Source of the DNA: a virus | Strand: one strand, 5' to 3' | DNA length: 64,000 nucleotides | Virus record (IMG/VR): IMGVR_UViG_3300032087_002755 | In this document: positions 1-64,000 of the stretch, piece by piece | Position numbering within the stretch: the stretch's first letter is position 1 | Layout: the number at the start of each line of letters is the position of its first letter | Position numbers and translations under genes: made by a program | The notes under the pieces: generated by a model | Database searches by the model: none | What the model saw: the letters and a program-made list of their open reading frames with translations, nothing else | What the model was told of the DNA's origin: nothing

Positions 1-1105
1 GTGTTAATGCACCTTTTAATACTTTAGAGTCACCAAATTTTTTGACTCCGTTTGCAATTGATTTTAAGAAACCACCACTCTTGCCTGATTTGGCAGGTAA
101 TCCGACACCTTTGTCTGCAGCTTTGTCAGACATTCCTTTTGCCATTCCATCGGCTTTACCTTTGATTGCACCACCGATAGGAGAATCTCCACCACCTTCT
201 TTTCCTTTGGGTGTGAAAAAGTCTTTGACTCCACCCATGAACCCAGTGACTTTATCTTTGAGTCCTTCACCTGCTTCACCAAATACACCACCGATTGAAC
301 CCATAATGTCACTTATTGCATTTACTTTCTTAGTGACTGTATCAGCAAAACCAAGTATATCAATTCCAGTTAGTTCTTCAATACCACTACTGAACTTCTC
401 TGTACCTTCAAATTTAGTTGCTTTTTCTAAACCTGTTTTATATGCTTCTGTTGTTTCAGAAAGTGCTTCACTTCTTTCTTCTAAGGTTTTTCTTTCGGCT
501 GCAATTTCTCTATCATAGGCTGCAGTCATTTTATCTGCTTTGTCTTCTCTTTCTCTTTGTAAATCTTGTATAAGTTTGTTGTTTGCATCCGCGGCTGCAC
601 CGTTTAATCCAATTGACTTGGAACGTGCTTCTTCAATTTTTTTATCCAACTGAGCAAGAACATTATTACTTTTCATTGACTGTTCTAGTCTTGCTTGTCT
701 TCCGTCTTCAAGTTCTTGTATCTTGTCTTGGGTTTCGTTGAATTCTATTTGTGCCTGTCTCATTCCTTCAAAGTCGAAGGTTTCCATTACACCATTAATT
801 TCTTGTGAGAAGTTTGATTGTAATTGTTTGAGTTCTTTAGGGTCAAGGGCAGACTCACCCTCTTTCATATATTTGTCGACAAGACCAGTGAGGTTTTTTA
901 ATTTCTTAGTTGCTAACGCACCCGTAAAGGAATCTTTACTAGATTCCCTAAAGTCTGCTGTTATTTTGGCAACTTGTGGAGAGACTTCTTCTAAGTCTTT
1001 AATGATTTTCTGAAATCCAGGCTTCAGTTTTGCATTAACCTCTTTGATTTCTTTTGCTAAATCTTCCCGTTGTTCTCTAATTAACTTATCGTCGCCAGTT
1101 GCCAT
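1..1105 (-). CDS. Tape-measure-like protein (gp29-type baseplate hub/tail length determinant), 5' part; runs off the left edge
   Basis: Not in ORF track (truncated). ATG at 1105: MATGDDKLIREQREDLAKEIKEVNAKLKPGFQ..., helical/coiled-coil then Gly/Ala/Lys-rich; lies downstream of gp26/gp51. Confidence 0.6.
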   Translation of the reverse strand, partial: MATGDDKLIREQREDLAKEIKEVNAKLKPGFQKIIKDLEEVSPQVAKITADFRESSKDSFTGALATKKLKNLTGLVDKYMKEGESALDPKELKQLQSNFSQEINGVMETFDFEGMRQAQIEFNETQDKIQELEDGRQARLEQSMKSNNVLAQLDKKIEEARSKSIGLNGAAADANNKLIQDLQREREDKADKMTAAYDREIAAERKTLEERSEALSETTEAYKTGLEKATKFEGTEKFSSGIEELTGIDILGFADTVTKKVNAISDIMGSIGGVFGEAGEGLKDKVTGFMGGVKDFFTPKGKEGGGDSPIGGAIKGKADGMAKGMSDKAADKGVGLPAKSGKSGGFLKSIANGVKKFGDSKVLKGALT

Positions 1106-1115
1106 TTATACGTTC

Positions 1116-1496
1116 CTATTTTCCACCGAATGCTTTACCAGCTTCTGATATACCGAATGCACCAAGTGTCACTACAACAAATGATGTGTAGATTGTTTCT
1201 GATACTTTCAAGTCCATATCCCATACTAGTGCTGTGACTAAGTCAGTCATACCAAACACTACCATTAAGAAGAAAGATATGAAACCTATAATTGATTTTT
1301 CGTTTATGTCATTGTCATCTAAGAACAAATCTATAACTTTTCTTTTTGGAGGTGCTAATCCAGCACGTGCTTTCTTAGCTTCCTCTTGCATTTCTTTAAT
1401 GTTGTCTTCTTGCTCATCGAGTTTATCGATAAGTGCCATATACTTCTCTAAAGAAATTTCAACTTCATTCGTATTGTTTTCTTTTTTATCACCCAT
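1116..1496 (-). CDS. Small membrane protein (N-terminal coiled coil, two C-terminal TM helices)
   Basis: Hydrophobic segments IIGFISFFLMVVFGM and IYTSFVVVTLGAFGI. Confidence 0.7.
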   Translation of the reverse strand: MGDKKENNTNEVEISLEKYMALIDKLDEQEDNIKEMQEEAKKARAGLAPPKRKVIDLFLDDNDINEKSIIGFISFFLMVVFGMTDLVTALVWDMDLKVSETIYTSFVVVTLGAFGISEAGKAFGGK

Positions 1497-1512
1497 AACC
1501 GTTTCCTTTAAA

Positions 1513-1713
1513 TTATCGTCTTTTCATTTTGGCATTTTCTGCCTCTTGTCTAGACTTCTCTTCTTTAAGATGTTGCATTAACAACTTAATGTAAACTTCT
1601 CTTTCCCAAGGTATCATATTGTCTAACTCAGTCAACGAATACTTGTGGTGTTGCATTAATTGAAAGTTAGTGTTATAATGATTGAACACACTTTCATGAG
1701 AAAGAGCTATTAA
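1513..1713 (-). CDS. gp51: gp51-like baseplate hub/tail assembly chaperone (possibly reached by -1 frameshift from gp26; first in-frame ATG at 1656)
   Basis: NFQLMQHHKYSLTELDNMIPWEREVY motif typical of T4-like gp51. Confidence 0.8.
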   Translation of the reverse strand, partial: LIALSHESVFNHYNTNFQLMQHHKYSLTELDNMIPWEREVYIKLLMQHLKEEKSRQEAENAKMKRR

Positions 1714-2414
1714 AAAAAATTCTGAATTCCTTCTAACTTCTGCTCGTTCTTCGTTCCACACTCTTCACAATCCCATTCCAGTGTAGTTGTTAATTTAGGA
1801 AGTTGGTCGAACCATTTTCCTAAAAGTTCTAACTGAGGGAAAGTTAAACTATCCACAAATTCGTCTCGTTCTAATTTAGTCAAATCTGCACCTTCATAAA
1901 CATTCTCTTCGTCAAAAATGTTTACTATGGATTCTTTAATAAGTTCTACTGTTTGTGCTTCTTCTTTTAGGTCTGCGACCTTTTCGACTCCAGCAACATT
2001 AGGTATACTTAATGTTAAACCCACCGTGTCAGTAATCATAACAGTAAAGTCTTGTGGAATCTCACCTTCAGGTTGAATATCATCTAAACTAAGTGTCACC
2101 TCTTTTGTATGTGGACACTCTCTATTCACGCATGGAAACATCAATTTAGATGTGTCCCCTACAGATACTTTTCTTACTTGAATGAATAACCATTCTAAGT
2201 CTGTAGTCGGTAGTTCCTCAATAACTATCTTGTCATTGGTCACTGCTTGTAGCAATTTTTTAACAGATTGCATAGTCTGTTTTGTGTCTGCACCTTCTTT
2301 AGCCTGAACTAAAATGTTCTGTTCCTTTACTAGAAATGGACGATATTCTATATCTTGTCCACTAACTGGTAAAACTGTTCTATAAGTCGGTGTCGACTGT
2401 ATTGGTAATGCCAT
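1710..2414 (-). CDS. gp26: gp26-like baseplate hub assembly chaperone
   Basis: MALP..TP.Y, YRPFLVKEQ.IL, two Cys pairs (CVNREC, CEEC), ends LEGIQNFF. Confidence 0.9.
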   Translation of the reverse strand: MALPIQSTPTYRTVLPVSGQDIEYRPFLVKEQNILVQAKEGADTKQTMQSVKKLLQAVTNDKIVIEELPTTDLEWLFIQVRKVSVGDTSKLMFPCVNRECPHTKEVTLSLDDIQPEGEIPQDFTVMITDTVGLTLSIPNVAGVEKVADLKEEAQTVELIKESIVNIFDEENVYEGADLTKLERDEFVDSLTFPQLELLGKWFDQLPKLTTTLEWDCEECGTKNEQKLEGIQNFF

Positions 2415-2443
2415 TATATTATCCTCACTTTATTAATTAATTC

Positions 2444-3256
2444 TTAATCACCACCACCACCGATGTTAAGACCACCAATTTTTCTACTGATATTCTTACC
2501 ACGGGTAATTTGGCCTTCAAGACCACTTACTTTATTTAGGTATTCTCCAGCCTTTGGATTAAACCTAGACAACACTTTGAGTGTATCCATAGTTGCACCT
2601 AAAATACTTCCTTTTCCTAATGGGTCTTGTTTTGCACCATTGTCCATTGGTTCTATTGTTCTTACTTCGTCTGCTTCACTTGGATATGAAACTTCAAAGT
2701 TTTTATATTCAAATGTGACTTCGAACTCCATAATTCCACCACCTTCATTCGAACTTGAAACTGTTTGTTCGTCATATGATACTGGATATACGTCTTGGAA
2801 TTCGTATAACATTCTTGGTTTCCCACCCATACTTAATTGTGCAACGTTGATACTTCCAGTGTATTCGTTTATGTATTTCATGACTGGTTGAAACTTTGTT
2901 CCCCTATCTCTACTATGTGAACTACCTTCAGGTTTACCTTCAAATATTGAACGTTGCCATGCGTCGATAAGGATTCTATCGTAGAAGAAAGTGTCACATA
3001 TGAATGTCAGTGATAACCCACCGTCATAACTAACTGTTCCATCAGGGATTTGACGAGGAGCTCCGAATGTTGCTTCTTCGTTAGTTCCCAATTCAACGCC
3101 TGGGAAACTTGCATTGATACAACGGAAGTTATGTCCGTCATCAGTTTTAAATTTAAAACCACCTTGGTTATCACCACCTATGATTTGAACATCAAAATAA
3201 TTGGGTCTTGCACCCGTATCAAAATAAGATATAAACTCACTGATTCCTACACTCAT
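2444..3256 (-). CDS. gp54: Baseplate tail-tube initiator (gp54-like, tube fold)
   Basis: ARPNYFDV, FPG, YP.S, FEVTFEY motifs of gp19/gp54 family; synteny. Confidence 0.7.
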   Translation of the reverse strand: MSVGISEFISYFDTGARPNYFDVQIIGGDNQGGFKFKTDDGHNFRCINASFPGVELGTNEEATFGAPRQIPDGTVSYDGGLSLTFICDTFFYDRILIDAWQRSIFEGKPEGSSHSRDRGTKFQPVMKYINEYTGSINVAQLSMGGKPRMLYEFQDVYPVSYDEQTVSSSNEGGGIMEFEVTFEYKNFEVSYPSEADEVRTIEPMDNGAKQDPLGKGSILGATMDTLKVLSRFNPKAGEYLNKVSGLEGQITRGKNISRKIGGLNIGGGGD

Positions 3257-3825
3257 ACTACCTTCCTTCTACTATCTGCATATACAGAATTTGCGTTTAC
3301 GTTAAATTGTTGTGACGGTAACATTGCAACCACTTCCCAAAATTGAGGTGGGACTAAACTAAATTGACTTGTAATGTGACCGTAGAGATATTCTTTTAAA
3401 CATGGTTTATAATATTTCAATCTTGATACCCCTTTCAGTAATTCATATGTTAATCTAAATCTAGTTGTCTCGTTATAATCTTTATTGTTTGTATATTCAT
3501 ACAACTCTTCTAAGAATAAAACTCTATAACGAGGTGCAATGTAATGTAAATTGATTCCTATAAATCCTGTTGCATACTTTCTAATTGGTATGACTAAAGG
3601 AAATCTATCGAAATAGGGTAGTGTATTTTTATGTTTTGCATCATAGAAATACATATACATTCTACCTATTTCAAGTGTAGTGACCACTTCACCTTCTCTT
3701 AGTGTTTGGTCAGGTCTCACCTTTACATTTCTTAGGTTGTCTTTGAACCATTCCAATGATTCGAAGCTCCTTTGTTCTAATTCTGAAGGAGATTCGTTTT
3801 GTAATTTTTCAAATAGACCTGCCAT
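3253..3825 (-). CDS. gp2: DNA end protector protein
   Basis: GRMYMYFYDAKHK.TLPYFDRFPLV, GINLHY, KPCLKEYL. Confidence 0.9.
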   Translation of the reverse strand: MAGLFEKLQNESPSELEQRSFESLEWFKDNLRNVKVRPDQTLREGEVVTTLEIGRMYMYFYDAKHKNTLPYFDRFPLVIPIRKYATGFIGINLHYIAPRYRVLFLEELYEYTNNKDYNETTRFRLTYELLKGVSRLKYYKPCLKEYLYGHITSQFSLVPPQFWEVVAMLPSQQFNVNANSVYADSRRKVV

Positions 3826-3843
3826 TGTCTATTATTTATGCCT

Positions 3844-4740
3844 TTAGAATGTTTTTATAACTTTAAATGTCTCACATTCCCATTCTTTTTCTTCAAAAGG
3901 TATGTGCATGATTTGTTCTAAATCAGTATCATCAAATAACTTGTTGTCTTTCATGTGTATTTCTAAAGACTTATTACTATCTTTAAAGAGGTCTAAGTAG
4001 TCTACTGTAGTTTCACCGATTAGTGTTGGTAATTTGAAGTTAAATATTTCTGCTTGAATACGATATGCAGTTAGATAGTATTGTGGTCTATCCTCGTCAA
4101 CGTGCCATTCTAGTAAAGGTTTATTTGAAAAGGTATTCGGACTTCCTTCTGCAAATCCCCTTGTGTCTATCCATTGTTGTTTATCAACACTGAAGATATC
4201 TTTCCATGTATTGAAATCTATAATATTGTTTTCAGTAAAAAACTCTTCTTGACAATCCCAAAAAACAATACCTTGTTTTTCCATTTTACCCAAGTACATT
4301 GCATATTGTCTACAAGAGCCTGGGTGAAACCATACACCAAGAGAGTCAGTCTTCATACTACCTTGTGGATATGAATACCAACCTTCTTCTTTCCAAGTGT
4401 CTAAGAGATATCTACATTTACTTGCATGAAAGAATGCATTGTCTTCAGTATTTTCTAATCGTTTGTTATAGAGTTTTGCTGGTTGAATGTGACGTTCTAA
4501 TGTTTCAAGATAGAATTCATTGTTTTGTATACCGTCTTCTTTTAACCATGGGTCACGAATGTTGTATTTCATTATGGCCTTACAATATCGTAATGCAGAC
4601 ATTTTAAGGTCTCGAGTAAGAACCTCGTGTTTTAAAATATCTCCAAACAATAATAGTTTGGGTCTAGACGTGTCTTTAATCTCATTAAAGAGTGTTTCAA
4701 CTTTGTCATAGTCTGACTGTTCATTTAAAAATATTAACAT
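3844..4740 (-). CDS. Hypothetical protein with ParB/Srx-like segment; paralogous to N-terminus of 38955 ORF
   Basis: HASKCRYLLDTWKEEGWYSYPQG...WFHPGSCR; overlaps kdsB stop. Confidence 0.65.
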   Translation of the reverse strand: MLIFLNEQSDYDKVETLFNEIKDTSRPKLLLFGDILKHEVLTRDLKMSALRYCKAIMKYNIRDPWLKEDGIQNNEFYLETLERHIQPAKLYNKRLENTEDNAFFHASKCRYLLDTWKEEGWYSYPQGSMKTDSLGVWFHPGSCRQYAMYLGKMEKQGIVFWDCQEEFFTENNIIDFNTWKDIFSVDKQQWIDTRGFAEGSPNTFSNKPLLEWHVDEDRPQYYLTAYRIQAEIFNFKLPTLIGETTVDYLDLFKDSNKSLEIHMKDNKLFDDTDLEQIMHIPFEEKEWECETFKVIKTF

Positions 4741-5489
4741 AATTTTTTCCTTAAAATATTTTCTACTATCACCAAATCTTCAGGTGTGTCTACCGAGTAT
4801 CCCTCGTCTTCCACCTTAACCATTTTGACTTTAAACCCATTCTCAACAAACCTTAACATTTCCACTGATTCACTTTTCTCTAATTCATGGACTGGAAGGT
4901 GTGGAAACATTTCTAAGAACTCTCTATTGAATGCATATAAACCTAATTGTTGTTTGACAACGGACTCTTCTTTTTGCATGTATGGTATACTTAGTCGTGA
5001 ATAGTACAATGCATTATTGTATGAATCTGTTACAACTTTCACCACATTGTTATCATGTCGTTTGTCTGAATAAAAGTCTAACTCAACATATGCATTAGAT
5101 ACACTACCTAGTGTATGGGATTCTACTAACTGGTCAATAGCCTCAGGATTAATCAGGGGTTCATCTCCTTGTATGTTTACAAAGACATCTCCTTCAATAT
5201 CTTTAATTCCTTTTGCACAACGGTCTGTTCCAGTCAAACATTCTTCGTCCACAATTAAACAGTTCATGCGCATGGAGTAACAGAAGTCATAAATATCACT
5301 ACTATCGGTTAACACTATAACACTAGCGAGTGATTTTGACTGTATGCACTGATTGTAAACCCGCTGAATCATGGGAATTCCTGCTATCAAGGCCAGAGGT
5401 TTCCCTTCAAATCTAGTTGAATGGTATCTTGCTGGAATTAGTCCAACAACTTTAGTAGTTCTATCGGTCTCTGTATACTCTTTTCGCAC
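4734..5489 (-). CDS. kdsB: 3-deoxy-manno-octulosonate cytidylyltransferase (CMP-Kdo synthetase)
   Basis: IPARYHSTRFEGKPLA, TGTDR, NIQGDEP, VKVV, YYSR..IP, LE..E..EMLR, SVDTPEDL. Confidence 0.92.
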   Translation of the reverse strand: MRKEYTETDRTTKVVGLIPARYHSTRFEGKPLALIAGIPMIQRVYNQCIQSKSLASVIVLTDSSDIYDFCYSMRMNCLIVDEECLTGTDRCAKGIKDIEGDVFVNIQGDEPLINPEAIDQLVESHTLGSVSNAYVELDFYSDKRHDNNVVKVVTDSYNNALYYSRLSIPYMQKEESVVKQQLGLYAFNREFLEMFPHLPVHELEKSESVEMLRFVENGFKVKMVKVEDEGYSVDTPEDLVIVENILRKKLC

Positions 5490-6052
5490 ACTACACCCCC
5501 TTCCACATCACCATAACCATAACTCGCACAGACAAAATCTATCCCTGCTCTCTCAGCAGCCTGTCTATCAACGTCCATATCTCCAATATAAAGTGTATCA
5601 CTTGGGTCAACATTACAGAATGCACAAGTGTAAAGTAGTTGGTCAGGTGAAGGTTTACCTCTCAGTCCTTGTTTAGGAGAACATACATAATCAAACGTTG
5701 CAATTCTTTGTAGTATTTTCTTTGTTCTATCGATATCTTTAGAAGTACAGATTGCAATCTTACGTTTTTTTATCACTGTAAGTGCAACAAGTAGTTCATG
5801 GACACCTTCAAATATCTCAATTTGGTCTAATAGTTCGAGAGAAGATTTATCATAGGTGTCTTTAATTGAAGAAGTGTATTCTATACCCAAATCTTCTATG
5901 ATATCTCTGAATGGACGACCAATTCTTTTTTCATATTCACTAAATGGGACACTTATATCATGTATTTCACAAGTTTTTTCCCAAGATTGTTTCATATTTG
6001 GTAAAGAATCTATCAAAACCCCGTCTAAATCGAACATTATTAACTTTTTCAT
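5438..6052 (-). CDS. HAD-family phosphatase (Gph-like)
   Basis: FDLDGVLIDS motif I, CTSK motif II, KPSP, YIGDMDVD motif IV. Confidence 0.9.
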   Translation of the reverse strand: MKKLIMFDLDGVLIDSLPNMKQSWEKTCEIHDISVPFSEYEKRIGRPFRDIIEDLGIEYTSSIKDTYDKSSLELLDQIEIFEGVHELLVALTVIKKRKIAICTSKDIDRTKKILQRIATFDYVCSPKQGLRGKPSPDQLLYTCAFCNVDPSDTLYIGDMDVDRQAAERAGIDFVCASYGYGDVEGGVVCEKSIQRPIELLKLLD

Positions 6053-6492
6053 TTTACTAAGTGGTCTTCCGTAAGTATTCTGAACCCATATTTCCTATCT
6101 TGACAGTATTCGTTTGCAGCTTTGAACTTTGCTTGGTTAACAACGTAGGTTGCAACCTCGTTTAAGTATCTTTGAGTCCTTCTTTTGGGTTCTTTGGGTG
6201 GTGATAACTGTTTTTTGGGTTTCACTTCTATGATTTCCCGTATAACTTGTCCTTTTCCATTGACATACTTGATATAAAAGTCAGGAAAGTACCTATGAAC
6301 ACGTTTGTCTATTGGACTTCTGTATGGTATAATGATTTCTTCACTTCCCCATTCGATTATGCTCGGGTTATTATCACAATAGACCATGAATCTTCTTTCC
6401 CAAAGTGAACGATAGATAATTTTGGTGGGGTCACCCTTATATTTTTTATAGTTCTTTGGTTTAAACTTGCCCGAATAACTTTTTCTAGACAT
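6049..6492 (-). CDS. gp4: Head completion nuclease
   Basis: Y.GKFKP.N..KY.GDP..I.YRS.WE, WGSEE, HRYFPDF, EVKP; probable start MSRKSY at 6492. Confidence 0.92.
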   Translation of the reverse strand: MSRKSYSGKFKPKNYKKYKGDPTKIIYRSLWERRFMVYCDNNPSIIEWGSEEIIIPYRSPIDKRVHRYFPDFYIKYVNGKGQVIREIIEVKPKKQLSPPKEPKRRTQRYLNEVATYVVNQAKFKAANEYCQDRKYGFRILTEDHLVK

Positions 6493-6539
6493 AAATAACA
6501 CTAGTAATCATAATTTTTAATATTTAGGTTCAAAAAAAC

Positions 6540-7709
6540 ATGCCAAGTATAGACAAACTATTAAACAAAGTAAACCAGGCTGCAAGTGCAATCAAATCCT
6601 TTAAAGGAATCAAATCAAAATTCGAAGGTAAAGAGTATACTGGTTCGTATGCAAAAGACATGCTTGCAAGTGAAAAGGCAAAGGCACAAAAGTTATTAGA
6701 CGATAGACGTGCAACACTTCAAACTAATCTTAATGCCTCAAACCTTTCAAAATCAGTTGCAAAAAAACCACCAGTTAAAAACATAAGAGATTTAACATAT
6801 CCAGTTGGAGAAGATTTAGATTCGTATATAGTATTTGAAACTAGACCAAGAAAAGCAAGAGAGGGTAGAAATGCTAAAAATATTTTTAGTGGAGAAGAAC
6901 AAGTTTCTATTGCATTGTATGTCCCCGATGAATTGTCTTTTGATACTAAAGTGACATATGAGAACGAAGGTATTGGTGCAAACAAAAGAAATCTTATTGA
7001 TACCTTTGACGGAGGTGGTAATGGAATTCAAGCATTTGGTAGTGGTTTAGAAGAAGCATTTCAAGGAATGGTAGATGCTGGTGCTAATGCTGTAACTGGT
7101 GGTGTTAAAAACTTTCTTCAAGGTAAAGCAAAAAATCCTATGGAAGAACAGTTTTTTAAAGGTGTAGAATTTAGAAGTCATTCATTTAGTTACGAGTTCT
7201 ATCCTAAAAGTTCAGACGAAGCACGTCAAGTTGAAGATATTATTTGGTCATTTAAATCTGCAATGTTGCCTGATACTTTTGCAAATGCAGAAGCAGACGG
7301 AGCTGCAGAAGGATACTTCAACTATCCAAACATATTTAATATCTATTATGAAGGTTCTATTAGTCAAAGATTTGAAGACTTCTTACCTTCTGTTTTAACA
7401 GATTGCACTGTATCACATTCAACAAAACTATTTCATGACGGTTATCCAGTATCAACTGAATTAGGTCTTGAGTTTACTGAAGTTAAAGTTATTACACAAG
7501 AAACTTATCAACAAATATCTAAGTCAAAAAGAAAGTCAGATATTGGTGGTGGTCAATCTTCACTTGCATTAGGAAAAGATACTTATGGTGAAAAGATAGA
7601 CGGAACAGGTTTCTTTGGAAGTAATGTAATGAGAGAAAAAACAAGAAATACTAGTGGTCAATTATCAACACCACCACAGCCTGGAAATAAAGGTGGAGGT
7701 AGAGGATAA
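6540..7709 (+). CDS. gp48: Baseplate tail tube cap
   Basis: IALYVP, NPMEEQFFKGVEFRSHSFSYEFYPKS..EA, L.FTE. Confidence 0.85.
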   Translation: MPSIDKLLNKVNQAASAIKSFKGIKSKFEGKEYTGSYAKDMLASEKAKAQKLLDDRRATLQTNLNASNLSKSVAKKPPVKNIRDLTYPVGEDLDSYIVFETRPRKAREGRNAKNIFSGEEQVSIALYVPDELSFDTKVTYENEGIGANKRNLIDTFDGGGNGIQAFGSGLEEAFQGMVDAGANAVTGGVKNFLQGKAKNPMEEQFFKGVEFRSHSFSYEFYPKSSDEARQVEDIIWSFKSAMLPDTFANAEADGAAEGYFNYPNIFNIYYEGSISQRFEDFLPSVLTDCTVSHSTKLFHDGYPVSTELGLEFTEVKVITQETYQQISKSKRKSDIGGGQSSLALGKDTYGEKIDGTGFFGSNVMREKTRNTSGQLSTPPQPGNKGGGRG

Positions 7710-8431
7710 TGGCAACACAATTTTTTAAAAATTTTCCCGAGATTCAATACACATTAGATAGTGGTAAGGTCATTACCATTAAAGATTTCTTTAGGAAATC
7801 TAAGATTGACACTTCTGCAGTTAATAGTATTATAGATTATGAGTATTATGAATTACAAGAAGGTGATAGACCTGATGTAGTTGCAACTAATATATACGGT
7901 GATTCAGATTTACACTGGACATTCTTTTTAGTTAACGAAATGAATAACTATTATGACTGGTGGAAAGACAATAGAGCCTTTGAAAAATACATGTCACATG
8001 CCTTTGGTGGTCATTTCATAACGACACATAATAAATCAGATATCGTAAGTGCATCAGGTAAGTTCCTATTAGGTGAAACTGTATCATGTACAAGAGACGG
8101 AACAACAATAAGTGCAAAGGTAACAAAGGTAGAACCCAACTTTGCAAGAGTAGGAACAGAAGGGGATAAATTTCAAGCAAGTGAAATCGTAACTGGTAAT
8201 ATCAGTGGTCACTCTTGTACTGTAAAAAATGGAATCAATCAAACAGACGGAACTGCATATTACTATGATTTAAACGGTAATAAATCAAATACGTTTGTAA
8301 ATGGTATGTACGAGAAAACAATCTATGATGATGAGTGGGAAAAAAATGAAGAAAAGAGAAAAATCAAATACATAAAACCACAATACATTAAAAGGGTAGT
8401 TAGAGAATTTAATAGAGTAATGAGTTCATAA
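7709..8431 (+). CDS. gp53: Baseplate wedge subunit
   Basis: FF..FP.I.Y, GDRPD.VA..IYGDS.LHW, NEEKR.I. Confidence 0.88.
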   Translation: MATQFFKNFPEIQYTLDSGKVITIKDFFRKSKIDTSAVNSIIDYEYYELQEGDRPDVVATNIYGDSDLHWTFFLVNEMNNYYDWWKDNRAFEKYMSHAFGGHFITTHNKSDIVSASGKFLLGETVSCTRDGTTISAKVTKVEPNFARVGTEGDKFQASEIVTGNISGHSCTVKNGINQTDGTAYYYDLNGNKSNTFVNGMYEKTIYDDEWEKNEEKRKIKYIKPQYIKRVVREFNRVMSS

Positions 8432-8433
8432 TA

Positions 8434-9873
8434 ATGTCAGCAGGAAATTATAAAGCTGGTGAGTTTAGTATTGAATCACTTGCAATTGTAAACCAAGAAG
8501 ACGAGTCGGTTGATATATCAAGCCTTGCAATAGGGGTCAAGTTATTTGAATCAATTTACAATAAGTTCACTACTGGTCATGTAAATGTTTTAGACGGATT
8601 GAATATACTAGGAAACTATAAATTTACTGGTCAAGAATACATTCGTATTTCAGTTGCACAAAAAGAAGGTGTTGGTCAAGACCCCGAAAAGAAATTTACA
8701 ATCGATAAAACTTTTAGAATCTATAAAGTTGAAAATGTCAAAAGACCAAAAGAGGCCTCTCAAATTTATCAACTTAGATTTTGTGACCCAAGAATGTTTT
8801 ACTGTAGAAAGAAACGTTTGAGTAGAATGTTTAGAGGTTCATACGAAGAAATGTTACAACAAGCATTACTTGAAGAAGCAAATGTTAAACCACAAGAGTT
8901 TGATTGGTTTGAAGAAACAGAACCAAAGAACATGCAATTCATATGTCCTAACTGGACTGTTTCAAGATTTATTGACTATGTAGTCAACGAAGCAAACATT
9001 GGTGAAAATGCAGAATGGAAAAATGGTATGTTCTTCTTTCAAACACTTAATGGTGGATTTAGATTTAGTTCAATTGACACTATGTTGAAACGTGAGTTCC
9101 CAGTTCCGTTTTCATATAGACCAAGAAGTGCAGAAGAAACTTCTGAGTTAGACTTGAATGCAAAGGGTGGTTTAAACTCTATGATAAAATCATTCTACAT
9201 ACCACAACAATTTGATACACTTAGAGGAACAGCCAAAGGTGCATATGCTTCTATGCAAAAAACATACGACCCAATCAGAAAACAAGAAGTTGAGTTTGTG
9301 TATGATTTAGAAAAAACTATGAGTCGTGGAAAACACTTGTCAGGTTTCCCTTTAATAAGAACGGGTGAAATGGAAAGGTCATTAACACTTGAAAATCAAA
9401 TTGACCCTATGATATCACCTGCTGTGACAGAAGTAGATATTGACTTTCCACCAAATGAATCATACGATAGTAATGTCAGTTATGACTTTACAAGTTCACA
9501 CCTATTTGATAATGTCGATACACTAGGTAGTGACGAAGTGTTCCAAGGATATAAGTCAGTCGACAATGCAAGATTAGAAAGAAATGCATTACTAGAAATA
9601 CTACAACAAAATAAAATTGTAGTGACTGTACCTATGAGAACAGATTTAACAGTAGGGAATGTTGTTCAATTAGAAATACCACAACCCGAACCAACAAATA
9701 AAGAAGACAGATTAAATGACGGGAGATATCTGATTACTGATTTATCTATAGTCATGAGTGTTACCTCACAAGAAGGTGAAATGCATTTAGAATGTGTTAA
9801 AGAAAGTTTTGCAGCTAAGATTGCAGACGTAAAACCATTACAAGACGCAGACCCTGCGGAAGAAGTATTATAA
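8434..9873 (+). CDS. Baseplate hub protein (gp27-like)
   Basis: Between gp53 and gp5; FESI, FFFQT..GFRF.SID, G.YLIT. Confidence 0.65.
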   Translation: MSAGNYKAGEFSIESLAIVNQEDESVDISSLAIGVKLFESIYNKFTTGHVNVLDGLNILGNYKFTGQEYIRISVAQKEGVGQDPEKKFTIDKTFRIYKVENVKRPKEASQIYQLRFCDPRMFYCRKKRLSRMFRGSYEEMLQQALLEEANVKPQEFDWFEETEPKNMQFICPNWTVSRFIDYVVNEANIGENAEWKNGMFFFQTLNGGFRFSSIDTMLKREFPVPFSYRPRSAEETSELDLNAKGGLNSMIKSFYIPQQFDTLRGTAKGAYASMQKTYDPIRKQEVEFVYDLEKTMSRGKHLSGFPLIRTGEMERSLTLENQIDPMISPAVTEVDIDFPPNESYDSNVSYDFTSSHLFDNVDTLGSDEVFQGYKSVDNARLERNALLEILQQNKIVVTVPMRTDLTVGNVVQLEIPQPEPTNKEDRLNDGRYLITDLSIVMSVTSQEGEMHLECVKESFAAKIADVKPLQDADPAEEVL

Positions 9874-11123
9874 TGAAACATTTTTTTGGAATCGTAGAAG
9901 ATAGAAACGACCCTCTTAAGATAGGAAGGGTTCGTGTTCGTATACATGGAATTCATACTGATAATAAATTAGAATTATCAACACCCGATTTACCATGGGC
10001 TCAAGTATTACTTCCTACAACTTCTGCTGGACTTTCGGGTATAGGAATGCAACATGGTTTAGTTGAAGGAACAACCGTGTTTGGATATTTTAGGGACACT
10101 GCAATGCAAGACCCAATTGTGTTTGGTGTTGCAACTGGTATACCTCAAACAGGATATAAGGTTGATGCATTCGGAAATGAATTATCAAGAAGTGTGGAAA
10201 AGGGTTTTAATGACCCACGTAGATTAACGGTTGCAGATTATAAAGGAACACCTGATGCACCAAATCCCGAACAAGATTCAAGACGACCACATGGTCTAAC
10301 AAGTGCAATCGATACACAACCTAAGTCACCAAAAAAATTAACAATTAATTATGATGCAACAGGTTCGACTATTACAGAAGGAACAGTCACTAAAGATATG
10401 CTTCCCTACTATCCATTATACACTGGAGAGTCAGATGTGTCAAGTCTTGCACGTGGTGATTCTGTATTAGATAAGAAGATTGAAATAAAAGGACATACAA
10501 TTCCCGATTCAGTTGCACAACCAGTATATCCATATAACAAAGTGTATCAATCAGAGTCGGGTCACGTTATTGAAGTGGACGATACAGTTGGTAAAGAAAG
10601 ACTTTCAACTTATCATAGGTCAGGAACGTTTCAGGAGGTTCACCCTGATGGAAGTGTAGTGCAACGAATCGTAAATGATAATTATCAGATAGTTGCAAAG
10701 GACGATAAGATTTATATAGCTGGTAATGCAGACTTAACAGTAGAGAAAGGAAATGTGACAATCAATGTTAACACTGGTAATGTAGATATGAAAGTGTTAA
10801 AGGGTAATGTCACTTCAGAGATTACAGAAGGAAATCTAAAAGCAGATATCCTCAAAGGAACAACAGACGTATTATCAGAAGGTAAGATTACAATCACTGG
10901 TAATAACAAAACAGAAATTATATCAGACACAACAGTCACGGGAACACTTACAGTATCAGGTGCAACCACTTTACAATCGACATTAGATGTCACTGGTAAA
11001 CAGACAAATTCAAGTAGTATTACTGCAAGTGGAGAAGTCAAAGGTAAGGGTGTCAAACTTTCAACACATACACATACAATTACTTCAGGTTCTTCTGCTG
11101 GTAAGACAAAGAAACCTGATTAG
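9873..11123 (+). CDS. gp5: Baseplate central spike (OB fold + beta-helix, no lysozyme domain)
   Basis: GIVEDRNDPLKIGRVRVRI.G.H, LPWA, YPYN.V.QSESGH..E.DDT...ERL, C-terminal HTH. Confidence 0.92.
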   Translation: MKHFFGIVEDRNDPLKIGRVRVRIHGIHTDNKLELSTPDLPWAQVLLPTTSAGLSGIGMQHGLVEGTTVFGYFRDTAMQDPIVFGVATGIPQTGYKVDAFGNELSRSVEKGFNDPRRLTVADYKGTPDAPNPEQDSRRPHGLTSAIDTQPKSPKKLTINYDATGSTITEGTVTKDMLPYYPLYTGESDVSSLARGDSVLDKKIEIKGHTIPDSVAQPVYPYNKVYQSESGHVIEVDDTVGKERLSTYHRSGTFQEVHPDGSVVQRIVNDNYQIVAKDDKIYIAGNADLTVEKGNVTINVNTGNVDMKVLKGNVTSEITEGNLKADILKGTTDVLSEGKITITGNNKTEIISDTTVTGTLTVSGATTLQSTLDVTGKQTNSSSITASGEVKGKGVKLSTHTHTITSGSSAGKTKKPD

Positions 11124-11127
11124 TTTG

Positions 11128-11135
11128 TATAAATA
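11128..11135 (+). promoter_or_regulatory. T4-type late promoter TATAAATA (gp25)
   Basis: Exact consensus, intergenic. Confidence 0.75.
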
Positions 11136-11140
11136 GATAT

Positions 11141-11557
11141 ATGGTAGACTTAGTAAATAACGGAAAAACGGTTGCAACGAAAGATATCTATTCAGATTTA
11201 GACATCTTTTTTCGTAAACACCCAATCACTGGTGATATAGTCAGAAAGACTGATACAGATGCAATCAAAAGGTCTGTTAGAAATATAGTCATGACCAACA
11301 AGTATGAAAGACCTTTTAAACCCAACTTTGGTGGTTCAGTCAGAAATAAATTATTTGAATTAAATACTGATAGACAACTAAACAGAATGAGAAGGAATCT
11401 TGCAAAAGAAATAGAACAGTTTGAACCTCGTGTAGAGAACGTTGATATTGTATTTGGGGACGAAGATTCAAATGCATTGAATATAATGATATTTTATAAT
11501 ATCAAAAACGGAGCCCCACAACAAGAGGTTGAAATAAACGTTACAAGGACACGATAA
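11141..11557 (+). CDS. gp25: Baseplate wedge / sheath initiator
   Basis: YSDLD..F..HP, AIKRSVRNI, ERPF.P.FG, FEPRV. Confidence 0.93.
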   Translation: MVDLVNNGKTVATKDIYSDLDIFFRKHPITGDIVRKTDTDAIKRSVRNIVMTNKYERPFKPNFGGSVRNKLFELNTDRQLNRMRRNLAKEIEQFEPRVENVDIVFGDEDSNALNIMIFYNIKNGAPQQEVEINVTRTR

Positions 11558-13428
11558 TGGCAGTAAAAAGTTCACAATTAAACATAACCGATTTAGATTT
11601 CGATAACATTGCAGATAACCTTAAGAATTATCTTAAAGGTCAAGAACAATTCAAGGATTATAACTTTGAAGGTTCAAGTATGTCAGTTCTTGTCGACCTT
11701 CTCGCATATGCATCTCACATTGGTGCAGTAAACACAAACATTGCAGCTTCAGAATTATTTTTAGATTCTGCACAAATCAGAAAGAACGTTGTATCACGTG
11801 CAAAGGATTTAGGATTTGTTCCTGCTTCAGAAGTTTCTTCTTCTGCATTCATTGATTTAGAAATGAAGAATGTAAGAAATGCAGACGGAACTCAACCAAC
11901 AACTACAGAAATGCAATTACTTAGAGGAACAAACTTTGTGACTGTATTTGACGGAAGTTCATACAACTTTGTAGTGACTTCCACTAAAAGACCAACTCAA
12001 AATGGAACCTCATACAACTATAATAACGTAGAGGTTGTTCAAGGAACATATGCAAACGACTCATTCATATTTGATAATCAGTTATCAAATCCAAAGTTTG
12101 TATTATCTAATGAAAGAGTAGACAAATCACGAATGATAGTAACCGTAACTTCGAATGGAGTGACAGAAACTTACACACTTTCAACAGGTATATCAAATAT
12201 CACAACAACTTCTAAGGTGTATTATGCACAAGAGAACGAAGAGGGATATGTAGAAATTTACTTTGGTGACGGAACATTAGGTAAGTCATTATTGGACGGA
12301 GACACTATTGACGTAACTTATATAATAGTGGACAAAGTTCATGCAAATGGTGCTACTCAATTTATTTTAAATGGAACAATCAATGGTTTCTCAAATTCAC
12401 AAGTTACTAATGTAACAAAAGCAAGTGGTGGTGCAGAGAAAGAATCAATCGACTCAATCAAGTTTAAAGCCACGAAGTTTTACACTTCCCAAAACAGACT
12501 TGTAACACTTAACGACTATAAAGCAAAAGTACAAGAGTATTATCCGAATGCTGATGCTGTTGCAGTGTGGGGTGGTGAAGACAATGACCCACCCGAATAT
12601 GGTAAAGTGTTCGTTGCACTTAAACCACAAAACTCAGACTATCTATCTGATACAGAAAAAACATTGGTCACAAAGAAGTTAAATGATTTAAACATGTTAA
12701 CTGTTAGACCTAAGATAATTGATGCAGAGATTGTCAAGATTCTAATCACATGCGTATTCAAATACAATGAGAATGCAACAGACTTATCAATAGGTGAGTT
12801 AGAAGCAATCGTAAACACTGCAATTAAAAAGTTTGACACAACTAATCTTAACAATTTTGATGCAATCTTTAGACATTCAAACTTATTAAAAGCAGTTGAC
12901 GATAGTAACACTGCAATACTATCTAACACATGTAATATCAGATTAAAGAAAAGGGGGTCTATCAACATAGGAGAGACTAAAGGTTACTCAGTAACTTTTG
13001 GTAATGCATTATACAATCCACATTCAGGACATAGTTCGGAGAGTGGAGGTATAACAACCTCAACAGGTTTCTATGTTCAAGGTGATTCAGCCAACATACA
13101 ATATTTTGACGATGATGGAAAAGGTAATTTAAGAAGATATTACCTATCAGGGTCAACAAGAATTTATCAGAGTAGTACAGCTGGAACAGTTGCCTACTCT
13201 ACAGGAAAGATTACAATCAATGCCATCAATATAACCTCAACGGTTAATACTGATTCATCGATTGACTTCACGGTTATCCCTTCGGGAAATGATGTCGTTG
13301 CAACTAGAGGTAATCTAGTAGACATTTCTTCTGAAGATATTAAGGTAACTGGTGAAGTAGACACCATTAGTAGTGGTGAAAGCAGTGCTGGTGTAGGGTA
13401 TACTTCTACCTCAACCAGTTCATATTAA
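11557..13428 (+). CDS. gp6: Baseplate wedge subunit
   Basis: LDFD.I..NLK.YL, DY.FEGS, FLDSAQ.R..VVS.AK.LG, FGDG..G, QNRLVT..DY, WGGE. Confidence 0.95.
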   Translation: MAVKSSQLNITDLDFDNIADNLKNYLKGQEQFKDYNFEGSSMSVLVDLLAYASHIGAVNTNIAASELFLDSAQIRKNVVSRAKDLGFVPASEVSSSAFIDLEMKNVRNADGTQPTTTEMQLLRGTNFVTVFDGSSYNFVVTSTKRPTQNGTSYNYNNVEVVQGTYANDSFIFDNQLSNPKFVLSNERVDKSRMIVTVTSNGVTETYTLSTGISNITTTSKVYYAQENEEGYVEIYFGDGTLGKSLLDGDTIDVTYIIVDKVHANGATQFILNGTINGFSNSQVTNVTKASGGAEKESIDSIKFKATKFYTSQNRLVTLNDYKAKVQEYYPNADAVAVWGGEDNDPPEYGKVFVALKPQNSDYLSDTEKTLVTKKLNDLNMLTVRPKIIDAEIVKILITCVFKYNENATDLSIGELEAIVNTAIKKFDTTNLNNFDAIFRHSNLLKAVDDSNTAILSNTCNIRLKKRGSINIGETKGYSVTFGNALYNPHSGHSSESGGITTSTGFYVQGDSANIQYFDDDGKGNLRRYYLSGSTRIYQSSTAGTVAYSTGKITINAINITSTVNTDSSIDFTVIPSGNDVVATRGNLVDISSEDIKVTGEVDTISSGESSAGVGYTSTSTSSY

Positions 13429-13501
13429 TAAACATGAAACAAGTGGTCGGGAGTCCCCCGAGTAGTTTCCCATTTAATTGGATTATAGGAGGAAAATTAA
13501 A

Positions 13502-13966
13502 ATGGCAGATAAGAAGATAAGTGCATTAACACAAGTATCAGATACAGATATAGGTGCTGATGATTTACTACACATAGTAGATAACCCAGGCGGAACACCC
13601 GTCAACAAAAAAATGACCATAGGTCAGTTATTCGAAAATATCCCAACTCATTTAGCAGTTGACGATATAACAGTATTAACTGCAACTGCGTCTAACCTTG
13701 CATCATCTTTTGCAAGTGAAATCACACTGACTGGTTCTACAGCAGTTGAATTCGTGTTAGATGACGGAACAGATACAGGTCAGATTAAAGTAATTTACAA
13801 GACAGATAGTTCAACTGCAAATGCAGAGGTTACTGTTTCATCTTGGGGTTACTCAGCAGATACAACAGACCAAATCATTCTTAGTGGACAAGGTGATGCA
13901 GTTATTTGTATTTGGAATGGTTCAAATTGGTTCCCAATTTCAAACCTAGGTGCTACATTAAGCTAA
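13502..13966 (+). CDS. Virion structural protein (fibre/baseplate-associated)
   Basis: MADKKISAL...DDLLHIVD N-terminus common in phage structural proteins; RBS AGGAGG at ~13487. Confidence 0.6.
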   Translation: MADKKISALTQVSDTDIGADDLLHIVDNPGGTPVNKKMTIGQLFENIPTHLAVDDITVLTATASNLASSFASEITLTGSTAVEFVLDDGTDTGQIKVIYKTDSSTANAEVTVSSWGYSADTTDQIILSGQGDAVICIWNGSNWFPISNLGATLS

Positions 13967-13970
13967 GATT

Positions 13971-16900
13971 ATGTCTAACGATTTTAAGATAGAAAAACTA
14001 TCAGATAGGTTAACCTCATTACTGCCTGAATATATTCAGCACGAGGCACCCGTCTTTGAACTATTTTTAAAATCGTATTTTGAATACTTAGAATCGGAGA
14101 TAGTAACACTAAGTTCCGAAAGTGAGTTAGACGGAATCTTGATGGAAGACAGTTTGGGGTCTATTTTAGTAGAACCTCAGACTGTCAAACCATCTTCTGA
14201 TGCAGAGACATCAAAATTAATATACGAATCAACGGGTGCAAACCCTAATGCAACTGCCGAACCATGGAAAGTGGGTGAGTATGTAGTTGGTTCAGTATCA
14301 AAGTCAGTTGCAAAAGTTAATTCAATAAATGGATTACAAATTTATGTATCTTCCATACACGGAACTGGTTTCTCAGAAGGAGAGACACTTACAGGAAGAG
14401 AGTCAAAACAAACAGGTGTAGTTAGTGGTTACAAAGAAAACACAATAGCTGCAAACAATAAGATACTAGACTATTCAGATATCGATAGGACTTCTGAAGA
14501 TTTTCTACAACATTTCCAAACAGATTTTTTACCTTCGTTAGACCTTAAACAAACACAAAATAAAAGGTTAACGATTAAAGGTATATCAGATTTATACAAA
14601 GAAAAGGGAACTGCAGAATCATTAAAATTCTTAATGAGGATTCTTTATAACGAAGATGCAGAGATTAGATATCCCGACAACGAAACAATTTATGCATCAG
14701 AATCAGATTACTCTCAGAAGAGAAGAGTAAACATTTTGATGTCAGACTTAAGAGTTGCACCAAGTGCTACAGATAAGATAACACAATACACTGCAAGTAA
14801 TCGAATACAAGCAGAGTCAATCATAGAAAATGTATTCCCAATCGATGCAGAAACAGGTGAATACTCACTAGAGATTACAGATAATCATAAAGGTACATTC
14901 TTAAAAGACCAACAGGTCACATTAGTAGATAGAGACGGAGTTACTACCACAACAGGAACATTAAAGGGTATCGTTTCAGATATCACTAATACTTCTTCTT
15001 CAACATACATTCAACATGACGATAACGGAGACATATTATTTGAGTCAGGTCTACCAGCAGTATATGTTGGTACCTATGATGGAACTCAATCAAATACAGA
15101 ATCTAGTCATGGTGGTGGTATATTATTAGAACAATCTAGTGTAGGTTCTATGTATTCACTTAATGATGCAATAGAATTCACAGGTGCAAAATCAAATACT
15201 AATGCAACCATTTCAAAAGCAGTAGTCAATGGTCTATTAGAAGGACAAGTTGATGAAATTTTTATTGAAGACGGTGGAACAGGATATAAAGGGGGAGACC
15301 TTGTAGTATTCGAATCTAGTAATAGAGGAAGTGGTGCAGAAGCTGTACTTGGTTCCGTTGGTGATGAAATCATATTAGAGGGTGCAACTGTTTGGGGTCA
15401 GTATGAAATTACTGCAACTGCTGGACAAGCACTTTTCACTGGTGCAGACAACAATGGTAATCAAATCATTTTCAATGACGAAAGTGTTGAAGTGTATGTA
15501 GACGGAATAGAAAAAATATCCGTTACCGATTATACACATAAAAACGATAGAGTTGTATTTACAACTCCACTAAATGGTGGTGAGTTGGTTGAAATCTATA
15601 CTAAGAAAATGAGATTACTTAGTGAAGACGGTGAACCAGTTCAAATGGAAACTACTAACTCAAATATTAGAAGTGTCTTTATTAAATCGGGTGGTATTGG
15701 TTATACAGAAGTTCCTAAAGTATTCCCAGGCGGTTATCTTTACTTTACAGATACGACAGGATACGTAGAAGGTGAGGTTGTTACTGGAACAAACTCGGGT
15801 GCAACTGGTACAATTCTAAAAAATGATTCAAAAAACAAACGTCTAATCATAAAAAGATTATCCACTGATACAGGTGCATTCGTAACTGGTGAAGAAATCA
15901 CTGGTGGAACTTCTACTACTGTAAAACTAAACACTCAATCAACAGTATCAAGTGGAACAGGTGCAAAACTATATGCATATTCTGATACGATTGGTGGAGT
16001 TGGTTCGATTAACATTCAAGAACAAGGACATGAATTTACAGAAGACTCTGTTCTAAGTGGAACATCACACTTCCCTATGTTAATTACTACACCTAGTGCA
16101 AACTTAACAAAGGATTTAGTAATAACAGGAAGAGTGTCAGGTACTACTGGAAAGGTTGTATCATATGATGCAGATAGACACATATTGACATACACTTCAT
16201 TAGACGGTTTATTCTTATCTAATGAAATGGTAGATTTCAATTCAGTCGACACATTTAAGATTTTAAAATCTAACCCATATCAAGCAAGAGGTTTGGTATC
16301 AGGTGAAGGTGTAATACAAGAACAATTATTAGGTGATAGGTCTACACTTGATGCAAGTGCATCTAATATACAAGACAGTTTATACTACCAAACACATTCA
16401 TATGTTATTAAGGTCGGAGAAAGTATAAACAAATATAGGTCAGTTGTCAAGGATTTATTACACCCAGCTGGACACGTATTCTTTGGTGAGGTTGCAATTA
16501 AACAAACAGTTGACACAACTGTAGAAAAACAAATTAAATTTAGACCTACAATTGTTATAAACGAAGCACCAGTCTTAACTAATCCACAAGCATTTGCAAA
16601 TTCAATGAGACAAATACTTCTTTGGACTACTGATGAAGAAATGAATGAACCATTAGTTGTTCTAAAAGACGCAGGGGTTCCAACAGTTAGTACAGACCCA
16701 AGAACTGGACTTGCAATCACCGAACCATTTACAGAGTATGGTGATTCGTCTCATAGAAACAGACACTTAAATATTTTCAGAATAAAGTCGTTTGTTGCAA
16801 CAAGTTCATATAAAACGAGAAGACAAGAACAAAGAAGTGGTGTAGAAACATTCATAGTAAGTGTTGTTAATAATGGTTCACAAAACGTATACGAAATAAA

Positions 16901-17753
16901 TGGTGAACAAAATGCAACTCTAACTTTAAAAAGAGGACATACTTATCACTTTGTATACCCACAATCACACCCATTTAGATTTTCAACGACTGCAGACGGA
17001 ACACATGGTGGTGGTTCAGAGTACAGACTAGGTGTAAGAGATATTGGTTTGACACTTGAGATAAAAATAGGAGATACACACGAAGATACATTCTATTATT
17101 ATTGTGGAAACCATTCAGGAATGGGTGGAACTGCAAATAAAGACAGTTCAGACACCATGCCGACTGTTATATCAATAGACACTGCAGATAATGGTTACTT
17201 AATAACAAGTAACGAGAGAAGACCTTCCGATAAAGGTAAAGTAGTATCAGTCGGAAGTCAACAAGACGAAGTTTTCTTATTAGAAAACGGAAATAGATTC
17301 TTATATGAAGAAGAAGTTTATCACTTTGGTTTAGAACCAAGTATTGTAGAACAAGCAGCTGGTCAAATTATAGGTGATAAGTTAATCATGGAGAATAATG
17401 ATTTGATTATAATGGAAGATGCAACGTTTGATGATGTACAAGATAACTATATCTCAACGGAAAGGACTTCAATCATAAGTCATGCACCATTAGGTAGCTC
17501 ATTAAGGAGTCTAAATACCATAACAGGACAACAAGTTTATAACATATCGTATTATCTAAAAGACGAAACAGATAATGACGATTTAATTTTAGAAAATGGA
17601 ACAGGTAATATAATGACTGAAGAATCTAAACCCGAAGGTTTACGAATTTCAGACCTTGAAACCTACTTCCCACAACATACAGTTAACTATTATTCAGACG
17701 TTCCTAATTTAAGGTCTAATATTGCATTTAGTTCTTACATTAAGTCTGCATAG
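13971..17753 (+). CDS. gp7: Baseplate wedge initiator (gp7-like, enlarged)
   Basis: LP.YI, FLKSYFEYLE, Y..KGT..S.KFLMRILY, IQDS.YYQ..SYVIK, LLHPAG..FFGE. Confidence 0.8.
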   Translation: MSNDFKIEKLSDRLTSLLPEYIQHEAPVFELFLKSYFEYLESEIVTLSSESELDGILMEDSLGSILVEPQTVKPSSDAETSKLIYESTGANPNATAEPWKVGEYVVGSVSKSVAKVNSINGLQIYVSSIHGTGFSEGETLTGRESKQTGVVSGYKENTIAANNKILDYSDIDRTSEDFLQHFQTDFLPSLDLKQTQNKRLTIKGISDLYKEKGTAESLKFLMRILYNEDAEIRYPDNETIYASESDYSQKRRVNILMSDLRVAPSATDKITQYTASNRIQAESIIENVFPIDAETGEYSLEITDNHKGTFLKDQQVTLVDRDGVTTTTGTLKGIVSDITNTSSSTYIQHDDNGDILFESGLPAVYVGTYDGTQSNTESSHGGGILLEQSSVGSMYSLNDAIEFTGAKSNTNATISKAVVNGLLEGQVDEIFIEDGGTGYKGGDLVVFESSNRGSGAEAVLGSVGDEIILEGATVWGQYEITATAGQALFTGADNNGNQIIFNDESVEVYVDGIEKISVTDYTHKNDRVVFTTPLNGGELVEIYTKKMRLLSEDGEPVQMETTNSNIRSVFIKSGGIGYTEVPKVFPGGYLYFTDTTGYVEGEVVTGTNSGATGTILKNDSKNKRLIIKRLSTDTGAFVTGEEITGGTSTTVKLNTQSTVSSGTGAKLYAYSDTIGGVGSINIQEQGHEFTEDSVLSGTSHFPMLITTPSANLTKDLVITGRVSGTTGKVVSYDADRHILTYTSLDGLFLSNEMVDFNSVDTFKILKSNPYQARGLVSGEGVIQEQLLGDRSTLDASASNIQDSLYYQTHSYVIKVGESINKYRSVVKDLLHPAGHVFFGEVAIKQTVDTTVEKQIKFRPTIVINEAPVLTNPQAFANSMRQILLWTTDEEMNEPLVVLKDAGVPTVSTDPRTGLAITEPFTEYGDSSHRNRHLNIFRIKSFVATSSYKTRRQEQRSGVETFIVSVVNNGSQNVYEINGEQNATLTLKRGHTYHFVYPQSHPFRFSTTADGTHGGGSEYRLGVRDIGLTLEIKIGDTHEDTFYYYCGNHSGMGGTANKDSSDTMPTVISIDTADNGYLITSNERRPSDKGKVVSVGSQQDEVFLLENGNRFLYEEEVYHFGLEPSIVEQAAGQIIGDKLIMENNDLIIMEDATFDDVQDNYISTERTSIISHAPLGSSLRSLNTITGQQVYNISYYLKDETDNDDLILENGTGNIMTEESKPEGLRISDLETYFPQHTVNYYSDVPNLRSNIAFSSYIKSA

Positions 17754-17756
17754 TGT

Positions 17757-17775
17757 TATAAATAGTATATAAATA
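17757..17775 (+). promoter_or_regulatory. Tandem late promoters TATAAATA x2 (gp8)
   Basis: Exact matches at 17757 and 17768. Confidence 0.8.
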
Positions 17776-17794
17776 GTCTGAGGAGATTAAAAAA

Positions 17795-19255
17795 ATGGCA
17801 GCAATAATAACGGAAAAGTTTCGAATCCACAATGCGAAACAATTTAAGGAAGACTTTGGTGAGAGTGCCTCATCGAGTTACATATTCATAGGACGTTCAT
17901 TCGATTGGACTGATGAGAATAACCCGCCTGCACCTGCGAATGCAGTTGGAGAGGAGATAGATTCATATGCAGACATGATTGCAATGAAAAAGGTTTCTAC
18001 ATCAGACGTATCACACGGACTAACAAGACATGATTGGACTTCAGGTACTTCATATGACGAATACTCACATGATTACAGTGCAACTAATTTAAGTCCTGCG
18101 TCAAGTTCAAACAATTTATATGATTCAAGATTCTATGTAATCACTGATGAATACAATGTGTACAAGTGTATCAGAACTGGTAGAAATTCTTCAGGTGCTG
18201 TAGTAGTATCAGACGTAAAACCAACTGGAACAAGTGCAACAACTTTAGTAGAAACTGCTGACTCGACTGCTGCCTCAGGTCGTGGTTATCTATGGAAGTA
18301 CATGTATACTATTTCTGCCTCAGAAACAATTAAGTTTGTCACAAACGATTTCATACCAGTTAAAACAATTGGTGCAATTGCATCAGTAGACGGAACAGGT
18401 TCAGGTGGTGCAATAGGTTCAACTGCAACAGACGATGGTTCTGCTCAGTGGGACGTAGAGAACTCTGCAGTAAACGGAGGAATCAACCATGTATCAGTAA
18501 CAGCTGGTGGTAGTGGTTATACAGACGGAACATACACAAGTGTACCTATCGTTGGAGATGGTTCGGGTGGAGTATGTACTGTTGTAGTATCTTCAGGTGC
18601 AATTACTCATGTTACCGTAACTACAGTCGGGTCAGGATACAAACGTGCTTCTATTAGTGTATCGGGTATCTCAGGTATCGGTGGTGGTTCGGGTGGAACA
18701 TTGAAACCAATCATATCACCTTTATTAGGACACGGTGCAGACCCAGTTCAAGAACTTGGTGGAAACTTTGTTTGTGTTAATGCAAGATTAGAGTTTGCAG
18801 AAGGTTCGGGTGACTTCCCAATCGATAATGATTTCAGAAGAATTGGTTTAATTCAAGACCCATTCAATGTTGGAACAACAACAGTTGCAACCTCAACTTC
18901 ATTAGCTGCATATTCACAAATGACACTTTCAAGTGTTAGTGGTCTTGCAGTAGATAACCTAATACTATCTGCAGCTGCAGACGGAAGTGGAGTTGCAGTA
19001 TCAAGAGTTGTATCAATTAGTGGTTTAGTCGTTTCACATGTCCCAGTTGCAAATAGTGCTGGTGGATATGTAGACTTTGCATCTTCAGATTCAGTTTACG
19101 TAAGTGGTTCTTCCGTAGGAACTGTAAATTCTGTTAACGCTGCATTCCCCGAAGTTGAAAGATATTCAGGTCAAATAATGTATGTTGAAAACAGAGGTGC
19201 AGTAACAAGAGCTGCAGACCAAATCGAAGATATCAAACTGATAATCGAAATGTAA
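17795..19255 (+). CDS. gp8: Baseplate wedge subunit
   Basis: MAAIIT.KFRI.NA, FYV.T.EYNVYKC, GY.WKYMY, GHG.DP..ELG, ENR..V.RA.DQ.EDIKL. Confidence 0.9.
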   Translation: MAAIITEKFRIHNAKQFKEDFGESASSSYIFIGRSFDWTDENNPPAPANAVGEEIDSYADMIAMKKVSTSDVSHGLTRHDWTSGTSYDEYSHDYSATNLSPASSSNNLYDSRFYVITDEYNVYKCIRTGRNSSGAVVVSDVKPTGTSATTLVETADSTAASGRGYLWKYMYTISASETIKFVTNDFIPVKTIGAIASVDGTGSGGAIGSTATDDGSAQWDVENSAVNGGINHVSVTAGGSGYTDGTYTSVPIVGDGSGGVCTVVVSSGAITHVTVTTVGSGYKRASISVSGISGIGGGSGGTLKPIISPLLGHGADPVQELGGNFVCVNARLEFAEGSGDFPIDNDFRRIGLIQDPFNVGTTTVATSTSLAAYSQMTLSSVSGLAVDNLILSAAADGSGVAVSRVVSISGLVVSHVPVANSAGGYVDFASSDSVYVSGSSVGTVNSVNAAFPEVERYSGQIMYVENRGAVTRAADQIEDIKLIIEM

Positions 19256-19292
19256 TTAATGGGGACACAACGTCCCCTACAAGAGAGTTAAA

Positions 19293-22200
19293 ATGGCAGA
19301 GAAAACTGATTTAAATATATCACCCTATTATGACGACTACAGTCAGGATAAAAATTTCCACAAGGTCTTATTTCGTGCAAGTCGACCTTTACAAGCAAGG
19401 GAATTAACTCAGTCTCAATCAATCCTACAAAACCAAATTGAAAGATTTGGTAATCATATATTTGAAGAGGGTTCGATTGTTACTGGTGCTCAAACTGATG
19501 TCGATATGGAACTTTACTTTGTTAAGGTAAAGTCTTCCAATCCAAATGTTAGTGGTGATTCTTCAGTTGAGACATACAGAAAATCCTTTCACGGAAAAAT
19601 AATACAAGGTAAAACTACAGGTGTTGTAGGTAAGGTTGTTACTTCTACTGCAGAAACAACAGACGATAAAACTACACTCTTTGTTAGATATCAATCACAA
19701 GGAACAGATACATCAAACTCATTTACATTCTCTGCTGGTGAAGAACTACAAGAAGTTACAGTAGACCAAAATGGTGCTATTACATCAGTAGGTTCAAACA
19801 ATAATGAATTTACAGTAGACTCATTAACAGTAGACTCAAATCCAACAGGAAGAGCTTCAATTGCAAACATATCAGAAGGTGTTCTATTCTTAAGAGGATT
19901 CTTTGTAAAAGTTCCAGCACAAGAACTTATATTAGAAAAATACTCGGGTGCTCCTTCATATAGAGTTGGTTTAACTATTACAGAAAAGTTAATCTCCTCT
20001 GCAGAAGATAATTCTTTATTAGATAACTCACAAGGAACAACAAACGAAAACGCTGCTGGTGCAGATAGACTTAAGTTTGATGTGGTATTAAGTAAGTATG
20101 CACTTACTACAACCACTGATACAGACTTCGTAGAACTCGTTAGAGTTAACAAAGGTTTAATCGAACTCAAAGTAGATAAACCAATATACAATGAAATCGA
20201 ACATACAATGGCACGAAGAACTTTCGATGCAAATGGTGATTTTGTTGTAAGACAATTCGTTCCAAATTTAAAGGAACACTTAGACACTTCAATCAATGGT
20301 GGAGTCTATACAAAATCAAATGGTGGTGACGAATCTAAATTTGTCATGCAAGTATCGCCTGGTAAAGCATATGTTAAAGGATATGAGATTGATAAAATAG
20401 GAACAACAACAGTTCCATTAAATAAAGCAAGGTCAGTAGTTTCTTTAGACAATGCAAACACACCTATTAGATTAGGTAACAAATTAAGAGTTACAAGTGT
20501 ACATTCATTACCCGAATTTGGTAATGACGTAGGTAACACTGCATTAGACCCATTCCAAGTTGCAAACTTAGTAGATTATACACCAAGTGCTGGTGCAGCT
20601 GTTACTGGAAATCCAATCGGTTTATGTAGAGTTAGAAATGTTGATGAACATACAACAGGTGTATACAATTTATACTTGTTTGATATCAAAATGTTCACAA
20701 AGATTACTTTAACTAGTATTTCCTCTTCAAGTGAATTCAGTGTTGGAGATAAAATAACAGAAGACACAACAGGTGCAACAGGTATTGTTTCAGTCGTAGA
20801 TGCAACTAATAATATTCTTATGTTGCATGATGTGGTTGGTACATTTACAGTTGGAAATGGTTTATCCTCAAAAGGTTTAACAAGTACAACTAAATCAGCT
20901 GGTGCAATCACTGGAGTTAGAACATATAACATTGATAGAGTTAGAGGTGTAATACAAGAATCAAATGACTCTAACAATGAAAGATTTACTGCAAGTGTAG
21001 TTTTAGACAGTGTATTTAACTTAACAGGAACAGTAATATTCGGTTCAACTACAACTATTACAGGTTTCGGAACTAAATTTACTACAGAACTTAAAGAAGG
21101 AGACGTTATTCACAATCCTACTTCAGGTCAAAATTTAATTATCAGTGCAGTCACAAGTGATATACTTGCAACAGTAACAGTTGCCTCAAGTGGTGAATAT
21201 CAAGGTGGTTGTTCGAGATTACGTGCAACGTTATACGACCAAAACCAAACTGCAAACATATTCGCATGGCCAAGAAACTGGGTTAAAACACATACAGGTG
21301 AATCAATTCAAATACGAAGACAATTTACAGTTGCACTTACCAATACGGGTACGTTTACTATAGACACTGGTTCTAATGGTACATTCGGTGCAGTAAACAA
21401 AGACAACTTTACAATTGCATGTATTCAAGGTGCTGGTGGAACATTATCTGCTGGAGACTTAGTTGACCCCGATACACTTACAAATTCGGTTTCACCTTCA
21501 GGTTCAGGACAACAGATTACATTCAGTGGTATTAATGCAAATAACAGTGGTGCAACAGTAAAAGTTTCATACACGGTTACAATAACAGACCCAGTTAACA
21601 GAACTAAAACACTAAGAAGTGGAAGAATGTTAAAAGTCGGAACTAGTTCTGCTACAAATACAGTATTCTATGGAACTGCATACGATAACAAAGAAATTAC
21701 ACTAGGTGTTCCTGATGTATATAAAGTTCGTGGAATATACGAAGGAGTATCAGGAGATGCAGTACCACCTTCAGGAGTTATTACTACTACAACTGGAACC
21801 TTTGTTGTTAATGAAGAGATTGTAGGACAAACTTCAGATGCACGTGCAAATATAGTAACACTAGGTTCAAACCCAGCTGTGTCATGGTTCTATTACACTA
21901 ACGATAAAGTATTTACTAATACAGAAAGTATTATTGGTCAGACTTCAGGTGCAGTCGGAACTATTGCATCAGTAACAGCAGGGTCACCAAATATTAAAAA
22001 CAGATACTTCTTTGACAATGGTCAGAGAGACGGATACTATGACCTTTCAAAACTAGTATTGAAGCCTGGTGAACCAACTCCAAACAATAAAATTCTAGTA
22101 ATCTTTGATTACTTCCAATCATCAGGTGGTGGTGATTACTTTGACGTAAATTCATATAACTCAATTCCGTATTCAGAGATACCAGTTTACTCACCAAACA

Positions 22201-25200
22201 AAGTAGACTTGGGTGGATTAGAACCTGATGGAACTTTTGAGTTATCAGACTCAGTCGATTTCAGACCATTAGTTGGTCAGATATTAGGGTCTACAACTTT
22301 TGCAACAAACACTTCACAAGACCCAACAGATTCCACAAGTATTGTTGACTTATCAGATACAAGTGGAGAAGGTGCAAGATATGCTCCATTCGGATATGAG
22401 AGTGGACGTTCTTTCTTAGGAACAAGAACAAATATTGCAACAACCAACGCAAGTGCAGTTGATACCCCAGTAAGTGGTTCAAGTGTTGTGGGTGATATAT
22501 CATTCTATGTTGGTAGAATAGATAAAGTATTTTTACATAAGTCAGGAATGTTCCAAGTATCAACTGGAAATCCTTCCTTATCACCAACTAAACCTAAAGC
22601 TATTGACGAATCAATCGAAATGTTTGAATTGTCAATACCGCCTTACACTAATAAGTTAAACCAAATCAGAGTAAGGTCACAAGACCATAGACGATATACT
22701 ATGAAAGATATCGGAAAGATTAATAACAGGGTCACTAACTTAGAAAGAATTACTTCACTATCATTACTTGAGAAAGATACTCAATCAAAACAGATTTTAG
22801 ATGCAGACGGATTCGATAGATATAAGTCAGGTTTCTTAGTAGATAACTTTAGAGGTCATAAGATTGGTGACGTAAATCACCCCGACTATAAGTGTTCTAT
22901 CGATACAAAAATGGGTATGTTAAGACCTCAGTCTTATCAACAGTTCTTTGATATTGGATTAAACTCAGGTGCATCTTCAAACTTTACAAAAACTGGTGAC
23001 TTAATAACATTACCATTTACAGAACTTGCATATGTAGACCAAAATAAAGCGTCTCGTTCAATCAATGTTAACCCATACCATGTATTTGCATTCGTAGGTA
23101 ATGTCAAGTTGACACCCGAAACAGATATATGGCAAGATACAGAACAACTACCCGAAGTTAGAATCAATAGAGAAGGAAACTTTGATGCAGTATTATCGGA
23201 CAACACAAATGCACTAGGAACAGTTTGGAACTCGTGGCAAACCACATGGGCAGGTGAACCAAGTGTAGTGTCTTCAGAAGTTCAAGCAACTTCTAATGGT
23301 TCATGGTCAGGAGACCCAGCACAAGGTGGTGAATGGGTTGCTGGTTTAGAGATAACAAGAGAAATTACAGAGACACCTGAGATTCAAACAAGAACAGGTG
23401 TAACAACAAGTGTCGTAGAAGACTTTGTAGAAACAAGAAACGATAGAATCGTGTCAGTATCAATTGTTCCTTTCATGCGTGCAAGGACTATTGAGATAGA
23501 TGCAACCAACTTAAAGCCTGGTTCGAATCATTACTTCTTCTTTGACAACATAGACGTAAACAGATTCGTAAGACCTTACAGTGGAACTTATTCACAAGAC
23601 GGTGGAACAACAGTTACATCAAATTGTAAAACAGACGGAAACGGAAGATTACGTGCATACTTTGAATTACCGAATAATTCAATAGACAAGTTTGCAACAG
23701 GACAAAGAGAATTAAGAATAACATCTTCTGCAAACAATTTAAGTAATCCTGCTTCAAATGGTAGTGCAGTATATCAAGCACAAGGACTATTACAAGCATC
23801 ACAAACAGAAATCGTATCTACAAGAAATGGTAGAGTGGTTATGGAAAGATTACAAGGTTCAAGGTCAATGTCTAGAAGGGGTGAGAATTTAAACTCTGCA
23901 CCAACAGACACAACTGCACCACCACTACCTCAAGCACCTGCTGAAATTGTGAGGGTAAATGACCCACCACAAGATATGACACCACCAGTGATACCCGACC
24001 CAACTCCAGCGGTTCCCGACCCTGTAGCAGTAATACCAGTCGAATCACCACTAGTGTTTACCCCACCAGTAGTATCGTGGCCTGAACCACCTATTGAGGT
24101 TCCAATAATCATTGACGATATGAGAGATAGATTTGTTGATAGAATTGGAAGAAGTTCAAGATTAGATAGAGGTTGGGGAGACCCACTTGCACAATCATTC
24201 TTATGTGAAGCTGACGGAGGTATGTTCTTATCTTCAGTAGACGTGTTCTTTGAAACTAAAGATACTTCAATGCCTGTTTCAGTAGAAGTTAGAACTATGG
24301 TAAACGGATATCCCGGCCAGACTGTTCTTCCTTTCTCTACTGTAACACATAATCCTTCTGCCGTCAATACGTCTGCAGATGGGTCAGTTGCAACAACATT
24401 TACTTTTGATTCCCCAGTATACGTAGAAGAAAACGTAGAGTATGCATTGGTTGTATACTCAAACTCAAATGAATACAACATGTTCATTTCAAGAATGGGT
24501 GAGAAAGACCTTGCAACAGGACAAACAATCGCAGGTCAACCATATGCTGGTTCACTATTCTTATCTCAGAATGCTTCCACATGGACTGCAGAACAAACTG
24601 ATGATATGAAAATCAAAATCAAAACATGTAGATTTGATACTTCAAAAATTTCAAACTTAAAATTTGAGAATGATGCATTACCTTCAACTAAACTACAAAA
24701 CAATCCAATAGAAACTTTTGTTGGTCAAAACTATGTTAAAGTATACAACTACTTACATGGAATGTATGATTCAGTAGGAAATAAAGATAATGTAGTCATG
24801 TCAGGTTTAACAGGAGATAAGACAGGTTCAATATTAACCTTGGGTAGTAATTCAGTTAATGCAACACCTACAGACGGAACATATAATAATTTAGCAATTA
24901 GTTCAGGTTCTACTAGTGGAACAGGTGCAACACTTAGTGTCGTAGTTGCAAGTGGTGCTGTTACTAGTTGTCTAATTAGCAACCCAGGCGGTGGTTATCT
25001 AGATACAGAAACCTTAGTCATAAACAATTTCGATGCAAATGGAACAACCCTATCAGTAGAGATTGGTACGGTTGGTGAAACATTAGGTTCAATTCCAGTT
25101 GCAGCTTTAAATACAACGTTTACACAAATCAGTAATAGAGGAATTGATTCATATACAGTGATACCCGATTTATCTTCATTTAATTTTGTGTCAGGATACA

Positions 25201-26009
25201 CTGCATTAGTATCAACAGTTAGTGGTGGAAGTAATGCACTATCAACTAGAAACTATTACTTTGATGCAATTCATACAATGATTCCTTCTATTGCAGTTAA
25301 GAATACACAAATTCTTGCAAGTATTCAAGGGACTGGAATGAGTTCACCCGAAGGTGTAATCAGTGGAACTGCATACACTAAGAGTACAACAAGTACATTT
25401 ATCACATTGAATGATAATGCATTCTTTGATGCACCAAGTATTGTTGCATCAACAATCAATGAACAAAATGAAATGTCTAGTACAAAATCATTTAGTGTTA
25501 ACTTACAACTTGCATCATTTAACCAAAACATTTCTCCAGTTATAGACGTGGGAACAATTGGTTGTATAGGTATTGCAAACAGATTAAACAACATAGATAG
25601 TAGTGCAGATGTCCCTACAGGAACCACATATATCCCTTCTACTGAACCCGAAGGGGATTCTAATGCAATGGTATATGTAACACGTAAAGTGAACCTTAAA
25701 ACACCTGCTACAAGTCTTAAAGTTATTGGAGATTTCTTCAGACCGCCAACAACAGATATCAAAGTCATGTATAAGATAATTAAAAATGACGAAGATACAC
25801 CATTAGATGATATTGGATTCCAATTCTTCAATACTAATGGAAGTCCCGATGTCTCAGTTGAGAATGACGGAAGAAACTTTAAAGAATACGAATTCACTGC
25901 AAACGACTTGCCTGAATTCAGTGCATTTGCTGTGAAAATAGTTGGACAAGGAACAAATACATCAGTAGTACCATTGATTACTGCACTTAGATGTATGGCA
26001 CTTGCATAA
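19293..26009 (+). CDS. Large virion structural protein (VrlC/DUF4815-like)
   Basis: N.SPYYDDY, VLFR..RPLQARELTQ.Q, GADR, GKAYVKGYE, RYTMKDIG, GF.VDNF, DPLAQSF, GSLF.SQNASTW. Confidence 0.85.
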   Translation: MAEKTDLNISPYYDDYSQDKNFHKVLFRASRPLQARELTQSQSILQNQIERFGNHIFEEGSIVTGAQTDVDMELYFVKVKSSNPNVSGDSSVETYRKSFHGKIIQGKTTGVVGKVVTSTAETTDDKTTLFVRYQSQGTDTSNSFTFSAGEELQEVTVDQNGAITSVGSNNNEFTVDSLTVDSNPTGRASIANISEGVLFLRGFFVKVPAQELILEKYSGAPSYRVGLTITEKLISSAEDNSLLDNSQGTTNENAAGADRLKFDVVLSKYALTTTTDTDFVELVRVNKGLIELKVDKPIYNEIEHTMARRTFDANGDFVVRQFVPNLKEHLDTSINGGVYTKSNGGDESKFVMQVSPGKAYVKGYEIDKIGTTTVPLNKARSVVSLDNANTPIRLGNKLRVTSVHSLPEFGNDVGNTALDPFQVANLVDYTPSAGAAVTGNPIGLCRVRNVDEHTTGVYNLYLFDIKMFTKITLTSISSSSEFSVGDKITEDTTGATGIVSVVDATNNILMLHDVVGTFTVGNGLSSKGLTSTTKSAGAITGVRTYNIDRVRGVIQESNDSNNERFTASVVLDSVFNLTGTVIFGSTTTITGFGTKFTTELKEGDVIHNPTSGQNLIISAVTSDILATVTVASSGEYQGGCSRLRATLYDQNQTANIFAWPRNWVKTHTGESIQIRRQFTVALTNTGTFTIDTGSNGTFGAVNKDNFTIACIQGAGGTLSAGDLVDPDTLTNSVSPSGSGQQITFSGINANNSGATVKVSYTVTITDPVNRTKTLRSGRMLKVGTSSATNTVFYGTAYDNKEITLGVPDVYKVRGIYEGVSGDAVPPSGVITTTTGTFVVNEEIVGQTSDARANIVTLGSNPAVSWFYYTNDKVFTNTESIIGQTSGAVGTIASVTAGSPNIKNRYFFDNGQRDGYYDLSKLVLKPGEPTPNNKILVIFDYFQSSGGGDYFDVNSYNSIPYSEIPVYSPNKVDLGGLEPDGTFELSDSVDFRPLVGQILGSTTFATNTSQDPTDSTSIVDLSDTSGEGARYAPFGYESGRSFLGTRTNIATTNASAVDTPVSGSSVVGDISFYVGRIDKVFLHKSGMFQVSTGNPSLSPTKPKAIDESIEMFELSIPPYTNKLNQIRVRSQDHRRYTMKDIGKINNRVTNLERITSLSLLEKDTQSKQILDADGFDRYKSGFLVDNFRGHKIGDVNHPDYKCSIDTKMGMLRPQSYQQFFDIGLNSGASSNFTKTGDLITLPFTELAYVDQNKASRSINVNPYHVFAFVGNVKLTPETDIWQDTEQLPEVRINREGNFDAVLSDNTNALGTVWNSWQTTWAGEPSVVSSEVQATSNGSWSGDPAQGGEWVAGLEITREITETPEIQTRTGVTTSVVEDFVETRNDRIVSVSIVPFMRARTIEIDATNLKPGSNHYFFFDNIDVNRFVRPYSGTYSQDGGTTVTSNCKTDGNGRLRAYFELPNNSIDKFATGQRELRITSSANNLSNPASNGSAVYQAQGLLQASQTEIVSTRNGRVVMERLQGSRSMSRRGENLNSAPTDTTAPPLPQAPAEIVRVNDPPQDMTPPVIPDPTPAVPDPVAVIPVESPLVFTPPVVSWPEPPIEVPIIIDDMRDRFVDRIGRSSRLDRGWGDPLAQSFLCEADGGMFLSSVDVFFETKDTSMPVSVEVRTMVNGYPGQTVLPFSTVTHNPSAVNTSADGSVATTFTFDSPVYVEENVEYALVVYSNSNEYNMFISRMGEKDLATGQTIAGQPYAGSLFLSQNASTWTAEQTDDMKIKIKTCRFDTSKISNLKFENDALPSTKLQNNPIETFVGQNYVKVYNYLHGMYDSVGNKDNVVMSGLTGDKTGSILTLGSNSVNATPTDGTYNNLAISSGSTSGTGATLSVVVASGAVTSCLISNPGGGYLDTETLVINNFDANGTTLSVEIGTVGETLGSIPVAALNTTFTQISNRGIDSYTVIPDLSSFNFVSGYTALVSTVSGGSNALSTRNYYFDAIHTMIPSIAVKNTQILASIQGTGMSSPEGVISGTAYTKSTTSTFITLNDNAFFDAPSIVASTINEQNEMSSTKSFSVNLQLASFNQNISPVIDVGTIGCIGIANRLNNIDSSADVPTGTTYIPSTEPEGDSNAMVYVTRKVNLKTPATSLKVIGDFFRPPTTDIKVMYKIIKNDEDTPLDDIGFQFFNTNGSPDVSVENDGRNFKEYEFTANDLPEFSAFAVKIVGQGTNTSVVPLITALRCMALA

Positions 26010-26218
26010 TGAAAGATATTGAGTATGTAAAAGTTGAAGGTCACTCACACTTAGTGAGAGACGAAAGTTCTCACGGAATTGTTAATACAGATATAGAAAA
26101 CTTTAAATTAACAATGAAACGTAGAGAACTTATGAAAACAACTCGTGAAGAGATAAATACATTAAAAGGTGATATGGAAGAAATTAAATCCTTATTAACC
26201 AAACTTATAGAGAGATAG
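26009..26218 (+). CDS. Small conserved protein (coiled-coil C-terminus)
   Basis: VEGH..LVRD..S..IVN; TAATG overlap with upstream gene. Confidence 0.7.
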   Translation: MKDIEYVKVEGHSHLVRDESSHGIVNTDIENFKLTMKRRELMKTTREEINTLKGDMEEIKSLLTKLIER

Positions 26219-26219
26219 A

Positions 26220-27446
26220 ATGGCAAAAACAGTAGACCAATTTTCAACGATAGAAAATTTCAGAACCAAGTATAATGAACTTGCCGTTGACGTTGGTGAG
26301 TTATCAGGTTTAAGAACTGAATCAACTTCAAATGTAGTTGATGCACTTAACAGCCTTGAAGATAAAGCATTCTTCTTTCAAGAGTTTAAGTATAGTGCAA
26401 CGAGTGGTCAAACTGTATTCTCGGGTAATGATTCTGCTGGTAACTCTTTAGTATTCAGAAGTGGAAGAATCCAAGTATTTAAAAATGCAACTCATTTACT
26501 TTTAGGAACAGATTATACAATCGGTGGTGTAAACGGAAACAAACATACAGAAATTACACTTAACGTAGGTGCATCAGTTAGTGATGTTATCACTGTTTAT
26601 GCATATACAGGTTCATACTTAGGAAGTGCAATTGGAACTGGTGGTGGAACAGACGGTCAGTTTACTGAAACCGCTGCAAACACTATTTACAACAAAAATA
26701 CAAATGGTGTAATATTAAATGGTTCTTCAACTGGAAGAACAACTACACTTTCTACAAGTGCAAAAATAGAATTTGATTCTGCTGGAACAGGTATCTATTC
26801 ACAAGAAGATATTACACTTGCAGCTGGTAAGAATTTTGTTGGAAATCTAACTGGAGACGTTACTGGTGATTTAACTGGAAATGTCACTGGAAACCTCACT
26901 GGTAATGTCACTGGAAATACTTCAGGTAGTGCTGGAACAGTCACAAGTATATCTACACATAGTGCAAGTGCATTATCAGACATTAATTATACCACAACAC
27001 CTTCTAACGGTCAAATCCTTACATGGGATAATGCAAATCAGTATTGGGAACCAGCAGATAATCAATCTCTTTCTTCATTAAGTGGTGATACAGACGACCT
27101 TACAGAAGGAACAACAAATCTGTTTTCAACTACAGAAAGAATTCAAGATGCAGCTGCACAAATGATTACAAGTGCCGCACATAGTAACATATCAGTATCA
27201 TATGATGACGGATTGGGTACACTTACATTTACTGCTGGTGCAACATATGCTGATTCAGACGCAAGAGCTGCCGTGTCAGGTGGAAACGGACTTGCATATA
27301 ATAGTTCAACAGGTGTCTTTAGTGCAAACACTTCAAATGGTATCGAAATAAATAGTGATAGTATAGAATTAGATTATGAAATAGTCAATTCTGCACCCGC
27401 TAGTGCTGGTTCTACATCAACTGGTCACTTGTGGTTTGTTATATAA
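26220..27446 (+). CDS. Fibre protein 1 (N-terminal anchor, GNLTG repeats, C-terminal SAP...GHLW motif)
   Basis: F..FR.K.NEL N-terminus, ATSGQTVF domain, (G[ND][LV]T)n repeats. Confidence 0.7.
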   Translation: MAKTVDQFSTIENFRTKYNELAVDVGELSGLRTESTSNVVDALNSLEDKAFFFQEFKYSATSGQTVFSGNDSAGNSLVFRSGRIQVFKNATHLLLGTDYTIGGVNGNKHTEITLNVGASVSDVITVYAYTGSYLGSAIGTGGGTDGQFTETAANTIYNKNTNGVILNGSSTGRTTTLSTSAKIEFDSAGTGIYSQEDITLAAGKNFVGNLTGDVTGDLTGNVTGNLTGNVTGNTSGSAGTVTSISTHSASALSDINYTTTPSNGQILTWDNANQYWEPADNQSLSSLSGDTDDLTEGTTNLFSTTERIQDAAAQMITSAAHSNISVSYDDGLGTLTFTAGATYADSDARAAVSGGNGLAYNSSTGVFSANTSNGIEINSDSIELDYEIVNSAPASAGSTSTGHLWFVI

Positions 27447-27455
27447 TGAGATGAA

Positions 27456-28931
27456 ATGTCAGACGAAATATACATTAATATAGGGTCAACGATACAACAA
27501 CCGTATCAAGGTCAAACACCTGCTTCTGCTCAGTCTAATGAAACGAAACAGATAGTAAAACGAACTCCTGCGAGTTCTCAGACCTCATATAGAAGTCCGA
27601 GTCAAACACCTTCAACTTATAGGTCGCCAGTTGCTGGACAACAACCTTTAACTAATGTAAACAAACAAACTCCATTTACATATCAAGCACAAAGTCAGTC
27701 ACCTTTTACATATCAGGTGACTTATCAACACCCAGCAATTTATTCATATAGACAACCAAGTACGACACAAAGTCCTTATATTGCTAATGGACAAACTAAT
27801 CAAGCAAATGTAAGTAAACAAAGTCCATTTACAACACCTATTTCAAATGTAAGTAAACAAAGTCCATTTACATACCAATACAGGTCTCCATTTCCTTACT
27901 CGTATCAGCAACCTGCTAGACAACCTGTGGATGCTAGAAATCCATTCACGTATCAGAATGTCGGCCCAGTTTCTTATCAACAGGTTGGGTTTGCACGTTC
28001 ACCATTTATCTATTGGTATCAAATACAACAAGCAAAATTTGCTGACCCCGAAGAAATAGATTTTTATCAAGGGCCTCAGGGTGACGGTTATGACGTTACT
28101 GGAAGTAAACAATGGTTTACAGAAGCTAGAACTCCAGTGATTGCACAAGGGTATTTACAACCCGCTAGAACACCAGTAGCAGGTGGTGCCGCGACTGGTT
28201 TCTATCAGCTCCCATATATCTATCTCGGTGAGAATGTTAGATTAAATATACCGTATCCATATATTGCACCAGCTACACAACAACCTTATACAATATATCG
28301 TTCCTCGAATCCTGTAAATGCACAACAACCATTTACGTTTCAGAGTCCGTTTACAACACCTATTGCAACTGCACAAGGTCAAGAACCTAATATTAGAAAT
28401 GCACGACAACCATTAATCTATCAATATCAGCAACCTGTAAGACAACCAGTAATCTATCAACATAGACAACCGTTTACTTATCAACATAGACAGCCTCTTA
28501 ATAATCAAACACCGATTGCAAATGTAAGTTCACAAACAACTGCTCAAAAAACTGTTAATGCACAAGAATCAAATCCATACATTGCAAACGCTAGACAACC
28601 TATAATTTATCAGACTAGGTCACCATTCACATATAGAAACCCAGTGAATGCACAAACAAGTACACAAAATGTTGCAAGACAACCTAACATTTATCAGACA
28701 CCTTACCAAGTAAATTATCAACATAGGTCACCATACATATATCAGACACCATATACAACAACTAGAAGTATCGGCCCAGTTGCCAAAGTGAAGGGAGTTT
28801 ATTTGAATGACGGTGGAACTGTAAGAAAGGTTCAAGAGATTTATACAAATGAAAACTCTACACCCGAGAAAATACACCAAACAGTCCCCGCTGCAAGATT
28901 CTCTAAAAATCCTTCAAACACTCAAGTATAA
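27456..28931 (+). CDS. Pro-punctuated Q/Y/T/R-rich repeat protein; predicted self-complementary giant beta-hairpin (fibre-tip appendage)
   Basis: Units FTYRNP, YIANARQP, VNAQ.P etc.; N-arm and C-arm unit lengths mirror each other. Confidence 0.75.
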   Translation: MSDEIYINIGSTIQQPYQGQTPASAQSNETKQIVKRTPASSQTSYRSPSQTPSTYRSPVAGQQPLTNVNKQTPFTYQAQSQSPFTYQVTYQHPAIYSYRQPSTTQSPYIANGQTNQANVSKQSPFTTPISNVSKQSPFTYQYRSPFPYSYQQPARQPVDARNPFTYQNVGPVSYQQVGFARSPFIYWYQIQQAKFADPEEIDFYQGPQGDGYDVTGSKQWFTEARTPVIAQGYLQPARTPVAGGAATGFYQLPYIYLGENVRLNIPYPYIAPATQQPYTIYRSSNPVNAQQPFTFQSPFTTPIATAQGQEPNIRNARQPLIYQYQQPVRQPVIYQHRQPFTYQHRQPLNNQTPIANVSSQTTAQKTVNAQESNPYIANARQPIIYQTRSPFTYRNPVNAQTSTQNVARQPNIYQTPYQVNYQHRSPYIYQTPYTTTRSIGPVAKVKGVYLNDGGTVRKVQEIYTNENSTPEKIHQTVPAARFSKNPSNTQV

Positions 28932-28936
28932 TTTTG

Positions 28937-28944
28937 TATAAATA
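28937..28944 (+). promoter_or_regulatory. Late promoter TATAAATA
   Basis: Exact consensus, intergenic. Confidence 0.75.
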
Positions 28945-28949
28945 GTTAT

Positions 28950-29282
28950 ATGGCTATTATTGCAAACATATTCATCGACCAAGGAACAGATTTCAGTATT
29001 ACTGTAGATGTGACTGATACTAGTGGTGGGGTTTTAAACATGAGTGGTTACACTGCCTCTGCACAAATTAGAAAGACTTATGGTTCTTCTACTGTTAGTG
29101 CTACCTTTGGAACTTCCATTTCAGAAGCAACAGGTCAAGTTACATTAACTTTAAGTGATACTCAAACAACTGCATTGGAGTCGGGTAGATATGTTTACGA
29201 TTTAAATGTGACAAGTAGTGGTGGACAGACTACTCGTGTGGTAGAAGGTCAAGCGATTGTCACCCCAGGCGTAACGAGGTAA
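28950..29282 (+). CDS. Small Ig-like virion adaptor protein
   Basis: IDQGTDF, GYT..AQIRK, GRYVYD, RVVEG...VTPGVT; late promoter upstream. Confidence 0.75.
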   Translation: MAIIANIFIDQGTDFSITVDVTDTSGGVLNMSGYTASAQIRKTYGSSTVSATFGTSISEATGQVTLTLSDTQTTALESGRYVYDLNVTSSGGQTTRVVEGQAIVTPGVTR

Positions 29283-29286
29283 TCAT

Positions 29287-29529
29287 ATGGCAATTAAAGG
29301 AACATTAAGTAGAGTTGCAACGATTGGAGGTAAAGTCCAAGGACAGGGTAATATTCGTGCAAAACAAGTTGCAATTGGTAATTCATCTTCAAACGTAAAT
29401 CTATCTGCTAAATCAATCAACGAATTATCAGACGTAGATGCAACAGAAACAGATGACGGACTTTTATCTTATGATGCAACAACAGATAAATGGACAACAA
29501 CCACTATTTTAGACGGTGGAACGTTTTAA
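29287..29529 (+). CDS. Short fibre linker ending DGGTF
   Basis: L.DVD....DG.L.YD....KW motif; C-terminal LDGGTF. Confidence 0.7.
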   Translation: MAIKGTLSRVATIGGKVQGQGNIRAKQVAIGNSSSNVNLSAKSINELSDVDATETDDGLLSYDATTDKWTTTTILDGGTF

Positions 29530-29556
29530 AACACTAAATAAAAGACAAAAATCAAG

Positions 29557-29638
29557 GATACCGACCAGTGAAGGTATCGACCCTCATAGTGAGAGGATAG
29601 TTTAATATATTATGAGTCTCTCGGGATAGTGAACGAGA
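29557..29638 (+). promoter_or_regulatory. Candidate structured leader RNA: three hairpins with AGUGA loops
   Basis: GATACC-gaccAGTGAa-GGTATC; CCTC-atAGTGA-GAGG; TCTCG-ggatAGTGAa-CGAGA. Confidence 0.6.
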
Positions 29639-29684
29639 ATTAATTAATTAATTTTTACTAAAACTATAATAGGAAAATATAAAA

Positions 29685-31250
29685 ATGGCAACAGTAATTC
29701 AAATCAAAAGAAGTACAGGCCTTTCAGCTCCAACAGTCTCAGACTTATCGGAAGGTGAATTAGCGTATGTACAGGATAGAGCGAATTCAGGTGCTAGTGC
29801 AAAACTCTTTATTGAATCAGTAGATTCAGACAATTCAACTCCTTTAATACAAGCCATCGGTGGTAAGTATTATACGGATATATTGGCTGGAACTTCTGCA
29901 ACCCCTGCTGACTTAAAAGTCGGTAATGGTTCCACTTCAGGTGGTTCATTAAAGTTAATGGAAGATTCAGACAACGGTGTACATTCCGTTGCTTTGAAAG
30001 CTCCCGATTCATTAGCAGCAGACTTAGCTTTCGTATTACCTTCAACAGACGGTAGTGCAAACCAAGTTATGGCAACAGACGGTTCAGGAAACCTATCTTT
30101 TGTCTCAACAACATCTTCATTAGCAGGTGCGTCGGATACTGATATCAATACTCCTTCAACAGGACAAATACTTGTCCATGACGGAACTGATTCATTTGAC
30201 AACGTATCAATGAGTGGTGATGTAACAATGAACTCATCAGGTGTCACTGTAATAGGTGCTGGAACTGTTGAATTCGCAATGTTAGATGGTGCGGTAGTCC
30301 AAACTTCAGGGGAAACTTTCTCTGATGATGACGTATCATTAATGACATCTGCAGCTATCTTGGATAAAATCCAAGCAACTGCAACTTTAGAAGACTTAGA
30401 TTTCTCAGACGGTTCCAACAGTGGTTCAGTCGATTTAGATTCACAATCATTAACGATTGCTGGAACAACTAACGAAATCGAAACTTCTGCTTCAGGACAA
30501 ACTTTAACAGTAGGTTTACCTAGTAACGTAACAATCGGAAACGATTTAACAGTTACAAATGACTTGACAGTTTCAGGTGTCTTAAACTCAGATGACATCA
30601 CTGCAACAACAATGACTGCTTCAGGAAACGTTGTTGTAACTGGAAACTTAACAGTTAACGGAACTACTACAACTGTAAACTCAACAACTACATCAGTTGC
30701 TGACCCAGTATTTGAAATCGGTGATGATGCTTCAGACGATAACCTTGATAGAGGTTTGAAATTTAAGTATAACTCAGGTGGTGCAAAAGTAGGTTTCTTC
30801 GGTTACGATGATACAGACGCTGCATTTACATTTATACCTGATGCAACTGATTCATCTTCAACATTCTCGGGTACAGCTGGTAATGTTAAATTTGGTGGTT
30901 TAGCTCTTACAGGTTCTATTACTTCAGTAGACGGTGCAGCTCCAACAGCTGGACAAGTCTTAATTGGTAATGGTTCTAATGGAGACATGGAACTTGCAAC
31001 TTTAACTGCTGGTGAAGGACTTGATGTCACAAATGCTGACGGAAGTATAACACTTTCAGCTGAAGACGCAACAGATGCAAACAAAGGTATTGCTTCATTC
31101 TCTGCTTCTTACTACACAGTGACTAGTGGTGATGTTGCTATCAACGATGCAACTACATCAAGTAAAGGTATAGCTTCATTCGACTCAAGTAATTTTACAC
31201 TCACTTCAGGTGACGTTGCAATTACAGCTATTGATGGTGGAACATTTTAA
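29685..31250 (+). CDS. Fibre protein (IQIKRS/GELA N-terminal domain, ends DGGTF)
   Basis: MATVIQIKRS...L.EGELAY, LPSTDGS.NQV..TDGSG.LSF, GNLTVNGTTTTVNSTT, KGIASF repeats. Confidence 0.8.
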   Translation: MATVIQIKRSTGLSAPTVSDLSEGELAYVQDRANSGASAKLFIESVDSDNSTPLIQAIGGKYYTDILAGTSATPADLKVGNGSTSGGSLKLMEDSDNGVHSVALKAPDSLAADLAFVLPSTDGSANQVMATDGSGNLSFVSTTSSLAGASDTDINTPSTGQILVHDGTDSFDNVSMSGDVTMNSSGVTVIGAGTVEFAMLDGAVVQTSGETFSDDDVSLMTSAAILDKIQATATLEDLDFSDGSNSGSVDLDSQSLTIAGTTNEIETSASGQTLTVGLPSNVTIGNDLTVTNDLTVSGVLNSDDITATTMTASGNVVVTGNLTVNGTTTTVNSTTTSVADPVFEIGDDASDDNLDRGLKFKYNSGGAKVGFFGYDDTDAAFTFIPDATDSSSTFSGTAGNVKFGGLALTGSITSVDGAAPTAGQVLIGNGSNGDMELATLTAGEGLDVTNADGSITLSAEDATDANKGIASFSASYYTVTSGDVAINDATTSSKGIASFDSSNFTLTSGDVAITAIDGGTF

Positions 31251-31285
31251 TAATAGTTAAATCAATCAATCAATAGGAGAGTCAA

Positions 31286-32407
31286 ATGGCAACTGTAATT
31301 ACATTTAAAAAGAGTTCTACTCAGAATGCAGTCCCTACTACTAGTGATTTAGTAGTCGGTGAATTAGCACTAAACACTTACCACGGTAGGGTTTATACTG
31401 AGAAGAATGATGGTTCGGCTGCCGTTGTAGAGGTAGGGTCAATCCCAGCCTCTTTGACAATTAATGATGCTATAACTTTCCCAACTAGTGATGGAACATC
31501 AGGACAAGTATTACAAACAGACGGAAGTGGTTCACTTTCTTTTGCAGACTCCGCGTCAGCAGGAGATAACCTATACACTTTTACTGTTACTTCTAACCAA
31601 ACAGTGTTCTCAGGAACAGATGATGACGGACAAACATTGTCCTATTCAATTGGTGACGAACAAGTATTCTTGAACGGTGTCTTATTAGTAGATGGGGGTG
31701 CTGACTATGCAACAACTAACACTTCAACAATCACATTACAAGCAAATGCTGTAAGTGGTGACGTATTAGTAGTTAGAACGCCTGGTTCTGCGTCAAGTTC
31801 TGCTTCCACAGGAAGTTCAGATTTGACAACAACAGATTCAAACCAAGTGTTATTGTCAGTTCCACTTGCAAATAGAGCGGTGAAAATCAATCTAGTTGCA
31901 ACCCACGCAAGTGCGGGTAATCACTTTGCAGAAGTCGTTTTAGTAAATGACGGAAGTAATTCTTATATCTCACAATTTGCAGACACATTTACGAATGCAA
32001 GTCTGTTCTCACTTTCTACTGATATCAGTGGTGGTGACATGAGATTGTTAATTACTCCAGCAAATACTAATACAAGTGTATCCAGTTCATATATTAAACT
32101 TCCAGCTGCTGGAAATTCTACAACATTCTCTGCTACTACAGCAGACCAAGTGTTGTCTAGTGTTTCAACAGGAATTAAGGGAGTTAAATTTGAATTAGTC
32201 GCAACTCATGCGAGTGCGGGTTCACATTTTGCAGAGGTGACATTAACTAACGATGGTTCAGACGCATACTTCGTCCAATTTGGAGACGTATACACAAATG
32301 CATCATTGTTTACATTAAGTGCAGACGTATCAGGAAGCTCACAGAGACTTCTGATTACACCTGCGAATACTAACACAACTGTTTCAGTTAAGAAAACAAC
32401 ATTGTAA
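31286..32407 (+). CDS. Fibre-associated protein with IxKKS/GELA N-terminus and duplicated C-terminal domain
   Basis: Two copies of LVATHASAG.HFAEV.L.NDGS..Y..QF.D..TNASLF.LS.D.SG...RLLITPANTNT. Confidence 0.75.
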   Translation: MATVITFKKSSTQNAVPTTSDLVVGELALNTYHGRVYTEKNDGSAAVVEVGSIPASLTINDAITFPTSDGTSGQVLQTDGSGSLSFADSASAGDNLYTFTVTSNQTVFSGTDDDGQTLSYSIGDEQVFLNGVLLVDGGADYATTNTSTITLQANAVSGDVLVVRTPGSASSSASTGSSDLTTTDSNQVLLSVPLANRAVKINLVATHASAGNHFAEVVLVNDGSNSYISQFADTFTNASLFSLSTDISGGDMRLLITPANTNTSVSSSYIKLPAAGNSTTFSATTADQVLSSVSTGIKGVKFELVATHASAGSHFAEVTLTNDGSDAYFVQFGDVYTNASLFTLSADVSGSSQRLLITPANTNTTVSVKKTTL

Positions 32408-32419
32408 GGAGAATAGAAA

Positions 32420-32830
32420 ATGGCTAAAACAAATGCTTTTAAAATTGCTGAGTTAATCCGTGCTATCACTTTTGATGTTGCGAATGATGAAATAGTCACA
32501 ACTAAAGCCATACAGTCTAAGAATAAACAGACTGGTGGAACAACATATACTGCAACAACAGAAGTTGCACTCGATACATTTGCTCACGCATCGTATAGAG
32601 CTGCAAGATACGTTATTGCAATGGACGAGGGAACAAACTTCCACTCAACCGAAATTATGTTAGTTCACGATGGTTCTACAGTAACTATGACTTCATATGG
32701 AACGTTGAAAGACACCAATCTTGCAACTTTTGATGCAGATATTAGTGGTGATAATGTAAGGTTGTTAATAACACCTGCGAGTGCAAATAGCACAATCGTT
32801 AAATTTGATAGAACAGTGGTAGACGCTTAA
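32420..32830 (+). CDS. Small fibre-associated protein, homologous to duplicated domain of 31286
   Basis: H.TEI...HDG...YG...F.ADISG..VRLLITPA. Confidence 0.7.
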   Translation: MAKTNAFKIAELIRAITFDVANDEIVTTKAIQSKNKQTGGTTYTATTEVALDTFAHASYRAARYVIAMDEGTNFHSTEIMLVHDGSTVTMTSYGTLKDTNLATFDADISGDNVRLLITPASANSTIVKFDRTVVDA

Positions 32831-32853
32831 ATCTAATAAAAGAAAATCTTTTT

Positions 32854-32880
32854 AGGGGAACTTCGGTTCCCCTTTTTTTT
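32854..32880 (+). terminator. Rho-independent terminator
   Basis: AGGGGAAC-TTCG-GTTCCCCT + T-tract. Confidence 0.9.
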
Positions 32881-32930
32881 GGCTTGAAAAAAACCATAAA
32901 TAGATTTAGACAAATATAAATGAGTATTTT

Positions 32931-35405
32931 ATGGCAACTAATTCGAAATTCAGTGCTGATTTAGGTATACAAACCGATGCAGATTTACAAGTAGACGGAA
33001 ACGTCACTGTATCAGGCAACCTAACAGTCAACGGAACCCAAACAACAGTTAATTCCACTACAACTTCAGTGGAAGATTCAATGTTGGAGCTTGCAAATGC
33101 AAACTTATCTTCAGACACTTTAGATATTGGTATTTACGGAAACTATGATGACGGATTGGGTGACGGAGTATCAGAGTATACTGGTTTCTTTAGAGATGCA
33201 TCAGACTCAACTTGGAAATTATTTGACGGATTAGAAGCAGAACCTACAACTACAGTCAATACTAGTGGGACAGGTTATACACTTGCAGACTTACAGGTGG
33301 GTGACTTAACTGCAACTACTTTGACTGCAACCAACGCCCTTACAGGGTCTTCTATCACCTATCCTACTTCAGACGGAACAAACGGACAAGTTTTAAAAAC
33401 AAATGGAAGTGGTGTTTTATCATTCGGTGATATCCCAGCAGGATATACTGATTCAGACGCTAGAAGTGCAATAAGTGTTAGTGGAAATCTTGCATATGAT
33501 AGTTCAACTGGTGTCATTTCGTATACTGAACCAACCATGTATGCAGACTCGGACGCTAGAAGTGCAATAAGTGTTAGTGGAAATCTTGCATATAATAGTT
33601 CAACGGGTGTTATATCTTACTCAGAACCTACAATGTATGCAGACTCAGACGCTAGAAGTGCAATAAGTGCTGGAACTGGAATATCATATGACAGTTCAAC
33701 TGGAGTAATAACAAATACAGTTTCAAATACTGATACAACATATAGTGCTGGAACTGGATTAACTTTAACAGGAACAACATTCAGTAATAATATAACTCAA
33801 TATACTGATTCAGATGTTGGAACATATCTTTCTTCAAACGGATATGCAACACAATCTACTATAGTTGCAGCGATTACCGATTCAGCACCAGCAACATTAG
33901 ATACTCTAAATGAACTTGCAGCTGCACTAGGTGATGATGCAAACTTTAGTACAACAGTAACAAATAGTATTGCACTTAAAGCTCCATTAGCAAGTCCTGT
34001 ATTTTCGGGTACTGTAGACATGGGTACTTTTGGAAATAGAACAAGAGCTTTTGAAGCATACGGAAGCAATGTTTTATTTGATGGTGGTAGTGATAAAATA
34101 GATTTAATCATTGGTGATGGTTCATCAGCTTATATGTCTATTCAGACAACTGATACTGCTAGTGCCATGAACATTCGTGATTACTCAGGAAATGCAGATT
34201 TGGTTACGATTGAAAGAGCCACAGGCAATGTCGGTGTAGGCACAAATGCTCCTGACGATTTGCTTCATGTTTTTGCAGGAGATTCTACAGCTACACCACA
34301 TAGTATCTCAGCATTCAATATTGAAAGTGCTTCAGATGTTGCAATGAATTTCCTAACTCCAAATACATCTCAAGCACAAATAAGATTTGCAGACCCACAA
34401 GACGATGGAAAGGGCATTATTGGTTATGACCATAGTAGTGATTATATGTTCTTCTCAACCAATGGGCCTGAGAGATTGCGTCTTACAAGTAGTGGTGACA
34501 TGCATCTTGGGGCATCTGATTCGGATGTGTTCTTCTATCTAGGTTCAAATGGTGGATTAACTGGTGGTAATTCATCTCATAATATGAGAGCATCAGGAAA
34601 TCAATTAATGTTCAACGCAGGTGGTGCTTCAAGTTCTTTTGTATATGAAGTAAATGGTTCACAAAAAATGAACCTTGCATCTGATGGTAAACTTAATGTT
34701 ATACCTTCATCAGCAACAGATAATTATGGAATGACAATAATTACAGGAAATAGTGCTGATACTGGAATAAAGATAGGTAGAAGTGGTGCAAATAATGCTA
34801 TGTTTGGTTTAGCAGTTGTTTCAAATGGAACCAATAGTATCGGTAGATTACAGTTTGACGGAGATGGTGATGTAGCTTTTGGTGATGCAGCTAATATAGA
34901 ATTGAGAGATGGTAATCTTGTAAGAATACAGTCTGCATTTTCAAATGATACATATGCAACTAACAGAGCTGTGTATGCAGAAGACCAAGGTGAACTTGGA
35001 TACAATGCATCTGTAAGAGCATCAAAAACAAATATTACAGATGTCGATGATGTTAGTTGGTTATATAATCTAAATGCAAAGACATTCAATAAACGCAAAA
35101 AAATTCAAGGTGAAAAACAATCAGATGGAACATATTCTTACTCCTATAGTGATACTGAACATAGTGGTATAACGGAATATGGTTTTATTGCAGAGGATTT
35201 AGAAGCATTAGCACCTGAACTTTGTTTCTATGGATATACAAGAGATGTTGATGCAGACGGAAACGAGTTAGATACCTTTACAAAAGGTGAATTACAAGGT
35301 ATTCATTACGAATCTATGGTTGCACCTATGTTAAAACTCATACAAAATCAGAAAGACGAAATAGATGCACTAGAAGTCCGTATTGCAACACTAGAATCTG
35401 AATAA
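32931..35405 (+). CDS. Tail fibre with C-terminal intramolecular chaperone (peptidase S74-like)
   Basis: SAPATLDTLNELAAALGDDANF, GNVGVGT.AP...LHV, S.R..K.NI, YGFIAEDL...PEL, terminal coiled coil. Confidence 0.82.
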   Translation: MATNSKFSADLGIQTDADLQVDGNVTVSGNLTVNGTQTTVNSTTTSVEDSMLELANANLSSDTLDIGIYGNYDDGLGDGVSEYTGFFRDASDSTWKLFDGLEAEPTTTVNTSGTGYTLADLQVGDLTATTLTATNALTGSSITYPTSDGTNGQVLKTNGSGVLSFGDIPAGYTDSDARSAISVSGNLAYDSSTGVISYTEPTMYADSDARSAISVSGNLAYNSSTGVISYSEPTMYADSDARSAISAGTGISYDSSTGVITNTVSNTDTTYSAGTGLTLTGTTFSNNITQYTDSDVGTYLSSNGYATQSTIVAAITDSAPATLDTLNELAAALGDDANFSTTVTNSIALKAPLASPVFSGTVDMGTFGNRTRAFEAYGSNVLFDGGSDKIDLIIGDGSSAYMSIQTTDTASAMNIRDYSGNADLVTIERATGNVGVGTNAPDDLLHVFAGDSTATPHSISAFNIESASDVAMNFLTPNTSQAQIRFADPQDDGKGIIGYDHSSDYMFFSTNGPERLRLTSSGDMHLGASDSDVFFYLGSNGGLTGGNSSHNMRASGNQLMFNAGGASSSFVYEVNGSQKMNLASDGKLNVIPSSATDNYGMTIITGNSADTGIKIGRSGANNAMFGLAVVSNGTNSIGRLQFDGDGDVAFGDAANIELRDGNLVRIQSAFSNDTYATNRAVYAEDQGELGYNASVRASKTNITDVDDVSWLYNLNAKTFNKRKKIQGEKQSDGTYSYSYSDTEHSGITEYGFIAEDLEALAPELCFYGYTRDVDADGNELDTFTKGELQGIHYESMVAPMLKLIQNQKDEIDALEVRIATLESE
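33444..33710 (+). repeat. ~3 tandem 96-nt coding repeats (Y.DSDARSAIS.SGNLAY.SSTGVISY.EPTM)
   Basis: gacgctagaagtgcaataagtg recurs with 96-nt period. Confidence 0.85.
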
Positions 35406-35461
35406 ATTTTAAATTAATTTCAATAAACCCATCTTTCTTACTCTATTAGGGAGTGAGACTT

Positions 35462-35469
35462 TATAAATA
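35462..35469 (+). promoter_or_regulatory. Late promoter TATAAATA
   Basis: Exact consensus, intergenic. Confidence 0.75.
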
Positions 35470-35505
35470 TTCAGGTAAATATCAAAAGTTAGGAGATTCC
35501 ACTCA

Positions 35506-35766
35506 ATGGCAACACAAAATACATTCGTAATTGAGTATGGTTTAACAGTAGGTACTACTGAAATCATATCAAGTGCTGGTAAACTTGCTGCATCAGCATT
35601 ATCTTTATTAGATACAGATAATCTTGCAGAAGGGTCAGTGAATCAATACTTTTCAAACTCTCTCGCAAGGGGTGCTATATCACTTGCGTCAGGTGAAACA
35701 AATTTAAGTTATAATTCATCAAATGGTGAATTATCATTACCACAATTAGATGGAGGAACATTCTAA
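35506..35766 (+). CDS. Short fibre linker ending DGGTF
   Basis: F.IE.GL.VG N-terminus, TDNLAEGS.N.YF, C-terminal LDGGTF. Confidence 0.7.
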   Translation: MATQNTFVIEYGLTVGTTEIISSAGKLAASALSLLDTDNLAEGSVNQYFSNSLARGAISLASGETNLSYNSSNGELSLPQLDGGTF

Positions 35767-37367
35767 TGACAGCTAAGAATTTTAATATCAAAAATGGTTT
35801 ATCCATTGGTGGTGTAGAGGTAATCGACTCCAGTGGTAATATTGCCGCAGGTGGAGTAGGTGCAGCGGTTCAAGAAGCAATCGCAGACAAAATCGGTTCG
35901 ATAATTCAAGGGTCAGGTTCAACAACCGTGACTTATGATGACGATGCTGATACAATTACAATCTCATCAACAGGAAAAACTGAAGAAGAAATACAAGATA
36001 TCATTGGTGCTGCTTTAGCAACTAATGGTACACATACTGGTTTATCAGTCGCATATGACGATGCTGGTGATGGTGCAATAGACATAACTGTAAGTCTTTC
36101 TTCATTCGATACAGATGCATTATCAGAAGGAAGTTCAAACCTTTATTATACAGATACAAGAGCAGACGCAAGAATTTCAAATGCAATACTAGATTCAGAT
36201 ACATTTACTGGTGCGTTATCTACTAACGTTCCTTCTGCTGAATCAACAAAAGCATATGTTGATGCACAAACAACAGACGAAACTGCAGAGGGGTCAACAA
36301 ACCTCTATTTTACAGATGCACGTGTGATGACTTCACTAGCAACTGTAGATGCACATATTGTACCAACTACAGACGTAACATACGACTTAGGTTCTTCTTC
36401 AAAACAATGGAGAGATATCTATGTCGGGCCAGGTTCATTATATGTTAATGGACAACAAGTGGTTTCAGACAACTCAGGAACAATTACTGTTTCTGCTGAT
36501 TCAGACCAAAATGTTAGTGTTCAAACAAGTGGTTCGGGTGATATCGAATTAGATGCAACTGGAACAGGTAATGTCCAAATTAAATCACCTATGCAGATAC
36601 AAGCTTCAAATGCTATATCTTCATCAGACGGAAATGCAATTCAATTCTCAAACTCAATTGACGTAGATGCAATCGAGTCAAGAAGTACAGACACTAACTT
36701 AGTGTTGACAGGAAATGGAACAGGTAATGTTACAATTAATGACTCTTTAGCAGTCACAGGTGACCTAACAGTTTCAGGAACTACAACAACTGTAAACTCA
36801 GAAACAATTTCACTTGCAGATAACATTATTGCATTAAACAGTAATTTCACTTCAGGTTCACCAACAGAAGACACTGGTATCAGTGTAACTCGTGGTGGTT
36901 CTGCTGCTAAGACACTTCTTTGGGACGAAACAAATGACAAATGGACAGTAGGTTCAGAAACTTTTGTTGCAGCCACTTTTGAAGGTGCATTAACAGGTAA
37001 TGTTACAGGAACAGTTTCAGGAAATGCTGGTTCAGCAACAATCTTAGAGTCAGCAAGAACAATTAGTTTAGGTGGTGACCTTTCGGGTTCTGCTTCATTC
37101 AATGGTTCTGCAGATATTTCAATCTCAGCAACAATTGCAGACGATTCTCATAATCACGTAATATCAAATGTAGACGGATTACAAACTGCATTAGATACAA
37201 AATATGAGAGTGGAGATAACGTATCATTAGGAACTATAGCTTCAGGTGCAATTACAATCACCAATGCAACGAATGCTGGTGGAACTGCAAGAAATATGTA
37301 CCAATCAACATCAGCTCCTGCTTCAGGTGATGGTGCAGTTGGTGATATGTGGATTCTTTACTCCTAA
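35766..37367 (+). CDS. Fibre protein 2 (C-terminal SAP...GDMW motif)
   Basis: NFNIKNGL.IG, TD.L.EGS.NLY, YDLGSSSKQWRDIY, ARTISLGGDLSGSASFNGSADI, HNH.IS.V.GLQ.ALD. Confidence 0.8.
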   Translation: MTAKNFNIKNGLSIGGVEVIDSSGNIAAGGVGAAVQEAIADKIGSIIQGSGSTTVTYDDDADTITISSTGKTEEEIQDIIGAALATNGTHTGLSVAYDDAGDGAIDITVSLSSFDTDALSEGSSNLYYTDTRADARISNAILDSDTFTGALSTNVPSAESTKAYVDAQTTDETAEGSTNLYFTDARVMTSLATVDAHIVPTTDVTYDLGSSSKQWRDIYVGPGSLYVNGQQVVSDNSGTITVSADSDQNVSVQTSGSGDIELDATGTGNVQIKSPMQIQASNAISSSDGNAIQFSNSIDVDAIESRSTDTNLVLTGNGTGNVTINDSLAVTGDLTVSGTTTTVNSETISLADNIIALNSNFTSGSPTEDTGISVTRGGSAAKTLLWDETNDKWTVGSETFVAATFEGALTGNVTGTVSGNAGSATILESARTISLGGDLSGSASFNGSADISISATIADDSHNHVISNVDGLQTALDTKYESGDNVSLGTIASGAITITNATNAGGTARNMYQSTSAPASGDGAVGDMWILYS

Positions 37368-37386
37368 TACGGGGTAAAGTGTTGCA

Positions 37387-37394
37387 CATAAATA
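37387..37394 (+). promoter_or_regulatory. Late promoter variant CATAAATA driving the A/B repeat-gene pair
   Basis: One mismatch to consensus; same variant at 32895, 43470, 6490 and on minus strand at 3832-3839. Confidence 0.6.
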
Positions 37395-37420
37395 ATAGTA
37401 TGTTAACGGAGACAATATAA

Positions 37421-38074
37421 ATGGCTACAGGATTCTTTCAACAACCTAATTCGGGGTCAGCACAAACGGCGGTTAATGCACAAACACCGTTCACTTATAA
37501 TGCTAGATATCCAGCAAGTGCTCAGCAACCGTATACGTTCCAATCACCATTTACATATAGTGCAAGATATCCTGCGAATGCTCAACAACCGTTTACGTTC
37601 CAGTCACCATTTACATATAGGGTGCCTTATATTGCTAATGCAAGACAACCAGTAATTTATAGAAACCCATTTACATATAGGGTTCCATATATTGCAAATG
37701 CTAGACAACCAGTAATCTATCAACATAGGTCTCCTTTCACTTATAGAAATCCTGTATCTGCACAAGAACCTAATATCAGAAATGCACAAACACCTTTCAC
37801 TTACAGAAACCCAGTGAATGGTCAAGAACCTAACATTAGAAACGCACAAACACCTTTCACTTATAGAAACCCAGTGAATGGTCAAGAACCTAATATTAGA
37901 AATGCACAAACACCGTTTACGTATCAGAATAGACAACCATTTACGTATCAGAACAGACAACCGTTCACATATCAGAATAGACAACCTTCTACATATGCGA
38001 CACAAGGTAGAACGCCAGAAGCGAGATGGGACGGAGTAGTAACACAGCAGTGGCCTGCTCAACCAATAACATAG
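37421..38074 (+). CDS. Pro-punctuated repeat protein, strand A of predicted antiparallel heterodimer
   Basis: 27 units of 6/8/10 aa, residues 10-199; 60-nt and 24-nt DNA tandem repeats. Confidence 0.8.
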   Translation: MATGFFQQPNSGSAQTAVNAQTPFTYNARYPASAQQPYTFQSPFTYSARYPANAQQPFTFQSPFTYRVPYIANARQPVIYRNPFTYRVPYIANARQPVIYQHRSPFTYRNPVSAQEPNIRNAQTPFTYRNPVNGQEPNIRNAQTPFTYRNPVNGQEPNIRNAQTPFTYQNRQPFTYQNRQPFTYQNRQPSTYATQGRTPEARWDGVVTQQWPAQPIT

Positions 38075-38084
38075 GAATAAGATA

Positions 38085-38894
38085 ATGGCATCAGGAAATC
38101 AAAACGTCAAAACACCTACAGGTTGGAATGCAACACGTGGTGCATGGGTAAAAACACCAGCTGGTTGGAATGCAGTAGACCAAATATATGTAAAAACACC
38201 TTCAGGGTGGAATAATGCATCAGGACAAGAATTAACACAAATTCCATATCCTTACATTGCAAATGCTCAGAATCCTTATATTGCAGATGCACAACAACCG
38301 TATATTGCAAATGCACAACAACCATATATTGCAGATGCAAGACAACCGTCAACCTATCAACATAGGTCACCATTTACTTATCAAAACCCAAGTAATGCTA
38401 GACAACCTTCTACATATAGTCATAGGTCACCATTTACTTATCAAAACCCAAGTAATGCTAGACAACCGTCAACCTATCAACATAGGTCACCGTTCACTTA
38501 CAGAAATCCTGTAAATGCACAAGAACCTAATATAAGAAATAGACAGTCACCGTTCACTTATAGTGCTAGATATCCTGCGAATGCTCAGAGTCCTAGTAAT
38601 AAACAGTCACCATTTACATATAGTGCAAGGTATCCTGCGAATATTAGACAACCTAACAGTGCAAGGAACCCGTTCACATACAGAGTTCCATATATTGCTA
38701 ATGCTAGACAACCTAACAGTGCAAGGAATCCGTTTACATATCGTGTTCCATATATTGCTAATGCTAGACAACCTAACATTGCAAGGTCACCGTCAATCTA
38801 TAACTATAGATTCCCAATGGTGTACTTCTATCAAACTGGTGGAGGAAATTTCTTACCACAGGGAGATGGTACGAAGAACGTGGGAGCTCTATAA
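38085..38894 (+). CDS. Pro-punctuated repeat protein, strand B, with N-terminal (VKTPxGWN)x3 anchor
   Basis: 27 units, residues 55-244, in reverse length order to 37421. Confidence 0.8.
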   Translation: MASGNQNVKTPTGWNATRGAWVKTPAGWNAVDQIYVKTPSGWNNASGQELTQIPYPYIANAQNPYIADAQQPYIANAQQPYIADARQPSTYQHRSPFTYQNPSNARQPSTYSHRSPFTYQNPSNARQPSTYQHRSPFTYRNPVNAQEPNIRNRQSPFTYSARYPANAQSPSNKQSPFTYSARYPANIRQPNSARNPFTYRVPYIANARQPNSARNPFTYRVPYIANARQPNIARSPSIYNYRFPMVYFYQTGGGNFLPQGDGTKNVGAL

Positions 38895-38910
38895 TCTCAT
38901 TCACAAATTT

Positions 38911-38936
38911 AAAAGGGACTTTCGAGTCCCTTTTTT
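38911..38936 (+). terminator. Rho-independent terminator after the A/B repeat genes
   Basis: AAAAGGGACT-TTCG-AGTCCCTTTTTT. Confidence 0.9.
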
Positions 38937-38954
38937 GTATCCTAAATACATTGT

Positions 38955-40529
38955 ATGAAAAACTTGAAATACTATACAGAAGTTTTAGAAGAACTCAAAC
39001 CCGAAGATTGGGACTTTAAAACACTAACTACACAAGAATTATATCAAAAAGAAGATTATCACTTCGGTGCTTTTAATGATATACGAACCATAGACAAAGA
39101 TACTGAAGTATATAAATCCTTTAAATATGTCTTTGAGAACATTATACCACCCACAAAAATCATTAAGTGGGGAGATATTTTAGAATTACGTAAGAATAAA
39201 ACATTCATAGGATTCCAAGGAACTTCATTGGAAGCCATGCATTATCACAAATATTTACCACACGTATATACCGACAAAGAGAGAACTGGTAAACAGATAG
39301 GAAATATGGATTGTAAGACACCTGATGGTGAATATGCAGATATTACGGAATTCACACCTCTATTAACACAAGAACAGAAAGACCAAGACCATATAGGTAT
39401 ATCATTAAACTCTATGTATTATCATAGTGCAAAAGCACATTGGTTGGTTCAAAGTATACAAGAAGAAGGATTACGACACCCTATACAAGGAGTGACATTT
39501 AAAGTTGACGATAGATTTGGTTTTAGAATCCACCCAGGCTCTATTAGGTCTAAAGTGTTTGAAGAATTAGAAGACCCAAATTTCGAAATATTTGCAACAG
39601 ATATACACGATATCTTTGATTCAAAACCTTTGACTTGTGACGAGGTGTTAGAATATTGGTGTAAGAAACTAGAAGAGAGAAAAGATACTATCGGTAATTA
39701 TAACATGTCAGTAACACTATGTAATGGAAACATAGAATACAACCATGCATTAATGGATTTAGACTTTCGAAAAGAAGTTTGGGAACATAGTAAAAAAGCA
39801 ACACTTCAATCCAAAGGTAAACCTCTCAACATTTACATTGGGTATGATAGTAGCCATGGAGACTTACATGAAGTTAGTAAAGATTCAATTCTCAAAACTC
39901 TGAGTAACCAACACCTTGGACACTTAATTAAAGAAACAGAGTGGAAACCTGAGATTAAGTTTCTTGACATTTCCAAACTTCCCGATTATAATAGAGAGTA
40001 TGCAAATCAATCTACTGAATTTACTTATAGTAGATTCTTAATTCCACATTTAGAAAATTATGAAGGTTATAGTATTTTTATGGATAATGATTTCATATGG
40101 AGAAAATCTATACTACCTTTATTCTATTATTTGAACTTAGATGATGCAGTTGCATGTATTCAATACAAACAAATAGAACACGATGAAACCAAGTTTAATG
40201 GTGAGGTTAATATAGACTATCCGAAAAAACTATGGTCAAGTCTTATGGTATTCAATAATGGACATGAAGACTGTAAGAAATTAACACCCGAAGTAGTAAA
40301 CACTTGGACTGGAAAACAATTACACCAGTTTGAATGGACTGATAAGATTAGTAAAATACCCGAAAAGTATGTCTTTACTGAGGGGTATGATGACCCTGAT
40401 GAGAAATGGGATTATCATGGTATCCATTATACAAGGGGAGGCCCATGGGTAAAAGACATGGATTATTCCAACATAAATAACTTAGATGACTGGTTAACTG
40501 CAAAAACCAACTTGCAAAAAAACCAATAA
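38955..40529 (+). CDS. Fusion: ParB/Srx-like N-terminal region + GT-A glycosyltransferase (GT8-like)
   Basis: IYIGYD, STEFTYSRFLIP, FMDNDF (DxD), YPKKLWSSLMVFN, HYTRGGPW; N-term SIQEEGLRHPI...IHPGSIR. Confidence 0.82.
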   Translation: MKNLKYYTEVLEELKPEDWDFKTLTTQELYQKEDYHFGAFNDIRTIDKDTEVYKSFKYVFENIIPPTKIIKWGDILELRKNKTFIGFQGTSLEAMHYHKYLPHVYTDKERTGKQIGNMDCKTPDGEYADITEFTPLLTQEQKDQDHIGISLNSMYYHSAKAHWLVQSIQEEGLRHPIQGVTFKVDDRFGFRIHPGSIRSKVFEELEDPNFEIFATDIHDIFDSKPLTCDEVLEYWCKKLEERKDTIGNYNMSVTLCNGNIEYNHALMDLDFRKEVWEHSKKATLQSKGKPLNIYIGYDSSHGDLHEVSKDSILKTLSNQHLGHLIKETEWKPEIKFLDISKLPDYNREYANQSTEFTYSRFLIPHLENYEGYSIFMDNDFIWRKSILPLFYYLNLDDAVACIQYKQIEHDETKFNGEVNIDYPKKLWSSLMVFNNGHEDCKKLTPEVVNTWTGKQLHQFEWTDKISKIPEKYVFTEGYDDPDEKWDYHGIHYTRGGPWVKDMDYSNINNLDDWLTAKTNLQKNQ

Positions 40530-40540
40530 TAGTATATAAT
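40512..40540 (+). promoter_or_regulatory. Sigma70-like promoter (TTGCAA-17-TATAAT) upstream of oxygenase genes
   Basis: -35 at 40512-40517, -10 at 40535-40540. Confidence 0.5.
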
Positions 40541-40557
40541 GAATAGAGGAACAAAAT

Positions 40558-41118
40558 ATGAATGCATTAATATATAACCAAGATAGTAGACTTACTATAA
40601 GAAAACCTAACGGATTAGAGTGGGATTACGATAATGTTGATAAGCCTGATTTAGGATTTGATTATGAGGTGTTGATATATGAAGACATTGAAGTAAAAAT
40701 ACTTAAATGGGAAGACGGAAAGTGTTTTGACGACCAAGAGAAAGAACCTATATCTGATTCTGAAAAAGATGCAATCGAATTGTATATTGATAATGCAGAA
40801 CCACCTTTAGGTTATAACTTAAATACACAATTTATCAATAGACTTGAAAGTGTAGTAATTGATTATACAAATTCCACTGCACAACAATACGGTATGTATG
40901 ATTTAAATTATGCAAATATTGCTGGAAGAGAGGGGTCTAATCACCCTAGACGTGCAGATGCAAGAAGAACATTAGAATATTTTGATGCAATTTGGTCAGT
41001 GTTTGAAACTGTTGCAAATGAGATTCAGCAAACAAGAGAAGATACTTTAAAACCATTAGACGATTATCTTGCAGCGTTCCCCGACCCAATGGTAACACCC
41101 GATTCAAGAACAGGTTAA
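40558..41118 (+). CDS. Hypothetical protein (possible fibre assembly chaperone-like)
   Basis: Clean ORF with RBS GAGGA; helical C-terminal half. Confidence 0.6.
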   Translation: MNALIYNQDSRLTIRKPNGLEWDYDNVDKPDLGFDYEVLIYEDIEVKILKWEDGKCFDDQEKEPISDSEKDAIELYIDNAEPPLGYNLNTQFINRLESVVIDYTNSTAQQYGMYDLNYANIAGREGSNHPRRADARRTLEYFDAIWSVFETVANEIQQTREDTLKPLDDYLAAFPDPMVTPDSRTG

Positions 41119-41121
41119 TGC

Positions 41122-41868
41122 ATGGAACTCATTTACCATGATGAGTCCTTCAAGTTACAAGACATAGGATTCCCACTTAAAGACATTCACATTGTTGATA
41201 ATTGGTTACCTGTACAAATACACCATTGGATTGATAATACATTTTCTAGAAATCAAATATGGTCTAAACAAAACCAAGTGAATGCTGGTAGTCCTACTGG
41301 ATTACCTCATCATCAGTTTTGGGGTGTTGGACTCTTTGACGCTGGACGGAGTGGAAAGAAGTATGAATATCCTAATTTTGCAAAAGAGATGCACGAAGAT
41401 TCTTGGTCTGAGTTATATGATTGTAGAGCAGTCGCAAGATATTTAGATAGAAAATTACAAACAGACTTTGGTTTTAAGTGGGAAAGATTTCAATACATGG
41501 GACTGAATTCACAAACACAAGGTTTACACGGAACAACACATGCAGATTGTGAAGATGAAGATGAGTGGAATCTATCGTTTTTATATTATACCAATAAGTT
41601 TTGGGAGAAACATTGGGGAGGCCCTTTGAGAATATATGACGAAATGCAACAGGGTTTACATGGTCGTGCAAATCATATAAAGAATCACCAAATTGCAGAA
41701 ATAGAATTTAAACCAAATAGATTGTTAATATTTGACGGAAGAATACCACATGGTGCAGATGCACCTACACCCGAGGCACGTTATATGGACAGAAAGTCCA
41801 TAGTTATTAGAGGCGATGAAATTAGACTGGTAGAAGATGAGGAGTTTTTTAAACAATGCCCACGATAG
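41122..41868 (+). CDS. 2OG-Fe(II) oxygenase (prolyl-4-hydroxylase-like)
   Basis: HxD (HAD), LYY.N..W...WGG.L, FKPNRL.IFDG.IPH, distal R.S. Confidence 0.85.
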   Translation: MELIYHDESFKLQDIGFPLKDIHIVDNWLPVQIHHWIDNTFSRNQIWSKQNQVNAGSPTGLPHHQFWGVGLFDAGRSGKKYEYPNFAKEMHEDSWSELYDCRAVARYLDRKLQTDFGFKWERFQYMGLNSQTQGLHGTTHADCEDEDEWNLSFLYYTNKFWEKHWGGPLRIYDEMQQGLHGRANHIKNHQIAEIEFKPNRLLIFDGRIPHGADAPTPEARYMDRKSIVIRGDEIRLVEDEEFFKQCPR

Positions 41869-42752
41869 AATTTAACACATATAACGAACAAACACTTAAA
41901 GATGTAAAACCCGTTCTTGCAAAATCTGTTTCACCCGATTGGTGGAAACAGATGAAATTTAGTGAATATAATCGTGGAAATCTAATAACAACTATTCGTG
42001 CATGTCCAGCTATGGACGATTGGTTAAAAAGTGGTTGGTATTTACTTGCAAACAGAGATATGATTGTTAAGAATGGTAGTATTACAGATTCAGATGACGA
42101 TGATGAAATTTATATGTCAACACATGAATTTGGTGAAGGTTATGAACACCCTTCACCAGCACACCCTAGTGGTCAAATGGGATATGCATTTCAATATATT
42201 CCTGATGACGAAGCACCAATAAGGGGTGCATTTAAGTTTAGAAATCCATGGAATATTACAACACCGCCTGGATATTCTTGTTTATATCTAGACCCATTTC
42301 TATTTCAAAATAAATTCTTTGCAACATGGCAAGGTATTATTGATACAGACAAGTTTAATGCAAACTATGATAATGCACAAGTAATATTCTATCCTCGTGT
42401 TGGACATTCATTCGTTATACCAAAAGGAACACCTCTTTGTCAAATTATACCATATAAAAGAGAAGAATGGCAAGCCACATACCTTACGTATAAGTCTAAT
42501 GATTGGACAAAGAATAGAAGTCATATTACTAGTAACCGTGAAAATAAAACTATGGACGAGTTTTCAAGAGACCCAGCAACTTCTGATGAATATAGAAAAA
42601 ATGAAATGACAGTTGGTGGTTATCGTGGTGGTAATTTACATTCTAATAAAGGTAAACTATATAAACAAGAGAATCCACCACCCGAGTGTCCTTATCATGT
42701 AAGTGAGGATTCACCCGAAATACAATTGGAGTTAAACTTAAAAGATGATTAG
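41856..42752 (+). CDS. Conserved hypothetical protein often found beside phage oxygenases (DUF6065-like)
   Basis: TIRACP...D, KF.NPW.I.TPPGYS.L, GIIDTD, IPKGTPL.QIIP..RE.W. Confidence 0.65.
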   Translation: MPTIEFNTYNEQTLKDVKPVLAKSVSPDWWKQMKFSEYNRGNLITTIRACPAMDDWLKSGWYLLANRDMIVKNGSITDSDDDDEIYMSTHEFGEGYEHPSPAHPSGQMGYAFQYIPDDEAPIRGAFKFRNPWNITTPPGYSCLYLDPFLFQNKFFATWQGIIDTDKFNANYDNAQVIFYPRVGHSFVIPKGTPLCQIIPYKREEWQATYLTYKSNDWTKNRSHITSNRENKTMDEFSRDPATSDEYRKNEMTVGGYRGGNLHSNKGKLYKQENPPPECPYHVSEDSPEIQLELNLKDD

Positions 42753-43461
42753 ATTATTATTCCCATATGTCTGTATTGAAAGAGACCTTTTAAAAGAAGG
42801 TGCAATCAGTGAAGACTATATTAAAATTCTCAAAGACGCTGTGGACGGAATGAGAAAGAAAGACACAGTTGGTAGAAGTATTTCTAATCAATACACTGGT
42901 TGGCAGTCAAATGATGGTTGTGAAAGTCACCCAGCATTTCAAAAAATAATGAGGATAATTAAAAACACTTTTGATACTGAATTATTAGATTGGAATGGAC
43001 TTGATAGAGGACAGGTTCAACTAACAATGGGTAATTCATGGGCAAACATAAACGACAATACAGCATGGAATGCTCCACACTTACACAATGGTTGTTGGTA
43101 TAGTGGTGTGTTCTATATCCATGCAGATGGAGACGAAGGAGACTTTATAGCAGTTGATAAAGACCCAAAAGTGGTATCAGACTTTCCACATTCACCAAGA
43201 GAACAAGCAAATTTTAAAGTATCACCAACAACTGGTACATTGTTTCTATTTCCAAGTGGTTTGATGCATATGGTGGAACCCAATATGACTCAAAAAGATA
43301 GATATAGTATTTCCTTCAATATGAATGTCACCTACTTAACTGCTGGTCTACAAGCTAGATTAGGGAATCCTAAAGGATATCACCCCGATGAACTTACTTT
43401 TACTACAGACGAAGACGGGAAATTAGTTCATTTATTTCCACAATTAAACAGTAACGACTAA
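42745..43461 (+). CDS. Putative 2OG-Fe(II) oxygenase (TIGR02466-like)
   Basis: GWQS, SWANIN, N.PH.H, SGVFY, LFPS.L.H.V.PN, RYSISFN. Confidence 0.85.
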   Translation: MIRLLFPYVCIERDLLKEGAISEDYIKILKDAVDGMRKKDTVGRSISNQYTGWQSNDGCESHPAFQKIMRIIKNTFDTELLDWNGLDRGQVQLTMGNSWANINDNTAWNAPHLHNGCWYSGVFYIHADGDEGDFIAVDKDPKVVSDFPHSPREQANFKVSPTTGTLFLFPSGLMHMVEPNMTQKDRYSISFNMNVTYLTAGLQARLGNPKGYHPDELTFTTDEDGKLVHLFPQLNSND

Positions 43462-43482
43462 TCGACTTTCATAAATACTGGT

Positions 43483-43743
43483 ATGGAAATAGTAGTATCA
43501 CCTTATATCTTGTGGAATGTCATTATGACAGTCGTAATCCTACCCATAGGTTTCTTAGTTAGAAATGTTCTATCAGAACAAAAAAGAATTGATATCTTAA
43601 TCAATAAAACACGTGAAGAAATTGCAAGAGATTATGCAACAAGAGAACAGATTGAAGCTGATTTTCAAAGAATTTTGGACTCAATCAACAATATAGATGC
43701 AAAGATAGACAGACTGCAAAACAAAACGTATTTCCAAGATTAA
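43483..43743 (+). CDS. Small protein, N-terminal TM + coiled coil
   Basis: LWNVIMTVVILPIGFLV; L.N.TREE.A..Y. Confidence 0.7.
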   Translation: MEIVVSPYILWNVIMTVVILPIGFLVRNVLSEQKRIDILINKTREEIARDYATREQIEADFQRILDSINNIDAKIDRLQNKTYFQD

Positions 43744-43749
43744 AATCGT

Positions 43750-43757
43750 TATAAATA
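43750..43757 (+). promoter_or_regulatory. Late promoter TATAAATA (gp13)
   Basis: Exact consensus. Confidence 0.75.
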
Positions 43758-43779
43758 GTAGTATAACAGGAATACTACT

Positions 43780-44595
43780 ATGGCAGAACCAAATTCAAAA
43801 GCAACCTTTAAAGAGTATATAAAAAGAAAACTTGGAGCTCCTGTTCTAGAAATCAACGTGGACGATGACCAATTTGACGATAGAATGGACGAAGCACTCC
43901 AGTATTTCCGTGAATATCACTACGATGGTTCGATAAAAACATATCTTAAACACCAAATCACTCAGGCAGAGATTGATTCATTTAAAACGAATGAAACTCA
44001 TAATGCAGCGACAACTGGAACACAAGCAATCTCAGGTCAAACTTATGGAGAAGGTCAAAACTACATTACACTACCCGAGCATGTGTTAAGTGTAATCAAT
44101 ATTTTCCCTTTCAATTCGGGTCAGACTTCAAGTATGTTTGATATTCAGTATCAATTAAGATTAAATGATTTATGGGATTTAACGTCAACGAGTGTTTTAT
44201 ATTACTCACAAGTTCAATCACACCTTTCAATGTTAAACGACATATTGGTAGGTCAGATACCTATTAGATATAATATGCACTCTAACAGACTCTACATGGA
44301 CTACAGTGCAAGTAAATTGAGTGCTGGTGAGTATATCATTATTGAGTGTTATAGAAAATTAGACCCAACAGATATGACTGATATCTACAATGATATGTGG
44401 TTGAAAAAATATGCAACTGCATTAGTTAAGTATCAGTGGGGTGAAAACTTATCGAAGTTTTCGGGTATTGCACTTCCAGGCGGGGTAACACTTGACGGTT
44501 CTGCAATGAAACAAGAAGCACAAGACGAGATAACTAAATTAGAAGAAGAATCCCGACTGAATTTTGAGATGCCAGTCATGGATATGATGGGGTAA
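43780..44595 (+). CDS. gp13: Neck protein
   Basis: RKLGAPVLEINV, EYHYDG, WLKKYATAL.K.QWG.NL.KF....LPGGV. Confidence 0.93.
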   Translation: MAEPNSKATFKEYIKRKLGAPVLEINVDDDQFDDRMDEALQYFREYHYDGSIKTYLKHQITQAEIDSFKTNETHNAATTGTQAISGQTYGEGQNYITLPEHVLSVINIFPFNSGQTSSMFDIQYQLRLNDLWDLTSTSVLYYSQVQSHLSMLNDILVGQIPIRYNMHSNRLYMDYSASKLSAGEYIIIECYRKLDPTDMTDIYNDMWLKKYATALVKYQWGENLSKFSGIALPGGVTLDGSAMKQEAQDEITKLEEESRLNFEMPVMDMMG

Positions 44596-44599
44596 TTGA

Positions 44600-45442
44600 A
44601 TGCCTACAAATGTATTTTTTAACCATGCAGTAAATACTGAACAACACCTTTATGAGGATTTGGTTGTTGAGTCACTTAGAATGTATGGTCATGAAACTTA
44701 TTATCTACCAAGAGAGATTGTAGAAGAGGATTCTATACTAGGAGAAGACGTACAATCAACTTTTGGTGATGCATATTCAGTTGAAATGTACTTAGAAAAT
44801 ACTGAAGGTTTCGAAGGAGAAGGAGACCTCATGTCTAAGTTTGGTGTCCAAGTAAGAGACCAAGCTACCTTTGTTCTTTCTTTGAGAACATGGGAGAGAT
44901 TCATATCATTAGACTCCAATCTTGCAACATCACTAAGACCCAATGAAGGAGACTTAATATACTTCCCTCTTAGTGGTTCAATGTTTGAAATCAAATTCGT
45001 AGAACACGAAGACCCATTCTATCAAGTTGGAAAACTATTTGTATTTAAATTACAGTGTGAACTATTTGAATATAGTGGAGAAGATTTTGATACTGGTACA
45101 GGTGCAGACTTAATAGAACTAGACCAAGCATATTCATTAGGATTGACAATGAATGGTACAACAGCATACAATATTGGTGAGAACGTAACTAAAGGTGGAG
45201 TTGTGGTTGGTGAGGTTCAGACCTCATTAGGTAATGCAACCACACTTATACATAATTCTGCAACACTTACAGTTGGAGATACACTTGTTGGTGTAGATTC
45301 GGGTGTATCAGATACAATTGCAGCTATCAATGACGTATTGAATATGAACAACGATGGTTCTGCACAAAACAAAGACTTCGAAGATAAAGCAGATAATTAC
45401 TTAGACTTCTCAGAGACGAACCCTTTCGGTGAGGTTACGTAA
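44600..45442 (+). CDS. gp14: Neck protein
   Basis: EQ.L.EDL..ES..MYG...YYLPR, SKFG, RPNEGDLIYFP, FYQ.GK, DFSE.NPFG. Confidence 0.93.
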   Translation: MPTNVFFNHAVNTEQHLYEDLVVESLRMYGHETYYLPREIVEEDSILGEDVQSTFGDAYSVEMYLENTEGFEGEGDLMSKFGVQVRDQATFVLSLRTWERFISLDSNLATSLRPNEGDLIYFPLSGSMFEIKFVEHEDPFYQVGKLFVFKLQCELFEYSGEDFDTGTGADLIELDQAYSLGLTMNGTTAYNIGENVTKGGVVVGEVQTSLGNATTLIHNSATLTVGDTLVGVDSGVSDTIAAINDVLNMNNDGSAQNKDFEDKADNYLDFSETNPFGEVT

Positions 45443-46479
45443 TGTTTGGAACACATTTTTATAATGAAACAATTAAGAGAGCCGTGTCTATCTTTGGAAC
45501 ACTGTTTAATAATATTACATTAAAGAAAACAAAGGAAGACGGAACTGTATTAAGTATAGTTAAAGTTCCTATATCATACGGCCCAAAACAAAAGTTCCTT
45601 GAAAGACTACAAGAAGAACCAAACCTTTCTGATAATAATAGAAGTGCAATATCATTACCAAGAATTGCATTCGAACTTGGTGGTTTTGAATATGACCCCA
45701 CAAGACAACAAAACAAATTAATAAGACATTCAAAATCTGAATTAGATGCAGATAATGTAAAACGTTCTTATCAATACAATCCAGCACCATACAATTTAAA
45801 CTTTACACTTAGTATTCTTGCAAAGAATATGAATGATGCATTACAGATTGTAGAACAAATTTTACCATATTTTCAACCCGAATATACAGTCACAATGAAA
45901 ATGATTGACTCTATGTCAGATACTAGAGACGTTCCAATAACACTGAATAGTGTTGCAATGGAAGACACATATGAAGGTGGATTTGAAGAAAGACGTGTTA
46001 TTGAATACACACTAGAATTTACTATGAAATTATACTTCTTCGGCCCTGTTTACACTGGAAACATTATTAAGAGTGTTATTGAGAGAGAATACATTAACAC
46101 TGGTAATGCAAGTTTCACAACTTCAGAAATTAATTCAAGTGGATTGGTCAAAGAGGTTAAACATTATGAACCTGCGTTTGCAGAGATATGTAATGCAGTG
46201 TCAAACTCCACAACAATCACTTTTGCAAATGCAATAAATACAAAGATAAGTGTAAATGACGAAGTATTTGGAACAGGAAATGCAACCAATCCAACAGTAT
46301 CTTCAATTGCAAGTGATAAATTATCAATCGTAGTGTCAAGTGCAGTTACAATAGATGCAAACACTACACTTAAATTTGTAGGTTCAGTAGACCCAACAGA
46401 TACATTCGTTGTTGCAGAAACAGTGACATTTTATGATGACGGTGCTAAAGAAAGCTTTAGTGAAACCAATGACAATTAA
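45442..46479 (+). CDS. gp15: Tail sheath stabiliser / completion protein
   Basis: FY.ETI....IFG.LFN, VP.SYGPK.KFL, LPR, QI.EQILPYFQP. Confidence 0.93.
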   Translation: MFGTHFYNETIKRAVSIFGTLFNNITLKKTKEDGTVLSIVKVPISYGPKQKFLERLQEEPNLSDNNRSAISLPRIAFELGGFEYDPTRQQNKLIRHSKSELDADNVKRSYQYNPAPYNLNFTLSILAKNMNDALQIVEQILPYFQPEYTVTMKMIDSMSDTRDVPITLNSVAMEDTYEGGFEERRVIEYTLEFTMKLYFFGPVYTGNIIKSVIEREYINTGNASFTTSEINSSGLVKEVKHYEPAFAEICNAVSNSTTITFANAINTKISVNDEVFGTGNATNPTVSSIASDKLSIVVSSAVTIDANTTLKFVGSVDPTDTFVVAETVTFYDDGAKESFSETNDN

Positions 46480-46481
46480 AT

Positions 46482-46889
46482 ATGACAAAAGAACCAATAG
46501 ATGATAAGTTAAATTCTCTCTTAGATATTAACACCAGTCTCAAAAAAGAAACTGCAGTAGTCAAACTACCCTCTAGAGCAGAGAACATGGAAACGGACTA
46601 TAGATATGCTCGTGAGAACCTCTACAACCTCGTAGAGAGGGGTCAAGATGCAATCGATGGAATACTTGAACTATCCAAAGAAACCGAACACCCACGTGCA
46701 TATGAAGTCGCAGGACAGTTGATAAAGACTGTAGCCGATACTGCAGAGAAACTACTAGACGTTCAGAAAAAAATTAAAGATTTAGAAAAAGAGGACGAAC
46801 AAAGAATAGGTAAAGTTGAAAATCACCTATACGTTGGTTCTACTTCAGAACTGCAAAAGTTTTTGAAGAAAGAAAAGAAAAATGACTGA
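46482..46889 (+). CDS. gp16: Terminase small subunit
   Basis: DY.Y.RENLY.L.E.G, HPRAYEV.GQLIK, VGST.ELQK. Confidence 0.92.
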   Translation: MTKEPIDDKLNSLLDINTSLKKETAVVKLPSRAENMETDYRYARENLYNLVERGQDAIDGILELSKETEHPRAYEVAGQLIKTVADTAEKLLDVQKKIKDLEKEDEQRIGKVENHLYVGSTSELQKFLKKEKKND

Positions 46890-48483
46890 TTCAAAAAATG
46901 AAGGTTATCTAGGTAATAATCTAATCAAAAGAGCTGGGATTGAAACCCAGTATACTAAAAAACAGATGGCAGAATACTTAAAGTGTTCTGAAGAACCTGC
47001 TCATTTTATAGAAAATTATACACAAATTATATCACTGGACGAGGGTATGGTTCCCTTTACACTTCGTGGATATCAAGAAGACCTAATCAAACACTATGAT
47101 AAAAACCGTTTCAATGTGGTTCTTGCAAGTAGACAGAGTGGTAAATCAATTACTTCTTGTGCATATTTGTTATGGTTCTTACTATTTAAACCCGAAGTCA
47201 CTGTAGCAGTTCTTGCTAACAAAGGTGCAATTGCAAGGGAAATGATTGCACGTATCGTAACCATGTTAGAGTCTGTTCCATTCTTCCTACAGCCTGGTGT
47301 TAAGATTCTAAACAAAGGGTCAATAGAATTTGCAAATGATAGTAAAGTCGTTGCAGCTGCAACTTCTTCAAGTTCAATTCGTGGACTATCAATTAACTTA
47401 CTATATCTAGACGAGTTTGCATTCGTAGACGATGCAGAGACATTCTATACTGCAACATATCCCGTGGTCACATCAGGTAAAGACTCAAAGGTTATTATTA
47501 CCTCAACTGCAAACGGTGTGGGTAATATGTTCCACAAGATATATGAAAGTGCAGTACACGAACAATCGGAATATAAATCCTTTCTTATCAACTGGTATGA
47601 CGTGCCAGGCAGAGACGAGGAATGGAAGAAAGAAACTATTGCAAACACTTCAGAAGCACAATTTGAACAAGAGTATGGTAACAGTTTCTTAGGAACAGGT
47701 AATACACTTATCAATTCTAATACACTACTTGGTATGAGAGCGTTAGAACCTGATTGGAATAAAGACAATCTGTTTCTTTATGAAAAACCAAAAGAAGGTC
47801 ATAGATATGTTTGTACGGTAGACGTATCTAAGGGTAGAGGTATGGACTTCTCTTCGTTTACAATTATAGATGTGACTACAAGTCCCTTTAAACAAGTGTG
47901 TTGCTATAGAGATAATATGATAAGTCCTCTTCTCTTCCCCGATATTATAAATAAGTATGTTAAACATTATAATGAACCAATCGTTATTATTGAAAATAAT
48001 GCAGAGGGTGGAACAGTAGCAAATCAATTGCACTATGACATAGAATATCCGAATGTTTTTGTCCAAGGACAATTAAAAGCGGAAGACATAGGAGTGACTA
48101 TGTCCCGTAAAATTAAACGTATCGGTTGTTCCACACTGAAAGAGTTATTAGAAGAGAATAGACTTATCCTTAACGATAGACACACGATTACAGAACTTAT
48201 GACTTTTGTCCATAAGGGAAATAGTTGGGAAGCGGATAGAGGTTATAATGACGATATGGTCATGAATTTGGTGTTATTCAGTTGGTTTGTAACGACTGAA
48301 TACTTTTATCATTTAACAGATACACAAGTTAAAGATTTATTGTATTCAGAACAACAAAGGTTAATCGAAGATGATTTACTACCAGCTGGTATATTTGACG
48401 GGGAGACCCAGTCAGATACCTTTGTGGACACTGAAGGAGACCGTTGGTATCATAAAAATATGGATATACCAATTAAATTATAG
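46882..48483 (+). CDS. gp17: Terminase large subunit
   Basis: SRQSGKS Walker A, YLDEFAF Walker B, ITSTANG, DVSKG, DDMVM. Confidence 0.96.
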   Translation: MTDSKNEGYLGNNLIKRAGIETQYTKKQMAEYLKCSEEPAHFIENYTQIISLDEGMVPFTLRGYQEDLIKHYDKNRFNVVLASRQSGKSITSCAYLLWFLLFKPEVTVAVLANKGAIAREMIARIVTMLESVPFFLQPGVKILNKGSIEFANDSKVVAAATSSSSIRGLSINLLYLDEFAFVDDAETFYTATYPVVTSGKDSKVIITSTANGVGNMFHKIYESAVHEQSEYKSFLINWYDVPGRDEEWKKETIANTSEAQFEQEYGNSFLGTGNTLINSNTLLGMRALEPDWNKDNLFLYEKPKEGHRYVCTVDVSKGRGMDFSSFTIIDVTTSPFKQVCCYRDNMISPLLFPDIINKYVKHYNEPIVIIENNAEGGTVANQLHYDIEYPNVFVQGQLKAEDIGVTMSRKIKRIGCSTLKELLEENRLILNDRHTITELMTFVHKGNSWEADRGYNDDMVMNLVLFSWFVTTEYFYHLTDTQVKDLLYSEQQRLIEDDLLPAGIFDGETQSDTFVDTEGDRWYHKNMDIPIKL

Positions 48484-48502
48484 TTGTTGGGTTATTTAAA
48501 GT

Positions 48503-48510
48503 TATAAATA
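48503..48510 (+). promoter_or_regulatory. Late promoter TATAAATA (gp18)
   Basis: Exact consensus. Confidence 0.8.
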
Positions 48511-48549
48511 AAACAGTAAACAACTTTTTACATTAACAGGAGTAAAAGT

Positions 48550-50538
48550 ATGGCATTTCAAGTATCACCAGGCGTTCAGGTCTCCGAGATAGACCTGACT
48601 AATGTTGTTCCAGCCGTTTCATCGACTACAGGTGCATTTGCTGGACATTTCCAATGGGGCCCTGTTGGTGAAGTAGTAACAGTTTCAGATTCAAAGGGTT
48701 TAGTTGATAATTTCTATCAACCTGCTAATTCCGACGCTGGAGCAGAGGACTTCTATTCAGCGGAAGCATTTCTAAAGTATGGTTCATCACTTAGAGTCGT
48801 TAGAATCAACACATCTCAATTAAACAATGCAAACTCATCAAGTGGGACTGCATTACTAAAGAACAATGACGATTATGTCAATACTTACCAAGACGGTTCA
48901 CAAGCTGGAACAGTTGGTAATTGGACTGCAAAATACGCAGGTTCTTTAGGAAACTCATTAAAAGTATCAGTATGTGGGTCTTCAGACGCATATTTCAATG
49001 ATGCAGTAACAACAACCTCTTCACAAGAGTCAGTTGGACAGACAACCATTTCGGTTACTGATTCATCAGTTTTCTTTGTAAGAGACATTGTTAAGTTTGC
49101 TGGTCATAATACTGAATACAGAGTAACTTCAAAACCCGATGGAACTTCAATAGTAGTTGAAGCAATCGGTCAACCTGCTGGAACAGGTCTAACTGCATTA
49201 GTTGCCTCAGGTGCTAACGTAGATAGATATTGGGAATTCTACAGTTCATTCGATAAAGCACCTGCTACATCGGGTACTGCAACTGCCGCTGGTGGTTCAG
49301 CTGACGAAATTCACATAGTAGTTTCAGACGAAGACGGAGAATTCTCAGGAATTAAAAACACAATTTTAGAAACTTATGGTTTCGTATCACTTGCATCAGA
49401 TAGTAAAGACAGTCAAGGACAATCAAACTACTACAAAAACGTAGTTGCAAGAAGTTCAGACTACATTTACTGGTCAGGTCATTCAACAGACCTACTTACA
49501 ACTGCAAATGAAACAAGAACACACTTACAATCTGCTACAACAGCTTTTGGAAGACCTTCTTCAGTTATAATTTCATCACTTGGTGGTGGAGTAGACGGAA
49601 GAGTTCCTACTGCTGGTGAGAAATATGGTGCATATCAAGACCATTTCGGTGATGCAGAAACAGTAGACGTGTCATTCTTAATCGTAGGTTCAACAAGAAC
49701 AGATAATGGTTCAGGAGTTTCACAAGACATTCTTGCAGACCACAATTCAATTGTTAACCAAATTATTCAAATTGCAGAAAACAGAAAAGACTGCATGGTT
49801 ATATGTTCACCTAGACGTGCATCAGTAGTTGGTGTATCAAGTGAATCAACACAATCAACAAACGTTATTGCTGACTACGCTTCAGTCACTTCTTCCTCAT
49901 ATGCAGTGTTAGACAGTGGTTGGGTGTACCAATATGATAGATATAACGACAAATACTGCTACGTGCCCTCTAACGGTCATACAGCAGGTATTATGGCAAG
50001 GTCAGACTTATTAAGAGACCCATGGTTTTCACCTGCTGGTTTCTCAAGAGGTCAATACCTAGGTATTACTAAACTTGCGTTCAATCCTTCACAATCATCT
50101 AGAGATGACTTATATCGTGCAAGGATTAATCCAATTGTTACCTTCCCAGGCCAAGGTACAGTATTATTTGGAGATAAAACAGCACTAACTTCACCTTCTG
50201 CCTTTGATAGAATCAACGTAAGAAGGTTGTTCATAGTATTAGAAAAAGCAATCGCAGTTGCAGCGAAATCACAACTCTTTGAATTCAACGATGCATTCAC
50301 AAGAGCTCAGTTCCGTGCTGCTGTAGAACCTTTCCTAAGAGACGTTAAGAACAGACGAGGTCTAGTAGACTTCTCAGTATTATGTGATGAAACTAACAAC
50401 ACTGATACAGTTATAGATAGAAATGAATTTGTATGTTCTATCTTTGTGAAACCTGCTAGAAGTATTAATTTTATAACTTTAAACTTTGTTGCTGCTAGAA
50501 GTGGTGTCGAGTTTGAAGAAATTTACAGTGCAGTTTAA
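48550..50538 (+). CDS. gp18: Tail sheath protein
   Basis: SPGV...EIDLT, WGP, PWFSPAG..RG, FDRINVRRLF, FEFND. Confidence 0.96.
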   Translation: MAFQVSPGVQVSEIDLTNVVPAVSSTTGAFAGHFQWGPVGEVVTVSDSKGLVDNFYQPANSDAGAEDFYSAEAFLKYGSSLRVVRINTSQLNNANSSSGTALLKNNDDYVNTYQDGSQAGTVGNWTAKYAGSLGNSLKVSVCGSSDAYFNDAVTTTSSQESVGQTTISVTDSSVFFVRDIVKFAGHNTEYRVTSKPDGTSIVVEAIGQPAGTGLTALVASGANVDRYWEFYSSFDKAPATSGTATAAGGSADEIHIVVSDEDGEFSGIKNTILETYGFVSLASDSKDSQGQSNYYKNVVARSSDYIYWSGHSTDLLTTANETRTHLQSATTAFGRPSSVIISSLGGGVDGRVPTAGEKYGAYQDHFGDAETVDVSFLIVGSTRTDNGSGVSQDILADHNSIVNQIIQIAENRKDCMVICSPRRASVVGVSSESTQSTNVIADYASVTSSSYAVLDSGWVYQYDRYNDKYCYVPSNGHTAGIMARSDLLRDPWFSPAGFSRGQYLGITKLAFNPSQSSRDDLYRARINPIVTFPGQGTVLFGDKTALTSPSAFDRINVRRLFIVLEKAIAVAAKSQLFEFNDAFTRAQFRAAVEPFLRDVKNRRGLVDFSVLCDETNNTDTVIDRNEFVCSIFVKPARSINFITLNFVAARSGVEFEEIYSAV

Positions 50539-50548
50539 GGAGAAATAA

Positions 50549-51046
50549 ATGGCAACTATAGACCAATTTAAAGCACAACTTATCGGTGGAGGCCCACGTG
50601 CTAACCGATTTAAAGTTTTTATACCAAGAGCTGGTAATAAGATTGAGTTCTTATGTAAAGCTGCTAATATCCCAGCAGGAACTTTAGGAGAAGTTGTAGT
50701 TCCTTTCAGAGGACACAATCTTAAACTTGCTGGTGAGAGAACATTCGAAGATTGGCAGATTACAGTAATCAACGATGTTGAGTTCTCAGTAAGAAGTGGT
50801 CTAGAAGCATGGCAAGAAGAGATTCAAGCTATGGATAGTGGAGAAGGTTCAACCTCTACAGACTATCTTATTTCTAGAGCCTTTGTAGAACAATTAAACA
50901 AAGATGATTCTGTCCTTGCGAGATACGAGTTTTTCAACATGTTCCCTAAAAATATAGGTGCAATCGAACTATCTTACGATACAGTTGATGCACTTGAGGA
51001 ATTTACAGTTGACTTTACTTTTTCTCACTGGGAAAGAGTTCAATAA
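50549..51046 (+). CDS. gp19: Tail tube protein
   Basis: GGG.R.N.F.V, LCKAA..P, FRG..LK.AG.RTF.DW..T..ND. Confidence 0.95.
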   Translation: MATIDQFKAQLIGGGPRANRFKVFIPRAGNKIEFLCKAANIPAGTLGEVVVPFRGHNLKLAGERTFEDWQITVINDVEFSVRSGLEAWQEEIQAMDSGEGSTSTDYLISRAFVEQLNKDDSVLARYEFFNMFPKNIGAIELSYDTVDALEEFTVDFTFSHWERVQ

Positions 51047-51078
51047 CGTTTACCGTGAAAAAGACCACTATAATGTGG

Positions 51079-51086
51079 TATAAATA
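51079..51086 (+). promoter_or_regulatory. Late promoter TATAAATA (gp20)
   Basis: Exact consensus. Confidence 0.75.
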
Positions 51087-51091
51087 TTAGT

Positions 51092-52627
51092 ATGGAAATT
51101 TTAGGTTTTGAAATAAATCGTAAGAAAGACGATTTAAGAACGACAGAGGACAAGAATCAAAAGTCCTTTGTCCCACCAGTTGACGATGACGGGACTCCCG
51201 TCATTGAACAACAAAGTGGTTTCGTATCGGGTGCAGCCTATGGGTCGTATGTCGATATGGAAGGTGGTGTCAAGAATGAGGCAGAACTCATTCGTAGATA
51301 CCGAGAAACCTCTTTGGTTCCCGAGTGTGATTCGGCAATCGAAGATATAGTCAATGAGTGTATCACTTCTGACACATCAGATAAGATAGTGACCCTTGAC
51401 CTCAGAGATGTAAAACTCTCTGACAGTATCAAATCGAAGATACAAGAAGAGTTTAATCACATCTTATCTCTAATGAAGTTCAATCAGAACTCTCATGAAT
51501 TATTCAGAAAATGGTACGTAGATGGAAGGATATACTTCCATAAGGTTGTTGATAGTAAACGACCTAAGTTAGGATTAGTAGACCTAAGAAATATTGACCC
51601 GATTAAAATTAAGAAGGTTAGAAATATTGAAAAGGAAAAAGACCCTAAGACTAAGATAGATAGAATTAAAAGGGTTGAAGAATTCTTTATGTTTAACGAC
51701 AGAGGATTCGATAAATCTACTGCGACCGAAGGGACGACAGTTAAAATTGCACCTGAAGCTGTAACATATACAACTTCGGGTTTACTTGACTACACTAAAA
51801 ATGTAGTTATCGGGTATCTGCACAAAGCATTGAAGACTGCAAATCAGTTAGCAATGTTGGAAGATGCACTTGTTATCTATAGGATATCAAGAGCTCCCGA
51901 AAGAAGGATATTCTACATTGACGTAGGTAACCTTCCAAAAGCAAAGGCAGAACAGTATCTTGCAGACGTTATGAACCGATACAAAAACAAATTGGTTTAT
52001 AATGCAGATACAGGTGAAATCAAAGACGATAGAAAACATATGAGTATGTTGGAAGATTTTTGGTTACCTAGAAGAGAAGGTGGTAGAGGAACAGAGATTA
52101 CTACACTTCCAGGCGGACAGAATTTAGATGATATTGCAGATATAGAATACTTTAAGAAGAAACTATATCAATCACTAAATGTTCCTGCCTCTAGAATGGA
52201 AGCAGACAATGGATTCAATATGGGTCGTGCGTCTGAAATTTCTAGAGACGAACTTAAATTTAATAAGTTCACAAACAGACTTCAGAAGAAGTTTGCAAGA
52301 GTTTTTACAGATATTCTTAAGACACAATTAGTTCTTAAGGAAATCACAACTGGAGACGAATTTGATGAAATCAAAGACTTTCTTCAGTACGACTTTGCAA
52401 CGGACAACCACTTTACAGAGTTGAAAGATGCAGAGATAATAAGAGAGAGATTAGATACTCTCTCAAATATTTCCGACTATGTTGGGGAGTATTTTTCTAA
52501 AGAATATGTTAGAAAATACATTCTAAGACAGACGGAAGAAGACATTAAATTAATTGATAAACAAATCTCCAAAGAAGGAGAGGGACAATCAGATGAAAAA
52601 GGCGAAGATGACTTCGGAGGATTTTAA
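51092..52627 (+). CDS. gp20: Portal protein
   Basis: WYVDGR, EDALVIYR..RAPERRIFYIDVGNLPK.KAEQY, EDFWLPRREGGRGTEI.TLPGG. Confidence 0.97.
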   Translation: MEILGFEINRKKDDLRTTEDKNQKSFVPPVDDDGTPVIEQQSGFVSGAAYGSYVDMEGGVKNEAELIRRYRETSLVPECDSAIEDIVNECITSDTSDKIVTLDLRDVKLSDSIKSKIQEEFNHILSLMKFNQNSHELFRKWYVDGRIYFHKVVDSKRPKLGLVDLRNIDPIKIKKVRNIEKEKDPKTKIDRIKRVEEFFMFNDRGFDKSTATEGTTVKIAPEAVTYTTSGLLDYTKNVVIGYLHKALKTANQLAMLEDALVIYRISRAPERRIFYIDVGNLPKAKAEQYLADVMNRYKNKLVYNADTGEIKDDRKHMSMLEDFWLPRREGGRGTEITTLPGGQNLDDIADIEYFKKKLYQSLNVPASRMEADNGFNMGRASEISRDELKFNKFTNRLQKKFARVFTDILKTQLVLKEITTGDEFDEIKDFLQYDFATDNHFTELKDAEIIRERLDTLSNISDYVGEYFSKEYVRKYILRQTEEDIKLIDKQISKEGEGQSDEKGEDDFGGF

Positions 52628-52630
52628 TAA

Positions 52631-52816
52631 ATGAGTAGTGAAATTGCAAAAGAAATAGTCAATTCAATTGAAGCAGGTAAGTTAGATACTGCAAAAGACC
52701 AAGTCTTTGACGGAATCAAACAAAAATCTGCAGAAGCAATCGACATGAAAAGAGTCGAAATGCAAGTAGATTGGATGGATAAATCTCAAGATGAACCGAC
52801 AGGTGAAGCTCAGTAA
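52631..52816 (+). CDS. Small prohead core-like protein (gp67 position)
   Basis: Synteny after portal; acidic, helical. Confidence 0.5.
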   Translation: MSSEIAKEIVNSIEAGKLDTAKDQVFDGIKQKSAEAIDMKRVEMQVDWMDKSQDEPTGEAQ

Positions 52817-53121
52817 TGAAATCGTTTGCAGAAATCAGTGTTGAGTTAAACGAGGCAAAGTTTAAATTACCTCGTGGACACAAAGAACTGAAATCTGATG
52901 TTGTAAAGATTGGTGGTAAGAATATTAAGATTACTTACACCGAGTATAGGGGTAAAGTTCATGTATACGTAGATGGACAGGACTTCGGAGGTGCAACATA
53001 CAAGGATTTAAAATCTGCAGAGACGGAAATGAAATCCATGAAGAGTGTCATAAAACAAATGTCAGAAGAAGAAAATATAGACATAGAGGAAATTTTCAAT
53101 GAAATTAATATCAGAGTTTAA
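52816..53121 (+). CDS. Prohead core-like protein (gp68 position)
   Basis: Synteny; MKSF.E...L.EA N-terminus with candidate gp21 cleavage site. Confidence 0.5.
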   Translation: MKSFAEISVELNEAKFKLPRGHKELKSDVVKIGGKNIKITYTEYRGKVHVYVDGQDFGGATYKDLKSAETEMKSMKSVIKQMSEEENIDIEEIFNEINIRV

Positions 53122-53752
53122 TGACTACAGTGTTTCTCCAGTAATTATAGAGGAGAACGAAAAAGGACAAAAAGAATACTTTATTGAAGGTATTTTTATG
53201 CAATCCGAAATTAAAAACCGTAACGGAAGAGTATATCCTAAAGAGGTTATGCAGAAAGAAGTAAAACGTTACGTAAAAGAATTCGTTGAAAAGGATAGAG
53301 CATTCGGTGAGTTAGGACACCCCGAAGGGCCGACTATCAATTTAGACAAAGTGTCTCATATGATTACCAAATTAGAAGAAGATGGTAACAATTATGTGGG
53401 ACGTGCAAAGATTTTAAGCACACCAAACGGTCAAATCGTAAGAAATTTAATCGATGACGGTGCTAAATTGGGAGTATCATCTCGTGGACTTGGTTCACTA
53501 GAACAGAAAGGTGGTGCTCAATATGTAAAAGATGACTTTCAACTTGCAACAGCAGGTGATATCGTTGCAGACCCTTCTGCACCTGAAGCTTTCGTTAACG
53601 GAATTATGGAAGGTACAGAGTGGGTATATGAGAACGGATTACTTACTGCAAGACAATTTGACCAAATGCGGGACGAAATACGGTCTGCGAAGTCAAATAA
53701 GTTGGAAGAAGTCACAATTAGACAATGGAAGAGGTTCGTTGAGAGTCTCTAA
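53099..53752 (+). CDS. gp21: Prohead protease
   Basis: IEGIFMQ...KNRNGRVYP, GELGHP, GVSSRGLGS, D.VADPSAP.A. Confidence 0.96.
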   Translation: MKLISEFNDYSVSPVIIEENEKGQKEYFIEGIFMQSEIKNRNGRVYPKEVMQKEVKRYVKEFVEKDRAFGELGHPEGPTINLDKVSHMITKLEEDGNNYVGRAKILSTPNGQIVRNLIDDGAKLGVSSRGLGSLEQKGGAQYVKDDFQLATAGDIVADPSAPEAFVNGIMEGTEWVYENGLLTARQFDQMRDEIRSAKSNKLEEVTIRQWKRFVESL

Positions 53753-53754
53753 CA

Positions 53755-53762
53755 TATAAATA
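53755..53762 (+). promoter_or_regulatory. Late promoter TATAAATA (gp22-gp23)
   Basis: Exact consensus. Confidence 0.8.
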
Positions 53763-53790
53763 AAAAAGTAAACTCAAACAGGAGAAAAAC

Positions 53791-55143
53791 ATGGCAGAGT
53801 TAGAAACAAACCTAGATACAGTTGAAGAAACTGTAGATGCATTAGAGGAAGGTCAACAGCCTAACGCTAAAGCAGAAGATGGTGACAAGAAGCCAGTAAA
53901 ACAAGGGTCATCCGACGCTGAGAAAATCGAAAGCGGAAAGGGTGATGTCGTCAAACCTGAAGAAAATCCTGTTGACAAAGCTGTTGCATCAGTAAAAGCT
54001 GCTGAGAAAGCTCCTTCTAACGAAGGTGACGCTCAGAAGAAAGGTGCAGACAAACCTGAAAAGATGGAAAAAATCAAAGAAGGTGAAGAAGATTCTAAGA
54101 AAGATGTTGCTACAACATCTAAAATGGAGAACATTAAAGCTATCGTCAACAATATGAAGGAAATGACTAAAGAAGAACTTCAAAAAACTTTTGGTGAAAT
54201 ATCAGAAGACGAAGTTGACGAAACCTTGACAAAAGCAGAAGTCGCTAGAAAAATCGTTGAAACACTTAAATCAATGGACGAAGCACAAGTTGCTAAGTTT
54301 GCTGAGAAGTATGAAGACGAAGAAGAAGAAGAACACGAAGAAGAAGTCAAAGAAGAATCTGTTGACGAGGAAACTTCTGCAGCTCTAGAATCTTCATTAG
54401 TCGAGATAGAAGTAGAAGACGACCTATCTGCAATCTCAGAAGCACTTGACCTTTCAGAAGAAAATCAAGAAAAAGCTAAAACAATCTTCAAAGCAGCTGT
54501 AACATCAAAAGTTACAGAAATTAAAGAACAACTTGAGTCTCAATACTCAGAAGAATTAAAAACCTCAGTAGAGAAAGTTAAAGGTGACCTTGCGGAAGCA
54601 GTTGACAAGTATCTTACTTATTGTGCAGACGAGTGGACGAAAGAAAACGAACTTGCTATAGAAAGAGGTTTGAGGTCTGAGATGACTGAAAACTTTATCG
54701 AAGGATTAAAAACATTGTTCGTAGAACACTATGTTGACGTTCCTGAAGATAAGTATAACGTTATCGATGAACTCGCAAATCGTCTCGATGAGATGGAAGA
54801 AAAACTTGACAGTGAAGTGTCTAAAAACATGGAAATTGTTGAAGAAAACGACCAACTTAAGAGAAGTAACGTGATAAGAGAAGCCTGCAAAGACTTATCT
54901 GAATCACAAAAAGAGAAAATGGAATCATTATCAAATGGTGTAGACTTTAAAGATATCGAAGACTTTCAAGAGAAAGTACAAGAAATCAAAGAAGCTTACT
55001 TCCCAGTTGAAGGTGAGTCCATCTCTGAAGACACTATAATTGAAGAAGGAACTGGTGAAATATCAGAAGATAAAGAACCTGTTTTAGACCCTTCAATTGC
55101 TAGATATTCAGAGGCATTATCAAAACTTAAACCATTAGGTTAA
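53791..55143 (+). CDS. gp22: Prohead core scaffold (long acidic N-terminal extension)
   Basis: KA.TIF.AAV, VD.YL.Y...EW..EN..A.E.G...E..E.F..GLK.LF.EH. Confidence 0.9.
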   Translation: MAELETNLDTVEETVDALEEGQQPNAKAEDGDKKPVKQGSSDAEKIESGKGDVVKPEENPVDKAVASVKAAEKAPSNEGDAQKKGADKPEKMEKIKEGEEDSKKDVATTSKMENIKAIVNNMKEMTKEELQKTFGEISEDEVDETLTKAEVARKIVETLKSMDEAQVAKFAEKYEDEEEEEHEEEVKEESVDEETSAALESSLVEIEVEDDLSAISEALDLSEENQEKAKTIFKAAVTSKVTEIKEQLESQYSEELKTSVEKVKGDLAEAVDKYLTYCADEWTKENELAIERGLRSEMTENFIEGLKTLFVEHYVDVPEDKYNVIDELANRLDEMEEKLDSEVSKNMEIVEENDQLKRSNVIREACKDLSESQKEKMESLSNGVDFKDIEDFQEKVQEIKEAYFPVEGESISEDTIIEEGTGEISEDKEPVLDPSIARYSEALSKLKPLG

Positions 55144-55163
55144 TTTAAAGGAGAATAAAAACA

Positions 55164-56459
55164 ATGTTTTTATCAGAAAACTTACAAGATAAGTGGTCGC
55201 CGATTCTAGAACACTCCGATTTACCAAAAATCGAAGATAACTACAAACGTGCAGTCACAGCTGTTATCCTTGAAAACCAAGAAAAAGCTCTAAACGAAGA
55301 CAGAGCTACTCTTGCAGAAGCAGCACCTTTAAATTCCACAGGTACAGGTATTTCTAACTGGGATCCAATCTTGATTTCATTAGTAAGACGTGCCATGCCA
55401 AATCTCGTTGCATACGACATTTGCGGTGTTCAACCAATGACCGGCCCAACTGGACTTATATTTGCTATGAAAGCAAGATATAACGATGACGTTGACGCTG
55501 ATAGACTGAATACATCAGAAGCTTTACATAACGAAGCTAGAACTGATTACTCAGCATCTGCTCAAACAACATCAACTTCAGTAGGAAGCGACCACTCAGG
55601 AGACCCATTCAATGGTTCTTATGCGTCACAGACTTCTGCGGGTATGTCTACAGCTTCAGCAGAATCACTAGGTGATGGTGCTGGAAACCATTTTGCTGAA
55701 ATGGCATTCTCAATCGAGAAAGCTACAGTGACAGCAAAGTCAAGAGCACTTAAAGCGGAATATTCATTAGAATTAGCACAAGACCTCAAAGCAATCCACG
55801 GTCTTGATGCAGAATCAGAACTTGCAAACATTCTATCATCAGAAATCCTTGCTGAAATAAACAGGGAAGTTGTGAGAAGTGTTAACAACCAAGCGAAAAC
55901 AGGTGCAGCTGCTACAGCTGTTGCTGGTACTTTCAACTTGGACGTTGATGCTAACGGTAGATGGTCTGTAGAAAAGTTCAAAGGACTATTGTTCCAAATC
56001 GAAAGAGAATCAAATGTTATTGCTAAAGAAACAAGAAGAGGAAAAGGAAACTTTATTCTTTGTTCTTCTGATGTTGCTTCAGCACTATCAATGGCTGGTG
56101 TATTAGATTACGCACCTGCTCTTTCAACCAACTTAAACGTTGACGACACAGGTAATACTTTTGCTGGTGTATTAAACGGAAGAGTTAAAGTATACGTTGA
56201 CCCATATGCGTCTTCAGACTACTTAACAGTTGGTTACAGAGGTTCAAATCCTTATGACGCTGGATTATTCTATTGCCCATACGTTCCATTACAAATGGTT
56301 CGTGCAGTTGGTGAGAATACATTCCAACCAAAAATTGGTTTCAAAACAAGATACGGAATGGTATCTAATCCTTTCGTTGGTTCAACACCAGCAGACGGAC
56401 TTGCTTCAGCAGGAACAAACCAATACTACAGAAAATTTGCAGTATCAAACATTCTGTAA
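55164..56459 (+). CDS. gp23: Major capsid protein
   Basis: LVRRAMP, GVQPMTGPTGLIFA, SRALKAEYS.ELAQDLKAIHGLDAE.EL, YCPYVPL, FQPKIGFKTRYG. Confidence 0.98.
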   Translation: MFLSENLQDKWSPILEHSDLPKIEDNYKRAVTAVILENQEKALNEDRATLAEAAPLNSTGTGISNWDPILISLVRRAMPNLVAYDICGVQPMTGPTGLIFAMKARYNDDVDADRLNTSEALHNEARTDYSASAQTTSTSVGSDHSGDPFNGSYASQTSAGMSTASAESLGDGAGNHFAEMAFSIEKATVTAKSRALKAEYSLELAQDLKAIHGLDAESELANILSSEILAEINREVVRSVNNQAKTGAAATAVAGTFNLDVDANGRWSVEKFKGLLFQIERESNVIAKETRRGKGNFILCSSDVASALSMAGVLDYAPALSTNLNVDDTGNTFAGVLNGRVKVYVDPYASSDYLTVGYRGSNPYDAGLFYCPYVPLQMVRAVGENTFQPKIGFKTRYGMVSNPFVGSTPADGLASAGTNQYYRKFAVSNIL

Positions 56460-56478
56460 TCGAATTAGATTTCGAACT

Positions 56479-56506
56479 AAAGGGGACTTTCGAGTCCCCT
56501 TTTTTT
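56479..56506 (+). terminator. Rho-independent terminator after gp23
   Basis: AGGGGACT-TTCG-AGTCCCCT + T-tract. Confidence 0.9.
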
Positions 56507-56570
56507 ATGCACTAAATAATAGGTAACATTAAGTTACAGACATAAACACACATACACACAGGAGGAAATT

Positions 56571-56786
56571 ATGTCAAACGGAAAATCAGGGTTCGAAATC
56601 AGAGCCGAATTACTAAACCAAGCACAAGGTATACTGGAAGGTAATATCTATCGTAATAACGAGGCAGTTGTTGAACACAATAACAACTTCCCGAATGATA
56701 GAAAACCTTACGGTGACCAATTTGTGTCAACGGAAGACGTTATCTCAGTTGCAAGACAATTAAACGAATTTGTAAACGAGAAGTAA
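56571..56786 (+). CDS. Small hypothetical protein (FEIRxELL family)
   Basis: Strong RBS AGGAGG; clean ORF. Confidence 0.7.
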   Translation: MSNGKSGFEIRAELLNQAQGILEGNIYRNNEAVVEHNNNFPNDRKPYGDQFVSTEDVISVARQLNEFVNEK

Positions 56787-56787
56787 C

Positions 56788-56795
56788 TATAAATA
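56788..56795 (+). promoter_or_regulatory. Late promoter TATAAATA (56841-gp3)
   Basis: Exact consensus, followed by hairpin GGGGTGGA-ATGA-TTCACCCC. Confidence 0.7.
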
Positions 56796-56840
56796 GTATT
56801 GTGGGGTGGAATGATTCACCCCCTTTAGAAGAGAACAATT

Positions 56841-57059
56841 ATGACAGATTATGAAAGAACAGTGAAAGTTTTAGAAGGGCCGTGGTCAACTAAAGCATTC
56901 CCACAAGGTGAAGAAACAACCGAAGGTATTATTAGTAGAAAAATTACTACACTATATGAAAAGGACGGATATCTATGTGAAGAAATCGTCACTAGAGAAT
57001 ATAGAGATGGTGATTACTTTGACACCTCAGTAAACAAAAGGGTATTAAAACTTGACTGA
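56841..57059 (+). CDS. Small hypothetical protein
   Basis: Late promoter upstream; overlaps gp3 start. Confidence 0.6.
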   Translation: MTDYERTVKVLEGPWSTKAFPQGEETTEGIISRKITTLYEKDGYLCEEIVTREYRDGDYFDTSVNKRVLKLD

Positions 57060-57594
57060 AACTGCAATTAACAAGTCTATTCTTAATAAGAATAACTTTA
57101 GATTACTGATTGATAAAGTTCCAACAGTGGAATACTATATTCAATCAGTCAATATCCCAGGCTTATCATTCACTGAAACAATCAGTGCAGCTGGTGTGGG
57201 ATTAGATGCATTTTTCCCAGGCGATAAAGTGTCATTCGAATCACTAAGTGTATCATTTTTAGTAGACGAAGACCTTGCAAACTTTAAAGAGATGTATGAT
57301 TGGATGAATGCAATCGTTCCAGTATCAGACCCTACTGATTATGCAAACTTCACTGGAACACAAAAGACTGCAACGGGTGAGTATAGTAACGTTACTAACG
57401 ACCTTGCACAATATTCAGACATTACAATAGTGGTTAACACTAACAAAAACATACCAAATAAATTTTTTAGATTCCATGATGCATTTCCTATATCTCTTAG
57501 TGGTATAGAATTACAGAGTGGTGCAGAGACCGAGGCAGTGGTTGCTACAGTCGAATTTAGATTTACATATTACGACATAGAATCCACTTCCTAA
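57052..57594 (+). CDS. gp3: Tail tube terminator
   Basis: F.L.I...P.VEY..Q.VNIPG, PGDK..F..L.V.FLVDE.L.N, F.F.DAFP.SL. Confidence 0.88.
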   Translation: MTETAINKSILNKNNFRLLIDKVPTVEYYIQSVNIPGLSFTETISAAGVGLDAFFPGDKVSFESLSVSFLVDEDLANFKEMYDWMNAIVPVSDPTDYANFTGTQKTATGEYSNVTNDLAQYSDITIVVNTNKNIPNKFFRFHDAFPISLSGIELQSGAETEAVVATVEFRFTYYDIESTS

Positions 57595-57607
57595 AATACC
57601 ATAAGTG

Positions 57608-57616
57608 TGGTATAAT
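57608..57616 (+). promoter_or_regulatory. Extended -10 promoter TGGTATAAT (uvsY)
   Basis: TGnTATAAT just upstream of uvsY start. Confidence 0.5.
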
Positions 57617-57624
57617 AGTATATT

Positions 57625-58068
57625 ATGACATTAGATGAAATTAAGAGCCAGTGGGAAAAGGATTGTGAGATAGACGATATCGAACTAGATAAATCGTCTT
57701 TAGAAATACCTAAACTCCATGCAAAATACCAAGACTTACTATCCAGTAAGATACTTGTTATGAAACAATACCAATACAAATATGATACACTTCTAAAGGA
57801 TAAGTGGTTGTGGTATAACGGAAAAATGTCTCAAGAACAAATCAAAGAGTTGGGTTGGTCAGACGACCCTTTAGACGGATTGAAAATTATGAAAACTGAT
57901 TTACAAATCTTCTATAACTCAGATAAAGATATACAAGAACTCAATGCAAAGATTGAGTATTTAAAAGTAACGATAGATTATCTCAAAGAGTGTATGCAAA
58001 ATATCACTTGGAGACACCAAACGATTAAGAATACAATCGATTGGAGAAAATTCATGGCAGGGTCATAA
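57625..58068 (+). CDS. uvsY: Recombination mediator
   Basis: W.KD..ID...LD..SL.IP.LHAKY, IKN.IDW.KF..G. Confidence 0.9.
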   Translation: MTLDEIKSQWEKDCEIDDIELDKSSLEIPKLHAKYQDLLSSKILVMKQYQYKYDTLLKDKWLWYNGKMSQEQIKELGWSDDPLDGLKIMKTDLQIFYNSDKDIQELNAKIEYLKVTIDYLKECMQNITWRHQTIKNTIDWRKFMAGS

Positions 58069-58745
58069 TGATATATCAAAACTATGTTTGGATTGCAGAG
58101 GCATTCTTTACATCACAAGAAGTTGATTCTATAATCGCATGTGCAAATAAAATAGAATGGGAAGAGGGTAGAGTTGGATTTGCAGCTAATGACCCCGATA
58201 GTGCAGAAGCATCAGGACGTGCTGATGATGAGATTAGAAGGTCAAGTGTTAAATGGTTAACACATGAAATGTTACCACAAGAATTTCATGATAAACTTGC
58301 ACAAGGAGTTCAATTCGCACAAGGAGATAATGCATGGACTTGGGATTTAAGTCATTTTGAAAATTTCCAATTTACACAATATAGTGAACAACCTAATACA
58401 AAAGGTGATTTCTATACATGGCATACAGATTCGGGTCATGTTGGACAGGTACATGGTACAGAAGGCCTTATTCGTAAGTTAAGTTGCACCATTCAATTAT
58501 CAGACCCCGATGAATATGAAGGTGGTCATTTCGAATGGTTAGAACCACATAGTATGTTTGATAGAATAAAACAAGGTGACAAATCTGTAGGTATAGATGC
58601 AATGAAAAGAACTGCACCCTTTAGTGCAAAAACAAGAGGAAGTATTTTATTATTCCCTTCAGACGTTCACCACCAAGTCACCCCAGTCACACGAGGAGCT
58701 CGAACATCACTAGTAGGGTGGTTGTTAGGTACTCCTTTCAAGTAA
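58068..58745 (+). CDS. 2OG-Fe(II) oxygenase (PKHD/P4H-like)
   Basis: FY.WHTD, RKLS.TIQLSDP.EYEGG, FPS...H.VTPVTRG.R.SLVGW. Confidence 0.9.
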   Translation: MIYQNYVWIAEAFFTSQEVDSIIACANKIEWEEGRVGFAANDPDSAEASGRADDEIRRSSVKWLTHEMLPQEFHDKLAQGVQFAQGDNAWTWDLSHFENFQFTQYSEQPNTKGDFYTWHTDSGHVGQVHGTEGLIRKLSCTIQLSDPDEYEGGHFEWLEPHSMFDRIKQGDKSVGIDAMKRTAPFSAKTRGSILLFPSDVHHQVTPVTRGARTSLVGWLLGTPFK

Positions 58746-58752
58746 AACCAAT

Positions 58753-60198
58753 ATGGTTACAGTAGAAAAATTAGATGATGTCTTTATGAAAGTTCATTGT
58801 GATGATGGACTTGCAAGAGACTTATATGACTTCTTTTCTTATACAGTCCCAGGCGCAAAATTTATGCCTTCTTATAAGAATAAGTATTGGGACGGTAAAG
58901 TCAGACTCTTCTCAATGAAGACAAATAAAATCTATATTGGATTACTTCCATACGTTGACGAATTCTGTAGAGAACGTGGTTATGAGTTTGGTGGTATACA
59001 AGAAGTAATCGGAGACAAAACAACAATTACAGACGAAGACGTAGATTTCTTTATTAATGGTGACGACCTAATCCCAGGCTTGGGTCTTCCATTTCAACCA
59101 CGTGATTATCAAATAGAAGCATTCAAAACTGCAGTGCAATACGGAAGACAGTTATTACTTTCACCAACTGCAAGTGGAAAGTCTTTAATCATTTATATGT
59201 TGTGTAGGTGGTATGAAGGAGAAATGTCTCTACCTAATTGTAAGACTATTATTATCGTTCCCACTACCTCATTGGTAGAACAAATGTCAAAAGATTTCAA
59301 AGAATACGGATACAAAGAACCTATCTGTAAAATCTATCACGGTCAAGAAGTATTTGATGCACCTATTACGGTCACCACATGGCAATCATTCAGTAAAGCT
59401 CCTAAAGAAGTTGTACAGGGATTTGACGTAGTGATAGGGGACGAAGCACATTTATTCAAAGCACAAACACTAAAAGGTATCTTAGAGAAAATGAAACACA
59501 CTAGTGTTCGTTTTGGAACGACTGGAACACTGGACGGGTCAGAAGTTCATAGGTTACAACTTGAAGGTTTGTTCGGCCCTGTAAAAAAAGTCATAACGTC
59601 ATACGAGTTAATGGAAGAAGGTACAATTGCAAATTTGAAGATAGATTGTGTCATACTTCGTCATACTAAAATGAAAAAATTGACATACCAAGAAGAAATG
59701 GATTACTTGGTGTCGAATGATAGTAGAAACAAATTCATAACAAATTTAGTTGCAAGTTTAAAAGGTAATACTTTAGTGTTGTTCCAATATGTACAGAAAC
59801 ATGGTGAAGTCTTATATCCTATGTTAGACGGAAGAGTAAAGGACTTACACTATGTCTATGGTGGAACAGATACAGAAGACAGAGAAACAGTCAGAGAGGT
59901 GGTAGAAAAATCTAACGATAGTGTCATACTAGCGTCATACGGAACTTTTTCTACTGGAGTTAATATAAAGAAAATTGATAATGTAGTTTTTGCAAGTCCT
60001 TCTAAATCAAGGATAAGGAATCTACAATCTATTGGTAGAGGTCTAAGGAAAACTGAAGGTAAGAGTGAAATGAGATTATTTGATATTGCAGACGATTTGC
60101 AATGTGATAATTTCACACTTGGTCACCTTAAGGAACGTATAAATATTTACAACGAGGAAAATTTTTCATACGAAATAAAACAATTTGACTTAGACTAA
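58753..60198 (+). CDS. uvsW: SF2 RNA-DNA/DNA helicase
   Basis: PRDYQ, SPTASGKS, DEAH, TTGTL, STGVNI, QSIGRGLR. Confidence 0.95.
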   Translation: MVTVEKLDDVFMKVHCDDGLARDLYDFFSYTVPGAKFMPSYKNKYWDGKVRLFSMKTNKIYIGLLPYVDEFCRERGYEFGGIQEVIGDKTTITDEDVDFFINGDDLIPGLGLPFQPRDYQIEAFKTAVQYGRQLLLSPTASGKSLIIYMLCRWYEGEMSLPNCKTIIIVPTTSLVEQMSKDFKEYGYKEPICKIYHGQEVFDAPITVTTWQSFSKAPKEVVQGFDVVIGDEAHLFKAQTLKGILEKMKHTSVRFGTTGTLDGSEVHRLQLEGLFGPVKKVITSYELMEEGTIANLKIDCVILRHTKMKKLTYQEEMDYLVSNDSRNKFITNLVASLKGNTLVLFQYVQKHGEVLYPMLDGRVKDLHYVYGGTDTEDRETVREVVEKSNDSVILASYGTFSTGVNIKKIDNVVFASPSKSRIRNLQSIGRGLRKTEGKSEMRLFDIADDLQCDNFTLGHLKERINIYNEENFSYEIKQFDLD

Positions 60199-60686
60199 TG
60201 GCAACACCAAACGACTTACTTAAACAAAGATACGAAGTTATCAAACTTAAAACTGGTACAGAGTTTGTAGGAATGGTTAGAGACACAACAGAAGGTCTCG
60301 AAGTTACACTTCCTATGATATGTCATTTATCGGTTCAACAACCAATCAATTCAACACTTGCAACCTTCTATCCTTATGCACCTATGAGTGAAGACCCTAT
60401 CGTCAAAATTCCATTCGACCAAGTCTTACATAGAAGTAATATGAATTCTCAATTTATTCCGTTCTATGACGAAGCTTCTGCAAACTGGTTGAAGATGGTG
60501 GAGACAGGTTCCATTCCATTAACCAATGACTTGAAAGGTGTATCAAGAGAATACATGAAAAAAGCAGTTGACTCTATTCTTAAGAATGTCAAAGACGAAG
60601 ATTTATTTGATGAGTTCTATGAGGAACTAGTAGAGAGTGAGTTTGAAGAAGCTATAAAACCTACCGACCCAAAAAAGATTCATTAG
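60198..60686 (+). CDS. Hypothetical protein (Sm-like N-terminus) at the usual position after uvsW
   Basis: IKLKTG.E..G; ends KIH. Confidence 0.65.
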   Translation: MATPNDLLKQRYEVIKLKTGTEFVGMVRDTTEGLEVTLPMICHLSVQQPINSTLATFYPYAPMSEDPIVKIPFDQVLHRSNMNSQFIPFYDEASANWLKMVETGSIPLTNDLKGVSREYMKKAVDSILKNVKDEDLFDEFYEELVESEFEEAIKPTDPKKIH

Positions 60687-60770
60687 GATTTCTTTTTTTC
60701 TAAATAAGTGCGTATAATTTAGACTTATATATACTTATACAAAATATTTATAACAACTTTTAGGAAAACC

Positions 60771-60947
60771 ATGACCACAGCAACTTTTTTTGCGAAGAGC
60801 ATGGTACGAAAAGCTAGAGAAGTTAATCATATCATTCGTCCAACAAAACGAAAACTGGTTGACACTATCGAATTTCTAGTGCTGATGACTCTTCCCTTCT
60901 TACTACCCTTCATAGTGATGTATTTCAGTATGTGGAATATATTATGA
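60771..60947 (+). CDS. 58-aa single-TM protein (below ORF-track cut-off)
   Basis: RBS AGGA; MTTATFFAKSMVRKAREVN...IEFLVLMTLPFLLPFIVMYFSMWNIL. Confidence 0.65.
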   Translation: MTTATFFAKSMVRKAREVNHIIRPTKRKLVDTIEFLVLMTLPFLLPFIVMYFSMWNIL

Positions 60948-61036
60948 ACTTCGAAAAACTTAGAGATACTTTGGAGATAACTACATTAGTAGGTATCTTC
61001 ATGGTGTCCGTTATATCAATTACAGGAATATCATAA
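60944..61036 (+). CDS. 30-aa single-TM peptide
   Basis: ATGA overlap upstream and TAATG overlap downstream; MNFEKLRDTLEITTLVGIFMVSVISITGIS. Confidence 0.55.
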   Translation: MNFEKLRDTLEITTLVGIFMVSVISITGIS

Positions 61037-61479
61037 TGAGAGAACTAGGACAAGCATTACTATGCACACTTGCAATAGGTGTGTTTTTTGGATTTAAGAT
61101 ATATCCAAATTTAGAATATACAGGTGGAACTGGAGGACATAGTTGCACGGGTCAGTGTTATGTTGACTATGTTGAACAATTTGGAACTGCTTCAGAGATT
61201 GAACAGAGAAAACAAGAACTTGCAAATGCAGACGAATTCTCTTCTATTAGAGGTCTATGGAGTGGTTGTGCAGCTTGTCACGGTGCAGAAGGTCAAGGTA
61301 TGGGAGTCTTCCCTAAACTTGCTGGTCAAAGTTCAGATTACATTGTAAATAAACTCAATGCATATAAAAACAGAGAAACAGTTGGTAATATGTCTTCTAC
61401 TATGTGGGCACAAGCTGGTATGTTGAGTGATGAAGATATCAATATGATTGGTAAATTCATTGAGGTTGAGTTGAAGTGA
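61036..61479 (+). CDS. Membrane-anchored class I cytochrome c (c553/c4-like)
   Basis: CAACHG heme motif, P.LAGQ...YI...L..YK, distal Met, LS..DI; N-terminal TM. Confidence 0.9.
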   Translation: MRELGQALLCTLAIGVFFGFKIYPNLEYTGGTGGHSCTGQCYVDYVEQFGTASEIEQRKQELANADEFSSIRGLWSGCAACHGAEGQGMGVFPKLAGQSSDYIVNKLNAYKNRETVGNMSSTMWAQAGMLSDEDINMIGKFIEVELK

Positions 61480-61655
61480 AAGAGGAAAAACTCTTACAAA
61501 TCGTAAACTTATCACCCAGTGAATCTTGGATTGAAAGAATTGTCGAGGTTCACCCTATGAAACAAGTTGCAGTAATGTCAGTCGTGCAAGTCCTCGTTTT
61601 CGGTTTTATGTTGTTGTCCTTTTGGCTAATCAATCTAGGATTGGGTAAGATATGA
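61476..61655 (+). CDS. 59-aa single-TM protein
   Basis: GTGA overlap with cyt c stop; ...HPMKQVAVMSVVQVLVFGFMLLSFWLI. Confidence 0.6.
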   Translation: MKEEKLLQIVNLSPSESWIERIVEVHPMKQVAVMSVVQVLVFGFMLLSFWLINLGLGKI

Positions 61656-61789
61656 AACACTATATAATAGGTACAACATTGGGATTATGCATGTTTTATC
61701 TTGCCGTTGGTGAGATTGATAAAATGAGTCGTGCAGTGGAGATACAATCGTTTGCAAAGAGTAGGATTAAAGATATCATCTCTTATTAG
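61652..61789 (+). CDS. 45-aa protein with N-terminal hydrophobic helix
   Basis: ATGA overlap; MKHYIIGTTLGLCMFYLAVGEIDKMSRAVE... Confidence 0.55.
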   Translation: MKHYIIGTTLGLCMFYLAVGEIDKMSRAVEIQSFAKSRIKDIISY

Positions 61790-61923
61790 TATATTCCACC
61801 GCGGCAACATATTTATTTTATCATAGATTTCCCAGTTGTCTAGTGGGTTTCTTCAAATAATTCAAAAAAATAAATACTTAAAAACCCTCTTACAAAATAA
61901 GAGAATTGGTGTATAATAGATTC

Positions 61924-62481
61924 ATGACTACTAAAAAAGACCCTAAAAAGGCAGAGCATTACGTAAACAACAAAGAGTTTACAGCTGCAGTCTCCGAGTT
62001 TAACATTGCATGTAAACTTGCAGAAGAGAAAGGTAAGTCTAAACCTCAAATGACAGAATACATTGGTGAATGTATCTATAAGATTGCGACTCGATTATCG
62101 ACTCGTCCTAATTTTATCAACTACACATATAGAGATGAAATGATATGTGATGCAATTGAAAATTGTATTCAGTATATCGGAAACTTTAACCCCGAAAAAT
62201 CAACTAACGCATTTGCATACATAACACAAATTTGTTACTATGCATTCCTCAGAAGAATCCAAAAGGAGAAAAAACAGGTCTTCATTAAACAACAGGCCAC
62301 GGACGCTGCTGGAATGATAACAAGTGCATTCGATACTATTGACGGACAACACGACCCAACCCTTACTAATACTAATGTGGAATGGATGCAAGAAAACATG
62401 AATCGTGTTGAATACGAACCTCGTAAATCTAGAACCAAAAAAGTTAAAAAAACAACAAACTTAGAAAAATTTACTGAATGA
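61924..62481 (+). CDS. gp55: Late transcription sigma factor
   Basis: HYVNNKEF, YIGECI.KIA..LS..PNF.NYTYR.EMI.D.IENC, NAFAY.TQI.Y.AFLRRI.KEKKQ. Confidence 0.95.
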   Translation: MTTKKDPKKAEHYVNNKEFTAAVSEFNIACKLAEEKGKSKPQMTEYIGECIYKIATRLSTRPNFINYTYRDEMICDAIENCIQYIGNFNPEKSTNAFAYITQICYYAFLRRIQKEKKQVFIKQQATDAAGMITSAFDTIDGQHDPTLTNTNVEWMQENMNRVEYEPRKSRTKKVKKTTNLEKFTE

Positions 62482-63545
62482 AAATAGCATTACTGAATGA
62501 TACCCATTGTGGTGTCCGAGGTGATATGATAGAAATGTCAAATTACCAAGGAAGATTTTATAATGAAGTGTTCTTCCCATATATGGACGAACATAACATT
62601 AAACACATAATACACTTAGGGGACTACTTCGACAGAAGAAAATACATAAATTTTGCTTCCATGAAAGCAAATATCAAACATTTCATTGACCCAATGACTG
62701 AACGTGGTATTACTATGGATTTAATTCTAGGTAATCATGATACTTATTATAAGAACACCAATGAAGTAAACTCACCCGAGTTGTTATTATACAATCAAAA
62801 AAATGTAAATGTCATTCAAGAACATGAAGTCAAAGAGTATGACGGATTTAACATTGCATTATCTCCATGGATTAATCCCGAAAACTATGCAGACGCTGTT
62901 GATTTCTTAAAGACTGCAAATGCAAGTTGGTGTATGGGACACTTTGAATTTGAAGGTGCATTAATGATGCCAGGCATGACGTGTCAACACGGACTAGACC
63001 ATTCTTATGTAAAAAGATTTGAAACAGTTTTGAGTGGTCATTTCCACCAAAAATCTGAATTTGCAAATATCAGATATCTTGGGTCTCAAATGCAATTTAC
63101 TTGGTCAGATTATGGAGATAACAAATACTTTCATATATTTGATACCGAGACCCAAGAACTTACCCCAGTTTTAAATCCAATCACCATGTTTGAGAAATCA
63201 TTCTATGACGATACAAAAGAAACTTTTGAAACAATATCTAACATAGATTATTCTAAATTTACAAACAAATTTGTAAAAGTAATAGTAGTAAATAAAGACA
63301 ATCCTTATTGGTTTGATACATTCTTAGATAAACTACATGCAAGTAATCCAATACACGTTGCAGTTGTAGACGACAACAAACATATGGATTTCTATGGTGA
63401 CGATGATATAGAAGATATCGAAGACACTTTAACTATATTAAACAACTATATTGACGGGTTGGAAATACAAGGGAAGAAGAAACCCCTTGCAGAACTTATG
63501 TCGTCATTATATAATGAAGCTTTGGACGAACATAACTATCTATGA
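62478..63545 (+). CDS. gp47: Recombination nuclease subunit (Mre11/SbcD-like)
   Basis: DTH.G, HLGD.FD.RK, GNHD, GHFE, SGHFH. Confidence 0.95.
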   Translation: MKIALLNDTHCGVRGDMIEMSNYQGRFYNEVFFPYMDEHNIKHIIHLGDYFDRRKYINFASMKANIKHFIDPMTERGITMDLILGNHDTYYKNTNEVNSPELLLYNQKNVNVIQEHEVKEYDGFNIALSPWINPENYADAVDFLKTANASWCMGHFEFEGALMMPGMTCQHGLDHSYVKRFETVLSGHFHQKSEFANIRYLGSQMQFTWSDYGDNKYFHIFDTETQELTPVLNPITMFEKSFYDDTKETFETISNIDYSKFTNKFVKVIVVNKDNPYWFDTFLDKLHASNPIHVAVVDDNKHMDFYGDDDIEDIEDTLTILNNYIDGLEIQGKKKPLAELMSSLYNEALDEHNYL

Positions 63546-64000
63546 TAAATTTTAAGAAAGTAAGATACAAAAACTTACTATCCAGTGGAAACAAATTTAC
63601 AGAAATACAACTAGACAAACACCAAACGACACTAATCTTAGGTGATAACGGTGCTGGTAAATCTACATTATTAGATGCACTTTGTTTTGGACTCTATGGA
63701 AAGGGGTTCAGAAATCTTAAGAAAGAACTTCTAATCAATTCTGTTAATGGAGGAAACCTTTTAGTTGAGGTTGAGTTCTCTATTGGTAAGAAACAATACA
63801 AAGTTATTAGAGGTGCAAAACCAAACAAATTCGAACTCTATGTTAATGACGTGTTCGTCAATCAAGATGCAACAGTCAGAGACTACCAAGAACACTTAGA
63901 AAAGAACATACTCAAAATGAGTTATCGTTCCTTTACTCAAGTTGCAATCCTCGGGTCAGCAAACTTTACTCCTTTCATGCAATTAAAAGCTGCAGATAGA
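63542..64000 (+). CDS. gp46: Recombination ATPase subunit (Rad50/SbcC-like), partial
   Basis: MINFKKVRYKNLLSSGN...G.NGAGKST.LDAL.FGLYGK.FR; runs off right edge. Confidence 0.93.
   Translation, partial: MINFKKVRYKNLLSSGNKFTEIQLDKHQTTLILGDNGAGKSTLLDALCFGLYGKGFRNLKKELLINSVNGGNLLVEVEFSIGKKQYKVIRGAKPNKFELYVNDVFVNQDATVRDYQEHLEKNILKMSYRSFTQVAILGSANFTPFMQLKAADR

What the first reader, a model, noticed from the sequence alone, without database searches (positions are those of the whole stretch)
27456..28931. A third protein is self-complementary by the same code: giant single-chain beta-hairpin with a central tip domain
SEEN: the N-arm (res 23-169, nt ~27522-27962) read forward pairs with the C-arm (res 287-432, nt ~28314-28751) read backward over 22 units. 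Examples: STYRSP/VNAQTS, VAGQQP/FTYRNP, FTYQAQSQSP/NPYIANARQP, FTYQVT/VNAQES, YIANGQTN/FTYQHRQP, FTTP/VRQP and reciprocally ARQP/FTTP, FTYQYRSP/NIRNARQP, VDARNP/FTFQSP, FTYQNV/VNAQQP. Five 9-mers (mostly xxNVxxQxx) always face an 8-mer of type xxY[QS]xxxP, and this occurs in both directions (possible beta-bulge). Some boundaries were placed at non-Pro residues, so this match is less strict than A/B. It gives independent support for the pairing code. INFERENCE: the 117-aa centre (res 170-286) is a distal, possibly receptor-binding tip.
Basis: partly seen in the sequence, partly recalled or inferred. Interest (0 to 1): 0.88.

Follow-up and report, generated by a model that had tools for sequence, protein, structure and literature searches.

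The report
Fold-back phage fibre with complementary arms
A 491-residue protein in the tail-fibre region of an uncultured SAR11-type (pelagimyophage-like) phage has two halves that match each other back to front, and relatives change both halves together, so the chain most likely zips into a long thin stalk with both ends at the base and a variable knob at the tip.

Summary
In ORF 27456-28931, residues 23-169 read forward match residues 432-287 read backward, unit by unit. With a pairing matrix trained only on the neighbouring A/B proteins, the end-to-end antiparallel score is +23, against -58±13 for 300 unit shuffles. All 17 unit rotations score at most +1.6, and the parallel alignment scores -120.

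The signal in this protein alone is moderate, because its arms score about as well against A or B. The family evidence is much stronger:
- Homologues have up to 17 Pro-Pro coincidences on one anti-diagonal.
- 49 of 53 equal-length units pair an aromatic type with a small-residue type.
- Spacings between anchor motifs are mirrored (30/30, 44/44, 54/54).
- Two 87%-identical, gap-free relatives differ by a reciprocal swap of a 9-residue unit at mirrored positions.
- Conservation is V-shaped: both termini are conserved and the middle is variable.

The gene sits just after VrlC in the host-recognition cluster. It has no Pfam, PDB or cultured-phage relative.

AlphaFold gave no confident model, so the beta structure, hairpin versus antiparallel dimer, oligomeric state and a receptor-binding tip are all inferred.

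The scan noted similar zipper pairs in another genome.

The parts
27456..28931 (+). Whole gene, 491 aa plus stop. It is tightly coupled to the upstream fibre-like gene, which ends at 27446.
   Evidence: Full-length homologues of 38-95% identity exist.
27456..27521 (+). N-terminal 22-aa conserved module (residues 1-22). More than 100 protein clusters with different bodies share it. It is a presumed docking adaptor.
   Evidence: HMM hits. Identity to distant homologues is 0.84-0.87.
27522..27962 (+). N-arm, residues 23-169: Pro-delimited units of 4-10 residues, including three 9-mers.
27963..28313 (+). Central region, residues 170-286: the presumed distal tip. It is the least conserved part and is replaced by unrelated sequence in other clades.
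   Evidence: The centre HMM hits only some clades. Identity is 0.19-0.39. The AF2 model is all-beta with pLDDT 55-65. There is no fold match.
28314..28751 (+). C-arm, residues 287-432: read backward, it is complementary to the N-arm.
28752..28910 (+). Conserved C-terminal domain, residues 433-485. It matches phrog_13729 (unknown function) over residues 442-476.
37421..38074 (+). Protein A (217 aa). It is built from the same unit types and is one half of the two-chain version of the pairing.
   Evidence: Unit lengths are the exact reverse of B's, 27 of 27.
38085..38894 (+). Protein B (269 aa), partner of A. Its C-terminal end resembles the entry to the centre of the 491-aa protein.
   Evidence: BLASTP E 5e-4 for a single comparison.

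Best explanation
The gene encodes a virion fibre-type protein of a pelagimyophage-like T4-type phage. Its N-arm (residues 23-169) and C-arm (residues 287-432) associate side by side in antiparallel orientation.

The arms are chains of short extended segments, mostly ending in proline. A segment with an aromatic motif (F/x-T-Y type) lies opposite a segment of the same length with small residues (N-A / N-I-R / Y-I-A type). The irregular order of 6-, 8- and 9-residue units fixes one register.

Folding back on itself would bring the conserved N-terminal 22 residues and the conserved C-terminal ~53 residues together at one end, the base, which docks on the baseplate or fibre network. It would put the variable central ~90-117 residues at the far end of a stalk. 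The stalk would be up to about 48 nm long if fully extended (146 residues at about 3.3 Å each; this is inference).

Shown:
- Mirror complementarity in this protein.
- Co-variation of the two arms in the family.
- V-shaped conservation.
- The gene's place among fibre genes.

Inferred:
- Beta conformation.
- Intramolecular (hairpin) rather than intermolecular pairing.
- Higher oligomer, probably through the aromatic face.
- A host-binding role for the centre.
For: 1. This protein: the statistics under the observation check. Its own C-half is the best partner of its N-half among 13 C-halves (51 against at most 35).
2. Family, Pro-Pro matches: the anti-diagonal fixed beforehand by the terminal domains (start of C-domain + 21) is the global maximum, with 11-17 ungapped Pro-Pro matches in nine diverged homologues. 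The background is about 2±1.9.
3. Unit pairing: in those nine homologues, 16/18 equal-length 6-mers and about 33/35 8-mers pair an aromatic type with a small type, in both orientations.
4. Mirrored indels: the spacing between two anchor pairs is 30/30, 44/44 or 54/54 in different homologues. One member of the 541-aa clade lacks one 7-mer in each arm.
5. Compensatory swaps: P0012 and P0014 are 87% identical with no gaps. They differ in two patches, at 158-166 and 330-338, which exchange unit type at mirrored positions. P0032 and P0036 swap at unit 65-72 and its partner.
6. Conservation relative to P0001 is 0.87 at residues 1-20 and 0.79 at 421-440. It falls to 0.19 in the inner arms and centre. 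The centre is non-homologous between clades.
7. Context: the gene lies directly after gp8 and VrlC/DUF4815, among fibre genes. The synteny is conserved on a 146-kb TARA contig. This is the host recognition cluster of PMC7029224.
8. The same code pairs A' and B' in that other phage with a different unit order (score 234 over 229 columns).
Against: - No confident structure was obtained. In the AF2 models the arms have pLDDT 22-35 in P0001 and about 25-30 in P0032.
- The arms of P0001 score as well against A or B as against each other.
- Proline positions alone are weakly mirrored in P0001, and a register six residues away competes.
- The 445-aa and 467-494-aa sister clades show no signal with the A/B matrix (z about 0), although their Pro-Pro anti-diagonals are maxima.
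- One homologue (P0041) lacks 36 residues of the outer C-arm, so its arms are unbalanced.
- A hairpin and an antiparallel dimer predict the same sequence patterns.
Confidence: 0.6

Rival explanations
1. The complementarity is the same, but it is satisfied between chains. Two or more copies lie antiparallel, the N-arm of one on the C-arm of the other. This gives a symmetric rod with an N-domain plus a C-domain at each end and the variable centres in the middle: a strut or cross-brace rather than a tipped fibre.
For: Every sequence test (mirror, swaps, V-shaped conservation) is equally met. A and B show that this code does work between separate chains.
Against: Many relatives with the same N-terminal module have mirrored arms that run up to a turn of only about 7 residues. 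This favours intrachain folding. A variable centre suits a distal tip better than the middle of a rod. Neither point is decisive.
Confidence: 0.2
2. There is no pairing of the two arms. The protein is a repeat-rich, possibly flexible fibre or linker. The mirror is a by-product of a shared repeat grammar in which aromatic and small units alternate.
For: Cross-scores with A and B are as high as the cognate score. A aligned against its own reverse scores 131. Unit-shuffle nulls destroy the alternation and so inflate z. The arms have low pLDDT.
Against: The rotation null, which keeps the grammar, still leaves the true register best (+23.4 against at most +1.6). Reciprocal unit swaps and mirrored spacings in homologues are not expected from grammar alone. 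Cognate pairs dominate the cross table for most homologues.
Confidence: 0.08
3. The arms pair with other proteins that use the same code (A, B or further copies) and form a mixed fibre or network, rather than pairing with each other.
For: N-arm against reversed A scores 58.9 over 115 columns. The three genes co-occur in two phages.
Against: A and B are perfect partners for each other (27/27 units, score 320 against at most 84 for any other pairing). The co-variation in homologues is between the two arms of the same chain.
Confidence: 0.07

Closest known systems
Proteins A and B of the same window (37421-38074, 38085-38894) and their counterparts on TARA contig L001
   Same: They use the same Pro-terminated 6/8-residue units, the same aromatic-versus-small pairing and the same antiparallel mirror. 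B's C-terminal end weakly resembles the entry to the centre of the 491-aa protein.
   Different: Here both arms are in one chain, joined by a ~117-aa centre. There are 9-mers opposite 8-mers, several unit borders without proline, and distinct conserved N- and C-terminal domains. B's N-terminus shows no similarity to the C-domain.
Needle and tip of the phage T4 long tail fibre protein gp37
   Same: It is a phage fibre in which each chain runs out to the receptor-binding tip and folds back, so that out-going and returning strands lie antiparallel and the tip is formed mid-chain.
   Different: No sequence relation was found. P0001 has no His-x-His metal ladder (read). gp37 is a trimer with an N-terminal shaft, whereas here both termini are conserved and the oligomeric state is unknown. 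No unit-complementarity code is described for gp37.
Repeat shafts of viral fibres (adenovirus or reovirus triple beta-spiral, T4 gp5 or gp12 beta-helices; textbook knowledge)
   Same: They are short repeats with Pro or Gly at turn positions that build thin, rigid beta fibres in virions.
   Different: Those repeats are direct (parallel, same-type) and their chains run in parallel. Here the signal is a mirror between two halves, with two complementary unit types.
Pfam PF10511 Cementoin (transglutaminase-substrate hexapeptide repeats of trappins)
   Same: Protein A scores 35 bits (cut-off 27) through Pro-x-x-Gly-Gln-acidic-Pro type hexapeptides.
   Different: The 491-aa protein does not hit this family, even at E up to 1. 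The resemblance is probably compositional. The biology (mammalian secreted inhibitors) is unrelated.

Membership tests
Mirror-complementary Pro-unit proteins (the A/B 'zipper' kind of this window) | Antiparallel alignment of the two partners in which prolines coincide and unit lengths match | tested here: met
   15 of about 19 N-arm prolines have a mirrored proline on the path of sums 454-456. The match is less strict than in A/B, and the Pro-only z is about 2.
Mirror-complementary Pro-unit proteins (the A/B 'zipper' kind of this window) | Aromatic-type units face small-residue-type units | tested here: met
   In P0001, 9 of 13 blocks are complementary and the rest are ambiguous. The no-Pro matrix score is 38.4 against 20.5±3.0. 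In homologues, 49 of 53 blocks comply.
Mirror-complementary Pro-unit proteins (the A/B 'zipper' kind of this window) | The partners change together in evolution | tested here: met
   Mirrored spacings, reciprocal unit swaps and a paired unit deletion. All of these are seen in homologues, not in P0001 itself.
T4 gp37-type fold-back fibre tip | Sequence homology to gp37 or known fibre-tip families | tested here: not met
   No Pfam, PHROG (apart from one family of unknown function), PDB or phage-database match.
T4 gp37-type fold-back fibre tip | The chain folds back, so that out-going and returning strands are antiparallel neighbours | tested here: inconclusive
   Sequence co-variation supports antiparallel neighbours. 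No confident 3-D model was obtained.
T4 gp37-type fold-back fibre tip | Homotrimer with a His-x-His metal ladder | tested here: not met
   There is no His-x-His in the 491 residues. The oligomeric state cannot be tested here.
Pelagimyophage host-recognition-cluster fibre gene | Located between VrlC and the neck genes, among tail-fibre genes of a T4-like marine phage | tested here: met
   gp8-like protein at 17795, DUF4815/VrlC at 19293-26009 and fibre-like neighbours. Best gp8 match is HTVC008M at 37%. The cluster is defined in PMC7029224. Synteny is conserved.
Curli or functional-amyloid repeat proteins | Direct strand-loop-strand repeats matching curlin models | tested here: not met
   No Pfam curlin hit. 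The repeat relation is a mirror, not direct stacking.

The most novel reading that the evidence does not exclude
These phages use a readable, sequence-encoded pairing code for extended strands. Proline-bounded units of set length come in complementary aromatic and small classes, with finer sub-classes: Y-I-A units face F-T-Y-Q-N-R units, and N-I-R units face x-Y-D-H-R units. The code specifies partner and register over more than 140 residues. It works within one chain (this protein) or between two chains (A/B), much as palindromic or complementary nucleic acids form hairpins or duplexes. That would be a natural beta-strand analogue of coiled-coil heterodimer codes and a new principle for building and diversifying phage fibres.
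Probability: 0.45. Interest if true: 0.9.

Novelty: new variant of a known kind. Interest (0 to 1): 0.78.

Why it matters
If the arms pair as the co-variation indicates, this is a fibre whose fold can be read from its sequence. Unit length and unit class say which segment lies against which, and evolution keeps the two sides matched by reciprocal swaps, as in RNA helices.

This would matter in three ways:
- It would give a rare protein case in which register and partner choice are predictable.
- It offers a design template for long heterospecific beta ribbons.
- It makes a testable statement about how abundant, uncultured SAR11-type phages present a variable host-binding module: both termini at the base, with an exchangeable centre at the tip.

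It also marks a blind spot of current structure predictors, which returned very low confidence for the arms.

Tried and rejected
- **AlphaFold2 monomers.** P0001 with 43 homologues gave pLDDT 38. P0032 with 37 homologues gave pLDDT 32. Both are too uncertain to use. They place equal-length strands at the outer ends of both arms near the expected register, but contacts could not be inspected.
- **Complex prediction.** N-arm against C-arm returned no answer, neither support nor evidence against.
- **Fold and structure searches.** A structural search of the model against PDB representatives gave only Z 2.1. The ESM Atlas search on the centre gave TM at most 0.37. PDB sequence and profile searches found nothing credible.
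- **Family searches.** Pfam at E up to 1 gave only noise.
- **Phage database.** No DNA or protein match. The cultured HTVC008M has no such gene at the syntenic place.
- **Literature.** A motif search found nothing relevant.
- **DNA palindrome or antisense-duplication origin of the mirror.** Rejected. There are no inverted repeats between the arms, only weak short direct repeats. By inspection, the reverse complement of one unit type does not encode the other.
- **Circular-permutation lead from another note.** The tip motif shared with B is weakly supported (E 5e-4). The proposed base similarity was not found.
- **Whole-genome search.** Not possible, because no genome is held for this window.

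Full report
**What is there.** ORF 27456-28931 (+) encodes 491 residues rich in Gln, Pro, Thr and Tyr. It follows the upstream fibre-like gene after nine bases, with no promoter or terminator between them. Cutting after each proline gives short units. Aromatic F-T-Y / I-Y types alternate irregularly with N-A / N-V / Y-I-A / N-I-R types. Only two other proteins in the window use these units: A (37421-38074) and B (38085-38894). I confirmed that A's and B's unit lengths are exact reverses, 27 of 27, and that aromatic units face small units in 26 of 27 pairs.

**Check of the observation.**
- I trained a log-odds pairing matrix on A/B only and applied it to this protein.
- The local alignment covers 53-168 against 401-287 with score 51.2. 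None of 1000 unit shuffles reaches it. The signal survives removal of all proline terms (38.4 against 20.5±3.0).
- The global end-to-end alignment of 23-169 with reversed 287-432 scores +23.4. Unit shuffles give -58.5±13.3, the best of 17 unit rotations gives +1.6, and the parallel alignment gives -119.9.
- The five 9-mers each face an 8-mer, three in one arm and two in the other.
- No DNA inverted repeat links the arms.

**Limits of the single-protein evidence.**
- The code is generic. The N-arm scores 58.9 against reversed A, and the C-arm scores 46-48 against A or B. Shuffle z-scores therefore overstate specificity.
- In a 13x13 table of N-halves against C-halves, the cognate C-half is the best partner of this protein's N-half (51 against at most 35). 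However, another protein's N-half scores 57 on its C-half.
- Proline positions alone give z about 2, and a register six residues away has 8 Pro-Pro matches.
- Taken alone, this protein is a moderate case.

**Family evidence.** The protein has 393 database relatives, all from marine metagenomes and none named. Full-length members (445-610 aa) share the N-terminal 22 residues and a C-terminal domain of about 53 residues.
- *Pro-Pro matches.* In nine diverged members, the anti-diagonal fixed by the terminal domains (C-domain start + 21) is the global maximum of ungapped Pro-Pro coincidences. It has 11-17 matches against a background near 2±1.9.
- *Unit pairing.* On it, 16 of 18 equal-length 6-mers pair the FTYR[NH]P type with the [VS]N[AG]Q[QE]P type. 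About 33 of 35 8-mers pair an aromatic unit with an N-I-R or Y-I-A unit, in both orientations.
- *Self-alignment scores.* They reach 146 (z 18-26) in P0032 and 113 in P0039.
- *Mirrored indels.* The distance between two anchor pairs is 30/30, 44/44 or 54/54 residues in different members.
- *Compensatory changes.* P0032 has an N-I-R unit at 65-72 facing an aromatic unit, and P0036 has the reverse.
- *The 541-aa sister clade* uses 7-residue xAA[Y/S/V]xxP units that again pair aromatic with small. One member lacks one 7-mer in each arm. P0012 and P0014 are 87% identical without gaps. They differ chiefly in two patches, 158-166 and 330-338, which exchange unit type reciprocally at mirrored positions.
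- *Exceptions.* P0041 lacks 36 residues of the outer C-arm. The 445-aa and 467-494-aa clades show no signal with the A/B matrix, though their Pro-Pro anti-diagonals are still maxima.

**Topology and context.**
- Identity of distant homologues to this protein is 0.87 at residues 1-20 and 0.79 at 421-440. It falls from both ends to about 0.19 in the inner arms and centre.
- The centre is unrelated between clades. This V-shape fits a base made of both termini and a distal, exchangeable middle.
- The same pattern would also fit an antiparallel dimer.
- Many relatives with the same N-terminal module have mirrored arms that meet at a turn of about 7 residues and are followed by other C-terminal domains. 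This favours intrachain folding as the usual mode but does not prove it.
- The gene lies after gp8 and VrlC/DUF4815, among fibre-like genes. The order is conserved on a 146-kb TARA contig.
- The nearest cultured phage by gp8 is Pelagibacter phage HTVC008M at 37%, which lacks this gene.
- The region corresponds to the host recognition cluster described for pelagimyophages (PMC7029224).
- On the TARA contig, A'- and B'-type proteins with a different unit order again pair (score 234 over 229 columns).

**Structure prediction.** AlphaFold2 gave pLDDT 38 for this protein and 32 for P0032, with the arms at 22-35. The centre is modelled as beta strands at pLDDT 55-65, without any fold match. There is therefore no structural confirmation. 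Extended or beta conformation is inferred from composition (a proline every 4-10 residues, beta-branched and aromatic residues) and from the residue-by-residue mirror.

**Mechanism proposed.**
- In the Pro-Pro register, odd positions of both partners (F, Y, H with A, V) fall on one face and polar residues (T, R, Q, N) on the other.
- Tyr lies opposite Ala or Gly. This gives large-small packing on an aromatic face that probably needs burial by oligomerisation.
- The irregular 6/8/9 unit order would act as a bar code that forbids slippage.
- All of this is inference from sequence.

**Verdict.** Pairing of the arms is well supported at family level. Hairpin topology, beta structure and tip function remain to be shown. 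No known family fits. The nearest functional analogue I know is the fold-back needle of T4 gp37.

Noticed in passing
L001:17726-19069 (TARA contig); also P0068, P0105, P0111, P0115, P0268-P0272: The B-type partner on the TARA phage carries a C-terminal Hint/intein-like domain after a Gly5-Cys junction (PF14890, 30 bits, below the cut-off of 35.8). Many proteins with the same N-terminal 22-aa module also carry Hint domains. This suggests self-cleavage or ligation at the end of the arm. One possibility, pure speculation, is covalent closure of a two-chain hairpin.
   Followed up: partly
window 38955-40529, 41122-41868, 42745-43461: Just downstream of A/B lie three genes: a protein with a DxD-type motif that looks like a glycosyltransferase (phrog_28018, no Pfam hit) and two 2OG-Fe(II) oxygenases, one of the prolyl-hydroxylase-like PF13640 type. 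These could modify the proline-periodic proteins. However, HTVC008M has such oxygenases without these proteins.
   Followed up: no
window 37421-38074: Protein A passes the Pfam threshold for Cementoin (PF10511; 35.1 bits against 27), a transglutaminase-substrate repeat of mammalian trappins. The match is probably compositional (Pro-Val-x-Gly-Gln-Glu-Pro), but it raises the idea of Gln-based cross-linking.
   Followed up: no
P0041 (446 aa, metagenome contig of 2.5 kb): This homologue is identical in layout to P0033 but lacks 36 residues between the last C-arm anchor and the C-terminal domain. About 50 residues of the N-arm are left without a partner. It is either a natural unbalanced variant or a repeat-collapse assembly error.
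   Followed up: partly
window 27456-27521 and more than 100 protein clusters (P0048-P0121 and others): The 22-residue N-terminal module (M-[SA]-D-E-I-Y-I-N ... Q-Q-P-Y-Q-G-Q) is nearly invariant across proteins with quite different bodies and C-terminal domains. It behaves like a common docking peptide for interchangeable fibres.
   Followed up: partly
P0008, P0010, P0044 centres; window 28074-28088: The centre carries a conserved G-P-[QR]-G-D-G-[YW]-D motif, which is R-G-D in several homologues. B ends with a similar P-Q-G-D-G. Its meaning is unknown.
   Followed up: no
window 26220-27446: The upstream 408-aa fibre-like protein contains a run of T-G-[ND]-[LV] tetrapeptide repeats near residue 215. 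Its C-terminal part weakly matches a structural-protein PHROG (phrog_697).
   Followed up: no

Follow-up and report, generated by a model that had tools for sequence, protein, structure and literature searches.

Organization of the locus

The window analyzed here is a stretch of 64,000 nucleotides from an IMG/VR virus record (IMGVR_UViG_3300032087_002755), and it carries two adjacent genes on the plus strand, referred to as A and B. Gene A (37421..38074, 217 aa) encodes a 9-aa N-terminal cap, a proline-punctuated repeat region spanning residues 10-199 (37448-38017), and a conserved tail of the form xARWDGVVxQQWPxxPIx (38018-38071, plus strand). M1, G4, and the R-W-D and W-P residues of the tail are invariant in its relatives. 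ORF B (38085-38894, 269 aa) begins 10 nt downstream of ORF A. Its head (residues 1-54; 38085..38246) consists of three 14-aa repeats of the VKTPxGWN type, encoded by 42-nt direct DNA repeats, and is followed by a repeat arm of 190 aa (residues 55-244; 38247..38816) that is both the mirror and the complement of A residues 10-199. The C-terminal tip of B (38817..38894) comprises MVYFYQTGGG and a 15-aa tail, an allele without the Hint-like domain described below. In family alignments, conservation is highest in the B head and the A tail, which lie together at one end when the two proteins are aligned in mirror fashion.

The surrounding genes form a T4-like structural module. Genes for a baseplate cap, gp5, gp6, gp7, and gp8-like proteins and fibers lie upstream, and gp13, gp14, gp15, terminase, and sheath genes lie downstream of the pair, with A and B belonging to the late structural (baseplate–fiber–neck) module. 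The gp14 of the window is only 44% identical to gp14 of cultured cyanomyoviruses. Fiber genes upstream of the pair begin at 32931 and 35766. The first of these, three genes upstream (32931-35405), encodes an 824-aa fiber that carries an S74 chaperone. The second (35766..37367, plus strand, 533 aa) has PHROG tail-fiber matches and a nearly invariant C-terminus, ...DGAVGD[LM]W[IV]LYS. Our locus set comprised 80 loci kept from an IMG/VR scan and five from ENA contigs of approximately 150 kb, in which A-type genes were recognized by the tail motif xxRWDG..QQWP and B-type genes by a head with VKTPxGW. By tblastn, the 533-aa fiber was present in 81/85 loci, and its C-terminus is encoded directly 5' of the pair in every locus with sufficient sequence. 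On the other side, a 524-aa gene (38955..40529, plus strand) lies directly 3' of the pair in 49/54 loci, while the remaining five loci end before it. The C-terminal half of its product is glycosyltransferase-like, with tblastn matches to annotated nucleotide-sugar transferases and a match to phrog_28018.

A motif resembling a T4-type late promoter, ATAAATA, is located at 37388..37394 on the plus strand, 27 nt before the A start codon, and GGAG is found 10 nt upstream of the A ATG. The same heptamer occurs just 5' of many structural genes, at 6491, 11129, 17758/17769, 26153, 32896, 35463, 43751, 48504, 51080, and 53756. A promoter role is suggested by these positions, the total count of the motif in the window being not above chance. 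Both A and B have their own start codon and a Shine-Dalgarno-like sequence. After B, a terminator-like hairpin with a U-run is predicted at 38912..38938 on the plus strand (-13.6 kcal/mol, z=-3.65), a structure that a simple consensus terminator scan did not list. With ATAAATA before A, none before B, and the hairpin after B, the arrangement fits a bicistronic late transcript, and from these signals A and B look like a single transcription unit of this kind.

Relatives of B are abundant. A near-length search returned 272 protein clusters, none of which had an informative name, and at least 249 IMG/VR stretches encode relatives. Neither A nor B belongs to a PHROG family or carries a Pfam fiber domain, PDB sequence searches with the A profile and with B gave 0 matches, and the ESM Atlas returned solely uncharacterized viral clusters. 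Among GenBank phages, nothing relevant was found with the locus DNA, B, or the B head as query. The lone match, to a Streptococcus phage, lies under a glycerol kinase gene and was set aside as compositional. As these searches yielded no cultured phage with an A/B pair, presence in the virion is suggested by gene context alone. A literature search on Hint-bearing or proline-repeat phage fibers and on antiparallel heterodimeric fibers found nothing pertinent.

A domain match above the gathering threshold linked A residues 111-137 to Cementoin (PF10511, the transglutaminase-substrate repeats of trappins), with a score of 35.1 bits (threshold of 27, E 1e-8). In Cementoin, hexapeptides of the GQDPVK type provide Gln as well as Lys for cross-links. 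The matched stretch, and indeed the whole A repeat arm, is without Lys, and B was not matched. We read the match as compositional, with VxGQEP resembling VKGQDP. A collagen-like or PPII triple helix was rejected, as the proteins have no Gly periodicity, 8-aa units do not fit a period of three, and 99% of proline spacings are even.

Mirrored proline patterns in the window pair and its relatives

To describe the repeats, both proteins were cut after each Pro, so that a unit is the stretch ending at a proline. Residues 10-199 of A then give unit lengths of 14(=8+6),8,6,6,8,6,6,6,8,6,6,8,8,6,6,8,6,6,8,6,6,8,8,8,8,10, and residues 55-244 of B give 2+8(=10),8,8,8,8,6,6,8,6,6,8,6,6,8,8,6,6,8,6,6,6,8,6,6,8,6,8. 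A sequence-only reading of this stretch had claimed that the unit lengths of A, taken from the C- to the N-terminus, equal those of B taken from the N- to the C-terminus. This observation is confirmed for the window pair, with agreement in 27/27 units over 190 aa in each arm. It depended on two adjustments at the ends, both of which are justified by the relatives. The proline that would divide the A 14-mer into 8+6 is kept in relatives and was lost in A, as seen in the A-family alignment, and the YP of B joined to the following 8-mer acts as a 10-mer opposite the 10-mer of A throughout the family.

The same reading had proposed a permutation test of unit order. All 26 mirrored proline boundaries of A (anchor excluded) coincide with B boundaries, and in 200,000 shuffles of the A unit order, coincident boundaries averaged 3.4 and numbered at most 21. 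Chance is excluded because none of the shuffles reached 26. The DNA itself is not an inverted repeat, as had been stated, with 0 pairs found in the A/B region. Direct DNA cassettes with a 60-nt period are common to both genes.

Across viral contigs, A-type and B-type genes adjoin in 79 loci, which reduce to 55 non-identical pairs with 42 distinct proline patterns. B precedes A in 43 pairs and follows it in 12 (order AB), the latter including the clade of the window, and the same mirror rule holds in both orders. Since both gene orders occur and the DNA carries no inverted repeat, the constraint acts on the proteins. For comparisons of length, the A arm was taken as Met1 to the Pro preceding the RWD tail and the B arm as the stretch between the head and the first G-run. 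Arms so defined span 171-541 aa in A and 170-613 aa in B; their lengths co-vary closely (r=0.976, 55 pairs), and the two differ by no more than 5 aa in 35/55 pairs.

Prolines of A counted from the tail match prolines of B counted from the head at an offset of 0, with approximately 90-95% agreement. For example, matches were found for 63/68 prolines in locus L070, 60/63 in L057, 40/41 in L085, and 26/27 in the window. In contrast, the best forward (unreversed) alignment matches only 40-60% of prolines, at arbitrary offsets. Among the 42 distinct patterns, the median F1 for mirrored prolines was 0.89 in cognate pairs versus 0.29 in non-cognate pairs, the cognate B was the best match for 32/42 A, and forward alignment scored from 0.007 to 0.26. 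Unit strings of reversed A and of B can be identical over 22-59 consecutive units, including 40 in L085, 59 in L057, and 29 in L037. The architectures that have identical strings are very different, with 0808... runs, 668888 super-repeats, and 866 runs among them. Loss of a Pro from one chain leaves the spacing intact, with values of 14, 16, or 18.

Whether unit indels are mirrored in homologous pairs had been posed as a question, and unmirrored pairs had been named as the finding that would speak against the reading. An indel in one gene is matched at the mirrored place in the other. Within one clade, for instance, 8-mers and 6-6-8 blocks have been gained or lost between the window and loci L013, L007, L015, and L005, and these differences are matched in both genes. 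Overall, 42 architectures of 171-541 aa keep the mirror at zero offset, although pairs share descent and such counts therefore overstate how many events were independent. In five to six pairs, the arm lengths disagree by 20, 22, or 44 aa or by multiples of these values, within zones of tandem repeats. The mismatched pairs are L018, L036, L062, L069, and L072, for which sister contigs with the matched form exist; the mismatches may be tolerated intermediates or assembly errors in tandem repeats. The A/B family would offer a clear natural example of indels in one gene being compensated in another.

A pairing code and a proposed antiparallel architecture

With facing positions defined by setting Pro opposite Pro, and an aromatic unit defined by an aromatic residue at position 3 (consensus FTYRNP, FTYQHRSP), we found an aromatic unit facing a small one in 1522/1604 facing units (95%), compared with 56% when the partner was slid by one unit. 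The earlier statement that aromatic-rich units face small-residue units thus holds family-wide. The small units opposite aromatic ones are of the forms VNAQ[QE]P and [YN]I[AR]NAQQP. Specific rules read from the window alone also extended to the family, as FTY[SN]ARYP/YIANARQP, FTYRVP/A[NS]xxxP, FTY[RQ]NP/V[NS][AG]QEP, and xxYxHRSP/NIRNxQxP are among the commonest facing pairs. Finer preferences can be seen as well. A-initial 6-mers are faced by FTYRVP, and V- or S-initial 6-mers by FTYRNP, while aromatic 8-mers with His5 tend to stand opposite small 8-mers with Arg3 (odds ratio of 10.8, 261 distinct unit pairs). We considered whether the code could be a trivial result of shared blocks in reversed order and rejected this, since the facing blocks are complements and not copies, and the slid control fell to 56%.

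Proline-to-proline spacings are even in 3927/3962 cases (99%). Even spacing fits a two-residue period, as in an extended beta-type chain whose prolines all lie on one side, and it agrees with the beta-type register that had been invoked for the even unit lengths. The proposal that A and B co-assemble fared differently in its parts. Antiparallel, register-matched co-assembly is well supported by the covariation of 42 architectures and the pairing code, because mirrored indels, the code, and even spacing all hold family-wide. Direct contact between A and B, beta geometry, attachment, and a role as a fiber or whisker are what we infer beyond that. The suggested stoichiometry (1:1 or 3:3) and length of approximately 60 nm would be further predictions of the model, and docking on the fiber through the B head may be considered in view of the conserved synteny with a fiber of invariant C-terminus. 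From the sequences, we consider it likely that a single elongated element of a T4-like marine myovirus has A and B as its two chains, antiparallel in residue register, and that their arms probably pair as a beta-type ribbon.

In the proposed architecture, A and B would lie antiparallel along their full repeat arms, with each A Pro facing a B Pro and each F-T-Y-...-P unit facing a small unit (V-N-A-Q-E-P or [YN]-I-[AR]-N-A-Q-x-P) of the other chain. The result would be a two-stranded ribbon, one side of which would carry the aligned prolines and the other Phe/Tyr opposite Ala/Gly/Val. Residues at odd positions (Phe1 and Tyr3 versus Ala, Gly, or Val) would create one apolar face needing burial, which could be achieved by bundling three ribbons around a fiber axis or by packing on a fiber shaft. 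Regular prolines are unusual in beta-sheets, and this counts against a beta-ribbon; they fit only at non-hydrogen-bonded positions, where prolines opposite each other may be tolerated in an antiparallel ribbon. The base would be formed by the triple-repeat head of B and the RWD...QQWP tail of A, beside the conserved C-terminus of the upstream fiber. The tip would be formed by the C-terminal G-run of B and the N-terminus of A, to which relatives would add a self-cleaving Hint/BIL or another small domain.

Structure prediction of single chains was of low confidence. AlphaFold2 modeled B alone with a pLDDT of 34.5, with short strands at residues 21-44 in the head. The family also includes single-chain relatives with a MSDDIFIK-type start and a C-terminal beta-sandwich. 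For one of these, P0100, the pLDDT was approximately 28 in the repeats and only the beta-sandwich was modeled; Foldseek of this model against the PDB gave no match at E<=0.001, with weak fimbrial-adhesin rows only. In the single-chain relatives, runs of small units are followed by equal runs of aromatic units, as in P0100, where five small 8-mers adjoin five aromatic 8-mers. Equal small and aromatic runs in one chain are what an intrachain hairpin would need, and we counted them in favor of antiparallel pairing. For the 491-aa single-chain paralog in the window (27456-28931), tests for a self-mirrored proline pattern were not significant, with 9 gapless matches against a null mean of 8 and 20 gapped matches against 14.2 (sd 2.5).

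If A and B did not touch each other, a mirror could also arise if each lay in opposite polarity along a third, aperiodic scaffold that imposed the spacing. A candidate for such a scaffold is the shaft of the upstream trimeric fiber, which accompanies the pair in 81/85 loci and whose length tracks that of A (r=0.81, slope of approximately 1 residue per residue, n=32). We regard this correlation as a lead for side-by-side packing, one that is confounded by ancestry. It is much looser than that between A and B (0.81 versus 0.98), however, and is not unit-exact. Complementarity between aromatic and small units is predicted by direct contact and not by a shared scaffold, and the single-chain relatives have the same complementarity inside one chain. 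Consequently, we think a shared scaffold improbable as the source of the mirror, and direct antiparallel pairing of A and B remains the preferred reading.

The proposed tip, the Hint-like domain of relatives, and comparison with known systems

At the end opposite the head and tail, the G-run of B begins within approximately two residues of A Met1 in the mirror alignment. What follows the G-run varies among B relatives and can be a Hint-like domain, a short tail as in the window, or other domains of 112-140 aa. That B belongs to a family mostly ending in a putative Hint/BIL autoprocessing domain had escaped the sequence-only reading. In many relatives, the sequence GGGG|C opens a domain of approximately 165-190 aa with Cys first and His-Asn last. 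This domain matches a bacterial intein-like (BIL) domain (PDB 2LWY, E 4.7e-8) and the gp41-1 intein, and its Pfam intein and Hint matches fall below the cut-offs. Relatives such as P0002/L001 have the Hint fold with the N-terminal Cys and C-terminal His-Asn. The B of the window ends in GGGNFLPQGDGTKNVGAL, with no Cys and no domain, so the BIL/Hint likeness applies to many B relatives and not to the window. The residue after His-Asn in B relatives is F, I, L, G, or R, none of which is a nucleophile. For A-type BILs, self-cleavage, or splicing without a nucleophile, has been reported. We read the Hint-like domain as a putative self-cleaving tip domain that would be dispensable for the core design.

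A role of the Hint domain in ligating B to A is possible. Under this explanation, a thioester formed by B-Hint at GGGG|C would be resolved by the N-terminus of A, giving a covalently closed B-A hairpin in the lineages that carry the domain. It would extend the paired-fiber explanation rather than replace it, as lineages without Hint, such as that of the window, would rely on a non-covalent pair. The Cys1 and terminal His-Asn of B relatives, the best matches to 2LWY and the gp41-1 intein, the ending of the G-run within approximately two residues of A Met1 in mirror register, and the position of A 13-50 nt downstream of B-Hint in most loci are all consistent with it. However, in many lineages neither of the first two residues of A is a nucleophilic Cys, Ser, or Thr (MA.., MP..), many lineages are without Hint altogether, and the domain is explained equally well by self-cleavage alone, of the kind known for the S74 chaperone in the 824-aa fiber. 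We therefore give ligation only a small chance. Least credible of all is that the mirror is a by-product of mutation or recombination of paralogous repeat genes, or of palindromic 8-6-6 patterns, for although A and B share 60-nt-period cassettes in direct orientation and blocks such as 8-6-6 repeats are palindromic in either direction, exchange between direct DNA repeats cannot reverse unit order, non-cognate pairs of the same blocks match poorly (F1 0.29 versus 0.89) and forward alignment fails, irregular features (10-8 runs, 668888 super-repeats, single 4s, and lost prolines) are mirrored too, and facing units are complementary, not identical.

The closest parallels to an antiparallel A/B element are found in two known systems. 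The iron sites of T4 gp37 are His-x-His motifs; a single-chain hairpin like the gp37 needle was rejected for the pair, as A and B are two ORFs and neither contains an HxH motif. The D10 domain of gp37 is built from residues 811-881 and 1010-1026 of a single chain, within a homotrimer held by seven iron sites (PMC6957217). Like the needle at the tip of the T4 long tail fiber (D10-D11), whose chain extends to a receptor-binding tip before turning back, the proposed element would have antiparallel outgoing and returning segments in a thin distal fiber part, and it belongs to the fiber module of a T4-like phage. Unlike the needle, A and B are two gene products, Pro-punctuated, complement-coded, 171-541 aa long, and without sequence similarity in the PDB. 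The stalk of streptococcal antigen I/II (A3VP1) extends 155 Å for one repeat pair, as given in a secondary account (PMC3707005, citing Larson et al. 2010). It resembles the proposed element in being a long fibrillar stalk in which two dissimilar repeat regions, of which one is rich in proline, associate in antiparallel fashion and have matching numbers of repeats, but it pairs an alpha-helix with a PPII helix within one polypeptide. In A and B, both partners are Pro-punctuated 6/8/10-mers with even spacing, and they are two phage polypeptides. As neither system is two-gene, Pro-registered, and complement-coded, we rate A/B as a new kind of system.

We lean towards viewing the pair as a natural protein "duplex," in which two polypeptides would zip antiparallel over 170-540 residues by a unit-level pairing code, with an aromatic xTY unit paired to a small-residue unit of equal length and the prolines facing each other. 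If A and B do zip, they would form a heteromeric, antiparallel, length-tunable filament, a principle not described for phage fibers, and a phage could make its fiber longer or shorter only if both genes changed in step. In lineages with Hint, covalent closure could even occur at the tip. Such a duplex would explain an abundant family of uncharacterized marine phage genes and would represent a new fiber architecture and a possible programmable heterodimerization scaffold. It would also point to a rule for designing long beta-type heterodimers that resist aggregation.

Two further comparisons can be made. Like the gp38-type adhesins of phages T2 and S16, A and B are small separate products encoded beside a distal fiber gene, may attach to the C-terminal end of the fiber, and consist of unusual repeats without regular secondary structure in predictors. 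In contrast, gp38 consists of one protein that bears Gly-rich PGII motifs and has no known mirror partner, and structural similarity to gp38-type adhesins in the Atlas was insignificant (TM 0.28). The coiled-coil arms of SMC/Rad50 proteins also pair in antiparallel fashion, with lengths and interruptions that co-vary, although they are alpha-helical and the pairing is intramolecular. These proteins are not viral, and what they have in common with A and B is paired antiparallel segments with co-varying length.

Related loci with one changed partner

Five loci that carry the A/B pair (L036, L069, L072, L018, and L062) have sister contigs in which one partner gene is identical while the other is changed. 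The differences in partner length among these sisters are 20, 22, 44, or 88 aa and fall within tandem super-repeats. Two explanations are considered for such length differences: the assembly has collapsed, or co-evolving indels have been caught at a natural intermediate stage with only one side changed. At another locus, L005, which lies on a pilon-polished long contig, the upstream fibre gene is broken into pieces of 289 and 149 aa (positions 2891-4175 of that locus), and the 338-aa B (5001-6017) has a shortened Hint domain, the bacterial-intein-like domain of many B relatives, that lacks the terminal His-Asn. Frameshift errors in sequencing, and not real biology, probably account for the split fibre and the shortened domain.

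Candidate modification enzymes downstream of the pair

Directly after the pair, within window positions 38955-43461, lies a gene for a 524-aa protein, the C-terminal half of which is glycosyltransferase-like, and synteny between the pair and this transferase gene was found in 49 of 54 loci. Two oxygenase genes then follow: the first (41122-41868) encodes a 2OG-Fe(II) enzyme from the prolyl-hydroxylase-type Oxy_3 family, and the second (42745-43461) encodes an Oxy_5 enzyme. The Pro/Thr/Tyr-rich arms of A and B may be targets of hydroxylation or glycosylation, and we regard this candidate role for the neighbouring enzymes as a lead.

Other genes of the structural module

A fibre gene (26220-27446) precedes a 491-aa single-chain paralogue (27456-28931), which has degenerate Pro-punctuated units, starts with MSDEIYIN, and ends with VKGVY...EIYTN. 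C-terminal beta-sandwich domains occur in the wider family of this paralogue, which includes the related proteins P0051, P0072, and P0100. When its prolines were tested for self-mirroring, no significant signal was obtained. In its more regular relatives, runs of small-residue units adjoin equal-sized runs of aromatic units.

A 2238-aa ORF (19293-26009) separates the gp8-like gene from the fibre genes. The 824-aa fibre (32931-35405) ends in a predicted self-cleaving Peptidase_S74 (endosialidase-chaperone) domain, which scored barely over the cut-off (22.3 bits vs. 22); with this predicted domain, it is a second type of autoprocessing fibre end within the module.

The ATAAATA motif

Across the whole window, ATAAATA occurs 25 times vs. 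24.4 expected, with no excess over chance. Many sites are intergenic (e.g., 6491, 11129, 17758, 26153, 32896, 35463, 37388, 43751, 48504, 51080, and 53756), and the motif closely precedes many plus-strand structural genes, a placement that resembles that of T4-type late promoters.
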